Assembly (NCBI GenBank): GCA_002269645.1
Contig: NIVC01000714.1
Span: forward strand, 186,001-250,000
Direction of reading: 5' to 3'
From: Macrostomum lignano
Lineage: Eukaryota
Length of the DNA: 64,000 nt
Of the stretch, positions 1 through 64,000 are shown piece by piece. A program made the position numbers and the translations under genes. Within the stretch, counting starts at the first letter, position 1. Every line of letters starts with the position of its first letter. The notes beneath the pieces are model-generated. The model was not told where the DNA came from and ran no database searches. It saw nothing but the letters and a program-made list of their open reading frames with translations.

Positions 1-1040
1 ACACTGCCGCCTTCACTATCGCAGTATTTACAGTGTCGATTCGATGCACTGTGTCGAGTTTGACCACATCGGCAGGCGGCAGTCGGCCTCCCTCCACGTA
101 GGTGAAGGTATCCTGGAAGCGGTCGATCAACTGCCTGATTCATGTGTCGCAGTCTGTCGGATAGACTGGTGTGACGGTAAACGATAAGATGCTGAAGGTG
201 GTCACTGGAAATTCTAGCGTATGGAGTCTCGTCGTAGGGTCTGCCAGCCGTCTTGCCTTGCAGTCTACCAACAGTTCGAAATGTGAGAGGAAATCGTAGC
301 CTAGTATTGGACGGACGACGGAGGCCACGAGGAAGGTAAAACGGAAGGAACGTCGAAGGCCACGAATCGCTATTTCAAGTGGAGTTTCGCCTGCGACGGG
401 AACAGGGTCACCTGTGGCGGTGGTAAGCTGGTATCCCGTTGCGCGGACGTTGTTGCTGAGATACTGAGGTGGGATGATGAAAACTGCTGCACCGGTGTCG
501 ACTAAGAATGACAAACGACGCGCATCGAAAACGAGGTCTACAACGAGGCAGGACTTGCTCGCCGCTAGATCGGTGGCACTGCTCACTGCGGCATCATGGG
601 TAGTGCCCTGCCGTTTCCCGTGGCGGGGCGTTCTGGCGAGTTCGTATGTGACTGAGCTGGAGTCCGCTCGTTGGGACCCAGAATCCTTGGCTGCGGTCCG
701 TTGTGCTTGCGTGGGAACTGACACCAGCGGCGGCAGGTGCGCGACCGGGTGCCGTAGTAGAGGTGTCCGCAGCAGACGACTGGGCGCAAGCCTGGATGGA
801 ATGGTGCCACGGCGACGTCTGTGCAGTATCCTGAGGCGTGCTGGACGCGGGCTGCCGGGCCTGTTCACGGGGTTGAGCTGGTGTAGTTTGAAGGCGGGCC
901 GGTTGATACGAGAACGGATGCGATGTCCTCCGGCAGTTCGCAGATGAGATGGCTGAAACGTCTCTTTTCGGACTTAATGCCGAAGAACAGTAATAGTTTC
1001 CAGTCCCTTCTTTCTATGGTAAATTTATATCACAGAAGTC
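1..1040 (-). mobile_element. Degenerate Ty3/Gypsy LTR-retrotransposon gag-pol fragment (continues off the window edge)
   Basis: Pol frame (140..868) carries the aspartic protease motif FLVDTGAAV and the downstream ILGYDFLSHFELLVD. Past a TGA at 140..142 the same frame reads IRQLIDRFQDTF...TVHRIDT (pre-RT linker). The gag frame gives FGIKSEKRRFSHLICELPEDIASVL (about 900-990) and CCGHLYYGTRSRTCRRWCQF (Cys/His gag motif), ending at TGA 583..585. No LTR identified. Confidence 0.85.
613..619 (-). other. -1 ribosomal frameshift slippery heptamer G_GGA_AAC at the gag/pol junction
   Basis: Minus strand ACG GGA AAC in the gag frame fits X_XXY_YYZ. A -1 slip gives GGG AAA CGG CAG (GKRQ), the pol frame. 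Confidence 0.75.
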
Positions 1041-2773
1041 TTCTCTGGGTAAACTAACGGTTTTTCTAACTCTAGATAATACACGTAGTCCCTTGATTGC
1101 CAACATTTGTAGGACATTGTCGATCTAATTTCGCCAATGATAATTATGTCTCTGTTGTACTTACTGCAGTAAATATTATGCAAGCTCTTTGCCTATCGTT
1201 TATGGTGTATCTTTAAGGTCAACTTATGTGGGACAAAGTGTTATTCTGATACAATTGTTTTTATTGATAAAAAGTAAAACTCGAAAGTCGATGTTTAAAA
1301 GACTGCATGAACTTCTGTAGGTGACGCTGTTTGAATTTCATTAAAAATGATGGTTATATCTTTATTTTTCACTGCTTTGATTTTGCATCATAAAAAGTAC
1401 AAAAAAGTGGTAGGCTTTTTGAGTGGTGGAGGGACTACTTAAGTTTTATGAAAAGCATGAAAGCAGGTAGTTTTTTTCGGCGCAGACTTAGGTTAAGATA
1501 TAACAAACGCGGGACAGTTTAGATTTCAAAAAATACACATGTTTTATGTTTTCGCGAAAAAATAGAAGGCAGAAATACCTACAAGAAAATATCTCAGTTG
1601 GGCAGAAGGTACTTACTTACTCGTTGTAAAGGGATTGGGAATTTAAGCGAAAAAAACTGAAAATGTGCGGCTAGTGCCCAGTATGCGTCACACGCAAAAG
1701 GGCGCGAATTTAAACGTGGCGCTGCCGATCATAAAAGGTTTTGGACATAGAGGCAAAAAAGCGACACGAAATTTTTTTACTTGCTTCTACCGGAGGGAGC
1801 TTTCTGCAGGAGAGTTAAACAAAATAATTAATGAATAAAGAAGATGAGGAACTACCGGTTCAATCAGAGGCAATAATAACGAAAAAAGTTATTCTGTAAT
1901 CAGGAATGCTACAATTTAGCAAAGCAAGGCCACAGGACAATAGAAGAAATTAAAACAAAGTGCCATTCAGATCACGCATTGAAAATTTCGTACAGTACTT
2001 GATAAAACTGCTGATAAACAGCTCTCTGGTTTGCCAAACATCTTGGGAGGAATCATTCAGGCACACACTGACAAACATTCTGCGAGAGGAAAGGCGTTTA
2101 TAAAGTAATTTATAATTTTACAATATCCAATTTTACAATAAAAAACAACTGGTTTGAGTTGAGGCTCAGACTGATAAAAAGGCGCTATAAAACGAAGCAA
2201 GGCATTTTGTGTCGGCTTTTCAAACATAAACTTTGTGTTGCAATGCTGAATGAAGAAGGAAACAAGGCAAATATCCTTGGCTTTGGGTGCTACGATCAAC
2301 TGTTTCTCCGTTACAGCTTCGCACTGCATAAAACGACACTGCTAATCCATTCGAGCTTCATCAGCATTGCCAAGAGAAATACGCATAGCCGGAGAGAAAA
2401 CTTTTAACAAAACAGAGGCAAAAATCTGGTTAGCTATCGCTGCATTTAAACAAAAATGAACTTAATTATTGTTTAAAAAATAATCTGTTCTTAGTTTCGT
2501 AAGTTTGCAAACTGGACAACTGAATTTCATTTTTACAGAAATTGACTTGACTTGCGTTTAAAATTGCGTAATTAATTGTAAATAACTTCTCTGTAACTTC
2601 CTAATATGTATTGGTTGGCTGGCAAGGCGTTTAGTACGAGTAACTGAAAATTCGTTGCCCAAGCAAGTAGTTAACTAAGGCAGTTTTAACGCTATCAGAT
2701 GTGCTTGTTCTCCAGCTGGATAACTCGGTCTCGAAACTAGCTTCACTGGATCGGATTAACTACTAACAGTAGT

Positions 2774-4517
2774 TTACAGGTTGCGGCGCAGGCTGAAGCC
2801 GACGAGAGCCATCAGAGCCGTTGCGCAGACCACGAATCGGCTGCTCTCTACCTGGTTAGCTGGGCTGCTGCTGTAGCCAACGGTGGTCACCGTGACCGTG
2901 ACCGTCACGTTCTGGGAGCTCAGGGCAGACGTGATAACTCTGCAAGATATTTTCATATGGAAGTAAATTTTAATTATCACAGTAAAACTGAGTATTACGA
3001 CAATTGTTTTGAGTAAAACAACCGAGAAAAATAGATTGCTCACGTTGCGATATTTATGCTGGAAGAGATCGTAGCGAGGTCGCTGGTAGATAGAGTTATA
3101 GCAGAGCGGCGGCTTCGTTTCAGAGTCGGTTCATCTTCATCGTCGCTCTCGTCTAGCATGGAAGCGAAGTCGATAGCGCGTCTGCGTCGGGCAGCGCTAG
3201 TCGTGGCAGCTTCAGTAGTGGTAGTCGCAGCTTCAGTAGTGGTAGTCGCAGCTTCAGTAGTGGTAGTCGTGGCAGCTTCAGTAGTGGTAGTCGTGGCAGC
3301 TTCAGTAGTGGTAGTCGTGGCAGCTTCGGTAGTGGTAGTTGTGGCAGCAGCTGTTGTCGTAGTATCAGCAGCTGTTGTCGTAGTACCAGCAGCTGTTGTC
3401 GTAGTACCAGCAGCTGTTGTCGTAGTACCAGCAGCTGTTGTCGTAGTACCAGCAGCTGTTGTCGTAGTACCAGCAGCTGTTGTCGTAGCCCCAGCAGCTG
3501 TTGTCGTAGTACCAGCAGCTGTTGTCGTAGTACCAGCAGCTGTTGTCGTAGCCCCAGCAGCTGTTGTCGTAGTACCAGCAGCTGTTGTCGTAGCACCAGC
3601 AGCTGTTGTCGTGCCAGCAGTGGTCGAGGTGGTGGCAGCGGCGGTGGTGGTGTAGGTCACATCGGAACAAACTTGGCTGTTCTGCTGCGGGGCCAGGCGG
3701 ATAGCGAGCACAGTCTCACCGGAGCTGCCCTTGGAGGACAGAATCATCACCTCGGAATTGTTGGCCATTGCTGTCAGTGAAGTGTTCATGTTTGCCCTGT
3801 AAAATTAAGGCCAGGCGAATGAATTAATCCGGACTGCAACTTTCGAGTTGACCATGGCTACGACAAACTTACCAAGAGACGGCGCCGGGACAGCAGATCT
3901 TGTAGTTCGTGCCTGACGTGCAGAAGTTATTGTACGCGGTCCGAATGGCATTCTTGATGAGACTATAGTACATACCGATCTGCAACAGGCATCGAAAGCA
4001 TGTTCGAATTAGGTTCGATGCGTCATCTTCGAGAAGTGTTAATCAGAATCATCATGGAGGATAAAACACTTACAATATTGGGCGGCTGGCCAGACAGCTT
4101 GACGGAGAAGTCGCCGTCAGTCTTCGTGTCTGAAATGAATGAATGCGCACAGAATTACAGCCTGTGTATGTACTGTATTAGCCAAGCAAACTGACGCAAA
4201 CGGCCTGCCTATACTCACAGGAGGCACAATCCGATGAGTAGTAGCAGATCTGGCCGTTGTAGCCCGTGCTAGTTGTCGCATTGAAGCAGTACTCGTAGGT
4301 ATAACCCATGCAGCTATCGGGCGGGTTCATGCTACACACAGTATTGTTGCAAGTGGCCGCTGATGCTGAAATAATGATCGATCAATTTTTTCGTGTCGAT
4401 TATGTCGAAAGAATCGCGGGAAAGACGAGGAGGGGATGGATTGCGGCAGATTAATGATGACTTACCACAGGCGGCCAGAGCCAAAAGGCAGGCGATACGG
4501 ACGAACTCGATCGGCAT
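2774..4517 (-). CDS. Secreted, probably GPI-anchored Cys-rich/Thr-rich mucin-like glycoprotein (6 exons, 426 aa)
   Basis: Exons 4517-4466, 4365-4219, 4129-4074, 3979-3873, 3796-3044, 2939-2774. All junctions are GT-AG with matching phases (1281 nt). Signal peptide MPIEFVRIACLLALAACA, a Cys-rich N-domain, (AAGTTTT)n/(EAATTTTT)n repeats, basic sites RRRRA and KRSRRS, and a hydrophobic C-terminus after a small-residue stretch. Confidence 0.85.
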
Positions 4518-5642
4518 GTCAAAGTCTGTCGACTCAAACTAGGACTCAAATAGATTGCAATGAGCTTTCTTGATGCTAGAGACGTCGCTAGAGGAGGCAA
4601 CACGGGAGGAGCGATGGAGCGGCCCGCTTCGCTCTCGGGGCGCTTTGTTTTATGCCCACGCCCGCCGCTCCCCGCGCCGGCCCGGTCGTCATGGCGTTGC
4701 TACAACAAACCGACTGGGGTCCGACGTTGGACGGCCCACTCAGCCTTGCACGGCTCCCCCCTCTCCAGTCTCCCCCCCCCCATCGATGCGTACGGACCGC
4801 GCTCCCTAGTTTAAACTTGCGCACTACAGCCTCCTATAGTCCAAGCGTACGCTGTACCTGCAGCTTTGCCTAGTCCGATACCTCGTAGCCATTGGCTATC
4901 AGTCGACAAATAAATCGATTGCACGTATTTCTTAGCTGCTGTTGCAGCGACTGTCTCAGTGCTGTTGTTCTATAATCCTTGATTGCTTGGGGTTGGCGAG
5001 AACAGAGGGCCTCCACCCCCTCCTCCATCTGCTCTCCCTTCCCGTGGCATTCAGCCCAAGTCGTGAGGAGGGCGAGAAGGTTTCCTCCATGGCAACTTGC
5101 TAGTTGTTTGTGTTGATGCCAGCCATATGCGACAGTGTTGTTGAGTGTTTTGTACGAGTACTGCTAATGGCGGGCTTTGGGGAGGGGTGCCTGTGCCATT
5201 AGACAATAAGCTTTGGAGAGGCGTGGGAATCTGCAAGGCAAAGCATCCGGCTAGGTAGACAATTGCAATTGCGTACAGCGGTGGGTCCGGGGGCCGCTCC
5301 CTGCAGTTCTAGAAAATTCTGCCGACGCCTAACAACATGGGATCCGCTTGCGGCAGAACTCCACAAAGCTGCATCTTCTTGTTGACTGGGGGAGGGGGGG
5401 TACTGCTCTGCTTCTGCACGCCTCTGCATATTTTGCATTTGATTTGCCTGGCAACCATCTGAGGCAGCTTTTTCCTACCGCGCTATTGATAATTGCCTAG
5501 CCCGTTTGTAATGAGGCTAATTATAGTATTACCATGCTGCAGAAGATTGTGTAAGATTGATAAAGAAATACGAATGATCTAGGATAGATGGTTAGTCTGT
5601 GTTTGGTTCATAAAATAATAGAAAATATATCTGATCAACATA

Positions 5643-5968
5643 GAAATAGAATGAATTGCTAATCAATCTACGACATTGAAATAGAATGGATTGCTAATCT
5701 ATCTACGACATTGAAATAGAATGGATTGCTAATCTATCTACGACATTGAAATAGAATGGATTGCTAATCAATCTACGACATTGAAATAGAATGGATTGCT
5801 AATCTATCTACGACATTGAAATAGAATGGATTGCTAATCAATCTACGACATTGAAATAGAATGGATTGCTAACCTATCTACGACATGCAAATAGAATGGA
5901 TTGCTAATCTAGCTATAACATAGAAATAGAATGGATTGCTAATCTAGCTACGACATAGAAATAGAAGG
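5643..5968. repeat. 35-bp minisatellite, about 9 copies
   Basis: Unit ATAGAATGGATTGCTAATCTATCTACGACATTGAA read directly. Confidence 0.95.
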
Positions 5969-7012
5969 AATCTGTGGCCGCAAACCAAACGAATAATTAA
6001 TAATTTTGATATTCCCAGAGACTGGTAGGGCAGTGCTAAGGTGCAATTGCAGTAGAAGATATGGACACTCGTCTCAGTAGAAAAAGTGCATTTTCCAAGG
6101 ATTTATCACGATGCAATAGTCGCATAAGGGGTAAGAAACAGAAGCTATTCCCGTAGCAAACTACCGGAAAACAATGGCGAGAGGTGACACAGCCAAAGAT
6201 AGCCCAGTCATTGTTAATTCCCCGCTCCATCACCCTAGCCACTAACCCAGGCCACTCAGAACCCCAGACTCCGTTTTCCCTGGCAACAGGGGATGTCGCT
6301 CATATTTTTAGAGAAGAAGAGCCGCGGCCGGCAACTAATGCGACCGGTTGTGCCCAAGGAGACCATGGCATAAGAATCTGGAACAGCTACCCGACAAGAT
6401 GAGGCTATGAGGCCACGACCCACGGAGTCAGTGGAATGGACAGAATTGCCCCTAAGCGCTGGTTGTGGGACCATGTCGCTTAAGGCGTTGCGCCACGCTG
6501 CCAGTAATTATCATTATGCTGGAGTTGGCAGTCCACGCGGTTCTGGGTCTCCATGGCCTTCTAATCATCCATTACTGCCTCTGCCCCCTGCATGGCTTTC
6601 GGGGGGAAGCAAAACTGGGCTTCTGGGAGAGGGTCCTCAACAGAGTTGAAGGGGAAGTGGAAAAATGGGAGAATTGCCCCCACAACATCATGGCACACTC
6701 GCCGCGCGCGCAAAACAGAGGGTAGACTGCAGGCATCAGACTTGCTGCAACAATGCGCTCGCAATCGCCTATTCTGTATGCAGAAGAGGCAGCACGAAGA
6801 AGAGCTCTGAAGAGGAAGCATCCCCAACTCAACTCGCCAACTTTGAATAAAACAGAGCGATGGCAGTTCGTGACTGCTGGATCGATTCTTTTTGAGAGCG
6901 ACAGGGGTCTGCAACCTGGGCTTTCTCTGCTACAGCTTTCAATAGGCTGCGAGGCTGGGGCGAAGGGAGAAACAGTTGGAAACGTACTTTTACTTTTTAG
7001 TGTGCCTTATGA

Positions 7013-7520
<508 letters not shown>

Positions 7521-8419
7521 CACAGAACAGGATGCGAAGCCAGAACGAGCTATGAATTATTTATTGCATTGGCTATTCCGTACCTGTGGAAATGCACTGG
7601 CTCCAATAAATGATTAACACAGCATGGTAGGAGCATCTTAGGTGGAACGATTCCGCAAAATTTCTTAGTACTTCACCTATGAGAGTAAAAAGGCCCCGTG
7701 AATTGGAGATGAAGTTTTAGGATAGCCAGCCAGCCTTTGCTGATGAAGCTGAGAGGCTGGATTGAGGACAGCAGACTGAGACCTACGAGTAAATTGTAAT
7801 TCTGGGAACGAGTAATTCGCCTTTGTCTGATCTGCAGGCTGAAGTGCAGTTGCCGAAGGTCAGATTGCACCCGTGCTCGCGTGGGAATTGGGAGAGCTGA
7901 TGAAGAAGATTACTGTGGTTGTGGACTTGTACTATTACAAGTGTCTCATCCAACTGTTAAATGAGTCTCTATTGTTCATCCTTTGCTTTTTTAGCTATTT
8001 CTATGACAACCCGGAAGAGCTCCCGTCATCTCTTAATAATAGCTAATGCAATTTTTGTGTTGATTTACTGTGCGATTGTAATTGGTGGTTAAGATAAACA
8101 GACAAACACTTGCACACATTCTACTGAACATAGCTACTACTGAGCGACAATGTTGGGTGTACTTTTATTAACTCTACTCGCGTGCGACTCATGAAACTGT
8201 CACTCATGCTGGATTGGTAGAGAGTCACTCGGATCTCTTTTCTTTTGTTTCTTTGACTGAGCTGTCTTGAAAAGGACTTGGCCTGCTAGGCTAGGGTGCC
8301 ACCAAGATAAAACAGACGACAAGTCTGATAAGTTGGATACTCGTAGCTGTCTATTTTCAGTCTTAAGCAGACTTAAGGCATCAATAGCAGTTAAGTAAAG
8401 GTAGAATGCGATGGGTGAG

Positions 8420-9236
<817 letters not shown>

Positions 9237-11149
9237 CGATGGTAGGTTAGAATCACAGTGCAAGAGATTATAGAGCAAGTACACCGGCAGGAAGCGGAGA
9301 CCTGAAAAGGTAAAAAGCTTCAATTTTTTAACAGCTATGGTACAGGCATTCCTATCGTTGCAAAGAGCATTTCAACCCCAGCCCGCCTATAGAGAGAGAC
9401 CTGATAAACTGTTAAGAGATGTAGCGGGCACGCTACATTGGAAGAGTCATCCTGAGCAGAGAATCAAGATAGTGACGCACGCCCGGCTCCACGCCCAGCA
9501 AGGGGGACTTGCAGATGGCTGAGAAATGCATTCTTCATCACTGAAATACGCATTCGTTACGGTTGAGCCAGCAGCGGCCCTGCTTGCTGGGAGCAGTTGA
9601 TTTTCTGACGAGTGCGTGGAGAGATGGAGGCTGGCAGGAGGAGGGGGAGGGGGTTGATGGCGCCAGGAGTCTGTGAGACAATGGCAGCAGCCCGTACCAC
9701 TTAAATCCCTCACTTAACTAACAATTTCACACATGCAGCAGGCAATATCCGCATGCTTTAACAAGACTGTCTACAGCTGCATGGTTGTCATGACAACCGG
9801 GTGCTTGGGATAGAAAGCATAGCTGAGAGCGTCGAGTGGGGAAACAATTTTTAAAATATTTTTTGTTAAAATCTGCAGGCTCATCACATTAAGGATGGAC
9901 ATTATATCTAAAAAAATTTGCAGCCTTTAAAAAACACAAATCTTTAGTAAAATCAAACGGTATCAATTATTTTTTAAATTGAGCTGTGTTAAAATAAATT
10001 CAGCCGAAAGGTGGGGACTAAAAGGCGCTATGGGAAGTTGCAAAATAGAGCTTCAGGTCTCAAACTGAATAATAACAGATGTTGCTCAAAACCAATGAAC
10101 AGGAAACTGCTGATTTTCTCGACATGTATTACTGTAGTAGCCACGCATGCAAAGTAAAGTTTTAGCTATACCTATAATGCAACCTACCATACCTTATTGC
10201 AATTCAATCCGTCATATTTGTAATTGATTTCGGCATGTACTTTAGTGAAGCACGACAAAGCCATAGAAAATATATCAAGTCCTTTTCCTCAAAATATTTG
10301 CATTTAATTTGATCAGCAATCTCATGCTGGTACTCAGGATGGGACAGATTCCGCTTGACTGCAATTTAATTCAATTTTAATTCAATTCAATTCTCTCTCT
10401 ATATCGCTGAGGCACGAACTTGGTTCATGAATGGTGAGTAAGGTGAAGATACCGACACGAGTGTGAACATGCATGCCTCAGGAGCTCTGGCGCCGTCCAA
10501 CATCAGGTGAATGATTTTTCAACAAGCTCATCCAGCTCCGAAAGGAAGCCTTGGAAATCTGGGCTCTTAAATCTGGTACCACCAGTCCCCATCACCTCTC
10601 ACCGCTCACCTCTGTCCTGCGCAGTCCACAGGTTCACACCAAATTCTTCCATGAACGCAAGGTTCTGGTGAATTCCCTCATTCATGCTCCAGGTGGCGTG
10701 CTGAAACCTAGTATAGCCTTTCGTAGTCGTTTCGAAGTTCCACTCGTACACTGCATTCTGCATGCGTCAGGAAACTGGTCAGTCAGGAAATCGCGCATTT
10801 GGGACGTAGTCCCGTTGTGTGAACCGAGGAGAGCCAGTGCAACAGCGCCTTCTGCATGTTTTCTTGCGTCACCTTCAACCGGTTGCCTCTTTTTGTTAGC
10901 GTTTTAAATCTGCCCGTCTCTTGAAATGTCTTGATGGATGATGCTGTCGGTCGTTTAATTGACGCTTTATTACCAGCTGATTGGCCAACAACATTCAGTC
11001 CTCGGCGCGCTCAAATGCATTTATCCTCCTCTAGGTCCTGCCGTCTTGTAGCCTATGGTTAATTTATCTGGCCAAAAGTGGCAACGGCTCACGGTAGAAC
11101 TTTATTTTAAGCAAAAGGTAAAAGTCCAAGCAATAGCAGAAGGATGCGC

Positions 11150-11626
11150 GTCATGTAGCTCGATGTCAAATTCAATTCGAATCTTGTTTGTCTCACCGAA
11201 AATTTCGATGCGCGCATTTTTTGCCAGATGGCTGCTCAACACACAGAGGAGAAGCCTGAGAAGCTGCATGCATGCATCCGGACAGACTTTGCGGGCACAG
11301 CTGGTCTGGCCGACCTGATGACGTCTGTAGTAAACCTTTCTTGCCTCACAGAAACGCAGATGTAATGCTCAACGGCTGAGCTGCTGTGGCTAGTAAATCG
11401 ACATCTCGCGGAACTCTTTCAAAACCATTAGAGATGGCCCTCCGCTATCCGCACAAGCCTTCTTCTTCAGGTCGTGCCACTCGTTGAGTGTTTTCACCAT
11501 CTATGTAGCCTTCGTCTTCGTATTCTCAGGATAGTTGTCTTCTATTTTCTGATCGATCTCCGCCTCCGTGGTGATCTTGTGCCTGCGTACATCATCGCCC
11601 TTGACGCTCGCATTCGGCTGCGCCAT
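11150..11626 (-). pseudogene. Decayed Crypton/DUF3504-family (KCTD1/ZMYM/QRICH1-like) N-terminal remnant
   Basis: Manual translation from ATG 11626: MAQPNASVKGDDVRRHKITTEAEIDQKIEDNYPENTKTKAT*MVKTLNEW...EMSIY*PQQLSR*ALHLRFCEARK. It resembles the NTxxxTxWAvxxFxxW and L..L..F..EaRK motifs. The first stop (TAG) sits where Trp is expected. Matched from memory, no HMM run. Confidence 0.5.
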
Positions 11627-11819
11627 GGATTTTGTTGTCTCTGTTATCAAGTCGGCTTTGTCGAAATCTATTGCAAATGTGACGAATTTGAACGCGAGAA
11701 TGTCTGATTCATCTTGTCATAGACTATTGAACCCAGAAAAATTTCCTCCCCCATTCACTTGCGTCTAACGAAAGAGATTCCAGATTCTTGGAAGGCTGCG
11801 GTGTCGACGCCTCCACGCT

Positions 11820-11862
11820 GTAACCGGATGCCCGGAGCTCCCTGCAGCTAAGTCAAGTGAGA
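11820..11862 (+). mobile_element. Isolated 3' tail of the LINE family also at 15.1, 38.7 and 54.2 kb
   Basis: CCGGATGCCCGGAGCTCCCTGCAGCTAAGTCAA matches the tails at about 39110-39143 and (reverse complement) 54245-54290. Confidence 0.6.
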
Positions 11863-12960
11863 TAAAAACCAAAAAATGACGTAGCAGAAAGGACACAGGA
11901 CGACGTTGCATGACTAATGTGCATTCTGTGTGAATGTGTGCATACGCAGGAGTTTCAGTTAGACTTAGTGGCAGCCGCAACCTTTTTGGACGTCAATTTT
12001 TGGTGGCTATCTCTTGTCTCTTGGTGGGTATCTCTGTCTCATGGGGGCATCACCTAATCCTATAGCTGCCTCTTTCAGCTAGGATCGATTGGGGGGTCTC
12101 GCCTCCCTGCCCCACCTGTGTACATCATAGGTATGAATCCCGTGTGCTGTGTGCATGCTGAGAAGTCAATTGAATGGGCATGACAGCTTGCCTTGTTACT
12201 ATACATGTATTTAATGTGAATTTTGTTCCTTAGTTGGTGTGAAGTTTCAGGTTTATGAAAATTTGTTTAAATAGGACAATCGAATAATTTGATTTATAAT
12301 CAGATTTTGTTTATTTAATTAGTGATTTTATTTGAAGAAGCAACAAATAAATGATGAAGGTTACACACGTTGTTATATATTGCCGCAATCCAATACCTGT
12401 CTGAGCAAGTGTCTTGGTGGAATGAAAAAAATCAATTAACTTTAGCTAGTCTAGACACTACTAAGGCAAATTAATAAGTAGCAGGATAGTTTCCGAAACC
12501 TCAAATTGCAGACACCTCAAGTGAATTGCTATCACAGAAAAAATCTTAATTGCAACTGGGAAAATGAAGCTCGTTATAGATATAACCTAAGAACTCCCTA
12601 TCTCGCCAATGCATTTTGCCGAAAAAATGATTTGGGAGTGCAGCATCGATCCTTCTTCAGCTGTCGAAGAGGCATAGGGATGCTTTTATGATAAATATAT
12701 GAGCTAAAGGAATCTGCGCACGCAAGCAAAAATTACAATTAAAAAAGCGCTTGCTAAGGTAAATAAACAAACATTTTTTATCCGTTGATAACGTAAAACT
12801 ACAATATAAATTTTAAGCGTAAAATGGCGAAAATAAAAATCCTACCCGTTTAACTATTAACCTGATATGACGTGATTAACACAGCATAGAGGTATGACGT
12901 AATCAAATTTGAATGACGTCATCAACAGAAAATTATTGGATTATTAACATACAACACATG

Positions 12961-13240
12961 CTACGTTTTCTTTGCCGATGCTGCTGCCGCAGGTGTCGTC
13001 GACGAAGCTGGAACAGCTGGTTTATCATCCTGGGGTGCAGCGACTTTGCTATCCGCGGGAGACTGCAGCTTCTGGCCTGTCAATGATTTAACCTGGCCTT
13101 CCAGCAGTTCAATGCGTTTGTTGGCAGCGGCCAGAGTGTCCGTCAACTGCTTCTCGGACTTCTGTCGTTCCGCTGTCTGCGACTCCAGCCCTTGGTGATG
13201 GAGGTGTTGGAAATGGTATCTTACAAGCTCAGCAACTCAG
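12961..13240 (-). CDS. Possible orphan terminal exon, coiled-coil plus low-complexity tail
   Basis: Open frame AELVRYHFQHLHHQGLESQTAERQKSEKQLTDTLAAANKRIELLEGQVKSL...AAAASAKKT*. Upstream exons could not be joined in frame. Confidence 0.3.
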
Positions 13241-15118
13241 CTGGGTGCATACTGGTGGTATCATCTCTCCATTTCCTCATCTTCTCCTAACTGCACTGAT
13301 CCACTGAAGGGCGGATTTCCTGAAAAAAAAACACTGCGGAGATAGAAATCAATGATTGCATTTGATTGAATTTTGCATCTGGGGCACTGAAGATTGCCAT
13401 TCTTTAAATTTAGCATGCACAGCATGTTACCCTGTTATCATTTATAAAGTTGCGCAGTGAAAGTTTTTTTTCACATGGTTATTTAATAAGCCCAAAGTAA
13501 AACCGCTCACAAGTAGCATGGACTGAAATTTTTGCTTCGTTACTTTTCTGAATAAAGCGTATTTCTATTAAATAACTAGGCTAGGCCTGGCTTGAAAGTT
13601 AATTGCTTTTTAAGACTAGGTCAACAGCAATATAAAGAATGATAGTTGGTACGATCTGGTCTGCAAACATTGTCTACATTTAATAATTATTTTGACAGGA
13701 ATTAGAATAGCCATTATTACTAACATGCGTTGAAATGAAACTATACCTACAATAATGACATAAGAGTCAAGTGTATTTTTCTCAGGAAATTGGCCTCCAA
13801 AAAACTACGCGATCTTTGAGTTTTAGGTCCTGTTATACTACAGTGATCCTTGATGACATGTTCGATTGAATGCGGAGCCTCGCAGATCTTGATCTTGATA
13901 CATCAATTGACGAGTTGGAGGAAAGTGTTTCCGAGTGTCGGTACCCGCAAGGACGACTAAAGTAGTCCTTGGGTACCCGACGTTACGGATCTGTACGATA
14001 ACTAATTGTTGCGATGACAGACAACCGACAGGCCGGCAACCGTCTGTGTTGCGATCAATTCCGTAGATGTAGCTGTCTCTGCGCCAGCGACCCAATCTGA
14101 ATGCCAGCTACTGCCTTCTGATTCATGATAAATTGCTCGAGATACGATTGCAACCATAGAAAAACCTTATTCACAGCACGCTTGGGCGTTTCCGTGTCTT
14201 TTTAATTTATTGGTGCACCTACGCCATGCCATGTAAGCTCTACTCTTGCAACTGATGCTTGTGAATCTTATGCTTTATAAACACCCTTTGTGATGTAATG
14301 GTGGCGCCATCGGTAATCGTTTGCTGTGTGCATGATAAGGGGCGTTACACAATGTTAAAGCTTCCTGAAACCTATCGGAGAAATTTTTATTGAGTGCGCT
14401 TCTTCGATTGGGCCATCTATTGGACAGGGGGGATTGCGGCCCCCTTGTCTCCTGGCTACGCCCTTGGTTGGCCCTCAGCTCGTGGGTTTGAAAAGTTCGA
14501 CAAGCTGATGTGGACACGCACGAAATCGAATTCAAGTATGCCCCTTGATCGGTGGTGCTTCATTTTAGTTGTTTTTGGGCCTGGAGTGTTTGTCTTCGCG
14601 CTTAGTCTCTACCGTAGCACCCATATAACTTCCGCATGGAGCCTCGCGCACGCAGTGACACACACACCTCCCACAATTCTTGCTATTTTTCTCCCAGACT
14701 AAATCGTTTAATCTGCAGCTAGAATTCCCCTACAAAGGGGAAGATTAGGTCTAAACCAAGGGCAACAGCTGCAAAGAAATGGAGCAGAGACAGTCCAACA
14801 GATTCGCAACCTATAACTGACCCCAGTTGAAACATTAGGTAAAACAATGACAAGTCAAGGAATGCACCAGGGACGAAATGCACACGTTGTTGAGTTTATA
14901 CTCACTGTTTTTGTACTGCTCCGCAACCTGACGCTCTGAGTCGTATTTTGCGCCCCATTCTCGGCTGGCCCTGAGGCAATCTGCATTGATTGATACAGGT
15001 TGAGTGGAGGTGGCAGTGAGTAGCAAATAACAATTAAACTGCCCTTGTTTTTTATAAACTTGCATACAGTCAACATTAACGTTGGATTTTAACTCCGACC
15101 CATGATTTGCTACGACTT

Positions 15119-15490
15119 TACTCAACCGCAGGGACATTAGGGTAGTAACCATGGCCCTCTTCGCTTCGCTTTGGCATTGCTACCTCCAGGGAAAATCATA
15201 TGCCTAATTCTACATCTCCGGTGCTGAAAATGCGGAGAACTTCATCTGCGATTGTCCTGAATTTACTCACGACTCATTACTAATTTACTCAGGCTTACCT
15301 ACCTCGGACTAAACCGGCGACGGGTCTCTCAGGCCCGAGAATTTCTGCCGCTACGTAAAAGGCTACCCGGACTCTCTGGAGAGGGCTTGCGCTGCCTGAA
15401 CAGCTCCCTGCGCCTGCGCGACAATACTATAGCTGCCCCTTGTTCGCCAGGCGCCTCCCCGCTGCATCCGGATGCCCGGAACCCCCTATT
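15119..15490 (+). mobile_element. 5'-truncated LINE 3' end (I/R1-like C-terminal Cys/His region), degenerate copy
   Basis: Homologous to 38692-39143 and 54240-54790 (CTCAACCGCAGGGACAT...CATGGCCCTCT; GAAAATGCGGAGAACTTCATCTGCGATTGTCC; CCGGATGCCCGGAACCCCCT). Confidence 0.75.
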
Positions 15491-16315
15491 AGTTATACGT
15501 ATTACGTAGGCAAGTCATGAAGCAGGGAGGCGGGGAGTCAAGACCATCTGAAGCCGAAGCTAGTTTTTGGTTTCGTGAGTTCAAAAAGGGCAGAACGAGC
15601 CCCACTCTGGTCCACCTTTGAATACAACCACACCTGAAAAGGCTGAGCAACTGCTGCTACTGCTAATTTGTGGAAATTCGAAAAATTGCGTCTCAAAGCA
15701 AATGGACTTTATAGTTTCTGTTGAAGAAATAAATATGGATGGAATGATGGATATGGATGGATTTACGACTACGATCCCAAAACTATGTACGAGCTAGCAG
15801 TCGACGATGTAGCAGTTCCCCGCTGAAGGTTAGGAATCGGGAAACTTTGCCTTACGAAGGTCCAGTGTTCGTTGAGTGTCGATAAACAAATAATTTGTCA
15901 CAGTTTTGTTGCAAAAATCTGGACTTGTTTTACCGTCCTAACCGCTAAATGAGATAAAGGAGGTGAACTCCAGTTAGTAAGCTCGTACATCACCATTAGC
16001 TTGCCCAAAGTCATCCAGGAGCTCCACAACCAACAAGATTCTGCTACATTTACACCCATGATAAACCACGTCGATATCGCCTCCACCCACACCGCATCAG
16101 CGACTCTGAAGATTTTGCATGGCCGCAAAAGCGTGTCACGAATCCGACTCATTCAATATACCTCGCACCCTGAAACTTCTGGATATTCCCCAGAAGGAAA
16201 TCCTGGCTACGCCACTGTCGAAAATGGCATAATTGGCATGCCTAATTACTTTTAGCACGGCCCTCTAATTTCGTCGAAGAGTGAAAAAACATAATTAAAC
16301 AAACTAGCAATTTAC

Positions 16316-16484
16316 CTTGATATTTGTTAACAATATCCCTGCTAAATAGTTCTTCTTCGTGTGATTTTCTCGTTATAGAATCAATATGAGACGTCTTTAC
16401 TTGATTTCTGTACGCCAGAAATGAGACGAGACAAAGAACTAGTACTGCAAATATGCCGATTTGTTTACTGTTTCCGGAGGTCAT
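16316..16484 (-). pseudogene. Possible first exon of a type II membrane protein, with downstream sequence broken by stops
   Basis: MTSGNSKQIGIFAVLVLCLVSFLAYRNQ...NKYQG followed by a donor-like AAG|GTAAAT. No intact continuation found. Confidence 0.25.
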
Positions 16485-17502
16485 CTCTCTACTTTAATAT
16501 TCGTTTTGTTTTCTTCGAAAATTTCTGGTCTTTCAAAATACACTAAAGTTTGTGATGTAATTATCGCGAATAGATCTTGATTGTTTACATAGCAAGAAGC
16601 ATAAATATAAGACAAAAGTGAAAAATACTTTCAATGACGAACAAAAGCTATGATTCACTAAGTGGATAATAACTACGCGGGCGTCTTCAGTGTTGGTGGT
16701 TGTGACAAAATAATTTTTAATGAACTGGATGTTCAGGAGAAATTGTCTGTAATTTTCAAACCTGTGCGATAATTCACAATAGCTATCCTAACAGTAAAAA
16801 CGAACCGGCTTCAGCAATAAATTCAGAAAACTGCATAAGAAACGAATTTTTGTTTTGCTTATTTAATATTGAAAGTTTTTTTCATGATACATTTGTTATT
16901 TTGCAAGTAGAAGTTAATTTCATTTTCAAACATCGATTAACTAAGAACTGTAAAAATCAACAACCTTTCGTGTTATTATGGTTTCAAAAAACAGCACCGG
17001 GTCGAACCGAACCTTTTCAGCTTCAATATTTTGTTCTCAGCATCTGTTCCTTAACTGTATCATTGTGACGTTTCCTGAAAAGGCTTACAGACATTTAAAT
17101 TATATAAAGATTTATTATGCTTTTTTTGCTGCGGTTCTAGATCTAAGATGTGGTCCGTCCGACCGTCCGTGGAATATTCTAGAATCTAGTTCTTGAAACC
17201 AGTTTTCGGGAAAGGGGTTATAATAGGCCTAGTCATTAGAATTTAGAACTGAATAAGCCAAACAGCTGCTTACCCGAGCCGAATACTCACTTCTTATTCT
17301 AAAAAAATTACATGCATAAATGCATTCAGCATTAATATTCCTATTTATGCCAAAAAAGTTAAAACTGACATTGACAATCTTATTCTTAGTTAGGCCTAAG
17401 ATCTATGGGCACAATGTTAATAGCCTTAAGCATTAAAATTTTCATTGCCACCAAACAGCAAAACTAAGCTTGCTGAAATGTTGCATAGGCCTATATAGAC
17501 AT

Positions 17503-17895
17503 TAGAGGTCGGATGGGATTGAAATCTTCGGGCGGGATCGGGATCGGGAATAATTTTTTTCTCGGGATCGGGATTGGGATTCAGGAATCGGGATCAGGTC
17601 TTTTAGTGTATTGTCAATGTAAAGTTAAACGAAATTGAGAAAAGATTGTCAAGATCAAGAAGTAAAACACAACGAAATTGATATGAAGTTTTGTAACCAA
17701 CAAAGTAAATAATGTAACAAGTATAAGTTAAAGCAAAATACTTTCAAGTAATCACTAATTCTACAAATTATTAATCAAAAGACCTGTTCCCGAATCTCGA
17801 GTTTTTTAGGGTCGGGATTCTGGTCCCGCGGGAATTCAATTTTCCTCGGGATCCCGAGATTTCGGGATCGGGATCGGGATCCCGTCTGACCTCTA
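17503..17895. mobile_element. Non-autonomous hAT-like MITE (393 bp)
   Basis: TIRs TAGAGGTCGGATGGGAT / ATCCCGTCTGACCTCTA. Perfect 8-bp TSD ATAGACAT at 17495-17502 and 17896-17903. Subterminal CGGGAT repeats. Confidence 0.9.
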
Positions 17896-18359
17896 ATAGA
17901 CATAGCATATTATACTAGCTAAAGTTTTGCCCCCCTTCGGGGAGCAGAAATAATTAATATTCGTCTAATATAATATACCTTTTAGCAGGAGTACTTTAAG
18001 TGTTTTTCTTAAGCTTAAGCTTAAAATAGGAATTTTTGGAGATCGTTAATAACGCATTTTAGGTAAAACAAAACTATCAACTTTTTACAGTTTTTAGTTT
18101 AGAGCCCTGTATATGTCAACGTGTTTGATAAAAATTATTTTTATCATTTTTGATAAAAAATGGCCTTCGGGGTGGCCAATAAGCAAGGGACGAATCCTTT
18201 TAAATGAAAAAAAATTCTTAGGGAGGGGGGCTAGGAATCGAATTCTCATTTTAATTCCAGGCTTATGTACCAATAAAACATGTTTGTGCAGAATTTTATA
18301 ACAGACATTGAAATTCAACCATACTTGCCTTCTTTCAGAGCTACTTCTACCAGTATGCT

Positions 18360-19330
18360 TCAGTACGCTACCAGTACCCTTGTAAGCCTTGACATGTCAG
18401 CAATCCCCCCCTACAAGCCTTAACATATCAACTCCCCCCTTGACATCTCAGCAATGCTCCCACAAGCCTTGAAATCTTAAAAAATCTGTCTTTTTTCTAA
18501 CCCTAACCCTAACCCTAACCCTAACCCTAAAGCATTGAAATTTCAGTAATTCTCTCTAAGAGTCTATAGCACTACTACAGCATTATAGCGATTCCCTGCA
18601 AGCCTCGACATCGTAGGGATTCCCAAATGAATCTCTTAACTTTGACATGAAGCTTCTTTTTTTTTACATTACGCTTTTTCTATCAGCGATCCCTCCCGTG
18701 AGGAGCCAACAAATAATGTAATAACTTTTTTCCAATAAACTACATGTAGCTTCTGACATTAGCCTTGACATCTCATTTATTCCCCCGTGAGCCTTGACAT
18801 CTCAGCTATAGATAGATAGATAGATTCCCCTCGTAAGCCTTGACCTGTCAGCGATGCCCCCCATAAACCTTGAAATCTAAAAAATCCCCTGTTAACCTTG
18901 AAACGCGCTAAAATCTAACCCTCAACCCAAACCTGACGTAAACCTAACTTTCACCCAACCTAAAGCCTTGAAATCACAGCAATTCTTCTTCCCTAAGCCT
19001 TGGCATTTAAGTGATTCCTTCTTTAAGAATCACAGCACTATAACGATTCCCTCCAAGCTTTGACATCGTAGCAATTCCTAAATGAATCTTTTAACTTTGA
19101 CATGACTTTTATTTTATGTATACATAGTGCTCCTTTTATTTTTACATGACTCTTCTTCTATCAGCGCCCCCCCCACCGTGGCAAGCCAACAAAGAATGCA
19201 ATAAAAAACTTAAGTAAAGTACATGTACTTTGAAGTAGCTTCTGACTTTTGCTTTAACATCTCAGAAACCCCCCTGTAATCTCAGTTATTCTCTGTGAGC
19301 CTTGACGTCTCAGTAATTCTCCCCAGCACA
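18360..19330. repeat. Diverged tandem duplication, period about 470-480 bp
   Basis: 18560-18650 aligns with 19025-19105 and 18680-18780 with 19157-19265 by eye (e.g. AAATGAATCT.TTAACTTTGACATGA; TTCTATCAGCG; GCCAACAAA.AATG.AATAA). Confidence 0.75.
18497..18530. repeat. Interstitial telomere-like repeat CTAA(CCCTAA)5
   Basis: Perfect (TTAGGG)n on the minus strand. A degenerate counterpart lies at about 18915-18963. Confidence 0.85.
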
Positions 19331-19379
19331 GCACTGTACTATAGCTTTATTTAATTTTTATATGACATTTCTTTCATGT

Positions 19380-20370
19380 CTGACATGACGCTTCTTTTGA
19401 TTTTTACGTTACGCTTCTTTTATTCTTCCATGATGCTTCTTAATTTTTTAAATGACACACTTTCATTAGTTTTTATATGAGGCTTCTATAATTTTTTCAT
19501 GACGCTTCTATGCTTGTTTACATGACGCTTGTATGATTTTTACATGACGCTTCTATGATTGTTTACATGACGCTTGTATGATTGTTTACATGACGCTTCT
19601 ATGATTTTTTACATGACGCTTTTATGATTTTTACATGACGCTTCTATGATTTTTTACATGACGCTTCTATGATTTTTACATGACGCTTCTATGATTTTTA
19701 CATGACGCTTCTATGATTTTTACATGACGCTTCTATGATTTTTACATGACGCTTCTATGATTGTTTACATGACGCTTCTATGATTGTTTACATGACGCTT
19801 CTATGATTGTTTACATGACGCTTCTATGATTTTTACATGACGCTTCTATGATTTTTACATGACGCTTCTATGATTTTTACATGACGCTTCTATGATTTTT
19901 ACATGACGCTTCTATGATTTTAACATGACGCTTCTATGATTTTTTTACATGACGCTTCTATGATTGTTTACATGACGCTTGTATGATTGTTTACATGACG
20001 CTTGTATGATTTTAACATGACACTTCTATGATTGTTTACATTACGCTTCTATGATTGCTTGCATGACGCTTCTATGATTTTTTATGACGCTTTTATGATT
20101 TTAACATGACGCTTCTATGATTTTTTTACATGACGCTTCTATGATTGTTTACATGATGCTTGTATGATTGTTTACATGACGCTTTTATGATTTTAACATG
20201 ACGCTTCTATGATTGTTTACATGACGCTTCTATGATTTTTACATGACGCTTCTATGATTTTTACATGACGCTTCTATGATTGTTTACATGACGCTTCTAT
20301 GATTGTTTACATGACGCTTCTATGATTGTTTACATGACGCTTGTATGATTGTTTACATGACGCTTCCATA
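19380..20370. repeat. 22-bp minisatellite (CATGACGCTTCTATGATTTTTA)n
   Basis: Directly visible, with degenerate copies at the left edge. Confidence 0.97.
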
Positions 20371-20419
20371 ATTTTTTTGTCTTGGCGTTAAAAGGCTTTA
20401 ATTAAAAAAGCTCTACTCT

Positions 20420-20486
20420 CTAAAAATTCGAACCATCGTCCCTGCATTTAGCAGTTTAGTCTGTTTACCTCTAGGCTAGCTCTCAT
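20420..20486 (-). other. tRNA-like element (pseudo-tRNA or SINE head), copy 1
   Basis: ATGAGAGCTAGCCTAGAGGTAAACAGACTAAACTGCTAAATGCAGGGACGATGGTTCGAATT. A-box-like TAGCCTAGAGG, B-box GGTTCGAAT, CT-GCT-AA loop. No complete acceptor stem. Confidence 0.55.
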
Positions 20487-20519
20487 GAATTTTAGTCATT
20501 ACCCCTAAATAGAAAATAT

Positions 20520-20750
20520 TCCCAAGACAGCAAGCATCCCCCAGTAGCAAGCATCCCCTAATACTCCTAGCAAGCATCCACCCAGATAGCAAGCATCTGC
20601 AGATAGCAAGCATCTTGCAGATAGCAAGCATCTTGCAGATAGCAAGCATACCCTAAATAATGTAGAAGCATCCTTCCAGATAGCAAGCATCCTGCACATA
20701 GCAAGAATCCCTAAATAGCAAGCATCCCTGGATAGAAATAATCCTATACA
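20520..20750. repeat. Degenerate minisatellite of about 18-20 bp (AGATAGCAAGCATC...)
   Basis: TAGCAAGCATC recurs about 10 times. Confidence 0.85.
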
Positions 20751-20769
20751 TGTAGCCAAGCTTATCAAG

Positions 20770-22860
20770 CGCAGTAATCCTTGGCTATCGAGTGCAGTAA
20801 TCCTTGGTTTATTAATAGCAATAATCCATGGCTTATCGAGTGCAGTAATCCTTGGTTTATTAATAGCAATAATCCTTGGCTTATCGAGTGCAGTAATTCA
20901 TGGTTTATTAATAGCAATAATCCTTGGCTTATCGAGTGCAGTAATCCTTGGTTTATTAATAGCAATAATCCATGCCTTATCGAGTGCAGTAATCCTTGGT
21001 TTGCCAAGAGCAATAGTCCTTGGCTTATCGAGTGCAGTAATCCTTGATTTGCCAAGAGCAATAGTCCTTGGTTTATTGAGTGCAGTAATCCTTGGTTTAT
21101 TAATAGCAATAGTCCTTGGTTTATTGAGTGCAGTAATCCTTGGTTTATTAATAGCAATAATCCTTGGCTTATCGAGTGCAGTAATCCTTGGTTTGCCAAG
21201 TGCATAATCCTTGGTTTATCGAGTGCAGTAATCCTTGGTTTATTAATAGCAATAATCCTTGGCTTATCGAGTGCAGTAATCCTTGGTTTATTAATAGCAA
21301 TAATCCATGGCTTATCGAGTGCAGTAATCCTTGGTTTGCCAAGAGCAATAGTCCTTGGCTTATCGAGTGCAGTAATCCTTGGTTTGCCAAGAGCAATAGT
21401 CCTTGGTTTATTGAGTGCAGTAATCCTTGGTTTATTAATAGCAATAGTCCTTGGTTTATTGAGTGCAGTAATCCTTGGTTTATTAATAGCAATAATCCTT
21501 GGCTTATCGAGTGCAGTAATCCTTGGTTTGCCAAGTGCATAATCCTTGGTTTATCGAGTGCAGTAATCCTTGGTTTATTAATAGCAATAATCCTTGGCTT
21601 ATCGAGTGCAGTAATCCTTGGTTTATTAATAGCAATAATCCATGGCTTATCGAGTGCAGTAATCCTTGGTTTGCCAAGAGCAATAGTCCTTGGCTTATCG
21701 AGTGCAGTAATCCTTGGTTTGCCAAGAGCAATAGTCCTTGGTTTATTGAGTGCAGTAATCCTTGGTTTATTAATAGCAATAGTCCTTGGTTTATTGAGTG
21801 CAGTAATCCTTGGTTTATTAATAGCAATAATCCTTGGCTTATCGAGTGCAGTAATCCTTGGTTTGCCAAGTGCATAATCCTTGGTTTATTAATAGCAATA
21901 ATCCTTGGCTTATCGAGTGCAGTAATCCTTGGTTTATTAATAGCAATAATCCTTGGTTTATCGAGTGCATTAATCCTTGGTTTATTAATAGCAATAATCC
22001 TTGGCTTATCGAGTGCAGTAATCCTTGGTTTATTAATAGCAATAATCCTTGGCTTATCGAGTGCAGTAATCCTTGGTTTGCCAAGAGCAATAGTCCTTGG
22101 TTTTTTGAGTGCAGTAATCCTTGGTTTATTAATAGCAATAGTCCTTGGTTTATTGAGTGCAGTAATGCTTGGTTTATTAATAGCAATAATCCTTGGCTTA
22201 TCGATTGCAGTAATCCTTGGTTTGCCAAGTGCATAATCCTTGGTTTATTAATAGCAATAATCCTTGGTTTATCGAGTGCAGTAATCCTTGGTTTATTAAT
22301 AGCAATAATCCATGGCTTATCGAGTGCAGTAATCCTTGGTTTGCCAAGAGCAATAGTCCTTGGCTTATCGAGTGCAGTAATCCTTGGTTTGCCAAGAGCA
22401 ATAGTCCTTGGTTTATTGAGTGCAGTAATCCTTGGTTTATTAATAGCAATAGTCATTGGCTTATCGAGTGCAGTAATCCTTGGTTTATTAATAGCAATAA
22501 TCCTTGGTTTATCGAGTGCAGTAATCCTTGGTTTATTAATAGCAATAATCCTTGGCTTATCGAGTGCAGTAATCCTTGGTTTATTAATAGCAATAATCCA
22601 TGGCTTATGAGTGCAGTAATCCTTGGTTTATTAATAGCAATAATCCTTGGCTTATCGAGTGCAGTAATTCATGGTTTATTAATAGCAATAATCCTTGGCT
22701 TATCGAGTGCAGTAATCCTTGGTTTATTAATAGCAATAATCCATGGCTTATCGAGTGCAGTAATCCTTGGTTTGCCAAGAGCAATAATCCTTGGCTTATC
22801 GAGTGCAGTATTCCTTGGTTTGCCAAGAGCAATAATCCTTAGCTTATCGAGTGCAGTAAT
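20770..22860. repeat. 24-bp satellite with variant monomers and a 335-bp higher-order repeat
   Basis: Monomers AATCCTTGGTTTATTAATAGCAAT, AATCCTTGGCTTATCGAGTGCAGT, AATCCTTGGTTTGCCAAGAGCAAT. Identical spurious ORFs at 21169..21540 and 21504..21875 are offset by 335 bp. Confidence 0.97.
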
Positions 22861-22929
22861 CTAAGTGTTTTTATTTAGTCCTTTAATAAAAGCTTTTAAT
22901 AAAAAATTTTACACTACTACTTTTAAACT

Positions 22930-22995
22930 ACTTAGATTCGAACCCAGGTCGCTGCATTAGCAGTCTGGTCTGCTCAGCTCTAGGCTAGCTCTCAT
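22930..22995 (-). other. tRNA-like element (pseudo-tRNA or SINE head), copy 2
   Basis: ATGAGAGCTAGCCTAGAGCTGAGCAGACCAGACTGCTAATGCAGCGACCTGGGTTCGAATCT. First 18 nt are identical to copy 1. GACTGCTAAT resembles the tRNA-Ser(GCU) anticodon arm. Confidence 0.6.
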
Positions 22996-24983
22996 CGAAG
23001 TTATCAGTGAATTTGTACCACTTATATAATTAATTCAACACTCACACCAAGTCAGGTAGAGTAAAAAGTCACGCGAAGCAGTTATGACATAATCAATTTC
23101 TTAGGCAAGTCAGTACCAGTGTCTATGAAAGTTAACAATATGGTTACGTAATATAAATTCAGTACTGCACTATACTTTCACCCTCAAAGCTGTGACGCAA
23201 TTCAATTGAGTGTCAAATTCAGCCAGTACACAGACGATAAATAAAGTGTATTGTGATGCAATCTATTTCAGAATCAGAATTCAACCAGTCAGATTTTTCT
23301 CTAGCATTCTTACAATGCATTTCAGGTCGAAAGAGCTGCTTGACCTTTGCAAAAAATCATGTTTTTCGAATATTTAATCCCTTTAACATTGAGCAATTTC
23401 TTAGCCAATATGCATGTACCGTCCCAGGAAAATTTCTGATCGAATGGTGCAAGTTTGAAGAAAATCGGTTGAGCCGTTCGGGAGAAAATCAATTACAAGC
23501 AAGCAACCAAGCATTTCATTTTTGGTATATTAGATTTATATCAGATATATTTTGATTGATCACTTTATGATTTTAAGTTCTATTCTATAATTTTAATAGG
23601 CCCTAGCCCTAGGCCTAGTTTTTACCTAAGTAATTTTGTTTTTATAATAATAATTAGACTAGGCTATAGCCTGTAACCTGTAGTAACCTGGTCTGGTCTT
23701 AGTGAATATAGGCCGACAGTTTTTCATTATTTATTAATATCTAATTTTATTAATCAAGTCTTAGACTTTAAAATTATAGGCCTAATAAGGCCTAAAAATA
23801 AAATAGCAAGCCTAGTGCATGCTGCATTTTCCTTAGAATCATAGTGCTATTTTAGCACCTATTTCTTTGGTTTATAATATTTGGTTAAAATTTTTTTTAT
23901 GTTTTTTGCAACATTATGCCTGGGTACTTAAAGATGGGCATAGGGTATAAGTAGTAGAGGATGTAAAATACAAGTAAAATGCCACACAAGCTGACACAGG
24001 ATAATAGTATTTAACCTAATATAGGATATTGCCAAATTGATAGTCTTGCAAGGCCTAAAATACCATATGAACTTTAGGTATATGCCAAATAGGGTATCCA
24101 AAGTTTTATGCATAATATATTGCTTGAAATTTGGCTTGCAATTGGACCATATGTCCTTAATGCTGTTTATATAAACTTTAACATCATTAAAATCTTATAT
24201 GTCCAACTTTTAGATTTTATCTAGGCCTAACTTATAAAAGAAATCCCAAAGCAAAAAATTAACATAATTTTGAGTAAACAGTGGGAGTAACTATGAATAT
24301 TATTAAGATTAATGACTTGTCATCTAATTAGTACTATGACTGTTTTGGGTTGGCATTTTTGCAACTTACCTTGGCTAGACCTCTTGCCACCTAGCTGAAT
24401 TAGTCAGGTCAGCCAAGTGATAGGCATGTGTGATTAGGATTGCAAAAATATAGTGAATGATTCATGGTTATATGAATGGTTAGTGCAATTTTGGATAGAT
24501 CAATATTACTAAGGTGCATATGATATGTAATATCGATATAAAAATAATAAAATGAAACTCAGTGGGGTACATATCCTGTGGACCCCCCCTTATATCTGCC
24601 ACTGCTTGAAGGTCATTTATTACAGGACAGAGAAGAGACTGCACCTCTAAATTGCCTCAGTGTATTAGAGGTTGGCACTATAGATGATATAATCCATGTA
24701 AGGTTGTAATAATTTTTGTATATAATAATTTTGAATTTCATTATTAAGTATTCATAAGTATTAGTTAAGTATCTAAACTAAAATTGCTAAAGATAATTTG
24801 TCTTCTACCATAATTAGCTTATTCCTTTAGATTTATAATTTATTTAAATTGAATTTCTTGATTTTCATTCAGTTGTAATTATAGCCTAATTGATGAAAAT
24901 TGATTTCTACCTGCAGGTTAAAACACATTCAAGTTAAATATTGAAATAATTTAAAACAAATACACATCTTTGCACAAAGAGCA

Positions 24984-27900
24984 ATGCTGTCAATGCATCG
25001 TTTTGCCTCCCTGGCATCCAATGGCATGCGTTTATCCCGCTGCCAACAGTTCCGCCAGCTCTCGTCAGCTCCCGATGCACATGCTGAGCCACCATTCTTT
25101 GAAATGGTTGAGAAATTCTTCGACAAAGCTGCCACCCTGCTGGAGCCGAAGCTCATCGATGAGCTGCCTGGCAAACTGCCTATGGAGGAGAGGACCAAAA
25201 AGGTTCGTGTTTTTTATTCCTATATTTACTACTCTTATTGAGACTTGATCGATTTGGAAGATTTAATTTGCACACTGATTCGATTTTTTCTTCCATTAAT
25301 CGTGTTTGCAATTTTTTATTTTGGGCCTACTAAATGCTTTTTTGATACTGTAGGAATGAGGTGTAGATTCCAAAGATGGGATTCTACATACCAAAGTTGG
25401 CATTTTCTTCCTAAAGATGGGATTTTGATCCCTTAGCTAGAAGTCTGATTGCGAAGATGGGATTTTGATTACAAAGAAGGGATTTGGATCTCAAAGATGG
25501 GAATTGGTCACAAAGATGGGATTTAGGTCCCAAAGATGGGATTTGGATCCCAAAGATGGGATTTAGGTCCCAAAGATGGGATTTAGATCCCCAATATGGG
25601 ATTTGGATCCCAAAGGTAGGATTTTAATCCCAAAGATGGGATTTGGATCCCCAAGAGGGGATTTAGATCCTTAGAATCAGATTTTGGTCTAAAATGGGAT
25701 TTCTATATCAAATATAAAATTTCAAATATGAAAATTTGATATTGCAAACAAGGTTTCGGCTCTGCAAATAATATTTAAAAAATACACCTACAGATGAGGT
25801 TTCAACCCAAACCCCATTAACTTCAGGTGCGTGGCATCCTAAGCATCGTGAAGCCGTGCAACCACGTCCTCGAGGTCACCTTCCCTATTCGTCGGGACGA
25901 CGGTCGCTTTGAAATCATTCGCGGCTGGCGGGCGCAGCACTCGCTGCACCGAACTCCGTGCAAAGGCGGCATTCGCTACGCCCCGGATGTCAACAAGAAC
26001 GAAGTCATGGCCCTGTCGGCCCTCATGACCTACAAGTGCGCCGTGGTGGACGTGCCCTTCGGGGGCGCCAAGGCCGGCTTGGCTGTCAATCCCAAGGAGT
26101 ACTCGGAGAACGAGCTGGAGAAGATCACTCGGCGATTCACCGTTGAGCTGGCTAAGAAGGGCTTTATTGGGCCGGGCGTTGACGTGCCCGCGCCGGACAT
26201 GGGCACCGGCGAGCGGGAAATGAGCTGGATTGCCGACACCTACGCTAATACTCACGGTGCGGCCTTGTGGGATTCTGGATTGGGGATGTGGGATTCTGGA
26301 TTGAGGATGTGGGATTCTGGATTGGGGATGTGGGATTCTGGATTATGGATGTGGGATTCTAGATTTGAGATGTGGGATTCTGAGTTGGGGATGTGGGATT
26401 CTGGATTGGGGATGTGGGATTCTGGATTGGGGATGTGGGATTCTGGATTATGGATGTGGGATTCTAGATTTGAGATGTGGGATTCTGAGTTGGGGATGTG
26501 GGATTCTGGATTGGGGATGTGGGATTCTGGATTGGGGATGTGGGATTCTGGATTGGGGATGTGGGATTCTGGATTGGGGATGTGGGATTCTGGATTATGG
26601 ATGTGGGATTCTAGATTTGAGATGTGGGATTCTGAGTTGGGGATGTGGGATTCTGGATTGGGGATGTGGGATTCTGGATTGGGGATGTGGGATTCTGGAT
26701 TGGGGATGTGGGATTCTGGATTATGGATGTGGGATTCTAGATTTGAGATGTGGGATTCTGAGTTGGGGATGTGGGATTCTGGATTGGGGATGTGGGATTC
26801 TGGATTGGGGATGTGGGATTCTGGATTATGGATGTGGGATTCTAGATTTGAGATGTGGGATTCTGAGTTGGGGATGTGGGATTCTGGATTGGGGATGTGG
26901 ATTCTGGATTGGGGATGTGGGATTCTAGATTTGGGATGTGGGATTCTGGATTGGGGATGTGGGATTCTGGATTGGGGATGTGGGATTCTAGATTTGGGAT
27001 GTGGAATTCTGGATTGGAGATGTGGGATTCTGGATTGGGGATGTGGGATTCTGGATTGGGGATGTGGGATTCTGGATTAGGGATGTGGGATTCTAGATTT
27101 GGGATGTGGAATTCTGGATTAGAGATGTGGGATTCTGGATTGGGGATGTGGGATTCTGGATTGGGGATGTGGGATTCTGAGTTGGGGATGTGGGATTCTG
27201 GATTGGGGATGTGGGATTCTGGATTGGGGATGTGGGATTCTGGATTATGGATGTGGGATTCTAGATTTGAGATGTGGGATTCTGAGTTGGGGATGTGGGA
27301 TTCTGGATTATGGATGTGGGATTCTAGATTTGAGATGTGGGATTCTGAGTTGGGGATGTGGGATTCTGGATTGGGGATGTGGGATTCTGGATTGGGGATG
27401 TGGGATTCTGGATTATGGATGTGGGATTCTAGATTTGAGATGTGGGATTCTGAGTTGGGGATGTGGGATTCTGGATTGGGGATGTGGGATTCTGGATTGG
27501 GGATGTGGGATTCTGGATTGGGGATGTGGGATTCTGGATTATGGATGTGGGATTCTAGATTTGAGATGTGGGATTCTGAGTTGGGGATGTGGGATTCTGG
27601 ATTGGGGATGTGGGATTCTGGATTGGGGATGTGGGATTCTGGATTGGGGATGTGGGATTCTGGATTTTGGATGTGGGATTCTAGATTTGAGATGTGGGAT
27701 TCTGAGTTGGGGATGTGGGATTCTGGATTGGGGATGTGGGATTCTGGATTGGGGATGTGGGATTCTAGATTTGGGATGTGGGATTCTGGATTGGGGATGT
27801 GGGATTCTGGATTGGGGATGTGGGATTCTAGATTTGGGATGTGGAATTCTAGATTGGAGATGTGGGATTCTGGATTGGGGATGTGGGATTCTGGATTGGG

Positions 27901-30900
27901 GATGTGGGATTCTGGATTAGGGATGTGGGATTCTAGATTTGGGATGTGGAATTCTGGATTAGAGATGTGGGATTCTGGATTGGGGATGTGGGATTCTGGA
28001 TTGGGGATGTGGGATTCTGGATTATGGATGTGGGATTCTAGATTTGAGATGTGGGATTCTGAGTTGGGGATGTGGGATTCTGGATTGGGGATGTGGGATT
28101 CTGGATTGGGGATGTGGGATTCTGGATTATGGATGTGGGATTCTAGATTTGAGATGTGGGATTCTGAGTTGGGGATGTGGGATTCTGGATTGGGGATGTG
28201 GGATTCTGGATTGGGGATGTGGGATTCTGGATTGGGGATGTGGGATTCTGGATTATGGATGTGGGATTCTAGATTTGAGATGTGGGATTCTGAGTTGGGG
28301 ATGTGGGATTCTGGATTGGGGATGTGGGATTCTGGATTGGGGATGTGGGATTCTGGATTGGGGATGTGGGATTCTGGATTATGGATGTGGGATTCTAGAT
28401 TTGAGATGTGGGATTCTGAGTTGGGGATGTGGGATTCTGGATTGGGGATGTGGGATTCTGGATTGGGGATGTGGGATTCTAGATTTGGGATGTGGGATTC
28501 TGGATTGGGGATGTGGGATTCTGGATTGGGGATGTGGGATTCTAGATTTGGGATGTGGAATTCTGGATTGGAGATGTGGGATTCTGGATTGGGGATGTGG
28601 GATTCTGGATTGGGGATGTGGGATTCTGGATTAGGGATGTGGGATTCTAGATTTGGGATGTGGAATTCTGGATTAGAGATGTGGGATTCTGGATTGGGGA
28701 TGTGGGATTCTGGATTGGGGATGTGGGATTCTGGATTGGGGATGTGGGATTCTAGATTTGAGATGTGGGATTCTAAATTGGGGATGTGGGATTCTAGATT
28801 GGGGATGTGGGATTCTGGATTGGGGATGTGGGATTCTGGATTGGGGATGTGGGATTCTGGATTGGGGATGTGGGATTCTGGATTATGGATGTGGGATTCT
28901 AGATTTGAGATGTGGGATTCTGAGTTGGGGATGTGGGATTCTGGATTGGGGATGTGGGATTCTGGATTGGGGATGTGGAATTCTGGATTGGAGATGTGGG
29001 ATTCTGGATTGGGGATGTGGGATTCTGGATTGGAGATGTGGGATTCTGGATTGGGGATGTGGGATTCTGGATTGGAGATGTGGGATTCTGGATTGGGGAT
29101 GTGGGATTCTAGATTTGAGATGTGGGATTCTGGTTTAGGATGTGTGATTCTGGTTTAGAATGTGGGATTCTGGATTAGGTTAAGATGGAGTTCTAAATGT
29201 CTATATTTTTGTCTTTCGAGTCGCATTCTCCATCCTAAATGTATTCAAAATTCCGATCGATTCTGCAGGCTTCAAAGACCTGGACGCGTACGCCTGCGTC
29301 ACTGGCAAGCCGATCGCCATGGGCGGCATTCACGGCCGCACCTCGGCCACTGGCCGGGTGAGTTTTCCTAGAAAACACTGTTTATTCCTTATTTTACTGG
29401 AGTGTTTAACACCCTTTATTAACAATGATAGCAAACGTAGCAGTCCATGAATTATTCCCACACCCAAGGTGGATTATCCTACATTCCTTATTATCCCATG
29501 TAGCTAATAATCCCACACCTTTTCATAATTCCTTAATACCAAAACACGTGGCCATCGCCAAACTGAAACGGCATTTCCCTCACCAGGGCGTGTTTCACGG
29601 CATCGAGAACTTCATCAACGAGGCCAGCTACATGAGCCAGGTGGGCCTCACGCCCGGCTTTGGCGACAAAACCTTCATTATCCAGGGCTTCGGCAACGTG
29701 GGCCTGCACTCCATGCGCTACCTGCACAGGGCCGGCGCCAAGTGCGTGGGCGTCATCGAGTTCGACGGAGCCATCCACAATCCTGACGGCATTGACCCCA
29801 AGGAGCTGGAGAACTACAAGATTGTGAGGCTGACTGACTGACTGACAGACACATAAACACACAGACACAGACACATATACATAGACATAATCACAGACAC
29901 ATATACATAGACATAATCACAGACACATAGACATAGACATAATCACAGACACATAGACATAGTCACAGACACATGGACATAGTCACAGACACATGGACAT
30001 AGTCACAGACACATGGACATAGTCATAGACACATGGACATAGTCACAGACACATGGACATAGTCACAGACACATGGACATAGTCACAGACACATGGACAT
30101 AGTCACAGACACATGGACATAGTCACAGACACATGGACATAGTCACAGACACATGGACATAGTCACAGACACATGGACATAGTCACAGACACATGGACAT
30201 AGTCACAGACACATGGACATAGTCACAGACACATGGACATAGTCACAGACACATGGACATAGTCACAGACACATGGACATAGTCACAGACACATGGACAT
30301 AGTCACAGACACATGGACATAGTCACAGACACATGGACATAGTCACAGACACATGGACATAGTCACAGACACATGGACATAGTCACAGACACATGGACAT
30401 AGTCACAGACACATGGACATAGTCACAGACACATGGACATAGTCACAGACACATGGACATAGTCACAGACACAGACACAGAAACACACAGACTCACCCAG
30501 TCCCCCGCCGGCCCGCAGGAGCATGGCACCATCGTGGGTTTCCCTGGAGCCAAAGCCTACGAACCCAAGGACGACCTGATGTTCGAGAAGTGCGACATCC
30601 TGGTGCCGGCCGCGTCAGAGAAGGCCATCAATCTGGGCAACGCGCACCGCATCCAAGCTCGCATCATCGCGGAGGGCGCCAACGGGCCAACCACGGGAGC
30701 GGCCGAGCAGATCCTGCGCGACAACAGCGTGCTGGTGATTCCCGACCTCTACCTGAACGCTGGCGGTGTCACCGTGTCCTACTTCGAATGGCTGAAGAAT
30801 CTCAACCACGTTAGCTACGGCCGGTTGACCTTCAAATACGAGCGCGACTCGAACTACCAGCTGCTGGAGAGCGTGCAGCAGTCGCTAGAGCGCAAGTTCG

Positions 30901-31142
30901 GCCGTCACGGCGGCAAGATCCCCGTGACGCCCACTAGCGACTACGAGGCCAGGATGGCCGGCGCCAATGAAAAGGACATTGTGCACTCTGGCCTAGCGTT
31001 CACTATGGAGAGATCGGCTACTAACATGATGCGCATTGGTATGAAGTACAATCTGGGGCTGGACCTGCGCACCGCAGCTTTTATCGGAGCCATTGAGAAG
31101 ATTTATCAGGTGTACCGCACCTCCGGCTTGCTGTTTATCTAA
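24984..31142 (+). CDS. GLUD1: Mitochondrial glutamate dehydrogenase (5 exons, 532 aa)
   Basis: Exons 24984-25202, 25827-26256, 29269-29357, 29587-29823, 30519-31142. GT-AG, phases match, 1599 nt. Motifs [71 protein letters not shown], preceded by an Arg/Ser-rich transit peptide. Confidence 0.97.
25370..25680. repeat. Degenerate 20-bp minisatellite in GDH intron 1 (GATGGGATTTGGATCCCAAA)
   Basis: About 14 imperfect copies visible. Confidence 0.85.
26266..29175. repeat. 21-bp satellite (GATGTGGGATTCTGGATTGGG)n filling GDH intron 2
   Basis: About 2.9 kb. It produces the (MWDSGLG)n and (CGILDWG)n spurious ORFs. Confidence 0.99.
29865..30475. repeat. 20-bp minisatellite (AGACACATGGACATAGTCAC)n in GDH intron 4
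   Basis: Highly homogeneous array. Confidence 0.98.
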
Positions 31143-31389
31143 AACTTGGCTAAATTTCAGTGTTTTTATTCATCCAAATTGCCTTTAGGATGCGTGTCAT
31201 TTTCAATTTATTTATTAGGTCCCTTTTGATTTCAGTAAACTCTGTGTGTTTGCTTCCTCTGCTTCTGTTGCAGATTATAGTAGTTTGTTGAAGGTCAAAC
31301 TGTGCACACAGTTCTATCTTTAAACTTTTTAAATCCAGCCGTAGAAATTCTTTTAATAATTGTCATATAGAGTATTCTTAGAGTCGCAA

Positions 31390-32150
31390 ATAAACCATTC
31401 TTAGAATTGCCACTAAACCGTTTCTAGGAACCGCTTCTAAACCATTTCTAAAAATTTCCACTTAAACCATTTCTTAGAAACCCCACTAAATCGTTTCTAA
31501 GAATCGCCACTAAATCGTTTCTTAGAATCGCCACTCAACCATTTCTAAGAATCGCCACTGAATCGTTTCTTAGAATCGCCACTAAATCGTTTCTTAGAAT
31601 CGCCACCTAATCGTTTCTTAGAATCGCCACTTAATCGTTTCTTAGAATCGCCACTTAATCGTTTCTTAGAATCGTCACTTAATCGTTTCTTAGAATCGCC
31701 ACTTAATCGTTTCTTAGAATCGCCACTTAATCGTTTCTTAGAATCGCCACTTAATCGTTTCTTAGAATCGTCACTAAACCATTTCTAAGAATCACCACTA
31801 AATCGTTTCTTAGAATCGCCACTAAACATTTTTTAGAATCGCCACTAAATCGTTTCTTAGAATCGTCACCTAAACGTTTCTTAGAATCGCCACTAAAAAT
31901 TTTTTTAGAATCGCCACTAAATCGTTTCTTAGAATCGTCACTCATTCGTTTCTTAGAATCGTCACTCAATCGTTTCTTAGAATCGCCACCTAATCGTTTC
32001 GTAGAATCGCCACCCAATCGTTTCTTAGAATCGTCACTCAATCGTTTCTTAGAATCGTCACTCAATCGTTTCTTAGAATCGTCACTAAATCGTTTCTTAG
32101 AACCGCTTCTACACAATTCTAAAAATCGTCACTAAACCATTTCTAAGAAC
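31390..32150. repeat. 24-bp minisatellite (AATCGTTTCTTAGAATCGCCACT[A/T])n
   Basis: Directly visible downstream of the GDH stop. Confidence 0.96.
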
Positions 32151-32952
32151 TTTCACTGGTTTAAAACGTCAGAGAATTGTCTTCCAGTTCAGATTTTAAG
32201 CCACATAAACTGTTCACCATAGTTTCAGTACAATAGCATTGTATAATTATAGAATTAAAATAAATTAATAACTTGTAGTGATTGCCGATTAACCAACAGT
32301 TGTTTTCAAACCTAATTAAAGTTATGCTTTGTTTTATACACCTTTTGGAAGTTATTGCCTTAGTTTGCTACGTAATGCCGAGTCTGATTCTGATTTTTTT
32401 CAAATTAAGCTTATAAGTAGTTAGGCAGATGTCTTCTATTCGCTTATTTACCTTGGTTAATTATGCGTAAATGTTTTTACAAGTTTCTAGCATTGATTTT
32501 TATATTCTAGAAGCAAAATCACTCAATTTTTCTGTAATGGGTAAAATTGATATTAAAATAATGCATATTCTAAACACACAAGAATCTTTGTGACGCACTT
32601 AAACAATTGAAAACTGTTTAGAATATGTATTTATCATTTTATTTAATGCGCTTCTTTGCGATTGGAATTTATTCATATTGTAGCTTGCATCCAACAGCAA
32701 AGTGTGTGATGATTTTATTGTACTAGCGAGATCGGCCGCTCGTCTTTGTCCTTCTTCTGCTTTTCATTGGCTAAATTTATCATTATAGCTGAACGTCTTT
32801 TTTTCAAACAAAATCAAGAACTAACGATCTTATATTTCTGTTCTAATCATTGTGTCTTCTGCTTTTTTATCAGAAAAATTTGGCCAGAATTGCTTGAAAA
32901 GTGGGAAATGATATTCGATAATAAATCAAAAGCGTTGTCGTACAACTTTCAG

Positions 32953-33438
32953 CAGCAGGCGTCGAATCGTTCTCTGTTGCTATGGCGACGCCTCACTAGC
33001 GTTGCCGCGCCGCGCCTGCCATTCAGCGTGGATTCTAGGGCCGGGCAGCAGCCGCCGCCGCCTCGTCGCACCCGCGTCCTGTACGACGGCGGCTGCCCGC
33101 TGTGCAGCCGCGAGGTGGCGCTGGTGCGCAAAGCCAACGGCCTGCGTAGCGGCGAATTGACATTCGAATTCTGCGACATCACCAAGCCGGAGCAGTTCGA
33201 CCCGGTCTCCGCAGAGCACGGTATCTCGCGTGAGCAGGCCATGTCGCAGCTGCACGTCATCGGGCAGGACGGCCGGATCTACCGCGGCGTCGAGGCGTTT
33301 CGCAGGATGTACTCGGACGCCGGCTGGGACGGCCTGGTTGAGATGACGAAGATTCCCTCTGTTAACCGGCTTCTGACCAGCAGCTACGCTTGGTTTGCTA
33401 AGCACAGGACTAAACTGCAGAGTCTGGGCCAGGATTAG
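32953..33438 (+). CDS. DCC1-like thiol-disulfide oxidoreductase (DUF393); start codon uncertain
   Basis: VLYDGGCPLCSREV (DxxCxxC), MSQLHVI...G.IYRGVEAFRRMY, and Y.WFAKHR. The GC-rich coding block starts at a TTTCAG acceptor (32947-32952). An alternative in-frame genomic ATG lies at 32908. Confidence 0.88.
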   Translation, partial: QQASNRSLLLWRRLTSVAAPRLPFSVDSRAGQQPPPPRRTRVLYDGGCPLCSREVALVRKANGLRSGELTFEFCDITKPEQFDPVSAEHGISREQAMSQLHVIGQDGRIYRGVEAFRRMYSDAGWDGLVEMTKIPSVNRLLTSSYAWFAKHRTKLQSLGQD

Positions 33439-33949
33439 GCCTGATAATTCATATTGGGTGCAAATTATTTTATTTGGCCTGCATGTACACTGCTTGAACT
33501 TTGTGGTGCACATTTGCCTGGCTAGCCAAGGTACATCAATTAAAGTACATTAGTCTGGCTAGCCAATGTACATCAGTTAAAGTACATTAGTCTAGCTAGC
33601 CAGTGTACATCAATTAGTGTACATGCGCATTCGTGAGTATTTGATTTTCACAAATGGAACTGACGCTTTAATGTGCACCGACTGTTAGCGAGTAAAGCGT
33701 TGCTATTTTGTCTTCTTCAATTTTACCAATAGTTCTGAATGTCAAATATGATTTATTACTATGGTTTAGTGTGTCTTCAGTTTCTAGAGAGTAATTGCGT
33801 CCTTGCCCTCGTTGTTTTCGGTTTATACTTGGAGTAGTTGAGCAGTGAGTACAATGTTTAATTTTTTATATCAATATAAACCGAAATTACGAAAAATTTG
33901 AAACGTAGCAGATCGTCTGAACATTTTTGGTTGGATTTTATTTTTATAT

Positions 33950-34390
33950 ACTGTCGCTATGGTGTTGCTGTGCTGTTGCTATGGTGTTTCTATGATTTTG
34001 CTTTGGTGTTACTGTGCTGTTGCTATGGTGTCGCTGCGCTGTTGCTATGCTGTTACCATGGTTTAGCTGTGCTGTTAATATGGTGTCGCTATGTTGTTGC
34101 TATGGTGTTTCTATGCTGTTGCTAAGATGTTTCTATGCTGTTGCTATTCTGTTTCTATGCTTGCTGTTTCTATGGTGTCGCTATATTGTTGCTATGGTGT
34201 TTCTATGCTGTTGCTATGGTGTTGCTATGGTGTTGCTGTGCTGTTGCTATTCTGTTTCTATGCTGCTGCTATGGTGTCGCTATGTTGTTGCTATGGTGTT
34301 TCTGTGCTGTTGGTATTCTGTTTCTATGCTGTTGCTATGGTGTTTCTATGCTGTTGCTATGGTGTTTATGTGCCGTTGCTATGGTGATTT
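33950..34390. repeat. Minisatellite of 11/22 bp (TGTTGCTATGGTGTTTCTATGC)
   Basis: Explains the Cys/Leu-rich spurious ORFs between DCC1-like and NDUFB7. Confidence 0.93.
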
Positions 34391-34466
34391 CAACGCCGTT
34401 TCAATGCTCTGGTGTGGTCTTATAGAACTTTAAGGAGGTTCCCAACCTACTGTAATTGCAGCCACA

Positions 34467-34859
34467 ATGGGCCAGGCTCTGGTGCCGGACCGGCTGAAGC
34501 ACATGCACGACATGTACCTGAACCCGGATGCGGCCCCGGATTTAATCAAAGGCTCGCGCTTCGACCCGCTGCTGGGCTTCCCGAACGGTCGCAAGGAGCG
34601 GCCGATGCCGCCAATCACGGAGGACGAGATGATCATGGCCGGCCTGCCCGAGCAACAGCGCGACTACTGCGCCCACTGGTACCTGGCCTTCTTCAAATGC
34701 CGCTACCAGTACAAGGCGCGCTCCTTCTGGAAGTGCGCCGACGTGCTGCACGGCGTTGAACAGTGCCAGTACGACGATCGGGTGCTGCGGATGAAGGAGC
34801 ACGAGCGGGAGCGGCGCCTGATGCTGCGCCAGGCCAAGGGTCAGCTTGAACTGGAGTGA
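34467..34859 (+). CDS. NDUFB7: NADH dehydrogenase (ubiquinone) 1 beta subcomplex subunit 7 (B18), intronless, 130 aa
   Basis: MG start (myristoylation-type), FDPLLGFPNGRKERPM, RDYCAH, twin CX9C (CAHWYLAFFKC, CADVLHGVEQC), YDDRVLRMKEHERERRL. Confidence 0.95.
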   Translation: MGQALVPDRLKHMHDMYLNPDAAPDLIKGSRFDPLLGFPNGRKERPMPPITEDEMIMAGLPEQQRDYCAHWYLAFFKCRYQYKARSFWKCADVLHGVEQCQYDDRVLRMKEHERERRLMLRQAKGQLELE

Positions 34860-36566
34860 ATCCGCGAATGCAACTATAAATAATATCACTTCAACACTTG
34901 ATACTACTCACTTGTCGTTCGAGCATCAGTAGTGCATAGTCTGTGTGTCTAAGCTGGAAAAATACCCCCCCCCTTGTAATCCCCTGTGAGTGAGAAACGT
35001 GAGACACTTAGAAATTTAAATAAATATTTCATATAGTTAGTCTAACACTGTCTTAGCCGTTTTATCGTAATGCAAACGACTCGTATTCTTGCGAATTCGT
35101 TTATTTGTATTTCTATATCTAACAGATTATCACTAGTATCTAACATCTTACAGTAGCGTCCGTATCGAACACACGAGACTCAGAAGGGTAAAGGGTAAAA
35201 AACAAAAAGTTCGGCTAATGCCACTTGTGAGCATTTTGCAACTCGGGGCTTATGAAATAAAAAGAAAATAATATGAAGATGAAACTTCCATACACAACTA
35301 TATTAAAATATAATAGAGTAACATGTTGTGCGTGCTAGATAAAAAGAATGGTTATCTTAGCTGCCTTAGATCAAATGCAATCTTTGATTTTGTGATGAAA
35401 AAATTATTTTTTCCTATATCCGCAGTGTATTTTTTCCAGGAAATCGTCCTAAAAATTTACACGATCTTTGAGTTTTACGTCCTGCTAGTCTAGAAGTCCT
35501 TGATCAAAAGATTGTCCATCACATGACCTTGAGCTTCGTTTATGTCGAAACAAATTTAGAGAATAACGCAAGCACAAAAAATTGAGAATATCAAATTGCA
35601 ATTGGTTCTGCTTTTAAACCGTTATATTCTTCTGCAATTGAGAACTGGGCATGCAAAGACGGAAACAGTTGAAACTGTGGACTATAAATTGTGTACGGTC
35701 GTGTTAAATTACAACAGAGATTACTTGTCTCCAGAGAATTCAAGCTATACTCAAAATCGTCAAAGCTTGAAAATTTTATCGGCGACTGAATGTACATGTA
35801 GGTGATGCATCGCTGAAAATACTACTGCTTATACTGACTGTCGGGATAGATTTTATTGTGAGCGATCAACGTTTTAAACAGTTTGGTTGACTGCACTCAA
35901 TCCTGATTCAGTTTGCATTCAAGACTTAAGCTAGTATTAATAAATCAATGATTATCTAAAAAATATCGCCGACGAAATCGACTTATTGAACTTTTTTAGA
36001 ATAAATTAGCCTGGAAGTCTTCAACATGAAAAACTCTTAATTGACGCTTGCAGCACCAGAATGAAAGTAGTATAATCAGGTAATCTAGCGTTTTTTTTAG
36101 AAATTCTACTACCCGTTAGATTATTAGTAATGAGTGCTAAAATTGATTACTTCGCAGGCAAATCAAATATGTTGTACTTTACGTAGCCCTATGCAGTCAG
36201 GACTTTTACATTTCACAGTTTGTGGAATTAGGACTTTAGCATTCTTAATTAATCTAGATCATGGGTAGGAACTTTTCCTTGAAAGTCTATCCCAATGCCC
36301 CCTATGAAGGTGACGTAGCCTTGAAGGGCTAAATTGGGTGGAATCTCGACGTGGCTCTGCTAGTGCAATTAACGCATTTGAGGATTGTCTCCTGTGTGAC
36401 TGTGTGCCTGTGCGCATGACTGCTCAGGGAAGTCGGCTGAATGGGTAGTAATGCGTCTCTCGCCGGTTGTGTGACAATGTCGCTTAAAGTGCACCCTAGC
36501 CCTACCTCTAGTTCAAAACTTTTAACCAGTATCTCACTAGCCCGCGAGTACTCATGGCTACTCAGA

Positions 36567-38598
36567 TCACACCACGGTCGGCTTGCGGTACAGATGCTCG
36601 TGTGAGAAGTCCCTGTCGACCGAGTGGCCATCCTCCGTCGACCGATCCGGCAGCGTGGCGTCGCTGAGCCACTTCAGGAAAGTTTCTTTCACGACCTCGG
36701 CTGTCACAATGTCGCCAGAGTTCTTATTGACCACAGACAGCATGAAGTGACCGTCGGTGCGCAGAAAATCGCTGACAAATTTGGGCTCGTGTTCCCGGAT
36801 CCGCTGGAACCGTTCGGTTGGTTTCGGGTTCATGTCGAGGTTCTCGGCGATCTTCAGGTACTTCTTGATGGCTCGGTGCCGGCTCGGGCTGAGCAGCAGC
36901 TGCAGCAGCCAGCGGCTGGCGGACACGACGCTGAGGGTCAGCAGGATGACCACCCAGAACCAGATTGCAATGTAGAACTTCTCGTTCAGCATGTTGACGG
37001 GCAGCACGCACTGCAGGGTGTACTGCCGGGGCTCCCCAACACTCCTAGTCTCGAACTGGCAGTAGGTGACCCTGGGGAACACGTTGCTGCTCTGCCAAGT
37101 GCGGTTGTTGGCGATGTCGCTAAGAATCTGCAGCCCGAACGAGGTGATGTTGAGCCCCAGGAAGCTGCGCATGAGGTACAGCTGACCGATGCAGTTGGCC
37201 ACGTAGCAGGACTTTACGAAGATGTAGGTGAACGCGAAGTACATCGAGAAAGCTGGCTTGCCGGATAGGAACGAAGCGAAACGTTTGCAGCAATCTTTGT
37301 GTCTGTAGCGGCTCCTGTACCGAGTGAACTTGAGCAGCGAGTCTGAGACGAAAGCGATTTTTTTCTGCCTCTCGTCCGGCCCCGAGCTGTCAGCCTCAAT
37401 GTTGCGAGCCTGCAGTGCCAGTTGGCGCATGTCAATGCCGACATTCGTGCTGAGCAGTAGCCAGATGAGATGCGGCACGTAAAACAGAGCCGCCTGCGCC
37501 ATCAGGATGAATGGCACCCACTGGTAGTAGTCTGTGCGGCGTGTTGCAATTGGATTTGTTTTTGGTTATTGTCGTACATTTCTAGATCTCACGGAGACAC
37601 ATGGTGAGTTTGTTAGTGTTTGGGGGATAAGAAATTAGGGGTTTGGGGAAGTTTGGAGAGTAGGAAAGGAAGGAAAGGAAAGTGGGGGTAGGAAAGTGCG
37701 CTTTTCAGGGGTTAGGAAGGTGGGGTTTTCAAGGGGTTGGAAAGTGGGGTTTTCAAGGGGTAGGAAACTGGGGTATTGAGGTGTAGGAAAGTGCGGTTTT
37801 CAGGGGTTAGGAAGTTGGGATTTTCAAGGGGTTGGAAAGTGGGGTTTTCAAGGGGTAGGAAACTGGGGTATTGAGGTGTAGGAAAGTGCGGTTTTCAGGG
37901 GTTAGGAAGTTGGAGCTTTCAAGGGGTTGGAAAGTGGGGTTTTCAAGGGGTAGGAAACTGGGGTATTGAGGGGTAGGAAAGTGCGGTTTTCAGGGGTTAG
38001 GAAGTTGGGATTTTCAAGGGGTTGGAAAGTGGGGTTTTCAAGGGGTAGGAAACTGGGGTATTGAGGGGTAGGAAAGTGCGGTTTTCAGGGGTTAGGAAGT
38101 TGGGATTTTCAAGGGGTTGGAAAGTGGGGTTTTCAAGGGGTAGGAAACTGGGGTATTGAGGGGTAGGAAAGTGCGGTTTTCAGGGGTTAGGAAGTTGGAG
38201 CTTTCAAGGGGTTGGAAAGTGGGGTTTTCAGAGGGTAGGAACTTTTGGCTAATTTAAGTTACCAAAGAAAGTACACACAATTAGGGCAGCTCACATATGG
38301 TTCGGCCTTCGCCAGGATTTTTGCCGTGATGAATTGGCACAGTTGGGTCGTAATAAAATGTGTTCTCCACCCAGCAGTAGTTCTCCGCGTACTCCATTCT
38401 GTCGTTGTCCAGTTCTTTGAGATTCCAGCACTGGATGGGCTCGAAGACGTACTGCTTCATGCCGACCACGGTGGCAATTGCAAGCAACAGGGCTGGGGTG
38501 ACCACGTAGTTGAGCCGGTCGAAGTAATCTTCGGCACCTTTGGGAGTAGCCTTGGCTGATCCCGCCAGCTTGCGAAAGCTGTCGATGTAGCCGTCCAT
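36567..38598 (-). CDS. Innexin (2 exons, 422 aa)
   Basis: Exons 38598-38295 and 37531-36567 join in phase to give IYYYQWVPFILMAQAALFYVP. Also EPIQCW, YAENYCWVENT, FPRVTYC and CVLPVNMLNEKFYIAIWFW. Confidence 0.97.
37670..38240. repeat. G-rich minisatellite (about 21-22-bp monomers with higher-order period) in the innexin intron
   Basis: Recurrent GGGGTTAGGAAGTTGGG, GGGGTTGGAAAGTGGGG and GGGGTAGGAAACTGGGG blocks. Confidence 0.93.
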
Positions 38599-38691
38599 TG
38601 CGGGCTAGTGATGATGCTGACGAACTTCACCTGCTTGATGAAGATGATCAGAGATTGGGCAAAATAATCAATTTTCATGTAGATGCCGTAT

Positions 38692-39143
38692 GTGCTTGGA
38701 CTCAACCGCAGGGACATCAGGGCGGTGACCATGGCCCTCTCGGGTCATGGCTGTTTTGCCATTCATCGTCACCTCCAAGAAAAAAAAGTGCGAGGAATTC
38801 TCATTCTGCCTCTCCGGTGTCGAGAATGCGGAGCACTTCATCTGTGAATGCCCCGCCGTTACTCAGGACAGGCTCAACTACCTCGGCCCAAACCCGGACC
38901 TCTCCGACGTTTTCAGGCCCGAGAATCTCTGCCAGCTCGTCCGCTACCTAAGGGCTACCGGGCGAACGATAATCCACCTCCTGGACTCTCCGGAGGGGGA
39001 CCGCGCTGCGGACACCGGCACCACCGGAACTCCCTGCGTGACACCGAAGCACCAGCTGCCTGTGGTCGCCAGGGGTTAGCGAAAGGGGCGGCAAGGCCTA
39101 CTCGCTGTTTCCGGACGCACGGAGCCCCCTGCAGCTAAGTCAA
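38692..39143 (+). mobile_element. 5'-truncated LINE 3' end (I/R1-like)
   Basis: Encodes [21 protein letters not shown] and [23 protein letters not shown], the TGH...CxxC...ETxxHxxCxCP C-terminal motif type of non-LTR elements, followed by the shared 3' tail. Confidence 0.85.
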
Positions 39144-39204
39144 TGTGCTCTGACCCTCTTACCTTGCTTAAATTTGGATGACTCACTTAGAGTACATTCA
39201 CATG

Positions 39205-40890
39205 AGCTTTCTTGGGAACTGGGGAAGAGTCACATAAAATTCCTTAGGAACTGGGTGAAGAGTCACATAAACTTCCTCAGGAACTGGGTGAAGAGTCACA
39301 TAAACTTCCTTAGGAACTGGGTGAAGAGTCGCATAAAATTCCTTAGGAACTGGGTGAAGAGTCACATAAACTTCCTTAGGAACTGGGTGAAGAGTCGCAT
39401 AAAATTCCTTAGGAACTGGGTGAAGAGTCGCATAAAATTCCTTAGGAACTGGGTGAAGAGTCACATAAACTTCCTCAGGAACTGGGTGAAGAGTCACATA
39501 AACTTCCTTAGGAACTGGGTGAAGAGTCACATAAACTTCCTTAGGAACTGGGTGAAGAGTCACATAAACTTCCTTAGGAACTGGGTGAAGAGTCACATAA
39601 ACTTCCTTAGGAACTGGGTGAAGAGTCGCATAAAATTCCTTAGGAACTGGGTGAAGAGTCACATAAACTTCCTTAGGAACTGGGTGAAGAGTCGCATAAA
39701 ATTCCTTAGGAACTGGGTGAAGAGTCGCATAAAATTCCTTAGGAACTGGGTGAAGAGTCACATAAACTTCCTCAGGAACTGGGTGAAGAGTCACATAAAC
39801 TTCCTTAGGAACTGGGTGAAGAGTCACATAAACTTCCTTAGGAACTGGGTGAAGAGTCACATAAACTTCCCTAGGAACTGGGTGAAGAGTCACATAAACT
39901 TCCTCAGGAACTGGGTGAAGAGTCACATAAAATTCCTTAGGAACTGGGTGAAGAGTCACATAAAATTCCTTAGGAACTGGGTGAAGAGTCACATAAACTT
40001 CCTTAGGAACTGGGTGAAGAGTCGCATAAAATTCCTTAGGAACTGGGTGAAGAGTCACATAAACTTCCTTAGGAACTGGGTGAAGAGTCGCATAAACTTC
40101 CTTAGGAACTGGGTGAAGAGTCGCATAAAATTCCTTAGGAACTGGGTGAAGAGTCACATAAACTTCCTCAGGAACTGGGTGAAGAGTCACATAAACTTCC
40201 TTAGGAACTGGGTGAAGAGTCACATAAACTTCCTTAGGAACTGGGTGAAGAGTCACATAAACTTCCCTAGGAACTGGGTGAAGAGTCACATAAACTTCCT
40301 CAGGAACTGGGTGAAGAGTCACATAAAATTCCTTAGGAACTGGGTGAAGAGTCACATAAAATTCCTTAGGAACTGGGTGAAGAGTCACATAAACTTCCCT
40401 AGGAACTGGGTGAAGAGTCACATAAAATTCCTTAGGAACTGGGTGAAGAGTCACATAAACTTCCCTAGGAACTGGGTGAAGAGTCACATAAACTTCCCTA
40501 GGAACTGGGTGAAGAGTCACATAAACTTCCTCAGGAACTGGGTGAAGAGTCACATAAAATTCCTTAGGAACTGGGTGAAGAGTCACATAAAATTCCTTAG
40601 GAACTGGGTGAAGAGTCACATAAACTTCCCTAGGAACTGGGTGAAGAGTCACATAAACTTCCCTAGGAACTGGGTGAAGAGTCACATAAAATTTCTCAGG
40701 AACTGGGTGAAGAGTCACATAAAATTCCTCAGGAACTGGGTGAAGAGTCACATAAAATTCCTCAGGAACTGGGTGAAGAGTCGCATAAAATTCATTAGGA
40801 ATTGGGTGAAGTGAAGAGTCACATAAACTTCCCTAGGAACTGTGGATGAGTCACATAAACTCCCTTAGGAACTGGGGAGCTAGGAGTCAC
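39205..40890. repeat. 33-bp satellite (GTGAAGAGTCACATAAACTTCCTTAGGAACTGG)n, about 50 copies
   Basis: Explains the 546-aa and 517-aa ORFs with an 11-aa period. Confidence 0.99.
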
Positions 40891-41329
40891 ATAAACATTA
40901 AGGCAACAAAATTTTGTAAAAGCTTAACATACGAACTGAGTGTGTAGCTGGTAACTCTAGTCATACCATAGTTCAATAAAAGCAGCTTTACCTCTGTGCC
41001 ACTGAAGTCGGACAGGATGTTGGACTCAAACACCCAAATGCGCAGAAACTGCAGAAAATTTCTTAATAAGAGAATTTGAGGCAAACGATCAGAAGCACAG
41101 ATCCTTTATGGGTGCAGCAGCTTATATGTGCCTAATTTTGCCTTTGGTGGTGTAGCGAAACAGCCACAGGCTATGGGCTGCCTATGCAGACTATATAAAG
41201 ATATACATTGCAGGCTTAATGTATAAACACACGGCCTCAGCCCCTCCGAGGCTTGGGGTATGGCAATGGCATCACCGAGTATCGAGTTTCCGATGCACAT
41301 TGCTTTTTTAGAATCTTCTTTGTAAAGCT

Positions 41330-41485
41330 CTGTAGCTGGCGCCCCCCTCTGTAGCTGGCGCCCCCTCTATAGCTGGCGCCCCCTCTGTAGCTGGCGCCCC
41401 CTCTATAGCTGGCGCCCCCTCTGTAGCTGGCGCCCCCTCTGTAGCTGGCGCCCCCTCTGTAGCTGGCGCCCCCTCTGTAGCTGGA
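41330..41485. repeat. 18-bp minisatellite (GCTGGCGCCCCCTCTGTA)n
   Basis: About 8 copies. Confidence 0.95.
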
Positions 41486-41487
41486 GG

Positions 41488-41772
41488 ACATCAGAAGGGA
41501 AAGCAGAGAGGGAACATCAGAGAGGTGACATCAGAGAGGGGACATCAGAGAGGGGGCATCAGAGAGGGGCGCATCAGAGAGGGGACATCAGAGAGGGGAC
41601 ATCAGAGAGGGGGCATCAGAGTGGGGCATCAGAGAGGGGACATCAGAGAGGGGGCATCAGAGAGGGGACATCAGAGAGGGGACATCAGAGAGGGGGCATC
41701 AGAGAGGGGCGCATCAGAGAGGGGACATCAGAGAGGGGACATCAGAGAGGGGGCATCAGAGAGGGGCATCAA
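41488..41772. repeat. 14/15-bp purine-rich minisatellite (CATCAGAGAGGGG[A/G])n
   Basis: Directly visible. Confidence 0.93.
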
Positions 41773-42289
41773 AGCTTAGATGATTCTAAAAAGCCATGTA
41801 GGCACAGCATTATAAGCAGAGCAGGTGTTGATGCTATCCAGTAAATAATGTGTTGCCACGGGACTGAACCCATTGCTTTTGAAGGACGATAGCTTTGACC
41901 GGATATGCCCATCGGTTCTGCTGCTAAAATATGCTAAGCTAAAATATAGAGATGACCACAGCAACACTGTTTTGCATTCGATCGCACAAGTAATTTCCTG
42001 TTTACGTGAAGCTGCACCAACTGCATTGCAATTTTGCAACGAACCTTTAAGATGCTGCTTTTTATTAGAAGTTCGAGATACAACAGTTGGTTTTTTAAAT
42101 ACTACTTACATAAGTAGCTTCAAATCATATTTGGAGCACCTTAATTATTATTTAAGAAAATTAGGACTCTATGAGTTTCTAGTATGAAAGAAAATCAATG
42201 AGTAAGCAAATAATCCATGAAAATCAATGACTAAGCAAATAATCCATGAAAATCAATGAGTATGAAACTCAACGTTAAATCGTATCTCT

Positions 42290-42790
42290 CCCCTCTCTCA
42301 CTCCAACTCTCCTTCTCTCCCTCTCCTCTCCCTTTCTTTCTCGTCCTCTCCTTCTCATTCTCTCCTAACCCTCTCCTTCTCACCCTCTTCTTCTCACTAT
42401 CTCCTTCTCACCCTCTCCTTCTCACCCTCTCCTTCTCACCCTCTCCTTCTCACCCTCTCCTTCTCACCCTCTCCTTCTCACCCTCTCCTTCTCACCCTCT
42501 CCTTCTCACCCTCTCCTTCTCACCCTCTCCTTCTCACCCTCTCCTTCTCACCCTCTCCTTCTCACCCTCTCCTTCTCACCCTCTCCTTCTCACCCTCTCC
42601 TTCTCACCCTCTCCTTCTCACCCTCTCCTTCTCACCCTCTCCTTCTCACCCTCTCCTTCTCACCCTCTCCTTCTCACGCTCTCTTTCTCACCCTCTCCTT
42701 CTTTCCCTTCTCTTACCCTCTCTTCACCCTCTCCTCACTCTCTCCCTCTCTTTCCCTCTCCTCGCACTACATCTCTCTCCTTCTCTCTTT
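42290..42790. repeat. Pyrimidine tract with a 14-bp unit (CTCTCCTTCTCACC)n
   Basis: Directly visible. Confidence 0.94.
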
Positions 42791-43099
42791 TCCCGCCTCG
42801 CTCTCAAGCAGCACAGGCCGTGCGAGCTGCACTCGCATTATCTGATGTTGACATTCGGCTGGATGGCGCGAAGCAGGCAAACTGATAAATAATAATTTTT
42901 ATTTCTGTATGAACATTCGAAATTGAAAAAGGAGGCTTCGAGCACAGGAAATGGAAAATCTGGGATTCATTAGCAGAGTTTGTTTCAAAGGCCGGTGAAA
43001 AATAACGGAATTAATTAGCAAATCGCAAATAGTTGGAAAAAGAAGGAGAAAGGTTTCGTACAGATATAAAGATTGAGAGATGAGACTGCGACAGAAAGC

Positions 43100-43585
43100 T
43101 TCTCGTCTCTTGTTTCTCATATCCTGTTTCTCATGTCCTGTTTCTTATACCCTGTTTCTCGTATCCTGTTTCTCATATCCTGTTTCTCATCTCCTGTTTC
43201 TCATATCCTGTTTCTCATATCCTGTTTCTCATATCCTGTTTCTCATATCCTGTTTCTCATATCCTGTTTCTCATATCCTGTTTCTCATATCCTGTTTCTC
43301 ATATCCTGTTTTTCATATCCTGTTTCTTATCTCCTGTTTCTCGTATCCTGTTTCTCAGGTCCTGTTTCTCGTCTCCTATTTCTTATATCCTGTTTCTCAT
43401 ATCCTGTTTCTCATATCCTGTTTCTCATATCCTGTTTCTTATCTCCTGTTTCTCATCTCCTGTTTCTCATCTCCTGTTTCTCATCTTCAGTTTCTCATCT
43501 TCTGTTTCTCATAAATCATTTTCTTATATCTCAGTTTCTCATAGATCGGTTTCTCATCCCCAGTTTCTCATGTTATATTTCTCAT
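43100..43585. repeat. 14-bp minisatellite (TCCTGTTTCTCATA)n
   Basis: Directly visible. Confidence 0.94.
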
Positions 43586-44338
43586 CGCAGAGCAGCGCAG
43601 CAAGAGTGCAGCAGATGTGCATGCAATAGCAAACAGTCGATAAGCGCTTAGCCTAAAACCCTTGGGGCTCGGCCTCTCTTTTTCTCAGAAAATAAAATGG
43701 TCTGAGATGTCGCATTGACGGTCCCAGACTCTCAGCATTGGCAAAAAGACGCACACAATGCTTGGGACATATCCTGTATATCCTTAATCCCTTTTTCGTC
43801 TCTTCCCCCACAGAGTGGTCAGCAGTTCAAGAAGGCTCAGTGGCTCACTCCCCCCCTTCTGGCCTGAGAAGCCAGGACCAGCTCAGAGCGATCTCGCTTC
43901 CGTCCCCCAATTTTTCCCTCTGTATGCCGAACTGAATAGTCATAGTTACTGGGAGTCCGATTTCTGGGGCGTTTTGGTGTGTCTGGGCAGGGAGTTCTAC
44001 AGCGAAACAGCCCCCTCAGAAATCAGTTACCAATCCAGATATCTATAGCTTGTGGCGTCCCTGGCAGTGCAGAGTGCGGGCGGCAGCGGCTTTGCTGCCA
44101 ATGAAGAAGTTTTCAGCAAAATCCTCAATCGATCGAAGAGCCACAAAAATTAGTCAATCCCCTATTTTGAGGCGTTCCCCCAATTCTGCCTCTTCCATAA
44201 CCCTAACGGAGTGTAGCAGCCCCGGCCGAAGCTGCAGAAATCTCCAAGTCTGCTTAATCCGAGGCGGATTAAGTCGGGCACGTTGCCAGGAGGAGGGGGT
44301 GCAAAGAAGGGCCGCCTCCCCAATAGGCTGGCAAAAAT

Positions 44339-44575
44339 TTTGGCGCCACCTTGACATCTGATTTGGCGCCAACTTGATATCTGATTTGGCGCCAACTTGA
44401 CATCTGATTTGGCGCCAACTTGACATCTGATTTGGCGCCAACTTGACATCTGATTTGGCGCCAACTTGATATCTGATTTGGCGCCAACTTGATATCTGAT
44501 TTGACATCGGATTTGGCGCCAACTTGATATCTGATTTGACATCGGATTTGGCGCCAACTTGATATCTGATTTGGC
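44339..44575. repeat. 23-bp minisatellite (ATCTGATTTGGCGCCAACTTGA[C/T])n
   Basis: Each monomer holds the palindrome TTGGCGCCAA. Confidence 0.94.
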
Positions 44576-44692
44576 AGGTACAGCAGGTTTGGCGCCCCTT
44601 CACAGCAGGTTTGGCGCCCCTTCACAGCAGGTTTAATGCCCCTTCACAGCAGGTCCCCTGCTCCCAATTTTAGCAGTTCCCCAACAACTACT

Positions 44693-45768
44693 CTGGCGCC
44701 CCTTGGTGCTGGCGCCCCTTGGTGTTGGGCGCCCCTTGGTGCTGGCGCCCCTTGGTGCTGGCGCCCCTTGGTGCTGGCCCCCCTTGGTGCTGGCGCCCCT
44801 TGGTGCTGGCGCCCCTTGGTGCTGGCGCCCCTTGGTGCTGGCGCCGCTTGGTGCTGGCGCCCCTTGGTGCTGGCGCCCCTTGGTGCTGGCGCCCCTTGAT
44901 GCTGGTGCCCCTTGGTGTTGGGCGTCCCTTGGTGCTGGCGCCCCTTGGTGCTGGCGCCCCTTGGTGCTGGCGCCCCTTGGTGCTGGCTCCCCTTGGTGCT
45001 GGCGCCCCTTGGTGCTGGTGCCCCTTGGTGCTGGCGCCCCTTGGTGCTGGCGCCCCTTGGTGCTGGTGCCCCTTGGTGCTGGCGCCCCTTGGTGCTGGCG
45101 CCCCTTGGTGCTGGTGCCCCTTGGTGCTGGCTCCCCTTGGTGCTGGCGCCCCTTGGTGCTGGTGCCCCTTGGTGCTGGCGTCCCTTGGTGCTGGCGCCCC
45201 TTGGTGCTGGCGCCCCTTGGTGCTGGCGCCCCTTGGTGCTGGCGCCCCTTAGTGCTGGCGCCCCTTGGTGCTGGCGCCTCTTGGTGCTGGCTCCCCTTGG
45301 TGCTGGCTCCCCTTGGTTCTGGCGCCCCTTGGTTCTGGCGCCCCTTGGTTCTGGCGCCCCTTGGTGCTGGCTCCCCTTGGTGCTGGCGCCCCTTGGTGCT
45401 GGCTCCCCTTGGTGCTGGCGCCCCTTGGTGCTGGCTCCCCTTGGTGCTGGCGCCCCTTGGTGCTGGTGCCCCTTGGTGCTGGCGTCCCTTGGTGCTGGCG
45501 CCCCTTGGTGCTGGCGCCCCTTGGTGCTGGCGCCCCTTGGTGCTGGCGCCCCTTAGTGCTGGCGCCCCTTGGTGCTGGCGCCTCTTGGTGCTGGCTCCCC
45601 TTGGTGCTGGCTCCCCTTGGTTCTGGCGCCCCTTGGTTCTGGCGCCCCTTGGTTCTGGCGCCCCTTGGTGCTGGCTCCCCTTGGTGCTGGCGCCCCTTGG
45701 TGCTGGCTCCCCTTGGTGCTGGCGCCCCTTGGTTCTGGCGCCCCTTGGTGCTGGCGCCGCTTGGTGCT
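44693..45768. repeat. 16-bp satellite (CCCCTTGGTGCTGGCG)n
   Basis: Explains the LVLAPLGAGAPWCWRP ORFs. Confidence 0.98.
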
Positions 45769-46194
45769 AAGCCAGACAGGATTTGCTCACATCCAGCCAG
45801 CGCATTGAAGCAGCAAAGAAATCTCCCTTTCAATCAAGACAAGCATTTTTCAGACAGCCATTAGCTGCTTGCAATATCTGTCTGGGAACTTGATTTAAAA
45901 TGGGTTCAGCCTTGACTTGGCTGCAAGAGCGCAAAGTGCTTGTGCATCTGGGCTGATCCAATTCCCCGATGAGGCCCCACACCGTGAGGGGTTAACGAGC
46001 GAGCGAGTGTAGAAATTGCATACCCAAATTCTGTAGCTGGCTGGTGAGCCCATGTCCCAGAGGGTGACTGGAAATTGATGAGGAGATGAGGACATTGAGC
46101 AAGATCACTTTACTCAACTCCCCCCTGACTCTCAGACATTCATGAGTAGAAACACAATACGAGAAGCAGTCACTTTCACTGACTTGAAATTTCA

Positions 46195-46365
<171 letters not shown>

Positions 46366-47335
46366 CTATCCATGATCCCAGCTCATGGGATTGTGGGATT
46401 CCCAATCTCACGCACCAGCAACCCAATCCCTAAAAGAGGCTTCCTTTTCGTAGCTATCGACCCCCAATGATACGCGACTTTAAGGGGAAAGCTGCAAAGC
46501 TCGGGAATGCCAGCGGACCGTTTATCAGTGATTAATCGGACCGAGTATAAAAGCCAGGGAAAATTCCGTCCCTCCGTCTGCCCTCGCCTCCTCCGATCTC
46601 CTTCTAGTTTTCAGTCCTATCGTGGGGATTTGGACGAACCCAAGGAGGCGTACGAACTTTGCAGAAGCAGCGGCAGCAGCAGCAACTACCGAAGCAGAGC
46701 TGGAGCTTCACTTCAAGAAGAGAGGAACATTAGAAGCCTTCTTCCTGAACAGAAGGGACAGAGCTTAGAAAGGCAAATAAAGGGGGCCCACCACAGGGAG
46801 GAGTGCGCGCGCAGAGGGACTACAGCCGAACCCAGAAGAGCAAACACTGCCCAAGCGGACTGACGCTAGGACCATCCCCCCCCCCACACACGCGCCAATC
46901 GGACGAGATTTCAGCCTTGAAATAGTGGATTGGAGGCGAGGTGTAGTCTGCCTGCGCCGGGGTTGGGATATTTTGCCGGGCCAAGTTGCAGACTTTCCGC
47001 TCCGCCGGGCAAGCAGCCGCATAGCCGCTTCGCTGTCCCTCGGCAGCAGTTCCAGACCTTTTCCTGACCGACTGTCTGCGTCTCTTGCCTGCAAACAGAG
47101 GTGGGGGCCTGAATCCGGCGTGAACTCTTGGACTGGGAGAAAGTGAAAGGAAGAAAAGAACACAGGGCATATATTAGCAGGAGGGACGATGGCCAGTAGT
47201 GTCGGTTGTGGCTTGTTCGTGTCCAGCAGCTCTAGCAGGGTTGTGTGCAGCATTTCCGAACATCTGCCTGTCCAGCAGCAGCAACAACCGACTACAGCAG
47301 CAAGGTAATTACTGTTTCTTCTATTGAAGGTAAAC

Positions 47336-50120
47336 ATGACGCAACCGATTTTCACTGTCTGTCACTCCAAATCTGCAGAAGTTTCATCGAGCCGTTTCGA
47401 CGGGGCCTCTTGCAGCAGCGAAGGCAGAAACGAAACCGCACCAGCGTCATGGAGCCGTTCCGGCAGACCCCGCAACCCCGCCGCCGCCCCCGCCGCCGCC
47501 CCGCCGCCTTCAGTGTCCTACCAGGTGCATCCTCCGCCAAGCGTCTCGGAAATAGCTCGATCATCAGCTTCTGCCAACACCGGGGGACTCTTCGAGGCTG
47601 TGGCCGCCTTTCTTCAGCAGGCTGATGACTTTGACGGCAACGATGAGGTCTCGCCTGGATCGTGGAATCTTCAGGAATCGTCGGAGCAGCAGCAGAAGCA
47701 GAAGAGTACTATGACTCGACAGAAGACCGAGCCCTCCGAGTTCAGCTCAGAGACTCGAAAGTCTTTCGTGTTTTCTTCGCACCGTTTGCGCACCGTCAAG
47801 GCCTTTTTGGACAATTCAACTTTTCACGGCCTTTGGCGAGTGCAGCCGAGCGCAAATAAGCAGAATTTGCTAAGCAGGAAGATGCACCTGCTGTGGACAC
47901 TGATTGTCATTGCCGCAATCAGCTGCCTATGGCTGCACGTCTACAAACAGGTGTCACGCTACTTCAAATACCCGCTGCAATCGTCTACTCGCGAGATTTT
48001 GAACGACTTTCACTTTCCCAGCGTGACAATTTGCGAAGCCTGGCAGATGAAATTCTTCAAGGAAAATTACAAAAGTGTCTCTCTTCGCCTAGCCAACGAG
48101 CCTGAAGACTACCTAAACATGACCTACTGGCTGTTTGATGTGCCGAAATCGGAGAATACTCTGCAGTACCTGAGCAACTCGACCGCCTACGGTCTGTCGG
48201 TACTCGACTTGCTGATCGACTGCAAGCTGAACGGCCTGCCGTGCGACAAGGACTCATTCTCGGCCTTCTACCACAGGCAGTACGGAAATTGTTTCACCTT
48301 TGACGCCGAGGTCCACCACGACGAGAAACTAGGCCACTCCGGTTCCCGCGTGCACGAAGGTCTCAGCCTCATTCTGTACTCGCCATCCTCGGATCCGTAT
48401 TTTAGAAACTTCTCGGACCCAGTACCTCTGGACAGCTCCGGGATCAGCGGCCTCGAGATTGACGGCGTATTGGTGACGGCCCACGAAGCGAACACTGTGC
48501 CCCGGGTGAGCGAGGACTCCATCATTGCCGCGACTAGCCACGAGACCAAGATCGGCCTGAAGGAGGTTCGAACGACTCTGGTCAACACGCCTGCCCGACC
48601 TTGCCACGAGTCGTCGAATTTTCGCGTCCACGATCACCTGGTGCCGATAGAGCGCACCTACAAGACGTCCTTGCCGGACCGGCTGGAATGGGAGGACATT
48701 GTCCAGGTGTTAAAGAGCTGCAACTGCCTCGCCAGCAGTCCAGTTGGAGTTCCAACACATCTGGCCAATTATTCTGGCGTCCGTCAGTGCGCCGACCTGT
48801 TTGACGCGCTGCGCGGCGACTTTCCGAAGTATCGAAATTTCCGTAACCACGAATGCCAGGAAAAATTCAACAGGGACAAGTTTTCCTGTCGCGAGAAGTT
48901 GTTAAAGGAATTTCCAGCTCTGGCAAGAAACTGGGAGGAATTTCAATGCTACCAGAGGCTCACCAACCAGTCATTTCACGAGTCAGATGCCCAAGTGTTG
49001 GAAGCCGACGACCAGTGCTCGTCCATCAGCTATCAGTTTCAGATCTTCACGTCCGAACTGCCGGACAGTCAGTCGGCAAGCTGGCAGTTTGGTCGCTACG
49101 ATGCTAGATTAATTTTTCAGACATTCTCAACCATTCTGGACAGGTGTGAATGAGAGATACAATTCTATTTTGATATTCTAGGCTACTTCGAATGCTTAAG
49201 TAAACACCCCGTTACCCCAAGTCTTACAGTGGGCACCCCGTTACCCCAAGTCTTACAGTGGGCATCCCGTTACCCCAAGTCTTACAGTGGGCACCCCGTT
49301 ACCCCAAGTCTTACAGTGGGCACCCCGTTACCCCAAGTCTTCAAGTGGGCACCCCGTTACCCCAAGTCTTTCAGTGGACACCCCGTTACCCCAAGTCTTC
49401 AAGTGGACATCCCGTTACCCCAAGTCTTACAGTGGACACTCCGTTACTCCAAGTCTTTAATACAGCGAATGCTTTATAGTGCAGCGTTTAGACTAGCTGT
49501 GATATGCCCAAGACTTCAGTAGACACAGCGATACCCCTTTTTAATAGACACACTTCGCTGTGATCTTCACGCACTACAACCCAAGTTTCCTATCCCACAG
49601 GTATCTGAAACGCTTCGAAAACAGTAGAGAAGACGAGCTACCAGCAGTTGTTCGCTCCGTTCGCTCCAAAGGACTCAGGCCTGGCGAATGCACAACCATG
49701 ATCGATCGCAAGTTTAAAGACGAGGAAAACTGTAGCGACGTTCAAGAGTTCATATCGCGTCATTTTCTGCGCGTTCAGGTGTACCCATTTAGCCTTAGCG
49801 TGGTGCACATCGCCGAGGAGAGAAGCTACTCGATTGTGGACCTATTTTCCCATCTGGGCGGCATCCTGGGCCTGTGGGTCGGCTCGTCAATTGTGTCGCT
49901 ATTCGAACTACTTGAGCTGGTCACCTTCCTGTCGGCCAGTTCCCTGTCATTCAGCCTTAATAAGAGACTGCAAAAGTCTAATTCTGGGGCTGCTGTGCTG
50001 AGATACCCGGTTCCCAGCATGAAGCCGCCAGCCGCTGCTGCTGCTGCTGGCTTGTCACCGATGGCACCATCTGTACAGGTGTCGCTAGCTACTGAGTTCG
50101 ATGAGGCTTCCGCAAATTGA
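47336..50120 (+). CDS. DEG/ENaC (amiloride-sensitive sodium channel family) subunit (2 exons, about 775 aa; N-terminus uncertain)
   Basis: Exons 47336-49143 and 49601-50120 join in phase (AG|G). Motifs FLDNSTFHGL, TM1, FPSVTIC, YGNCFTF, GLSLIL, a Cys-rich thumb, and YSIVDLFSHLGGILGLWVGSSIVSLFELLE. Confidence 0.93.
49203..49455. repeat. 29-bp minisatellite (GGGCACCCCGTTACCCCAAGTCTTACAGT)n in the DEG/ENaC intron
   Basis: About 8 copies. Confidence 0.93.
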
Positions 50121-53100
50121 GGCAGGCTTTATAGACGACTAAATGTTTTGTCTCTTTACTGACTCAATAGCAGCTTAAGGCATCGTTTCAATTGTAAAAA
50201 TGTTCATGCTGCATGCGAGCTAATGGTCATCCAAATTATAACCCTATAACAAATTATATTGCATCTGTCATTCTCATTGACCAAAGCTCGATCAAAATTA
50301 ATTGAGTTTAGCGACAACAGAAGGACACTTTAATTTTCGTTCTATGATTCAATCGTGTATAGATAACAGTTTCTATAGATAAAAACGCTCTGATTGTTTT
50401 TATAGATAAAAGTTCAGTTTCTTAATTTCTCGGTTTTCACTTACGAATGCTCATAGCTCGTATCTGCTGCATAAAATAACAAATAACAGTGTCTTTTTAA
50501 ATAAAACGTTCAGTTACATGTAAATGACATAGAATAGATGTTGTTGGTCTTATAATCTGATTAGAAGATATTAAAACACATTTATCCTCGTGCATGTATA
50601 TTTTAACCATACTACTACAGTAAAAGTAGTAGTAAAACTATCAAAAAGCTATAAACGTTTAGCGGTTAGTGATAGTGAAATTCTAACCAAGACGCTATGC
50701 TACATAATGTTGTAACATTGTACAATGTTGTACAGACGGTCTCTGACTGTTTTTACCCTGGCTGCCTCTCTGGTAGCTTGTCTAAGAGTTGTACGCAATC
50801 CGATTGGCCTGGCTTCGGCTAGCCCAATTTTCTAAGGGTCCGCCCCGGTGCCTATTCTAAAAATAACCTTACTTTTCATTCCAATTTTTCGGCCCTCGGC
50901 CTTGGTTTAGGGGGGTGTACCTGGAGTGAGTGCGTACTCTGGACTGCAGTGTGGCTAGAACGGGACTTGAGCCCCCCGGTCGTACTCGCCCTGCAGGAAA
51001 GAATCACCATTCACGAAGGTGTACGGTAGAGCCTAGTTGATGCCAGCCCTGAGGCTGAGCCCCGGGCAGCAGGTTAAGCAACAGGCCTGCTAGGTTAGGT
51101 TTAGGTGCTCCTCCTTTCTGCCATTCTTTTTTTCTGGGCTGGCATCCCAGCGCGGTTTTATCCCCTGTTTTTATCTGGCCATTGGTTGCCTCCAATTCTT
51201 CGGAGTTATGAGCTCTGCCCTCCCTGCCCGGTCCATCCTTCTCTGTCCTTGGTCCATCTACTGGCTCCTCTGGTTGTCTCCCTGCCTAAGTTCTGTCTCC
51301 CTCTCTGTCTCCCTCTCTGTCTCCCTCTGTCTCTGGCTCTCATCCTGACAGTGGATTGGTGTCCTGGGGAGTGAGTTCGCCCGATTCGGGGATACCGGCT
51401 GAGTCCGGGTCCTCTTGCTCCTTGTGCCCCTTCCCAACCCCTTGGCCTGGCCTCCAATATTGAGCTGGATAGGCGATACCCTTTGTAGCCGGTAGACGGT
51501 CTTCCTGCCTGGAGTCTCGCCCTCGGAAACAAGCCTTCCAGACTCGCTCCAATAATTAAGCCATTTCCGCAGACTTCGGGGTTTCCCCGCTCTCGGACCG
51601 CTTTTAGTAGTAAACCAAGCTTTTTTCGCTTTTTTTCCAATTTTTTCTGCGCACTCCGAGGACTTGTCTGCTGGGGGGGGGGGGGGGGGTAGCCTGCGTG
51701 GACTCGGTCCTAGCACCGTCCCTGATTCCACTTTTTGGGTTGGCGTTGTCTTATACCGTAGGTTTGGGCTAGTAGCACCAATACACTAGGTTCTCACCAG
51801 AGTCCTGAGCTCTGGTCCCAATTGTGGCCTCTCGGGCTACATGCCCCTGGCAGTATGGCCCAGTCAGATCCCTGCGGCAGAGCCCCCTTTCGGGCTGATC
51901 CGCGGTAAGCCCCTGGCTTTCCACCCCCGTTTAACAACATTGTATACAAGCATATATGCCTATGCACGAAATGCCCACCTTCAATGCCCACCGCTAGGCT
52001 CTTCTCTTTGTGTTTATGCTACTTTGTTATAATATCTAGGTGTGCTCTTAACTTGCAGGCAACTGAGGTCGTATTGAAGCATTCAGCACCACTGTAGCAG
52101 ATATTTCGTGGTTCAATTATGGCTCGTTGAAATTCAGTTTAAGAGAGAAAAATGCTAGGCATATGAATGTTACTCACACCTGCTTGGGCTTGCTGGGTTT
52201 GGGCCAACTGATGAAATGTCATAAGTCATTGTACAGCGCGTGTTTGTTTTTGTAAGCTAATTAACCCCAAATTCAATTGAATTTTTACCTACAGTATCGC
52301 GTATTCCGATATCGATACATTAAGCAATTTTTGTAGTCAGCTCTTGTAGCACTAGCTCAAAACCAGGAGAGCGCCAGCGCCAAGGGGAATTTCCTATCGA
52401 ACACCATTTTCATTTGATCATTTTATTTTTTTATTTCGGATTTTAAAAATGATACTAAATAACCCCATTCAAAGGCTACTGTTGGATAAAAGTATCCATT
52501 CAGAGTCAAATGAGTGAGCGTTTACTTTGATTTTGCTCTAAACTCCAATAAAAATTACAAAGATAAGGGCCGGCTTGCCCCCTCCCCCCGCCCGGGAAAA
52601 AGTATTGAATCCGCCACTAAGTTGACCCAAAAATAGTCCTGGTCCTGGATGATAAGTCTATTTTAGAAGTCCCCGCCTGGACCTGGACGTCCTCTCCTCT
52701 TCCTCCCTTGACCCGGGTCCCAGACTCCCAGGGGTTGCCTATTGGCTGAGGGGGGTTAAATGACAAAAGAATGGTTGGGAGCTCGCTCCATTTGCGGCAT
52801 GCGTGCAACATCAGTGAGTGAACCCTAGTGGAAATTTTCCAGTTCAAAGTCCTCTCCGTCACGTGTTTTTCACGCCCAACCCCCCATTTTTTAATTCGTG
52901 CTAGGCCAGCCGGGGCCAACCCAGGAAACTTCTTGCCAAACGAATGTACATTGCCTATGTACGTTTGGCCGCTCTTCTCTCCCCCTTGTCTTATTTTACT
53001 TACCACGAAGAGCGCGCAGCGGCCGCGCGGGCCGAACCCCGTACACTTTAGGTCCAGACAGCGTATTCAAGACAAATAGCTGGGCTGGGGTTTCCTAAAA

Positions 53101-53385
53101 AACCTCCGATTCCTTTCCTCCCCCACGCCAAGTCCTCCTCCACTCAGCCAAGGCGTGCCTGGAGTGGCCATCTTATATAGACATAAACAAATTCATTTTT
53201 GCCTACTATATATAGACCAATCTTTAATTTCATTCGATTGACAGCTTTAAAACTGCGACTGCCAAGACTCAGCTTAGAGCCATAGCCAACTTTACAATTT
53301 TTCTTGTCTACGTTGACTCGTTGAGCCAAAGTTTCAAGGTTCAAGGCGAGTAAATAAAAAAGATCGAAGAAGTCTAAGAAGAGCA

Positions 53386-56300
53386 ATGAAAGCTCTGGCA
53401 TCTAGCAATGGCCGACGGAACAGCAGGGAGTCGGCAAAATTTGTGATTAGCAGGCCAATTGGAACTATCCTACGCGACCCTCTGCAGCTCAAGGTGCTAG
53501 TACCCAAATCTGGTCGATCTGTTGAGCACAAACTGTCCGGCGCTTTGCGAACGCATCAGCAACAGCAGCAGCAGCAACAGCTGCAACAGCAACAATTGCA
53601 GCAGCAATGCCAGTGCCATCATGAGCAATGCCAGCAGCCGCCGCCAGTCCCAGCTGCTCCGACGGTCACTTGCACCTTAATCAGCGCACACGACGCCATC
53701 CACGTGTCAATCCAATCAAAGCGGGAGTCGTCAGACTGTAGGACTCATTTCGATCTGGTGATGCGCCTGTTGCAGCCCCGCCTGCGAGCTGCCCACCTGC
53801 TGTGCAAAGTCATGTACAGGAATATTCGCGATGAGGTCAAGGAGATGGGACCCTACCTGCTCGGGGTCACCGAGCCCGTCTGCTGCTACCGGTTGGAGGA
53901 AATGAACTGCCAGGTAAGCTTTATTGATTTTCATATACTGAGAATCAATCAGCCGTACGCAGCCTTTGCGCGGCGCATCTGAAGACTGCGTAACGGCTGT
54001 TCAATCCAAGGACTGGGGGGTCGTCACACACAGCCTCAATGCTGGCACCCATTTTACAGAGCCTGGGTGAACTGAAGCAATGCAGAGTAAAGGACACAAA
54101 TAGTTCCAGTGGGATCGGGAATCGAACCCCCGACCTTCGATCCAGTCGTGAGTCCGACGCTCTAAGCATAAGGCTACACCCCCCGTAAGACGGTCTCTTA
54201 CTGTGAAGACTTGTAGGAACGATGTCACCAGTGTCCACTTGACTTATTTGACTCAGCTTCAGGGGGTTCCGGGCATCCGGATACAGCGGAGGGGCGTCGG
54301 CGCCCATTCCACTAATACCTGGCGACCGCGGGCGGCTGCTGCTGCGGTGTCGTGCAGGGAGATCCGGTGGTGCCGGTGTCCGCAGCGCGGTCCCCCTCCG
54401 GAGAGTCCAGGAGGTGGATTGTCGCGCCGGTAGCCCTTAGGTAGTGGACGAGCTGGCAGAGATTCTCGGGCCTGAAAACGTCGGAGAGGTCCGGGTTTGG
54501 GCCGAGGTAGTTGAGCCTGTCCTGACTAAAGGCGAGACAGTCACAGATGAAGTGCTCCGCATTCTCGACACCGGAGAGGCAGAATGGGAATTCCTCGCTA
54601 CGGATTTTCCCTGGAGGTAGCGATGCCTGGCAAAACAGCCATGACCCGAGAGGGCCATGGTCACCGCCCTGATGTCCCTGCGGTTGAGTCCAAGCAGGAC
54701 CCTTCGCAGGGCGCAGGGCGCATTGTGCCCACAGCCTTCTTGCGAATATTTTTCGACTCCAGCTTCCCAAACCAAAGCTCGAACCTCGGCTTCACCAGTA
54801 GCAGTTCACGTCTTACTTATTTATCATGAAGTGACAAGTATGAAAGCATGCTCAATGAACTCCTGAGATCAGACATTCAATTAACTCAACAGGTGTCACC
54901 CAAGACCAATCATTACCACGTCTACTTGGCCCTTCAACTGGTGTCAGTTGAACCAGTCGTGGGTCAGTGCTGCAACGACAACAACAACAGCAGCAGCTGC
55001 AACAAGAACAACAGCAATAGTCTGACAGCAGATGACAACTCCAGCCGATGCGGCGCTGGCGGCGGCGGTGACGGCGAGCCGTACGACTGCGCCGACGTCG
55101 AGTCGGTGATCGATGATCTTGCCTCGCTGATGTCGGCGGCGGCGACTCCGCCTAGGTCGACTCGATCGCGACATCAGAGCATCAGCAGCAGCGCCTCGGT
55201 GTCGCTGGAGGAGCCTCTGCTAGCGATGTCGCCTGTTGGTACTCAGCTGCCCGATTTCACCGTGAAATGGTCGCCATTGGCAACGCTGAAGATTAGCACG
55301 GATTCTTCAGATAGCGAATCGCCACTTTATTGTGTGCCGCAGCTTCTGTGCCTGTGCTCAGAGATGTTCTCGGAGCTGCTCATGGTGCAGCGGCCGGGAG
55401 GCGCGGCCGGGGAGGCTGGGGAGCTGGTCGTCCCCGGGGTGGCCAAGTCTGACCTGCTGCTGCTGCTGCAGCTCATTCATCCTGGCACACCGTGCACCGT
55501 GAACTTGGCCAATGTGCAGCAGGTGAGCTCGCTCGTTACCAGCTGATCAGACTGTTAAACTACTCTTATGAGAGATTGAGAGTATTAAATGACTTTTGTC
55601 AACTCCTGACTCATCAGAAGCTATCTCCTGACTCTTATCAGCTATGTCCTGACTCTTATCAGCTATGTCCTGACTCTTATCAGCTGTCTCCTGACTCTTA
55701 TCAGCTATCTCCTGACTCTCTATCAGCTATGTCCTGACTCTTATCAGCCATCTCCTGACTCTTATCAGCTATGTCCTGACTCTTATCAGCTATGTCCTGA
55801 CTCTTATCAGCTATGTCCTGACTCTTATCAGCTATGTCCTGACTCTTATCAGCTATCTCCTGACTCTTATCAGCTATGTCCTGACTCTTATCAGCTATGT
55901 CCTGACTCTTATCAGCTATCTCCTGACTCTTATCAGCTGTCTCACTGACTCTTATCAGCTATGTCCTGACTCTTATCAGCTGTCTCACTGACTCTTATCA
56001 GCTATGTCCTGACTCTTATCAGCTGTCTCACTGACTCTTATCAGCTATGTCCTGACTCTTATCAGCTGTCTCACTGACTCTTATCAGCCACGTCCTGACT
56101 CTTATCAGCTGTCTCCTGACTCTCTATCAGCTATCTCCTGACTCTTATCAGCCATCTCCTGACTCTTATCAGCTATGTCCTGACTCTTATCAGCTGTCTC
56201 CTGACTCTCTATCAGCTATCTCCTGACTCTATCAGCTATGTCCTGACTCTTATCAGCCATCTCCTGACTCTTATCAGCTATGTCCTGACTCTTATCAGCT

Positions 56301-56729
56301 ATCTCCTGACTCTTATCAGCTATGTCCTGACTCTTATCAGCTATGTCCTGACTCTTATCAGCTATGTCCTGACTCTTATCAGCTATGTCCTGACTCTTAT
56401 CAGCTATGTCCTGACTCTTATCAGCTATGTCCTGACTCTTATCAGCTATCTCCTGACTCTTATCAGCTATCTCCTGACTCAAATCAGCTAGTTCCTGACC
56501 ATAAATATCTCTGACTACTCTAAACTCCCCTCAGGTGCTCAGCCTGGCGGCAAAATTCCGAGTGCCTCATCTGCGCAGCACTGCCGACCAGCTGCTCTGC
56601 CGCAGTGTACACGCCAGCCCGCCAGTCAGCGCCTCCCGCCGTCAAGAGCTGTGTTCTCTGGCTACTCAGTACTCGTTGCCCTGTCTAGCTGAGCTGCTCC
56701 GCCTGAGACTGTCCGAGTCTGAGAACTGA
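53386..56729 (+). CDS. BTB/POZ-domain protein (3 exons, about 450 aa)
   Basis: Exons 53386-53913, 54893-55522 and 56535-56729, all phase 0. BTB-like [12 protein letters not shown]...[21 protein letters not shown]...VNLANVQQ|[21 protein letters not shown]. Poly-Q in the N-terminal part. Confidence 0.8.
54005..54184 (-). mobile_element. tRNA-derived SINE with a conserved core-like segment
   Basis: Minus strand GGTGTAGCCTTATGCTTAGAGCGTCGGACTC (A box) ... GGTTCGATTCCC (B box, 54117-54128), then TGTGTCCTT...CTCTGCATTGCTTCAGTTCACCCAGG...GTAAAATGGGTGCCAGC. Confidence 0.85.
54183..54211 (+). other. Spliced-leader-like sequence
   Basis: CCGTAAGACGGTCTCTTACTGTGAAGACT. The last 21 nt differ at one position from CGGTCTCTTACTGCGAAGACT, the Macrostomum SL as recalled from the literature. 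CCGT/ACGG form the 5' hairpin. The recalled sequence needs verification. Confidence 0.6.
54240..54790 (-). mobile_element. 5'-truncated LINE 3' end (same family), longest copy
   Basis: [36 protein letters not shown], then (frameshift) [16 protein letters not shown]...[17 protein letters not shown], then the shared 3' tail. Confidence 0.87.
55600..56490. repeat. 21-bp minisatellite (CCTGACTCTTATCAGCTAT[G/C]T)n in BTB intron 2
   Basis: Directly visible. Confidence 0.97.
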
Positions 56730-56899
56730 GGCTGGGACCTGCTGTAAAGCTGAGAGTCACTAATAATTGTAATTTAGTAATTTAGCAGTTTTAATGTGTA
56801 TTTGTAGTTTGAATTCATGCAGCCTGTGATCTCTTAGCTATAAAATTTTAATGAATTTATGGTCGTATCAAACTGCAGCTGCGACCCGCCAGCGACTCA

Positions 56900-57890
56900 C
56901 GTGACCCAGTGACTATTAGTGACTCTAATGACCCATCAGTGACTCTTGTGACCCATCAGTGACTTTAATGACCCATCAGCTATTCCAATGACCCAGTGAC
57001 CCTAATGACCCATCAGTGACTCTATGAACCATCAGTGACTCTATGAACCATCAGTGACTCTATGAACCATCAGTGACTCTATGAACCATCAGTGACTCTA
57101 TGAACCATCAGTGCCTATAATGACCCATAAGTGACTCCATGACCCATCAGTGACTCTATGAACCATCAGTGACTCTTTAAACCATCAGTAACTCTAATGA
57201 CCCATCAGTGCCTATAATGACCCATCAGTGACTCCATGACCCATCAGTGACTCTATGAACCATCAGTGACTCTTTAAACCATCAGTAACTCTAATGACCC
57301 ATCAGTGACTATAATGACCCATCACGGCCATCAGTGACTATAATGACCCATCAGTGACTATAATGACCCATCAGTGACTATAATGACCCATCAGTGACTA
57401 TAATAATCCATCAGTGACCCTAATGACCCATCAGTGACTCTATGAACCATCAGTGACTCTATGAACCATCAGTGACTCTATGAACCATCAGTGACTCTAT
57501 GAACCATCAGTGACTCTATGAACCATCAGTGACTCTATGAACCATCAGTGCCTATAATGACCCATCAGTGACTCTATGAACCATCAGTGACTCTATGAAC
57601 CATCAGTGACTCTATGAACCATCAGTGCCTATAATGACCCATCAGTGCCTATAATGACCCATCAGTGACTCCATGACCCATCAGTGACTCTATGAACCAT
57701 CAGTGACTCTTTAAACCATCAGTAACTCTAATGACCCATCAGTGACTATAATGACCCATCACGGCCATCAGTGACTATAATGACCCATCAGTGACTATAA
57801 TGACCCATCAGTGACTATAATGACCCATCAGTGACTATAATGACCCATCAGTGACTCTATGACCCATCAGTGACTCTAATCATCTGTGAC
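56900..57890. repeat. 19/20-bp minisatellite (CATCAGTGACTCTATGAAC)n
   Basis: Directly visible, with a recurring internal block containing CACGGC. Confidence 0.96.
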
Positions 57891-59936
57891 TCACTTGTTG
57901 ACTTTGTTGACTTTGTAGTAAGTATAGTTGAAAAAGCAATCCGTTAAGCATTATAACTATTAATTTTTTTGTAATGTTTCCAAAGTTTACTGGTAAACTT
58001 GCATCGTACTTGTGTTAGTATATTTTCAGTCATGTCACATTCTTATGACAATACGCTCAATAAATACTACTTCCAACTTATCGTAAGTTAATATTTTTCA
58101 ACAATGCTTCAAATGGCCATTCATCTCAGTCCTGATTTTTTGGGAATAACACAGCTGCAAAAATCTTCCTAAATTTTTAAACAAAATTCCTCAATGTTGC
58201 AAGCAATCACTTTATTTTGAAGCACTTTTTTACTTTTACTTTTATAATTGCGATCACAATTTGTACAGAAGCCCTGCGCGAAATCGTTTACATTTTCTGC
58301 GACGGTTCAATCAGTGTAAAAAAAGTCATTTAAACAATTCGAATCGCATGTTAAGCGTTGTTTTGGACCATATTTTTTGTCCTAATACTCCTATGACTTG
58401 CTTTCTAGCTCTTTTTTCGCTTGTCCTCCTGTTGTGTTGGCTCTGTTCTAAGTAAAGTTTTTTCACTTTATTATTTCTTTGATTTTATTCAATAGTACTT
58501 TTTTTACTGATGCATGGTTGGCTTTACAGTCGCAGAAATTACTTATAAACATGTCTCACTTTTTTGTGTATCGTCTTTTGCTTTTTTCATTTCATTGTTG
58601 CTTTCTTTTTATAATTTAGAAATTTAGCAGCGCTTAAAATTCTCAAACAATTAGCAAATTGCAAAATTTTCCTTTCTACCTTAGCTTTATTCTCAATTCA
58701 TTTTTATGTTTTTGTACTAGCTGGTGGGTTCCTTACACGTTTATTATAAAATTAATCAATAAAATAACTGTCATTTACTTTAAAAAATCAATAATTCACG
58801 GAATTAAAAAGTTCCAAACGACGCCTTCACCTTCGCATTTGCGCTCGTACGAGCTATGTTTAAAATGGCCAACAGCACCAATCGCTATTTTGTATGCAAG
58901 TAGAAATAGTATAAACTGTGCATTATGATCATTTTATAGAAAATTACATCGACAGTCTATAATGTGATAGAGCATAGAATTTACACACCGTGAACGGCCA
59001 ATAAAATCAACTGCAAACTCTATTGACTCCTCACTGAAAAAGCGTGTTTATGCGTGCATATATCCATGGGAATTCAACACAATTGTGTCTGTCATGTACT
59101 TGCATGCAAACTGCCTCTTCGGGGTCGGATATAGCACACGGTTAACATACAATAAACCATTAGTAATAATTTTAGAGCCAAATTTCTCATTTTAGCTGAA
59201 AGCAAGTACGCTTTGTCAAAAAATTGCATAAGACCTACTAGACGTGACATTGTCCTACATCTAATACTAAGCGGAAAGTGAGCCACAAATCCGCCGGCTA
59301 GTGCATTCAGACGACTGTCGATTCATAATCACAGTCGGTTACCAGATACAACGGTTTACCAATATACGAACTTACTTCGTTATAACAAATCTAGTGCATT
59401 TAATAAGTTATAAAAACAAAAACTTGGAAGTGTAAAAAAATTAAAAAAGTTATGAAACAAGTTTTCTTTAATGTTGAAAATTCACGCACAGGTAGTTGTC
59501 ATTTTTTAACTGACATTACTTGGGCAAGTTAAGTCTTGGAAAACCTGCCGACCAGCAGGCAGCAGGCAGGCTTCGAGGCTTGCTGGCTGCTTGCGTCTTG
59601 TTTATGATTTTTTTGGTACAAAAGCTTACGCCTACATCTGGATTAAACCTTAGGCCTAGTGGCTGTAATTAGGAATATAGACCTATACGGATTTAGATGG
59701 CTACCAGCATCAACTGCACTGCTTAGGCCTACTTACTAACCAAAACCAACCAGTCCAACCTTAACCTAACCAGTGGCAGTAACCACAAGCACAAGCAATG
59801 GTTATGGACTAGACCTAGGCAAGCCAAGTATATATATCTGTAGTTGTAGTTGTATCTGTAGCTGCCATAGGCACCTTTTTACCATATTTGCCATAGGATC
59901 CCATACCTGTCTATAGCTACAGCTAGGCCTACAGCT

Positions 59937-60047
59937 GGCTATCCTGAAGATTCCCGCGTTTAATTATAACCCCCACCCCCACCACCCTTGAATAGAGGGC
60001 GAAATAATTCCGTAAAATAATTAAACGCGGGAATCTTCAGGATTGCC
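59937..60047. mobile_element. 111-bp MITE with TIRs of about 30 bp, GG...CC termini and an 8-bp TSD (Merlin/Mutator-like ends)
   Basis: GGCTATCCTGAAGATTCCCGCGTTTAATTAT / ATAATTAAACGCGGGAATCTTCAGGATTGCC. CTACAGCT at 59929-59936 and 60048-60055. Confidence 0.85.
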
Positions 60048-63000
60048 CTACAGCTATGGCGGAACACTATCTAAAAATATTATTGCCTGAAAGACCCAAC
60101 CAAAAGTTAACTTCCATATTCCAGAAGGTGGCCTTTACCCCAGAAAATTCTGGTGTATTTTGGCATTTTGACAATCTTGGCATACATTTGGCATATAGAA
60201 TTTTCAGGTTCAACATGAAGCACACATAGTTGGCGTACAAAAAATTTCCCTGTTAGAGTTAATGTACTCATGTAGTTAAATATCAACCAGTCAAAGCTCT
60301 TAAAAATAAGTGAAAACTAAAATAAAAAATATTAATGAAATTTATGGGAAAAAGCAAAATTAAAACAAAGAATATCATTTTTAGCAAAAAATGCCATGGT
60401 AAAGTTAAAAAAAAACTGTTTCATTTATAATAATAAATAATAAAAAAATTGGCATACAAGCAACTGTGGGCTTAGTATACAAAAACATGAATTTTCATTC
60501 CCACATATGTATGCCTGCCATGATCCAGACGGCGGACTATGGGTTAACTTGACCTATACTAACTTTTTGTTTATTATAAATAAACTTTGCAATAGGACAG
60601 ACAGCAAATACATGATCATCATGACATTAGATGAAGGTGGGGCTAGGATCATAACAATGCCTATAACAGCCAGAGCCAGGCAGCCAGCCAATCATAATCA
60701 TATTCAAGTGCAAACTACTCTACCTTCTAATTCACTAACTGTCTAATTTTTTCAATAGATATTTAAATTAAATAGAATATATCTCTAAAATGTTGCAATA
60801 AACAAAATTACGCATACAAAAAAATCTCTAACTTTTTACTTTATACCTTTTTAACTTTTAATAACTTTTTGCATGACTCACAATATCTTATTATAAAAAT
60901 GGCTTCACAAGTTATTTAGCAATAATCTTTGTTGGTTTGTTTGCTGGTGGACAAAAAGGTGGCAGACAAAATGATCATGCTCCAACAAAATCTGTGCACA
61001 CTGGCAAAAACTTGTGCACTTGCATGTAATTTTTTGGCTAACTTATACAACTTTAAAAGGTATATATATATTAATATATAGTTTTTTCCAAAAAACTTGG
61101 CATGATTTTATTGAAAAGTGCAAGAAACTTGCATTGTAAAATTGTTGCTGTTGCTATGCTATTGTGGTTTTTTATTATGATTTAGGATTACATTTGTAAT
61201 TAATATTAAAAAATCTATATTTGTTCTGAACTTATTATTTAGAAATAAAAAAATTAAAGTAGAAATTAAAAATTATAGAAATTTAAAAAATTCTTTTTTA
61301 TTTATTTTCCTAGGGCCTCTTTGTTATAACTTTGTTTATATTTTAAAAAAAGTATGGTTGAATTAAATTGGGTTTTTGATATTAAGTACTAAAAATCTTT
61401 TACATTTCTTAAGCTTATTCTATCTCTCTCTCTTTCCTCTCTCTCTCTCTCTTGCTCTTTCTCTCCCTCTCTCTGTCTCTCCCTATATATATTATTCTTA
61501 TAAAGTTATAAACAGTCAACAGGACAATATAATATACATTAAAGTATTATTTTTAAAGGTTTATCTAAAGCCTATGCATTGTTTTTCCCATTGAAAAAAA
61601 TTGCAGTAACAATAAACTGATGACAACAAGTTGTTGCTTGTTGTCTCTTGTTATCACCATGTCATATATCAACCAATCAGTCTGCCAAAAAGCAGGTAGC
61701 ACTCTGGATTCAGAAGTTTACATTTGTATAATATTACTGACTTCAAGCAAGTTGGCCCTAGAGTATAGATGGGATGAATATTTAGAAAAATTGGAATCAA
61801 AACCATTATGCTAAATTTTATATCAGAGTGCCTTTTTTGCAAATTGATAAATAAAACACTTTTGTTACAGTTTCAACAAGTTTTTCTAAGTTTTTCTTTT
61901 AGAAAATACTAGTGTATACACTTGCAAATTCTTATCAAATTAATATTAAAAGACATTAGCTACTTTAACCAAGTCAACTATTTGACTATCAATAAATCAA
62001 ATAAATTTCTTAATTTTAAATATCAACAAACATGAAAAAAACAGGATATTAAACATATAAATGATGCTAGACAACATATTAATTATAGCATTTATATTAG
62101 GTGATATTAGACCTAGGTCAGCCTTTTTTATAGCAGAGGGCATCTGATATTAATTAAGTTATCTCCTATTATAGTCAATAAGAAATTTCTCTCTAATCAA
62201 ATAATAATATTATCTTAACTATCAAGTTAAGGTTATATATATAATATAATATATTAGATTATTTGAAGCTAACTAATAATATTTTTATATATATAGTTTA
62301 TTGTGTAGAATGCACAACTTCAATAGTTTTAAATCTCCTAGGCTATTATTAATTTGAAAAAAAGTGTATTTAAATTAAGGTATTAATTTGTTTTCTTATA
62401 TATAATATATAATATGGTTCCAATAATTTTATGCCAAAAGGTATACCAAAATATCTTTTAAAACATTTGTATACCAAGTGTATACTAAATATTTCCAAAT
62501 ATATAGTAGACATTTTTAGCATTTAGGTACGTGACAATCTTTAATTTAGACTGGGTGTTATTAACTATTAAATTTAGTCTAGTTTATGAGTTTATGAGTA
62601 TTTGAAATGAGTCAAATATAAAAAACAGATTTTTCATGTTTTCAATGTTTGAATTTTGAATTTTTTTTGTCCCATGGGGGTTTTATGCATTAGTCTATAT
62701 ACTAAAATGGTTTGTTGGTATCTAGGTATCTATGTAATCAATTTCAGAAAAAAATGCTAAATTCATTTTTTAAACTGTAAGAAGGCTCATTCCATATAAG
62801 CACAGTCGTAACATGACGGGCTATTTTTACTTATAAAATGAAATCTAATAATAGATTATACTAAACCAATATTTTAAATAAAAGATTATTTTGTCTAGAA
62901 TATATTTAGAGAGTTTCATATAGATATCATCATTAGTATAGATGCTATTAAACCTTAAATGACACTTATGGTCGTAACGACAGGATTTTTGACATATAGA

Positions 63001-64000
63001 AACTAGAAGGTAAAAGTCATATAACATTTTTCATTTTTGATATTTTGCAATACATTTTTAAAATTTGACTAAGAACATCTTTAGAAATCATACTCTTTTA
63101 TTAGAATATATAAACTCAAAAGGCAACAAAGATACAAAAGAAAAGGCAGCCTTATGGTTGTAACATTATGGTCGTAACATATTTTTTCTGTCAATTCAGT
63201 AACTTTGAGGTACTAATATATTAAAAATATAATAGATTATTTGGTCACCAATGCTTTTATCTGATGATGCAAGTACTTACTTTTATCTATAGTTTGTTTC
63301 AACCTTCAAAAGCTTTCTATTTGTTTTTAAAAGGTACAAAATCTTAATGATGTCTTTTGCTTCGAAAAATGTCCAAATTTTTACAAAAATGACTTTTTGC
63401 CAATTGATAACATACTAATCCAACATTTTATCATTCATTTATTCTTAGATTGTATATATTGCACATAAAAACATTTGGTAAAAAATAGGCTAATAAGGCA
63501 ATGGCAAGCAAAAATATTGACTTTTTTCTATTTTCCAAATATGTCTATCTTATATGGAATGAGTCAGAAGTATAAAAAATATGAGAATTATAAGTGTTGT
63601 ACTTATGGTTTTCTCATGGTGGCCTGGTAGGTCTTTGAATCCCATTGCTGCCACCAGTGAAGTACTTGCAGTTTTCTTGCTGTCTAGCACAATGACTTGG
63701 GCTCTCCGTCTTCTCACTTGGAAGCCTTCTTAACTCTTAGTAGCGCAGGTAGTGCTGCCACCAGTTCCTTCAGGTCTTGGCCTTCAATGAAGTGAGCTTC
63801 CCATCGGAACGAAATAACGAAGTCAATGAACTCAGCACCGGGTGCAGATTTATAGTTCAATGTACAAGGTGTCTCGTCAGCAGCACCTGCCAGGCTTGGT
63901 TGGTTCAGGGAGGGCTGAGTTAGCCTCTCGTAGGCTTGAGGTTGGGCTTTAGTGGGGTCTCAGTCAGACCAGTACAAGCAGATTCAGTGTATGCAAAGGG

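Follow-up and report, generated by a model that had tools for sequence, protein, structure and literature searches.

GDH, a gene for a DCC1-like thiol-disulfide oxidoreductase and NDUFB7 follow one another on the + strand of the window (the whole 64,000-nucleotide stretch analyzed, Macrostomum lignano Mlig_3_7, NIVC01000714.1:186001-250000), in what is likely an SL trans-spliced operon of GDH, DCC1-like and, probably, NDUFB7. A genome-wide catalogue of such operons already exists for M. lignano, and existing annotation places GDH and DCC1-like as two genes in one transcriptional unit. Exon models and Pfam matches bear out the three co-oriented genes recognized earlier in a sequence-only reading of this DNA; its appeal to flatworm SL trans-splicing as the means of resolving a polycistronic transcript fits both the organism, with which the protein names in GenBank agree, and the mechanism. 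Between the three genes there is no annotated gene on the opposite strand, and both flanking genes lie on the - strand, an innexin downstream and, upstream, a gene that ends at 16484 and is separated from GDH by an 8.5-kb stretch without genes. The NDUFB7 protein is encoded on three contigs of GCA_002269645.1, which gives three copies of the locus with 93-98% identity between them; around NDUFB7 in Schistosoma japonicum, no synteny was seen within 10 kb.

The GDH gene (24984-31142, +) has five exons (24984-25202, 25827-26256, 29269-29357, 29587-29823 and 30519-31142) and introns filled with 20-21-bp satellites; the 532-aa model contains the Pfam domains ELFV_dehydrog_N and ELFV_dehydrog and is identical to the protein of GenBank BOX15_Mlig013285g1. 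Its likely poly(A) signal, AATAAA at 31389-31394, 247 nt past the stop, is conserved in all three copies. DCC1-like is a single-exon ORF (32953-33438, +; PF04134, E 3e-22) with a weak 3' signal, an ATTAAA found in the window copy alone. NDUFB7, the complex I B18 subunit, is likewise encoded by a single exon (34467-34859, +; 130 aa; PF05676, E 2e-18); the protein does not differ between the three copies and carries an N-terminal MG and a twin Cx9C motif, its AUG lies in a strong context (acaATGG), and an AATAAA at 35019-35024 (+) is the likely poly(A) signal and end of the cluster. All three genes had been called mitochondrial; the label is secure for GDH and NDUFB7 and applies to DCC1-like only through a presequence-like N-terminus.

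Public RNA-based annotation supports a single transcriptional unit for GDH and DCC1-like. On one paralogous contig (copy L006) GDH is PAA59502.1 (Mlig028097g1) and DCC1-like is PAA59503.1 (Mlig028097g2, "partial"); genes tagged g1 and g2 in this way are parts of a transcriptional unit whose division into genes follows exclusively the SL and poly(A) peaks mapped by experiment (PMC5730564). In copy L004 (contig NIVC01000529.1) the annotated protein PAA81445.1 (BOX15_Mlig011448g1) matches exactly the 683-aa GDH::DCC1-like product (522+161) predicted from splicing of 31109/31110 to 32952/32953, and because the splice in this isoform leads from the final exon of GDH to the acceptor of DCC1-like, its precursor covers both genes. 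Co-transcription, originally suggested for all three genes, is thus supported for GDH and DCC1-like by the shared tags, the partial CDS that opens at the acceptor and the 683-aa isoform; for NDUFB7 we infer membership in the operon from its orientation, a repeat-adjusted gap of ~470 bp, a YTNCAG motif 5 nt before the ATG and a scar in copy L006 described below.

In none of the three copies does the DCC1-like ORF contain a genomic in-frame ATG ahead of residue 97. The methionine at residue 97, the first in frame, lies inside the domain (residues 42-156), and the sole earlier AUG is out of frame and opens a 5-codon ORF. The M. lignano SL (CGGTCTCTTACTGCGAAGACTCAATTTATTGCATG; trans-acceptor motif YTNCAG; PMC8629364) closes with an AUG that is in frame with DCC1-like: read from this codon, the product would start MQQASNRSLLLWRRL, run to 162 aa from 32953 and have the presequence-like N-terminus. 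Since the gene is without a start codon of its own in three copies, the protein would require a trans-spliced mRNA carrying the SL AUG, and we lean, with moderate confidence, toward the view that it can be produced solely from such an mRNA. The acceptor itself, ACTTTCAG followed by two further in-frame CAGs (32945-32958, +), is a NAGNAG-type tandem with junctions at 32952/32953, 32955/32956 and 32958/32959; all three may be tolerated because each preserves the SL AUG frame (162, 161 and 160 aa from 32953, 32956 and 32959, respectively). The 5'-partial GenBank CDS in the window copy begins at 32956 (160 aa) and that of copy L006 (PAA59503.1, 161 aa) at the equivalent of 32953, so the partial CDSs open directly after the first or the second CAG; the public annotation, re-derived here, supports the acceptor as the 5' end of the DCC1-like mRNA. 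If the start codon does come from the SL, one particular flatworm redox protein, probably a mitochondrial one, could be expressed only by way of trans-splicing, and a GenBank protein labeled "partial", of which DCC1-like is an example, may be complete once the SL AUG is counted. Transgenesis in M. lignano would permit a direct test of SL-AUG reading.

The putative SL acceptor of GDH is CTACCTGCAG (24907-24916, +), which fits YTNCAG, places the exon start at 24917 and would leave a trans-spliced 5' UTR of 67 nt (24917-24983, +); that of NDUFB7 is AATTGCAG (34454-34461, +), with the exon start at 34462 and the ATG 5 nt further on. The acceptor positions proposed earlier hold for DCC1-like and NDUFB7 and are off by one base for GDH, whose exon runs from 24917, not 24918. 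The motif matches, CTGCAG at 24911, TTTCAG at 32947 and TTGCAG at 34456 for GDH, DCC1-like and NDUFB7, are in each case the sole YTNCAG within the last 90-290 nt 5' of the CDS. With a + strand density of 2.5 per kb the motif is not significant on its own; the sites are convincing because this local uniqueness is joined by a sharp rise in GC content across the acceptor (0.31 to 0.70 at DCC1-like, 0.43 to 0.65 at NDUFB7) and because the DCC1-like site coincides with a GenBank CDS 5' end. SL addition at the GDH and NDUFB7 acceptors is what we infer from these features. An SL AUG on the GDH mRNA would start merely a 7-codon uORF within the 5' UTR; on NDUFB7 it would open an overlapping out-of-frame uORF of 12 codons, 8 nt 5' of the real AUG, which counts against SL addition there.

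Two sequence changes in copy L006 point to the SL itself. At the NDUFB7 acceptor gtaattgcag/ccaca reads gtattgcatg/ccaca, where TATTGCATG equals the 9 nt at the SL 3' end and the 96 nt around the acceptor are otherwise identical to the window; at the GDH acceptor cctgcag/gtt reads cctgatg/gtt, with CAG replaced by the ATG that closes the SL. The Mlig_3_7 assembly was Pilon-polished with RNA-seq (PMC5730564), and for this reason we read both changes as probable leakage, at just these junctions, from SL-bearing reads during polishing, although genuine mutations could also account for them. If they are scars, polishing with RNA-seq can overwrite splice acceptors with SL sequence, and some acceptors of the reference would carry scars that corrupt those sites and at the same time form a minable record of trans-splicing.

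The gaps between the genes are inflated by satellites. The first, between GDH and DCC1-like, measures 1810 bp and is 43% tandem repeat, namely 775 bp of a 24-bp satellite in ~32 copies (31375-32149, +); the second, between DCC1-like and NDUFB7, measures 1023 bp with 552 bp of tandem repeat (54%), made up of a 37-bp repeat (33510-33624, +; 3 copies in the window, 600-640 bp in other locus copies) and an 11-bp (22-bp) satellite (33947-34383, +) that ends 78 nt 5' of the NDUFB7 acceptor. Gap lengths of ~1.8 and ~1.0 kb had been reported correctly, and the satellite share, put at roughly 40%, comes to 47% over both gaps. The single ATTAAA of the second gap (33539) sits in the 37-bp repeat, the other two copies reading AGTTAAA. 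Across the three copies of the locus, raw lengths are 1805/1810/2116 bp for the first gap (satellite 775, 775 and 1087 bp) and 1593/1023/1489 bp for the second; after adjustment for repeats they become 1030/1035/1029 and 445/471/469 bp, and the first gap shrinks to ~800 bp when counted from the GDH 3' end that the AATAAA marks. Satellite growth masks short operon spacers: the unique spacer is constant in three copies while the satellites vary two-fold.

We posit that a single RNA polymerase II promoter, located upstream of GDH somewhere in the 8.5-kb gene-free stretch, would drive a precursor transcribed through GDH, DCC1-like and, probably, NDUFB7. The precursor would be cleaved by 3' end formation after each cistron (at the AATAAA at 31389 for GDH), and a single 35-nt SL would be joined at the YTNCAG sites, at 24916/24917, at 32952/32953 or 32955/32956, and at 34461/34462, also supplying the start codon of DCC1-like. 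The intercistronic gaps would appear long solely through satellite expansion.

An arrangement in which the genes, or at least NDUFB7, are trans-spliced yet form no operon, with their own promoter(s) in the gap and the SL trimming monocistronic outrons, would find room in repeat-adjusted gaps (~470 and 800-1030 bp) far above the 100-bp mode, is favored by the weak poly(A) signal of DCC1-like, and accords with the ~60% of trans-spliced M. lignano genes that lie outside operons (PMC8629364). It is contradicted for GDH and DCC1-like by the shared unit tag and by the isoform that departs from the last GDH exon, and for NDUFB7 the gap stays within the published operon distance in all three copies; we therefore consider it unlikely. 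At the opposite extreme, GDH and DCC1-like could be one gene, with DCC1-like as an alternative 3' exon and the 683-aa fusion, annotated with its junction in frame, as the real product. In the other two copies the annotation keeps the genes apart, the fusion relies on a weak cryptic donor, CAG/GTGTAC (31110-31115, +), 10 codons 5' of the GDH stop, and an in-frame junction is expected by chance 1 time in 3. It would also delete the last 10 residues of GDH, which match the conserved C-terminus of animal GDH, and the presequence-like N-terminus of DCC1-like is sensible only on a free protein. A one-gene reading is scarcely credible.

The acceptors had also been described as unpaired, and this stands for the first gap, where a search for GTRAG donors found none; it holds less well upstream of the other two acceptors, where the GDH acceptor is preceded at a distance of 219 nt by a donor-like GTAAG (24698), and two donor-like GTGAGT sites lie at 33633 and 33845 (33633-33850, +) in the second gap, so the earlier caveat that GDH and NDUFB7 may have cis-spliced 5' UTR exons was apt. 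GDH and/or NDUFB7 would then be conventional, with a non-coding exon ending at 24697 for the former and at 33632 or 33844 for the latter; both GTGAGT sites are kept in all copies, and 18% of M. lignano operons begin with a non-trans-spliced gene (PMC8629364). Donor conservation is, however, uninformative among copies that are 93-98% identical, the GTRAG count in the second gap is close to the chance frequency, and what copy L006 carries at both acceptors agrees with the SL 3' terminus (ATG; TATTGCATG), not with putative exon ends in CCAT, CATTC or GAGCA. Cis-splicing at these two genes is accordingly quite improbable, and the trans-spliced operon of GDH, DCC1-like and, probably, NDUFB7 is the reading we prefer.

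The closest relatives of such an operon are the catalogued operons of M. lignano (Wudarski et al. 2017, PMC5730564; Ustyantsev & Berezikov 2021, PMC8629364), from the same organism and assembly, with which the locus shares co-orientation, a single 35-nt SL, the YTNCAG acceptor and repeat-inflated distances. In this species ~30% of genes are trans-spliced and ~15% are in operons, ~40% of the trans-spliced genes are assigned to operons, three-gene operons are common (18% of operons), and there is one SL class with no specialised SL2 (PMC8629364). Published operons were defined as directly neighboring, co-oriented genes that have no opposite-strand gene between them and a repeat-adjusted distance of <1 kb, measured between transcripts (PMC8629364). 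GDH, DCC1-like and NDUFB7 are adjacent and in the same orientation, and each has a YTNCAG acceptor at the exon start; the second gap is shorter than 1 kb in three copies, and the first is borderline, falling below 1 kb only when measured from the GDH 3' end. The kind is thus the same, but the spacers of the locus (~470 and ~800-1030 bp) belong to the long tail of a distribution whose published mode is ~100 bp (PMC8629364).

ORFs whose initiator AUG is donated by the SL ("slORFs") are known from experiments on Schistosoma mansoni (Cheng et al. 2006, J Biol Chem 281:733, as cited in PMC9851317). As in those slORFs, AUG is the final codon of the SL, the DCC1-like acceptor puts it in frame with the ORF, and with no genomic AUG before the domain full-length DCC1-like would need the SL codon. 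Unlike the experimental S. mansoni cases, that of DCC1-like is argued from sequence and in a free-living macrostomid; it also differs in that its GenBank label is just "partial" and that three tandem in-frame CAG acceptors all keep the frame.

As in SL2-type operons of C. elegans, a polycistronic precursor would be resolved by SL trans-splicing coupled with 3' end formation. C. elegans operons are reportedly enriched for mitochondrial and housekeeping genes (Blumenthal & Gleason 2003), an enrichment that the locus would recall if its three genes, mitochondrial or putatively so, are expressed together. The locus departs from the C. elegans type, defined by an SL2 leader and spacers of ~100 nt: M. 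lignano has a single described SL, and the raw spacers of the locus are 1810 and 1023 bp long, with satellites inside.

The window sequence is identical to NIVC01000714.1 at 186001-250000, and its protein names say Macrostomum lignano. The NDUFB7 protein is encoded by three contigs of GCA_002269645.1, and the whole cluster is present in two more near-identical copies, L004 (NIVC01000529.1) and L006 (NIVC01002256.1), which fits the known duplicated genome of this species. Exon models and Pfam matches bear out the three + strand genes that a sequence-only reading had proposed at 24900-34859: GDH (532 aa; ELFV_dehydrog_N, ELFV_dehydrog), whose five-exon model built here (24984-25202, 25827-26256, 29269-29357, 29587-29823 and 30519-31142) reproduces the GenBank protein exactly; a DCC1-like thiol-disulfide oxidoreductase in a single exon (32953-33438; PF04134); and NDUFB7, also in a single exon (34467-34859, 130 aa; PF05676). 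The acceptors assigned to them, CTACCTGCAG (24907-24916), ACTTTCAG (32945-32952) and AATTGCAG (34454-34461, 5 nt 5' of the ATG), all on the + strand, are real, but the GDH exon starts one base earlier than proposed, at 24917. The nearest annotated gene upstream (ending at 16484) and the next gene downstream, an innexin (36567-38598), are both on the - strand; the + strand cluster therefore comprises exactly GDH, DCC1-like and NDUFB7. Between the divergent upstream gene and GDH, 8.5 kb (16484-24900) are free of annotated genes and include satellites with 23-bp and 48-bp units (20000-20377 and 20771-22861); an operon promoter should lie within this stretch. Short-unit satellites also occupy three of the four GDH introns (intron 1, 25366-25670, 20 bp x 15 copies; intron 2, 26266-29176, 21 bp x 139 copies, 2.9 kb; intron 4, 29931-30473, 20 bp x 27 copies, 99% identity); array length varies among the three copies, against exon identities of 97-100%.

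GenBank tags GDH and DCC1-like as the first and second genes of a single transcriptional unit: an exact-sequence look-up in NIVC01002256.1 identified GDH as PAA59502.1 (BOX15_Mlig028097g1) and DCC1-like as PAA59503.1 (BOX15_Mlig028097g2, "partial"). In the M. lignano genome paper, transcriptional units were assembled from RNA-seq, with ~7% multi-gene precursors, and were split into genes only at experimentally mapped spliced leader (SL) and poly(A) peaks (PMC5730564). The partial DCC1-like CDS begins right after TTTCAG in L006 (161 aa) and after the second CAG, at 32956, in the window copy (160 aa); because these starts are acceptor CAGs, the RNA-defined 5' end of DCC1-like is the very acceptor picked out in the sequence-only reading. 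Three tandem CAGs, all in frame, make up this site (32950-32958), and the different CDS starts in the two copies suggest NAGNAG-type alternative trans-splice sites. In addition, the annotation of NIVC01000529.1 holds a 683-aa product with GDH and DCC1-like domains, and PAA81445.1 exactly matches the 683-aa sequence that we predicted from a splice joining a cryptic donor, CAG/GTGTAC (31109/31110, ten codons 5' of the GDH stop), to the acceptor at 32952/32953. A junction between a GDH exon and DCC1-like means that the precursor must extend from one gene into the other, and separate promoters for DCC1-like are contradicted. The fusion is itself unlikely to be the main product, since its donor is weak and the conserved C-terminus of GDH is lost. 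The gap between GDH and DCC1-like (gap 1) lacks a GTRAG donor anywhere along its length, and an AATAAA 247 nt 3' of the GDH stop is kept in all copies.

The single 35-nt SL of M. lignano, CGGTCTCTTACTGCGAAGACTCAATTTATTGCATG (PMC8629364), ends in AUG, and the frame of DCC1-like points to a use for it. In all three copies this frame is devoid of ATG from the acceptor up to residue 97, which falls within the conserved domain (residues 42-156); the sole other early AUG opens a 5-codon ORF. Positions 32953, 32956 and 32959 are alike codon position 1, and the SL terminal AUG, once joined, reads on into MQQASNRSLLLWRRLTSVAAPRLPF... to give 162, 161 or 160 aa. We posit that the SL would thereby supply the DCC1-like start codon, yielding an arginine-rich N-terminus without acidic residues that is plausibly of the mitochondrial-presequence type. 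On the GDH mRNA the same AUG would open a 7-codon uORF, and on the NDUFB7 mRNA a 12-codon overlapping uORF followed by an AUG in strong context.

SL addition at the other two acceptors is suggested by the L006 copy. At the NDUFB7 acceptor, the window reads ...ctgtaattgcag/ccaca and L006 ...ctgtattgcatg/ccaca, inside a 96-nt stretch that is otherwise identical, and the TATTGCATG present in L006 equals the 9 nt with which the SL ends. The GDH acceptor reads cctgcag/gtt in the window and cctgatg/gtt in L006, where ATG corresponds to the final 3 nt of the SL. These scars, at ~1420-1426 (GDH) and ~9988-9996 (NDUFB7) of L006, are equivalent to window positions 24914-24916 and 34453-34461. The assembly was polished by Pilon with RNA-seq plus DNA reads (PMC5730564), and on the simplest reading the scars probably arose as SL-bearing RNA-seq reads leaked into the consensus during this step. 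Their location exactly at the junctions would, given such leakage, place SL addition at the GDH and NDUFB7 acceptors. Real mutations in L006 are possible as well; the changes match the SL and match no candidate cis exon end. If polishing is the source, the reference carries corrupted acceptors at some trans-splice sites. Poly(A) scars (A-runs at cleavage sites), sought in L006 by analogy, were not found, nor was a further scar at the innexin 5' end.

For the NDUFB7 link and the GDH 5' end, the evidence is weaker than for the GDH-to-DCC1-like link. Both acceptors fit YTNCAG, the motif enriched at acceptors in M. lignano, in which ~30% of genes are trans-spliced (PMC8629364), and each is the sole such motif just 5' of its CDS; at a frequency of 2.5 YTNCAG sites per kb, the match alone is not significant. 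The previously estimated gap sizes of ~1.8 and 1.0 kb hold (1810 bp for gap 1; 1023 bp for gap 2, between DCC1-like and NDUFB7), whereas the satellite share, put at roughly 40%, is 43% in gap 1 and 54% in gap 2 as tandem repeats. The published operon rule takes co-oriented neighbours at a repeat-subtracted distance < 1 kb, operon spacers in M. lignano being explicitly described as inflated by repeats (PMC8629364). In the three copies, subtraction of tandem repeats reduces gap 2 from 1593, 1023 and 1489 bp to 445, 471 and 469 bp and leaves gap 1 at 1030, 1035 and 1029 bp from the GDH stop codon, or ~800 bp when measured from the poly(A) signal of GDH; the two gaps agree with the rule, gap 1 falling below 1 kb if counted from that signal, yet both are far from its 100-bp mode. 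The satellites of gap 2 (552, 1148 and 1020 bp) show a ~two-fold spread among copies around a constant unique spacer of 445-471 bp, with a 37-bp repeat present in 3 copies in the window versus ~17 in L004 and L006. 3' of DCC1-like, the sole canonical-like poly(A) signal is ATTAAA at 33539; it is confined to the window copy, the other two copies having AGTTAAA, and the 3' end signal of DCC1-like is accordingly weak.

NDUFB7 could possibly have its own promoter and be trans-spliced as a monocistronic transcript. Another possibility, the joining of GDH and NDUFB7 to cis-spliced 5' UTR exons, was allowed for in the sequence-only reading, and that caveat stands: donor-like sites occur at 24698 (GTAAG) for GDH and at 33633 and 33845 (GTGAGT, retained in all copies) for NDUFB7. 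Synteny in related species, listed in that reading as a check, is not seen in S. japonicum, where neither GDH nor DCC1-like lies <=10 kb from NDUFB7.

The window holds no SL RNA gene (full SL searched, <=3 mismatches) and no Rfam match, and the SL suffix TTGCATG occurs there at chance frequency (11 observed, 13 expected). A single 9-nt stretch (TATTGCATG; 43618-43626, - strand), identical in L006 and adjoined by no annotated protein-coding gene, matches the 3' terminus of the SL; it may have arisen by chance or mark where an unannotated trans-spliced RNA begins, and is uninformative. No Macrostomum transcript contigs came up when the protein collections were searched with DCC1-like and NDUFB7; the exact M+DCC1-like sequence and an upstream-ATG version (MIFDNK...) are absent from the protein sequence collection; and a search for the locus tags and NDUFB7 in supplements of M. 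lignano papers yielded the GDH fusion entry only. Neither the SL nor a DCC1-like neighbour occurs in the Logan/JGI contigs that carry the closest NDUFB7 homologues (L009-L014), which belong to unrelated AT-rich organisms. In L009 and L011 (Logan SRR25253476_623 and SRR8046345_43782), which carry an NDUFB7 homologue of 53% identity from an AT-rich organism, the sequence directly 5' of the ATG differs between runs, perhaps because of alternative 5' exons or chimeric assembly.

The original observation is confirmed, and its operon interpretation, with co-transcription of all three genes, is right for GDH and DCC1-like (shared unit tag, bridging isoform) and probable for NDUFB7. SL-donated start codons have a flatworm precedent, the SL AUG being a known initiator in Schistosoma mansoni (Cheng et al. 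2006, as cited in PMC9851317); the proposed SL-donated start of DCC1-like and the probable polishing scars are the small additions made here. About 15% of M. lignano genes are assigned to operons (PMC8629364), and SL trans-spliced operons, together with most of this instance, are already in the literature and GenBank.

Follow-up and report, generated by a model that had tools for sequence, protein, structure and literature searches.

A DCC1-like gene of Macrostomum lignano that most likely takes its AUG from the end of the spliced leader

The locus and its three copies

The window analysed here is a stretch of 64,000 nucleotides, read on one strand, from scaffold NIVC01000714.1 (186001-250000) of the Macrostomum lignano assembly Mlig_3_7, to which the NIVC01 sequences belong (PMC5730564). 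We found that its given strand carries a gene for glutamate dehydrogenase (GDH), a gene for a DCC1-like thiol-disulfide oxidoreductase and a gene for the complex I subunit NDUFB7, with the following features (positions are counted from the first letter of the window):

24984-31142 (+): GDH, gene 1 (CDS range, introns included); 532 aa, PAA77951.1, Mlig013285g1; own ATG and presequence-like N terminus
31110-32952 (+): region that would be removed from the DCC1 mRNA as outron and intercistronic spacer when the spliced leader (SL) is added; also the 1843-nt intron of a fusion (GTGTAC...TTTCAG)
31375-32149 (no strand): 24-nt minisatellite in 32 copies, which inflates the GDH-DCC1 spacer
32953-33438 (+): single DCC1-like coding exon; 161 codons and TAG, lacking a 5' ATG
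32953-33075 (+): N-terminal extension, 41 codons before the domain; Arg/Ser/Leu-rich and presequence-like by crude composition features
33076-33420 (+): predicted DCC1-like thiol-disulfide oxidoreductase domain (PF04134), Pfam profile positions 1-111 of 113
33094-33105 (+): CPLC redox motif within YDGGCPLC (33082-33105); both cysteines, the proline and YDG are invariant among aligned homologues
33539-33544 (+): ATTAAA, the sole poly(A)-signal-like hexamer in a scan of 33439-33900, as a motif match
34456-34859 (+): NDUFB7, with a putative TTGCAG acceptor (34456-34461) 5 nt before its ATG at 34467

An exact look-up of the NDUFB7 protein placed it at three loci in GCA_002269645.1, namely NIVC01000714.1, which agrees with the window over 6393 nt without a mismatch, and NIVC01000529.1 and NIVC01002256.1. 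The latter two are close paralogous copies of the locus, as expected in a partly duplicated genome, and the copies are about 98% identical, non-coding DNA included. The 486-nt DCC1-like coding sequence is intact in all three, with one synonymous change in the domain, and in a three-way alignment substitutions amounted to about 2% in the spacer and the segment upstream of the acceptor, versus about 1.2% in the coding sequence. At the protein level the three paralogs differ solely by R/G at codon 29 and P/L at codon 37 (33034-33063), both within the N-terminal extension.

The match to PF04134 has an E value of 3.8e-22 and scores 80.1 bits against a cut-off of 27.8. By profile and motif, the protein is a member of the DCC1-like thiol-disulfide oxidoreductase family, with the corresponding activity predicted. 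Like the DCC family at large (PF04134; bacterial YuxK; marine-invertebrate proteins resembling Arabidopsis At5g50100), it matches the profile over its full length, carries YDGxCPLC and has an organelle-type extension as eukaryotic members do; unlike the family, it shares at most 46% identity with the searched representatives and has no genome-encoded initiator methionine. Its C terminus reads ...KLQSLGQD (33400-33438), without the LTGR..C..G.C tail that is retained in the aligned homologues from animals, algae and metagenomes.

An exhaustive homologue search returned 1593 relatives, none of them above 46% identity; a first search had given two distant matches only, with M. lignano's own proteins not among them. 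No close orthologue from another flatworm was found in the homologue search for a comparison of 5' ends. The best relatives, from hemichordates (Ptychodera and Glandiceps), a nemertean (Tubulanus), a brachiopod (Lingula), a scallop (Pecten; 'At5g50100, chloroplastic-like') and Volvox, begin with their own methionine, followed by 40-66 residues before VLYDGxCPLC. Given extensions of this length, initiation must lie approximately 40-60 residues upstream of the domain. An origin by horizontal transfer or contamination was rejected on two grounds: the proteins closest to it come from marine invertebrates and green algae and have presequences, and flatworm sequence surrounds the gene at three paralogous loci. 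On these sequence comparisons, the gene is best read as an inherited eukaryotic member of the DCC family, with no recent bacterial transfer.

Elsewhere in the window, a very long G-rich tandem array at 26000-29160 lies inside the range of the GDH gene, where it is presumably intronic; it reads GMWDSGL... and yields spurious ORFs of up to 760 aa. Other long low-complexity arrays occupy 7000-9300, 20700-22900, 39100-40800 and 44700-45900. An ORF at 140-868 on the minus strand is, by eye, what we take to be a retroelement aspartic-protease fragment.

Tandem acceptors in front of a reading frame without an ATG

The SL of M. lignano is CGGTCTCTTACTGCGAAGACTCAATTTATTGCATG, 35 nt long and ending in ...TTGCATG; approximately 30% of the species' genes are trans-spliced, and their acceptors are enriched for the motif [T/C]TNCAG (PMC8629364). 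The final ATG of the Macrostomum SL is a likely translation start codon and was for this reason left untrimmed in the genome paper (PMC10468722). With AUG as its last three bases, the leader has the end on which an SL-AUG-initiated flatworm mRNA depends, and the published sequence bears out the premise of the original prediction that this is a flatworm whose SL ends in AUG. We found no SL RNA gene in the window at up to 3 mismatches, nor any Rfam family in the window. The acceptors and ATGs of the DCC1-like gene are arranged as follows:

32908-32910 (+): genomic in-frame ATG, 45 nt 5' of the acceptor in DNA of GC 0.31; reads MIFDNKSKALSYNFQ...; would be lost with the outron upon SL addition
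32947-32952 (+): acceptor 1, TTTCAG, which fits [T/C]TNCAG; annotated 5' end of PAA59503.1 (QQASN...) and acceptor of the fusion isoform
32953-32955 (+): acceptor 2, a tandem CAG of the NAGNAG type; the window's deposited CDS begins at 32956 (QASN..., 160 aa)
32956-32958 (+): candidate acceptor 3, CAG, from the sequence; no annotation at 32958/32959
32982-32999 (+): out-of-frame ATG opening MATPH and a stop (5 codons, frame +2); second AUG of the trans-spliced mRNA
33241-33243 (+): next in-frame ATG, 3' of CPLC; would give a 65-aa fragment

Across the junction the sequence reads ...AACTTTCAG/CAG/CAG/GCG TCG..., with GCG at 32959-32961 after the two CAGs. The three tandem acceptors had been predicted to lie in phase 0, and all junctions are indeed in phase with the ORF that ends in TAG at 33436-33438. 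The AT-rich to GC-rich switch claimed at TTTCAG is also present: GC is 0.31 in 32908-32952 versus 0.69 in 32953-33075, and further out it is 0.34 in 32700-32907 and 0.62 in 33076-33435. By itself the acceptor motif is weak evidence: the window's given strand carries 2.5 copies of YTNCAG per kb (with CAG next in only 7 of 161 instances). What raises the acceptor here above chance is its position, precisely on the composition step and at the points where the coding sequence is annotated to begin in two paralogs. As in NAGNAG tandem acceptors, AGs 3 nt apart add or remove one codon and keep the frame; unlike the cis-spliced case, the splicing would here be in trans (at two sites, going by the annotation), and the residues affected would be 2 and 3, beside the initiator.

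Both separately annotated models of the gene begin at these acceptors. In the window, the deposited CDS runs from 32956 to 33438 (160 aa), with CAG as its first codon and no ATG. In NIVC01002256.1, it starts directly after TTTCAG, at the equivalent of 32953 (161 aa, QQASN..., PAA59503.1); GenBank names this protein 'BOX15_Mlig028097g2, partial', with Mlig028097g1 as the name of the upstream GDH gene. Among the annotated CDSs nearby, only that of the DCC1-like gene lacks an initial ATG; the other three (GDH, NDUFB7 and innexin) all start with one. The gene identifiers were not found in a literature search or in the supplements of PMC5816591.

The annotation pipeline of M. lignano, TBONE, cuts transcriptional units only at SL-read peaks and poly(A)-site signals and is followed by TransDecoder, and the suffixes.g1 and.g2 denote genes inside one transcriptional unit (PMC5730564). 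A 5'-partial ORF right after an AG, found in two paralogs at adjacent acceptors, would be the expected output of this pipeline if SL reads lie there. Because TBONE cuts at SL-read peaks and the 5' ends of the CDSs fall at acceptors 1 and 2, we infer from the annotation that these two are experimentally supported SL sites. The original prediction had proposed all three acceptors as SL sites; the first two coincide with annotated 5' ends, whereas the third has no such support. If transcripts contained 32908-32952, TransDecoder would have picked the ATG at 32908, and the annotated starts lie downstream of it.

We then considered the mRNAs formed in silico by joining the SL to each acceptor. The SL AUG (mRNA nt 33-35) is the first AUG in each and is in frame, and the ORF that it opens comprises 162, 161 or 160 aa for acceptors 1, 2 and 3, with no intervening stop. 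It is the only AUG in these joined mRNAs that opens the ORF with the CPLC site, and they contain no genome-encoded in-frame AUG 5' of the essential part of the protein. Under the scanning model, a functional protein can come from the trans-spliced mRNA only via the SL AUG. The remaining ATGs behave as had been predicted: the alternative at 32908 is in frame within the AT-rich stretch, the ATG at 32982 is out of frame and stops after 5 codons (MATPH), and the next in-frame ATG, at 33241, lies beyond the DxxCxxC site, whose CPLC is at 33094-33105. The central claim, that the SL lends the start codon, is supported by the frame and by the ATG-less annotated 5' ends at the acceptors. The context of the SL AUG is poor, with U at -3 and C at +4. 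Initiation there is probably leaky and moderate, given this context and the out-of-frame SL AUG that would arise at NDUFB7 if the SL is added there (see below). In exact look-ups, the possible products MQQASN..., MQASN..., MIFDNK... (from ATG 32908) and MSQLHV... (from ATG 33241) had no matches on record.

In the first 40 residues of the SL-AUG product there are 7 arginines and 1 acidic residue, the first acidic residue falling at position 26-28, and the maximal hydrophobic moment of this N terminus is 0.43 versus 0.28 for NDUFB7, all by crude measures. These features point to likely mitochondrial targeting of the predicted DCC1-like protein. The distance to the domain is 41-43 residues from the SL AUG and 57 residues from the ATG at 32908; both fit the range of the homologues, and on such lengths homology cannot tell the two starts apart.

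The segment upstream of the acceptor reads as non-coding, because its GC equals that of the spacer, its substitution rate is spacer-like and its frame is broken in both paralogs. None of the three paralogs has lost the ATG at 32908, but this carries little weight because the copies are so similar even in non-coding DNA. In the window copy, 80 open codons lie 5' of the acceptor in the frame of the ORF (32713-32952; Markov P ~0.003, empirical rate 5%). As a hint of coding we rejected this long open frame, since in both paralogs a stop codon and indels break it, and attribute it to chance.

The GDH unit and a deposited fusion

The GDH and DCC1-like genes are adjacent on the same strand and are annotated as one unit in NIVC01002256.1 (Mlig028097g1/g2), and the layout of the window is the same. 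The DCC1-like gene is gene 2 of a GDH-headed transcriptional unit. From the GDH stop to the acceptor, the repeat-adjusted distance is 1810 - 775 = 1035 nt with the 3' UTR included, at the edge of the criterion of <1 kb for M. lignano operons (Ustyantsev & Berezikov 2021); from the DCC1 stop to the NDUFB7 acceptor, it is 1023 - 552 = 471 nt. Further spacer minisatellites have periods of 37 nt (33510-33624) and 11 nt (33947-34383). The arrangement resembles the operons of M. lignano (Wudarski et al. 2017, PMC5730564; Ustyantsev & Berezikov 2021, PMC8629364) in its same-strand neighbours, in the SL-type acceptor of the downstream gene and in the g1/g2 naming. That operon spacers of this species are inflated by repeats is a published remark, and the minisatellites, which take up much of the spacers between GDH, DCC1 and NDUFB7, agree with it.

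NDUFB7 may be the third gene of the GDH unit, and GDH, the DCC1-like gene and NDUFB7, all on one strand, may form a unit of mitochondrial functions. When the SL was joined in silico at the TTGCAG of NDUFB7, its AUG was out of frame and opened a 12-codon upstream ORF (MPQWARLWCRTG and a stop) that overlaps the real start (34456-34500). Translation of NDUFB7 would therefore need a bypass by leaky scanning, if the SL is added at this putative acceptor.

The copy in NIVC01000529.1 is annotated only as a fusion. Its protein, PAA81445.1, is an in-frame GDH::DCC1 of 683 aa that consists of GDH residues 1-522 and the DCC1 exon joined at acceptor 1 (...GAIEKIYQ/QQASNRSLLL...). The donor of the fusion, CAG/GTGTAC, precedes the GDH stop by 10 codons, and the window has the identical sequence (31109/31110). 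The cis-spliced fusion is a possible second source of a start codon for DCC1. The original prediction had counted splicing in cis to an upstream ATG-containing exon against an SL start; in part this applies, as the deposited model PAA81445.1 has such a splice in one paralog, and it adds a route while the SL route is kept.

The source of the start codon

We propose that the GDH-headed unit is transcribed as a polycistronic RNA with the DCC1-like gene in second place. The 35-nt SL would be added at the tandem CAG acceptors 32952/32953 and 32955/32956, and possibly at 32958/32959, and its addition would discard the AT-rich outron along with the genomic ATG at 32908. With acceptors 3 nt apart and in phase 0, the SL-terminal AUG would always be in frame and would serve as the initiator at which ribosomes start. 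The product would be M-(Q)(Q)-ASNRSLLLWRRL..., 160-162 aa in length, with a mitochondrial-presequence-like extension (about 40 residues) leading into a complete DCC-family domain that includes CPLC. By a route that we take to be the minority one, cis use of the acceptor with the weak donor 10 codons before the GDH stop would yield the in-frame GDH::DCC1. We put the probability that the DCC1-like protein is initiated at the SL AUG, as gene 2 of the GDH unit and with the cis fusion as a minority route, at roughly three in four. Most likely, the DCC1-like gene lacks a usable start codon of its own, and its AUG comes from the end of the SL.

The fusion could in principle be the main product, with 32952 serving as a cis acceptor and the GDH ATG and presequence serving DCC1. 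This is consistent with the deposited 683-aa protein PAA81445.1 and its in-frame junction (...AIEKIYQ/QQASNRS...), with the unchanged CAG/GTGTAC donor in the window and with the extensive sharing of acceptors between cis- and trans-splicing reported for parasitic flatworms (PMC12582326). We nevertheless consider it quite unlikely and the SL route not displaced, because two of the three paralogs, the window's included, are annotated as a separate GDH (532 aa, own stop) and DCC1, because the donor GTGTAC is off the species consensus GT[G/A]AG (PMC8629364) and because DCC1 keeps a presequence-like extension of its own, of a length like that of its homologues. An in-frame junction also has a 1 in 3 chance of arising at random, and the pipeline reports a fused CDS only when it is in frame. 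A different and doubtful idea is that the gene lost its own initiator and that its expression rests on a regulated choice between SL trans-splicing, giving a stand-alone protein in M-Q(0-2) variants with a presequence of its own, and cis fusion to GDH codon 522, with the AUG and presequence of GDH. If true, this choice would set how much of the redox enzyme reaches the mitochondrion free and how much tethered to GDH, within a three-gene mitochondrial unit.

Initiation at the genomic ATG at 32908, on transcripts made without trans-splicing, would give MIFDNKSKALSYNFQQQASN... (176 aa). We regard this as very unlikely: the ATG is in frame, is present in all three paralogs and stands 57 residues from the domain, within the range of the homologues, but the segment has a non-coding-like composition (GC 0.31), and in two paralogs the annotated 5' ends lie 3' of this ATG, which TransDecoder would have taken if it had been part of the transcript. 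Its product is not on record by exact look-up, nothing like a start site of DCC1's own was noticed further 5', and the position of DCC1 as g2 of the GDH unit also argues against it. Least probable of all, and only remotely so, is that the SL AUG is skipped, with initiation at a near-cognate CTG/TTG (exon codons 8-9) or at the ATG at 33241, or that the gene is decaying and carried along untranslated in the GDH unit. The weak context of the SL AUG is compatible with skipping, which would also be needed at NDUFB7 were its putative acceptor to receive the SL, and the absence of the homologues' C-terminal LTGR..C..G.C tail would fit decay. However, a start at 33241 would leave a 65-aa fragment without CPLC, and a decaying gene is hard to square with an ORF intact in all three paralogs, a domain that differs by a synonymous change only and a full-length Pfam match.

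Initiation at the SL AUG has precedents. In Schistosoma mansoni, 28% of trans-spliced transcripts have the SL AUG in frame, and more than 40 cDNAs depend on it, according to the account of Cheng et al. 2006 given in PMC9851317, which calls such reading frames 'slORFs' (the primary report being Cheng, Cohen, Ndegwa & Davis 2006, J Biol Chem 281:733); see also PMC12582326 and PMC5832876. As far as that account describes the mRNAs of Cheng et al. 2006, the DCC1-like mRNA would resemble them in that the SL ends in AUG, the acceptor abuts an AUG-less ORF and the SL AUG is first and in frame. Relative to the same account, it differs in coming from a free-living macrostomid and not from Schistosoma; in its tandem in-phase CAGs, which would give variants in the number of N-terminal glutamines; and in an acceptor for which a cis-spliced fusion to the upstream gene is annotated as well. 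An SL-supplied start codon has been known in flatworms since 2006, and the DCC1-like gene would be a clean new example and not a new phenomenon. What is new here is its membership, as gene 2, in a GDH-headed unit, together with a cis-spliced in-frame fusion as a possible second source of the start codon.

These findings suggest that a GenBank protein of M. lignano labelled 'partial' probably needs only the SL AUG to be complete, and that the same reading should be considered for other ATG-less CDSs starting at acceptors in this species, a model widely used in regeneration research. With a single exon, three acceptors in phase and a cis-splice that competes for them, the DCC1-like gene is also a compact test case in which the efficiency of the SL AUG can be measured, in a species for which transgenesis is available.
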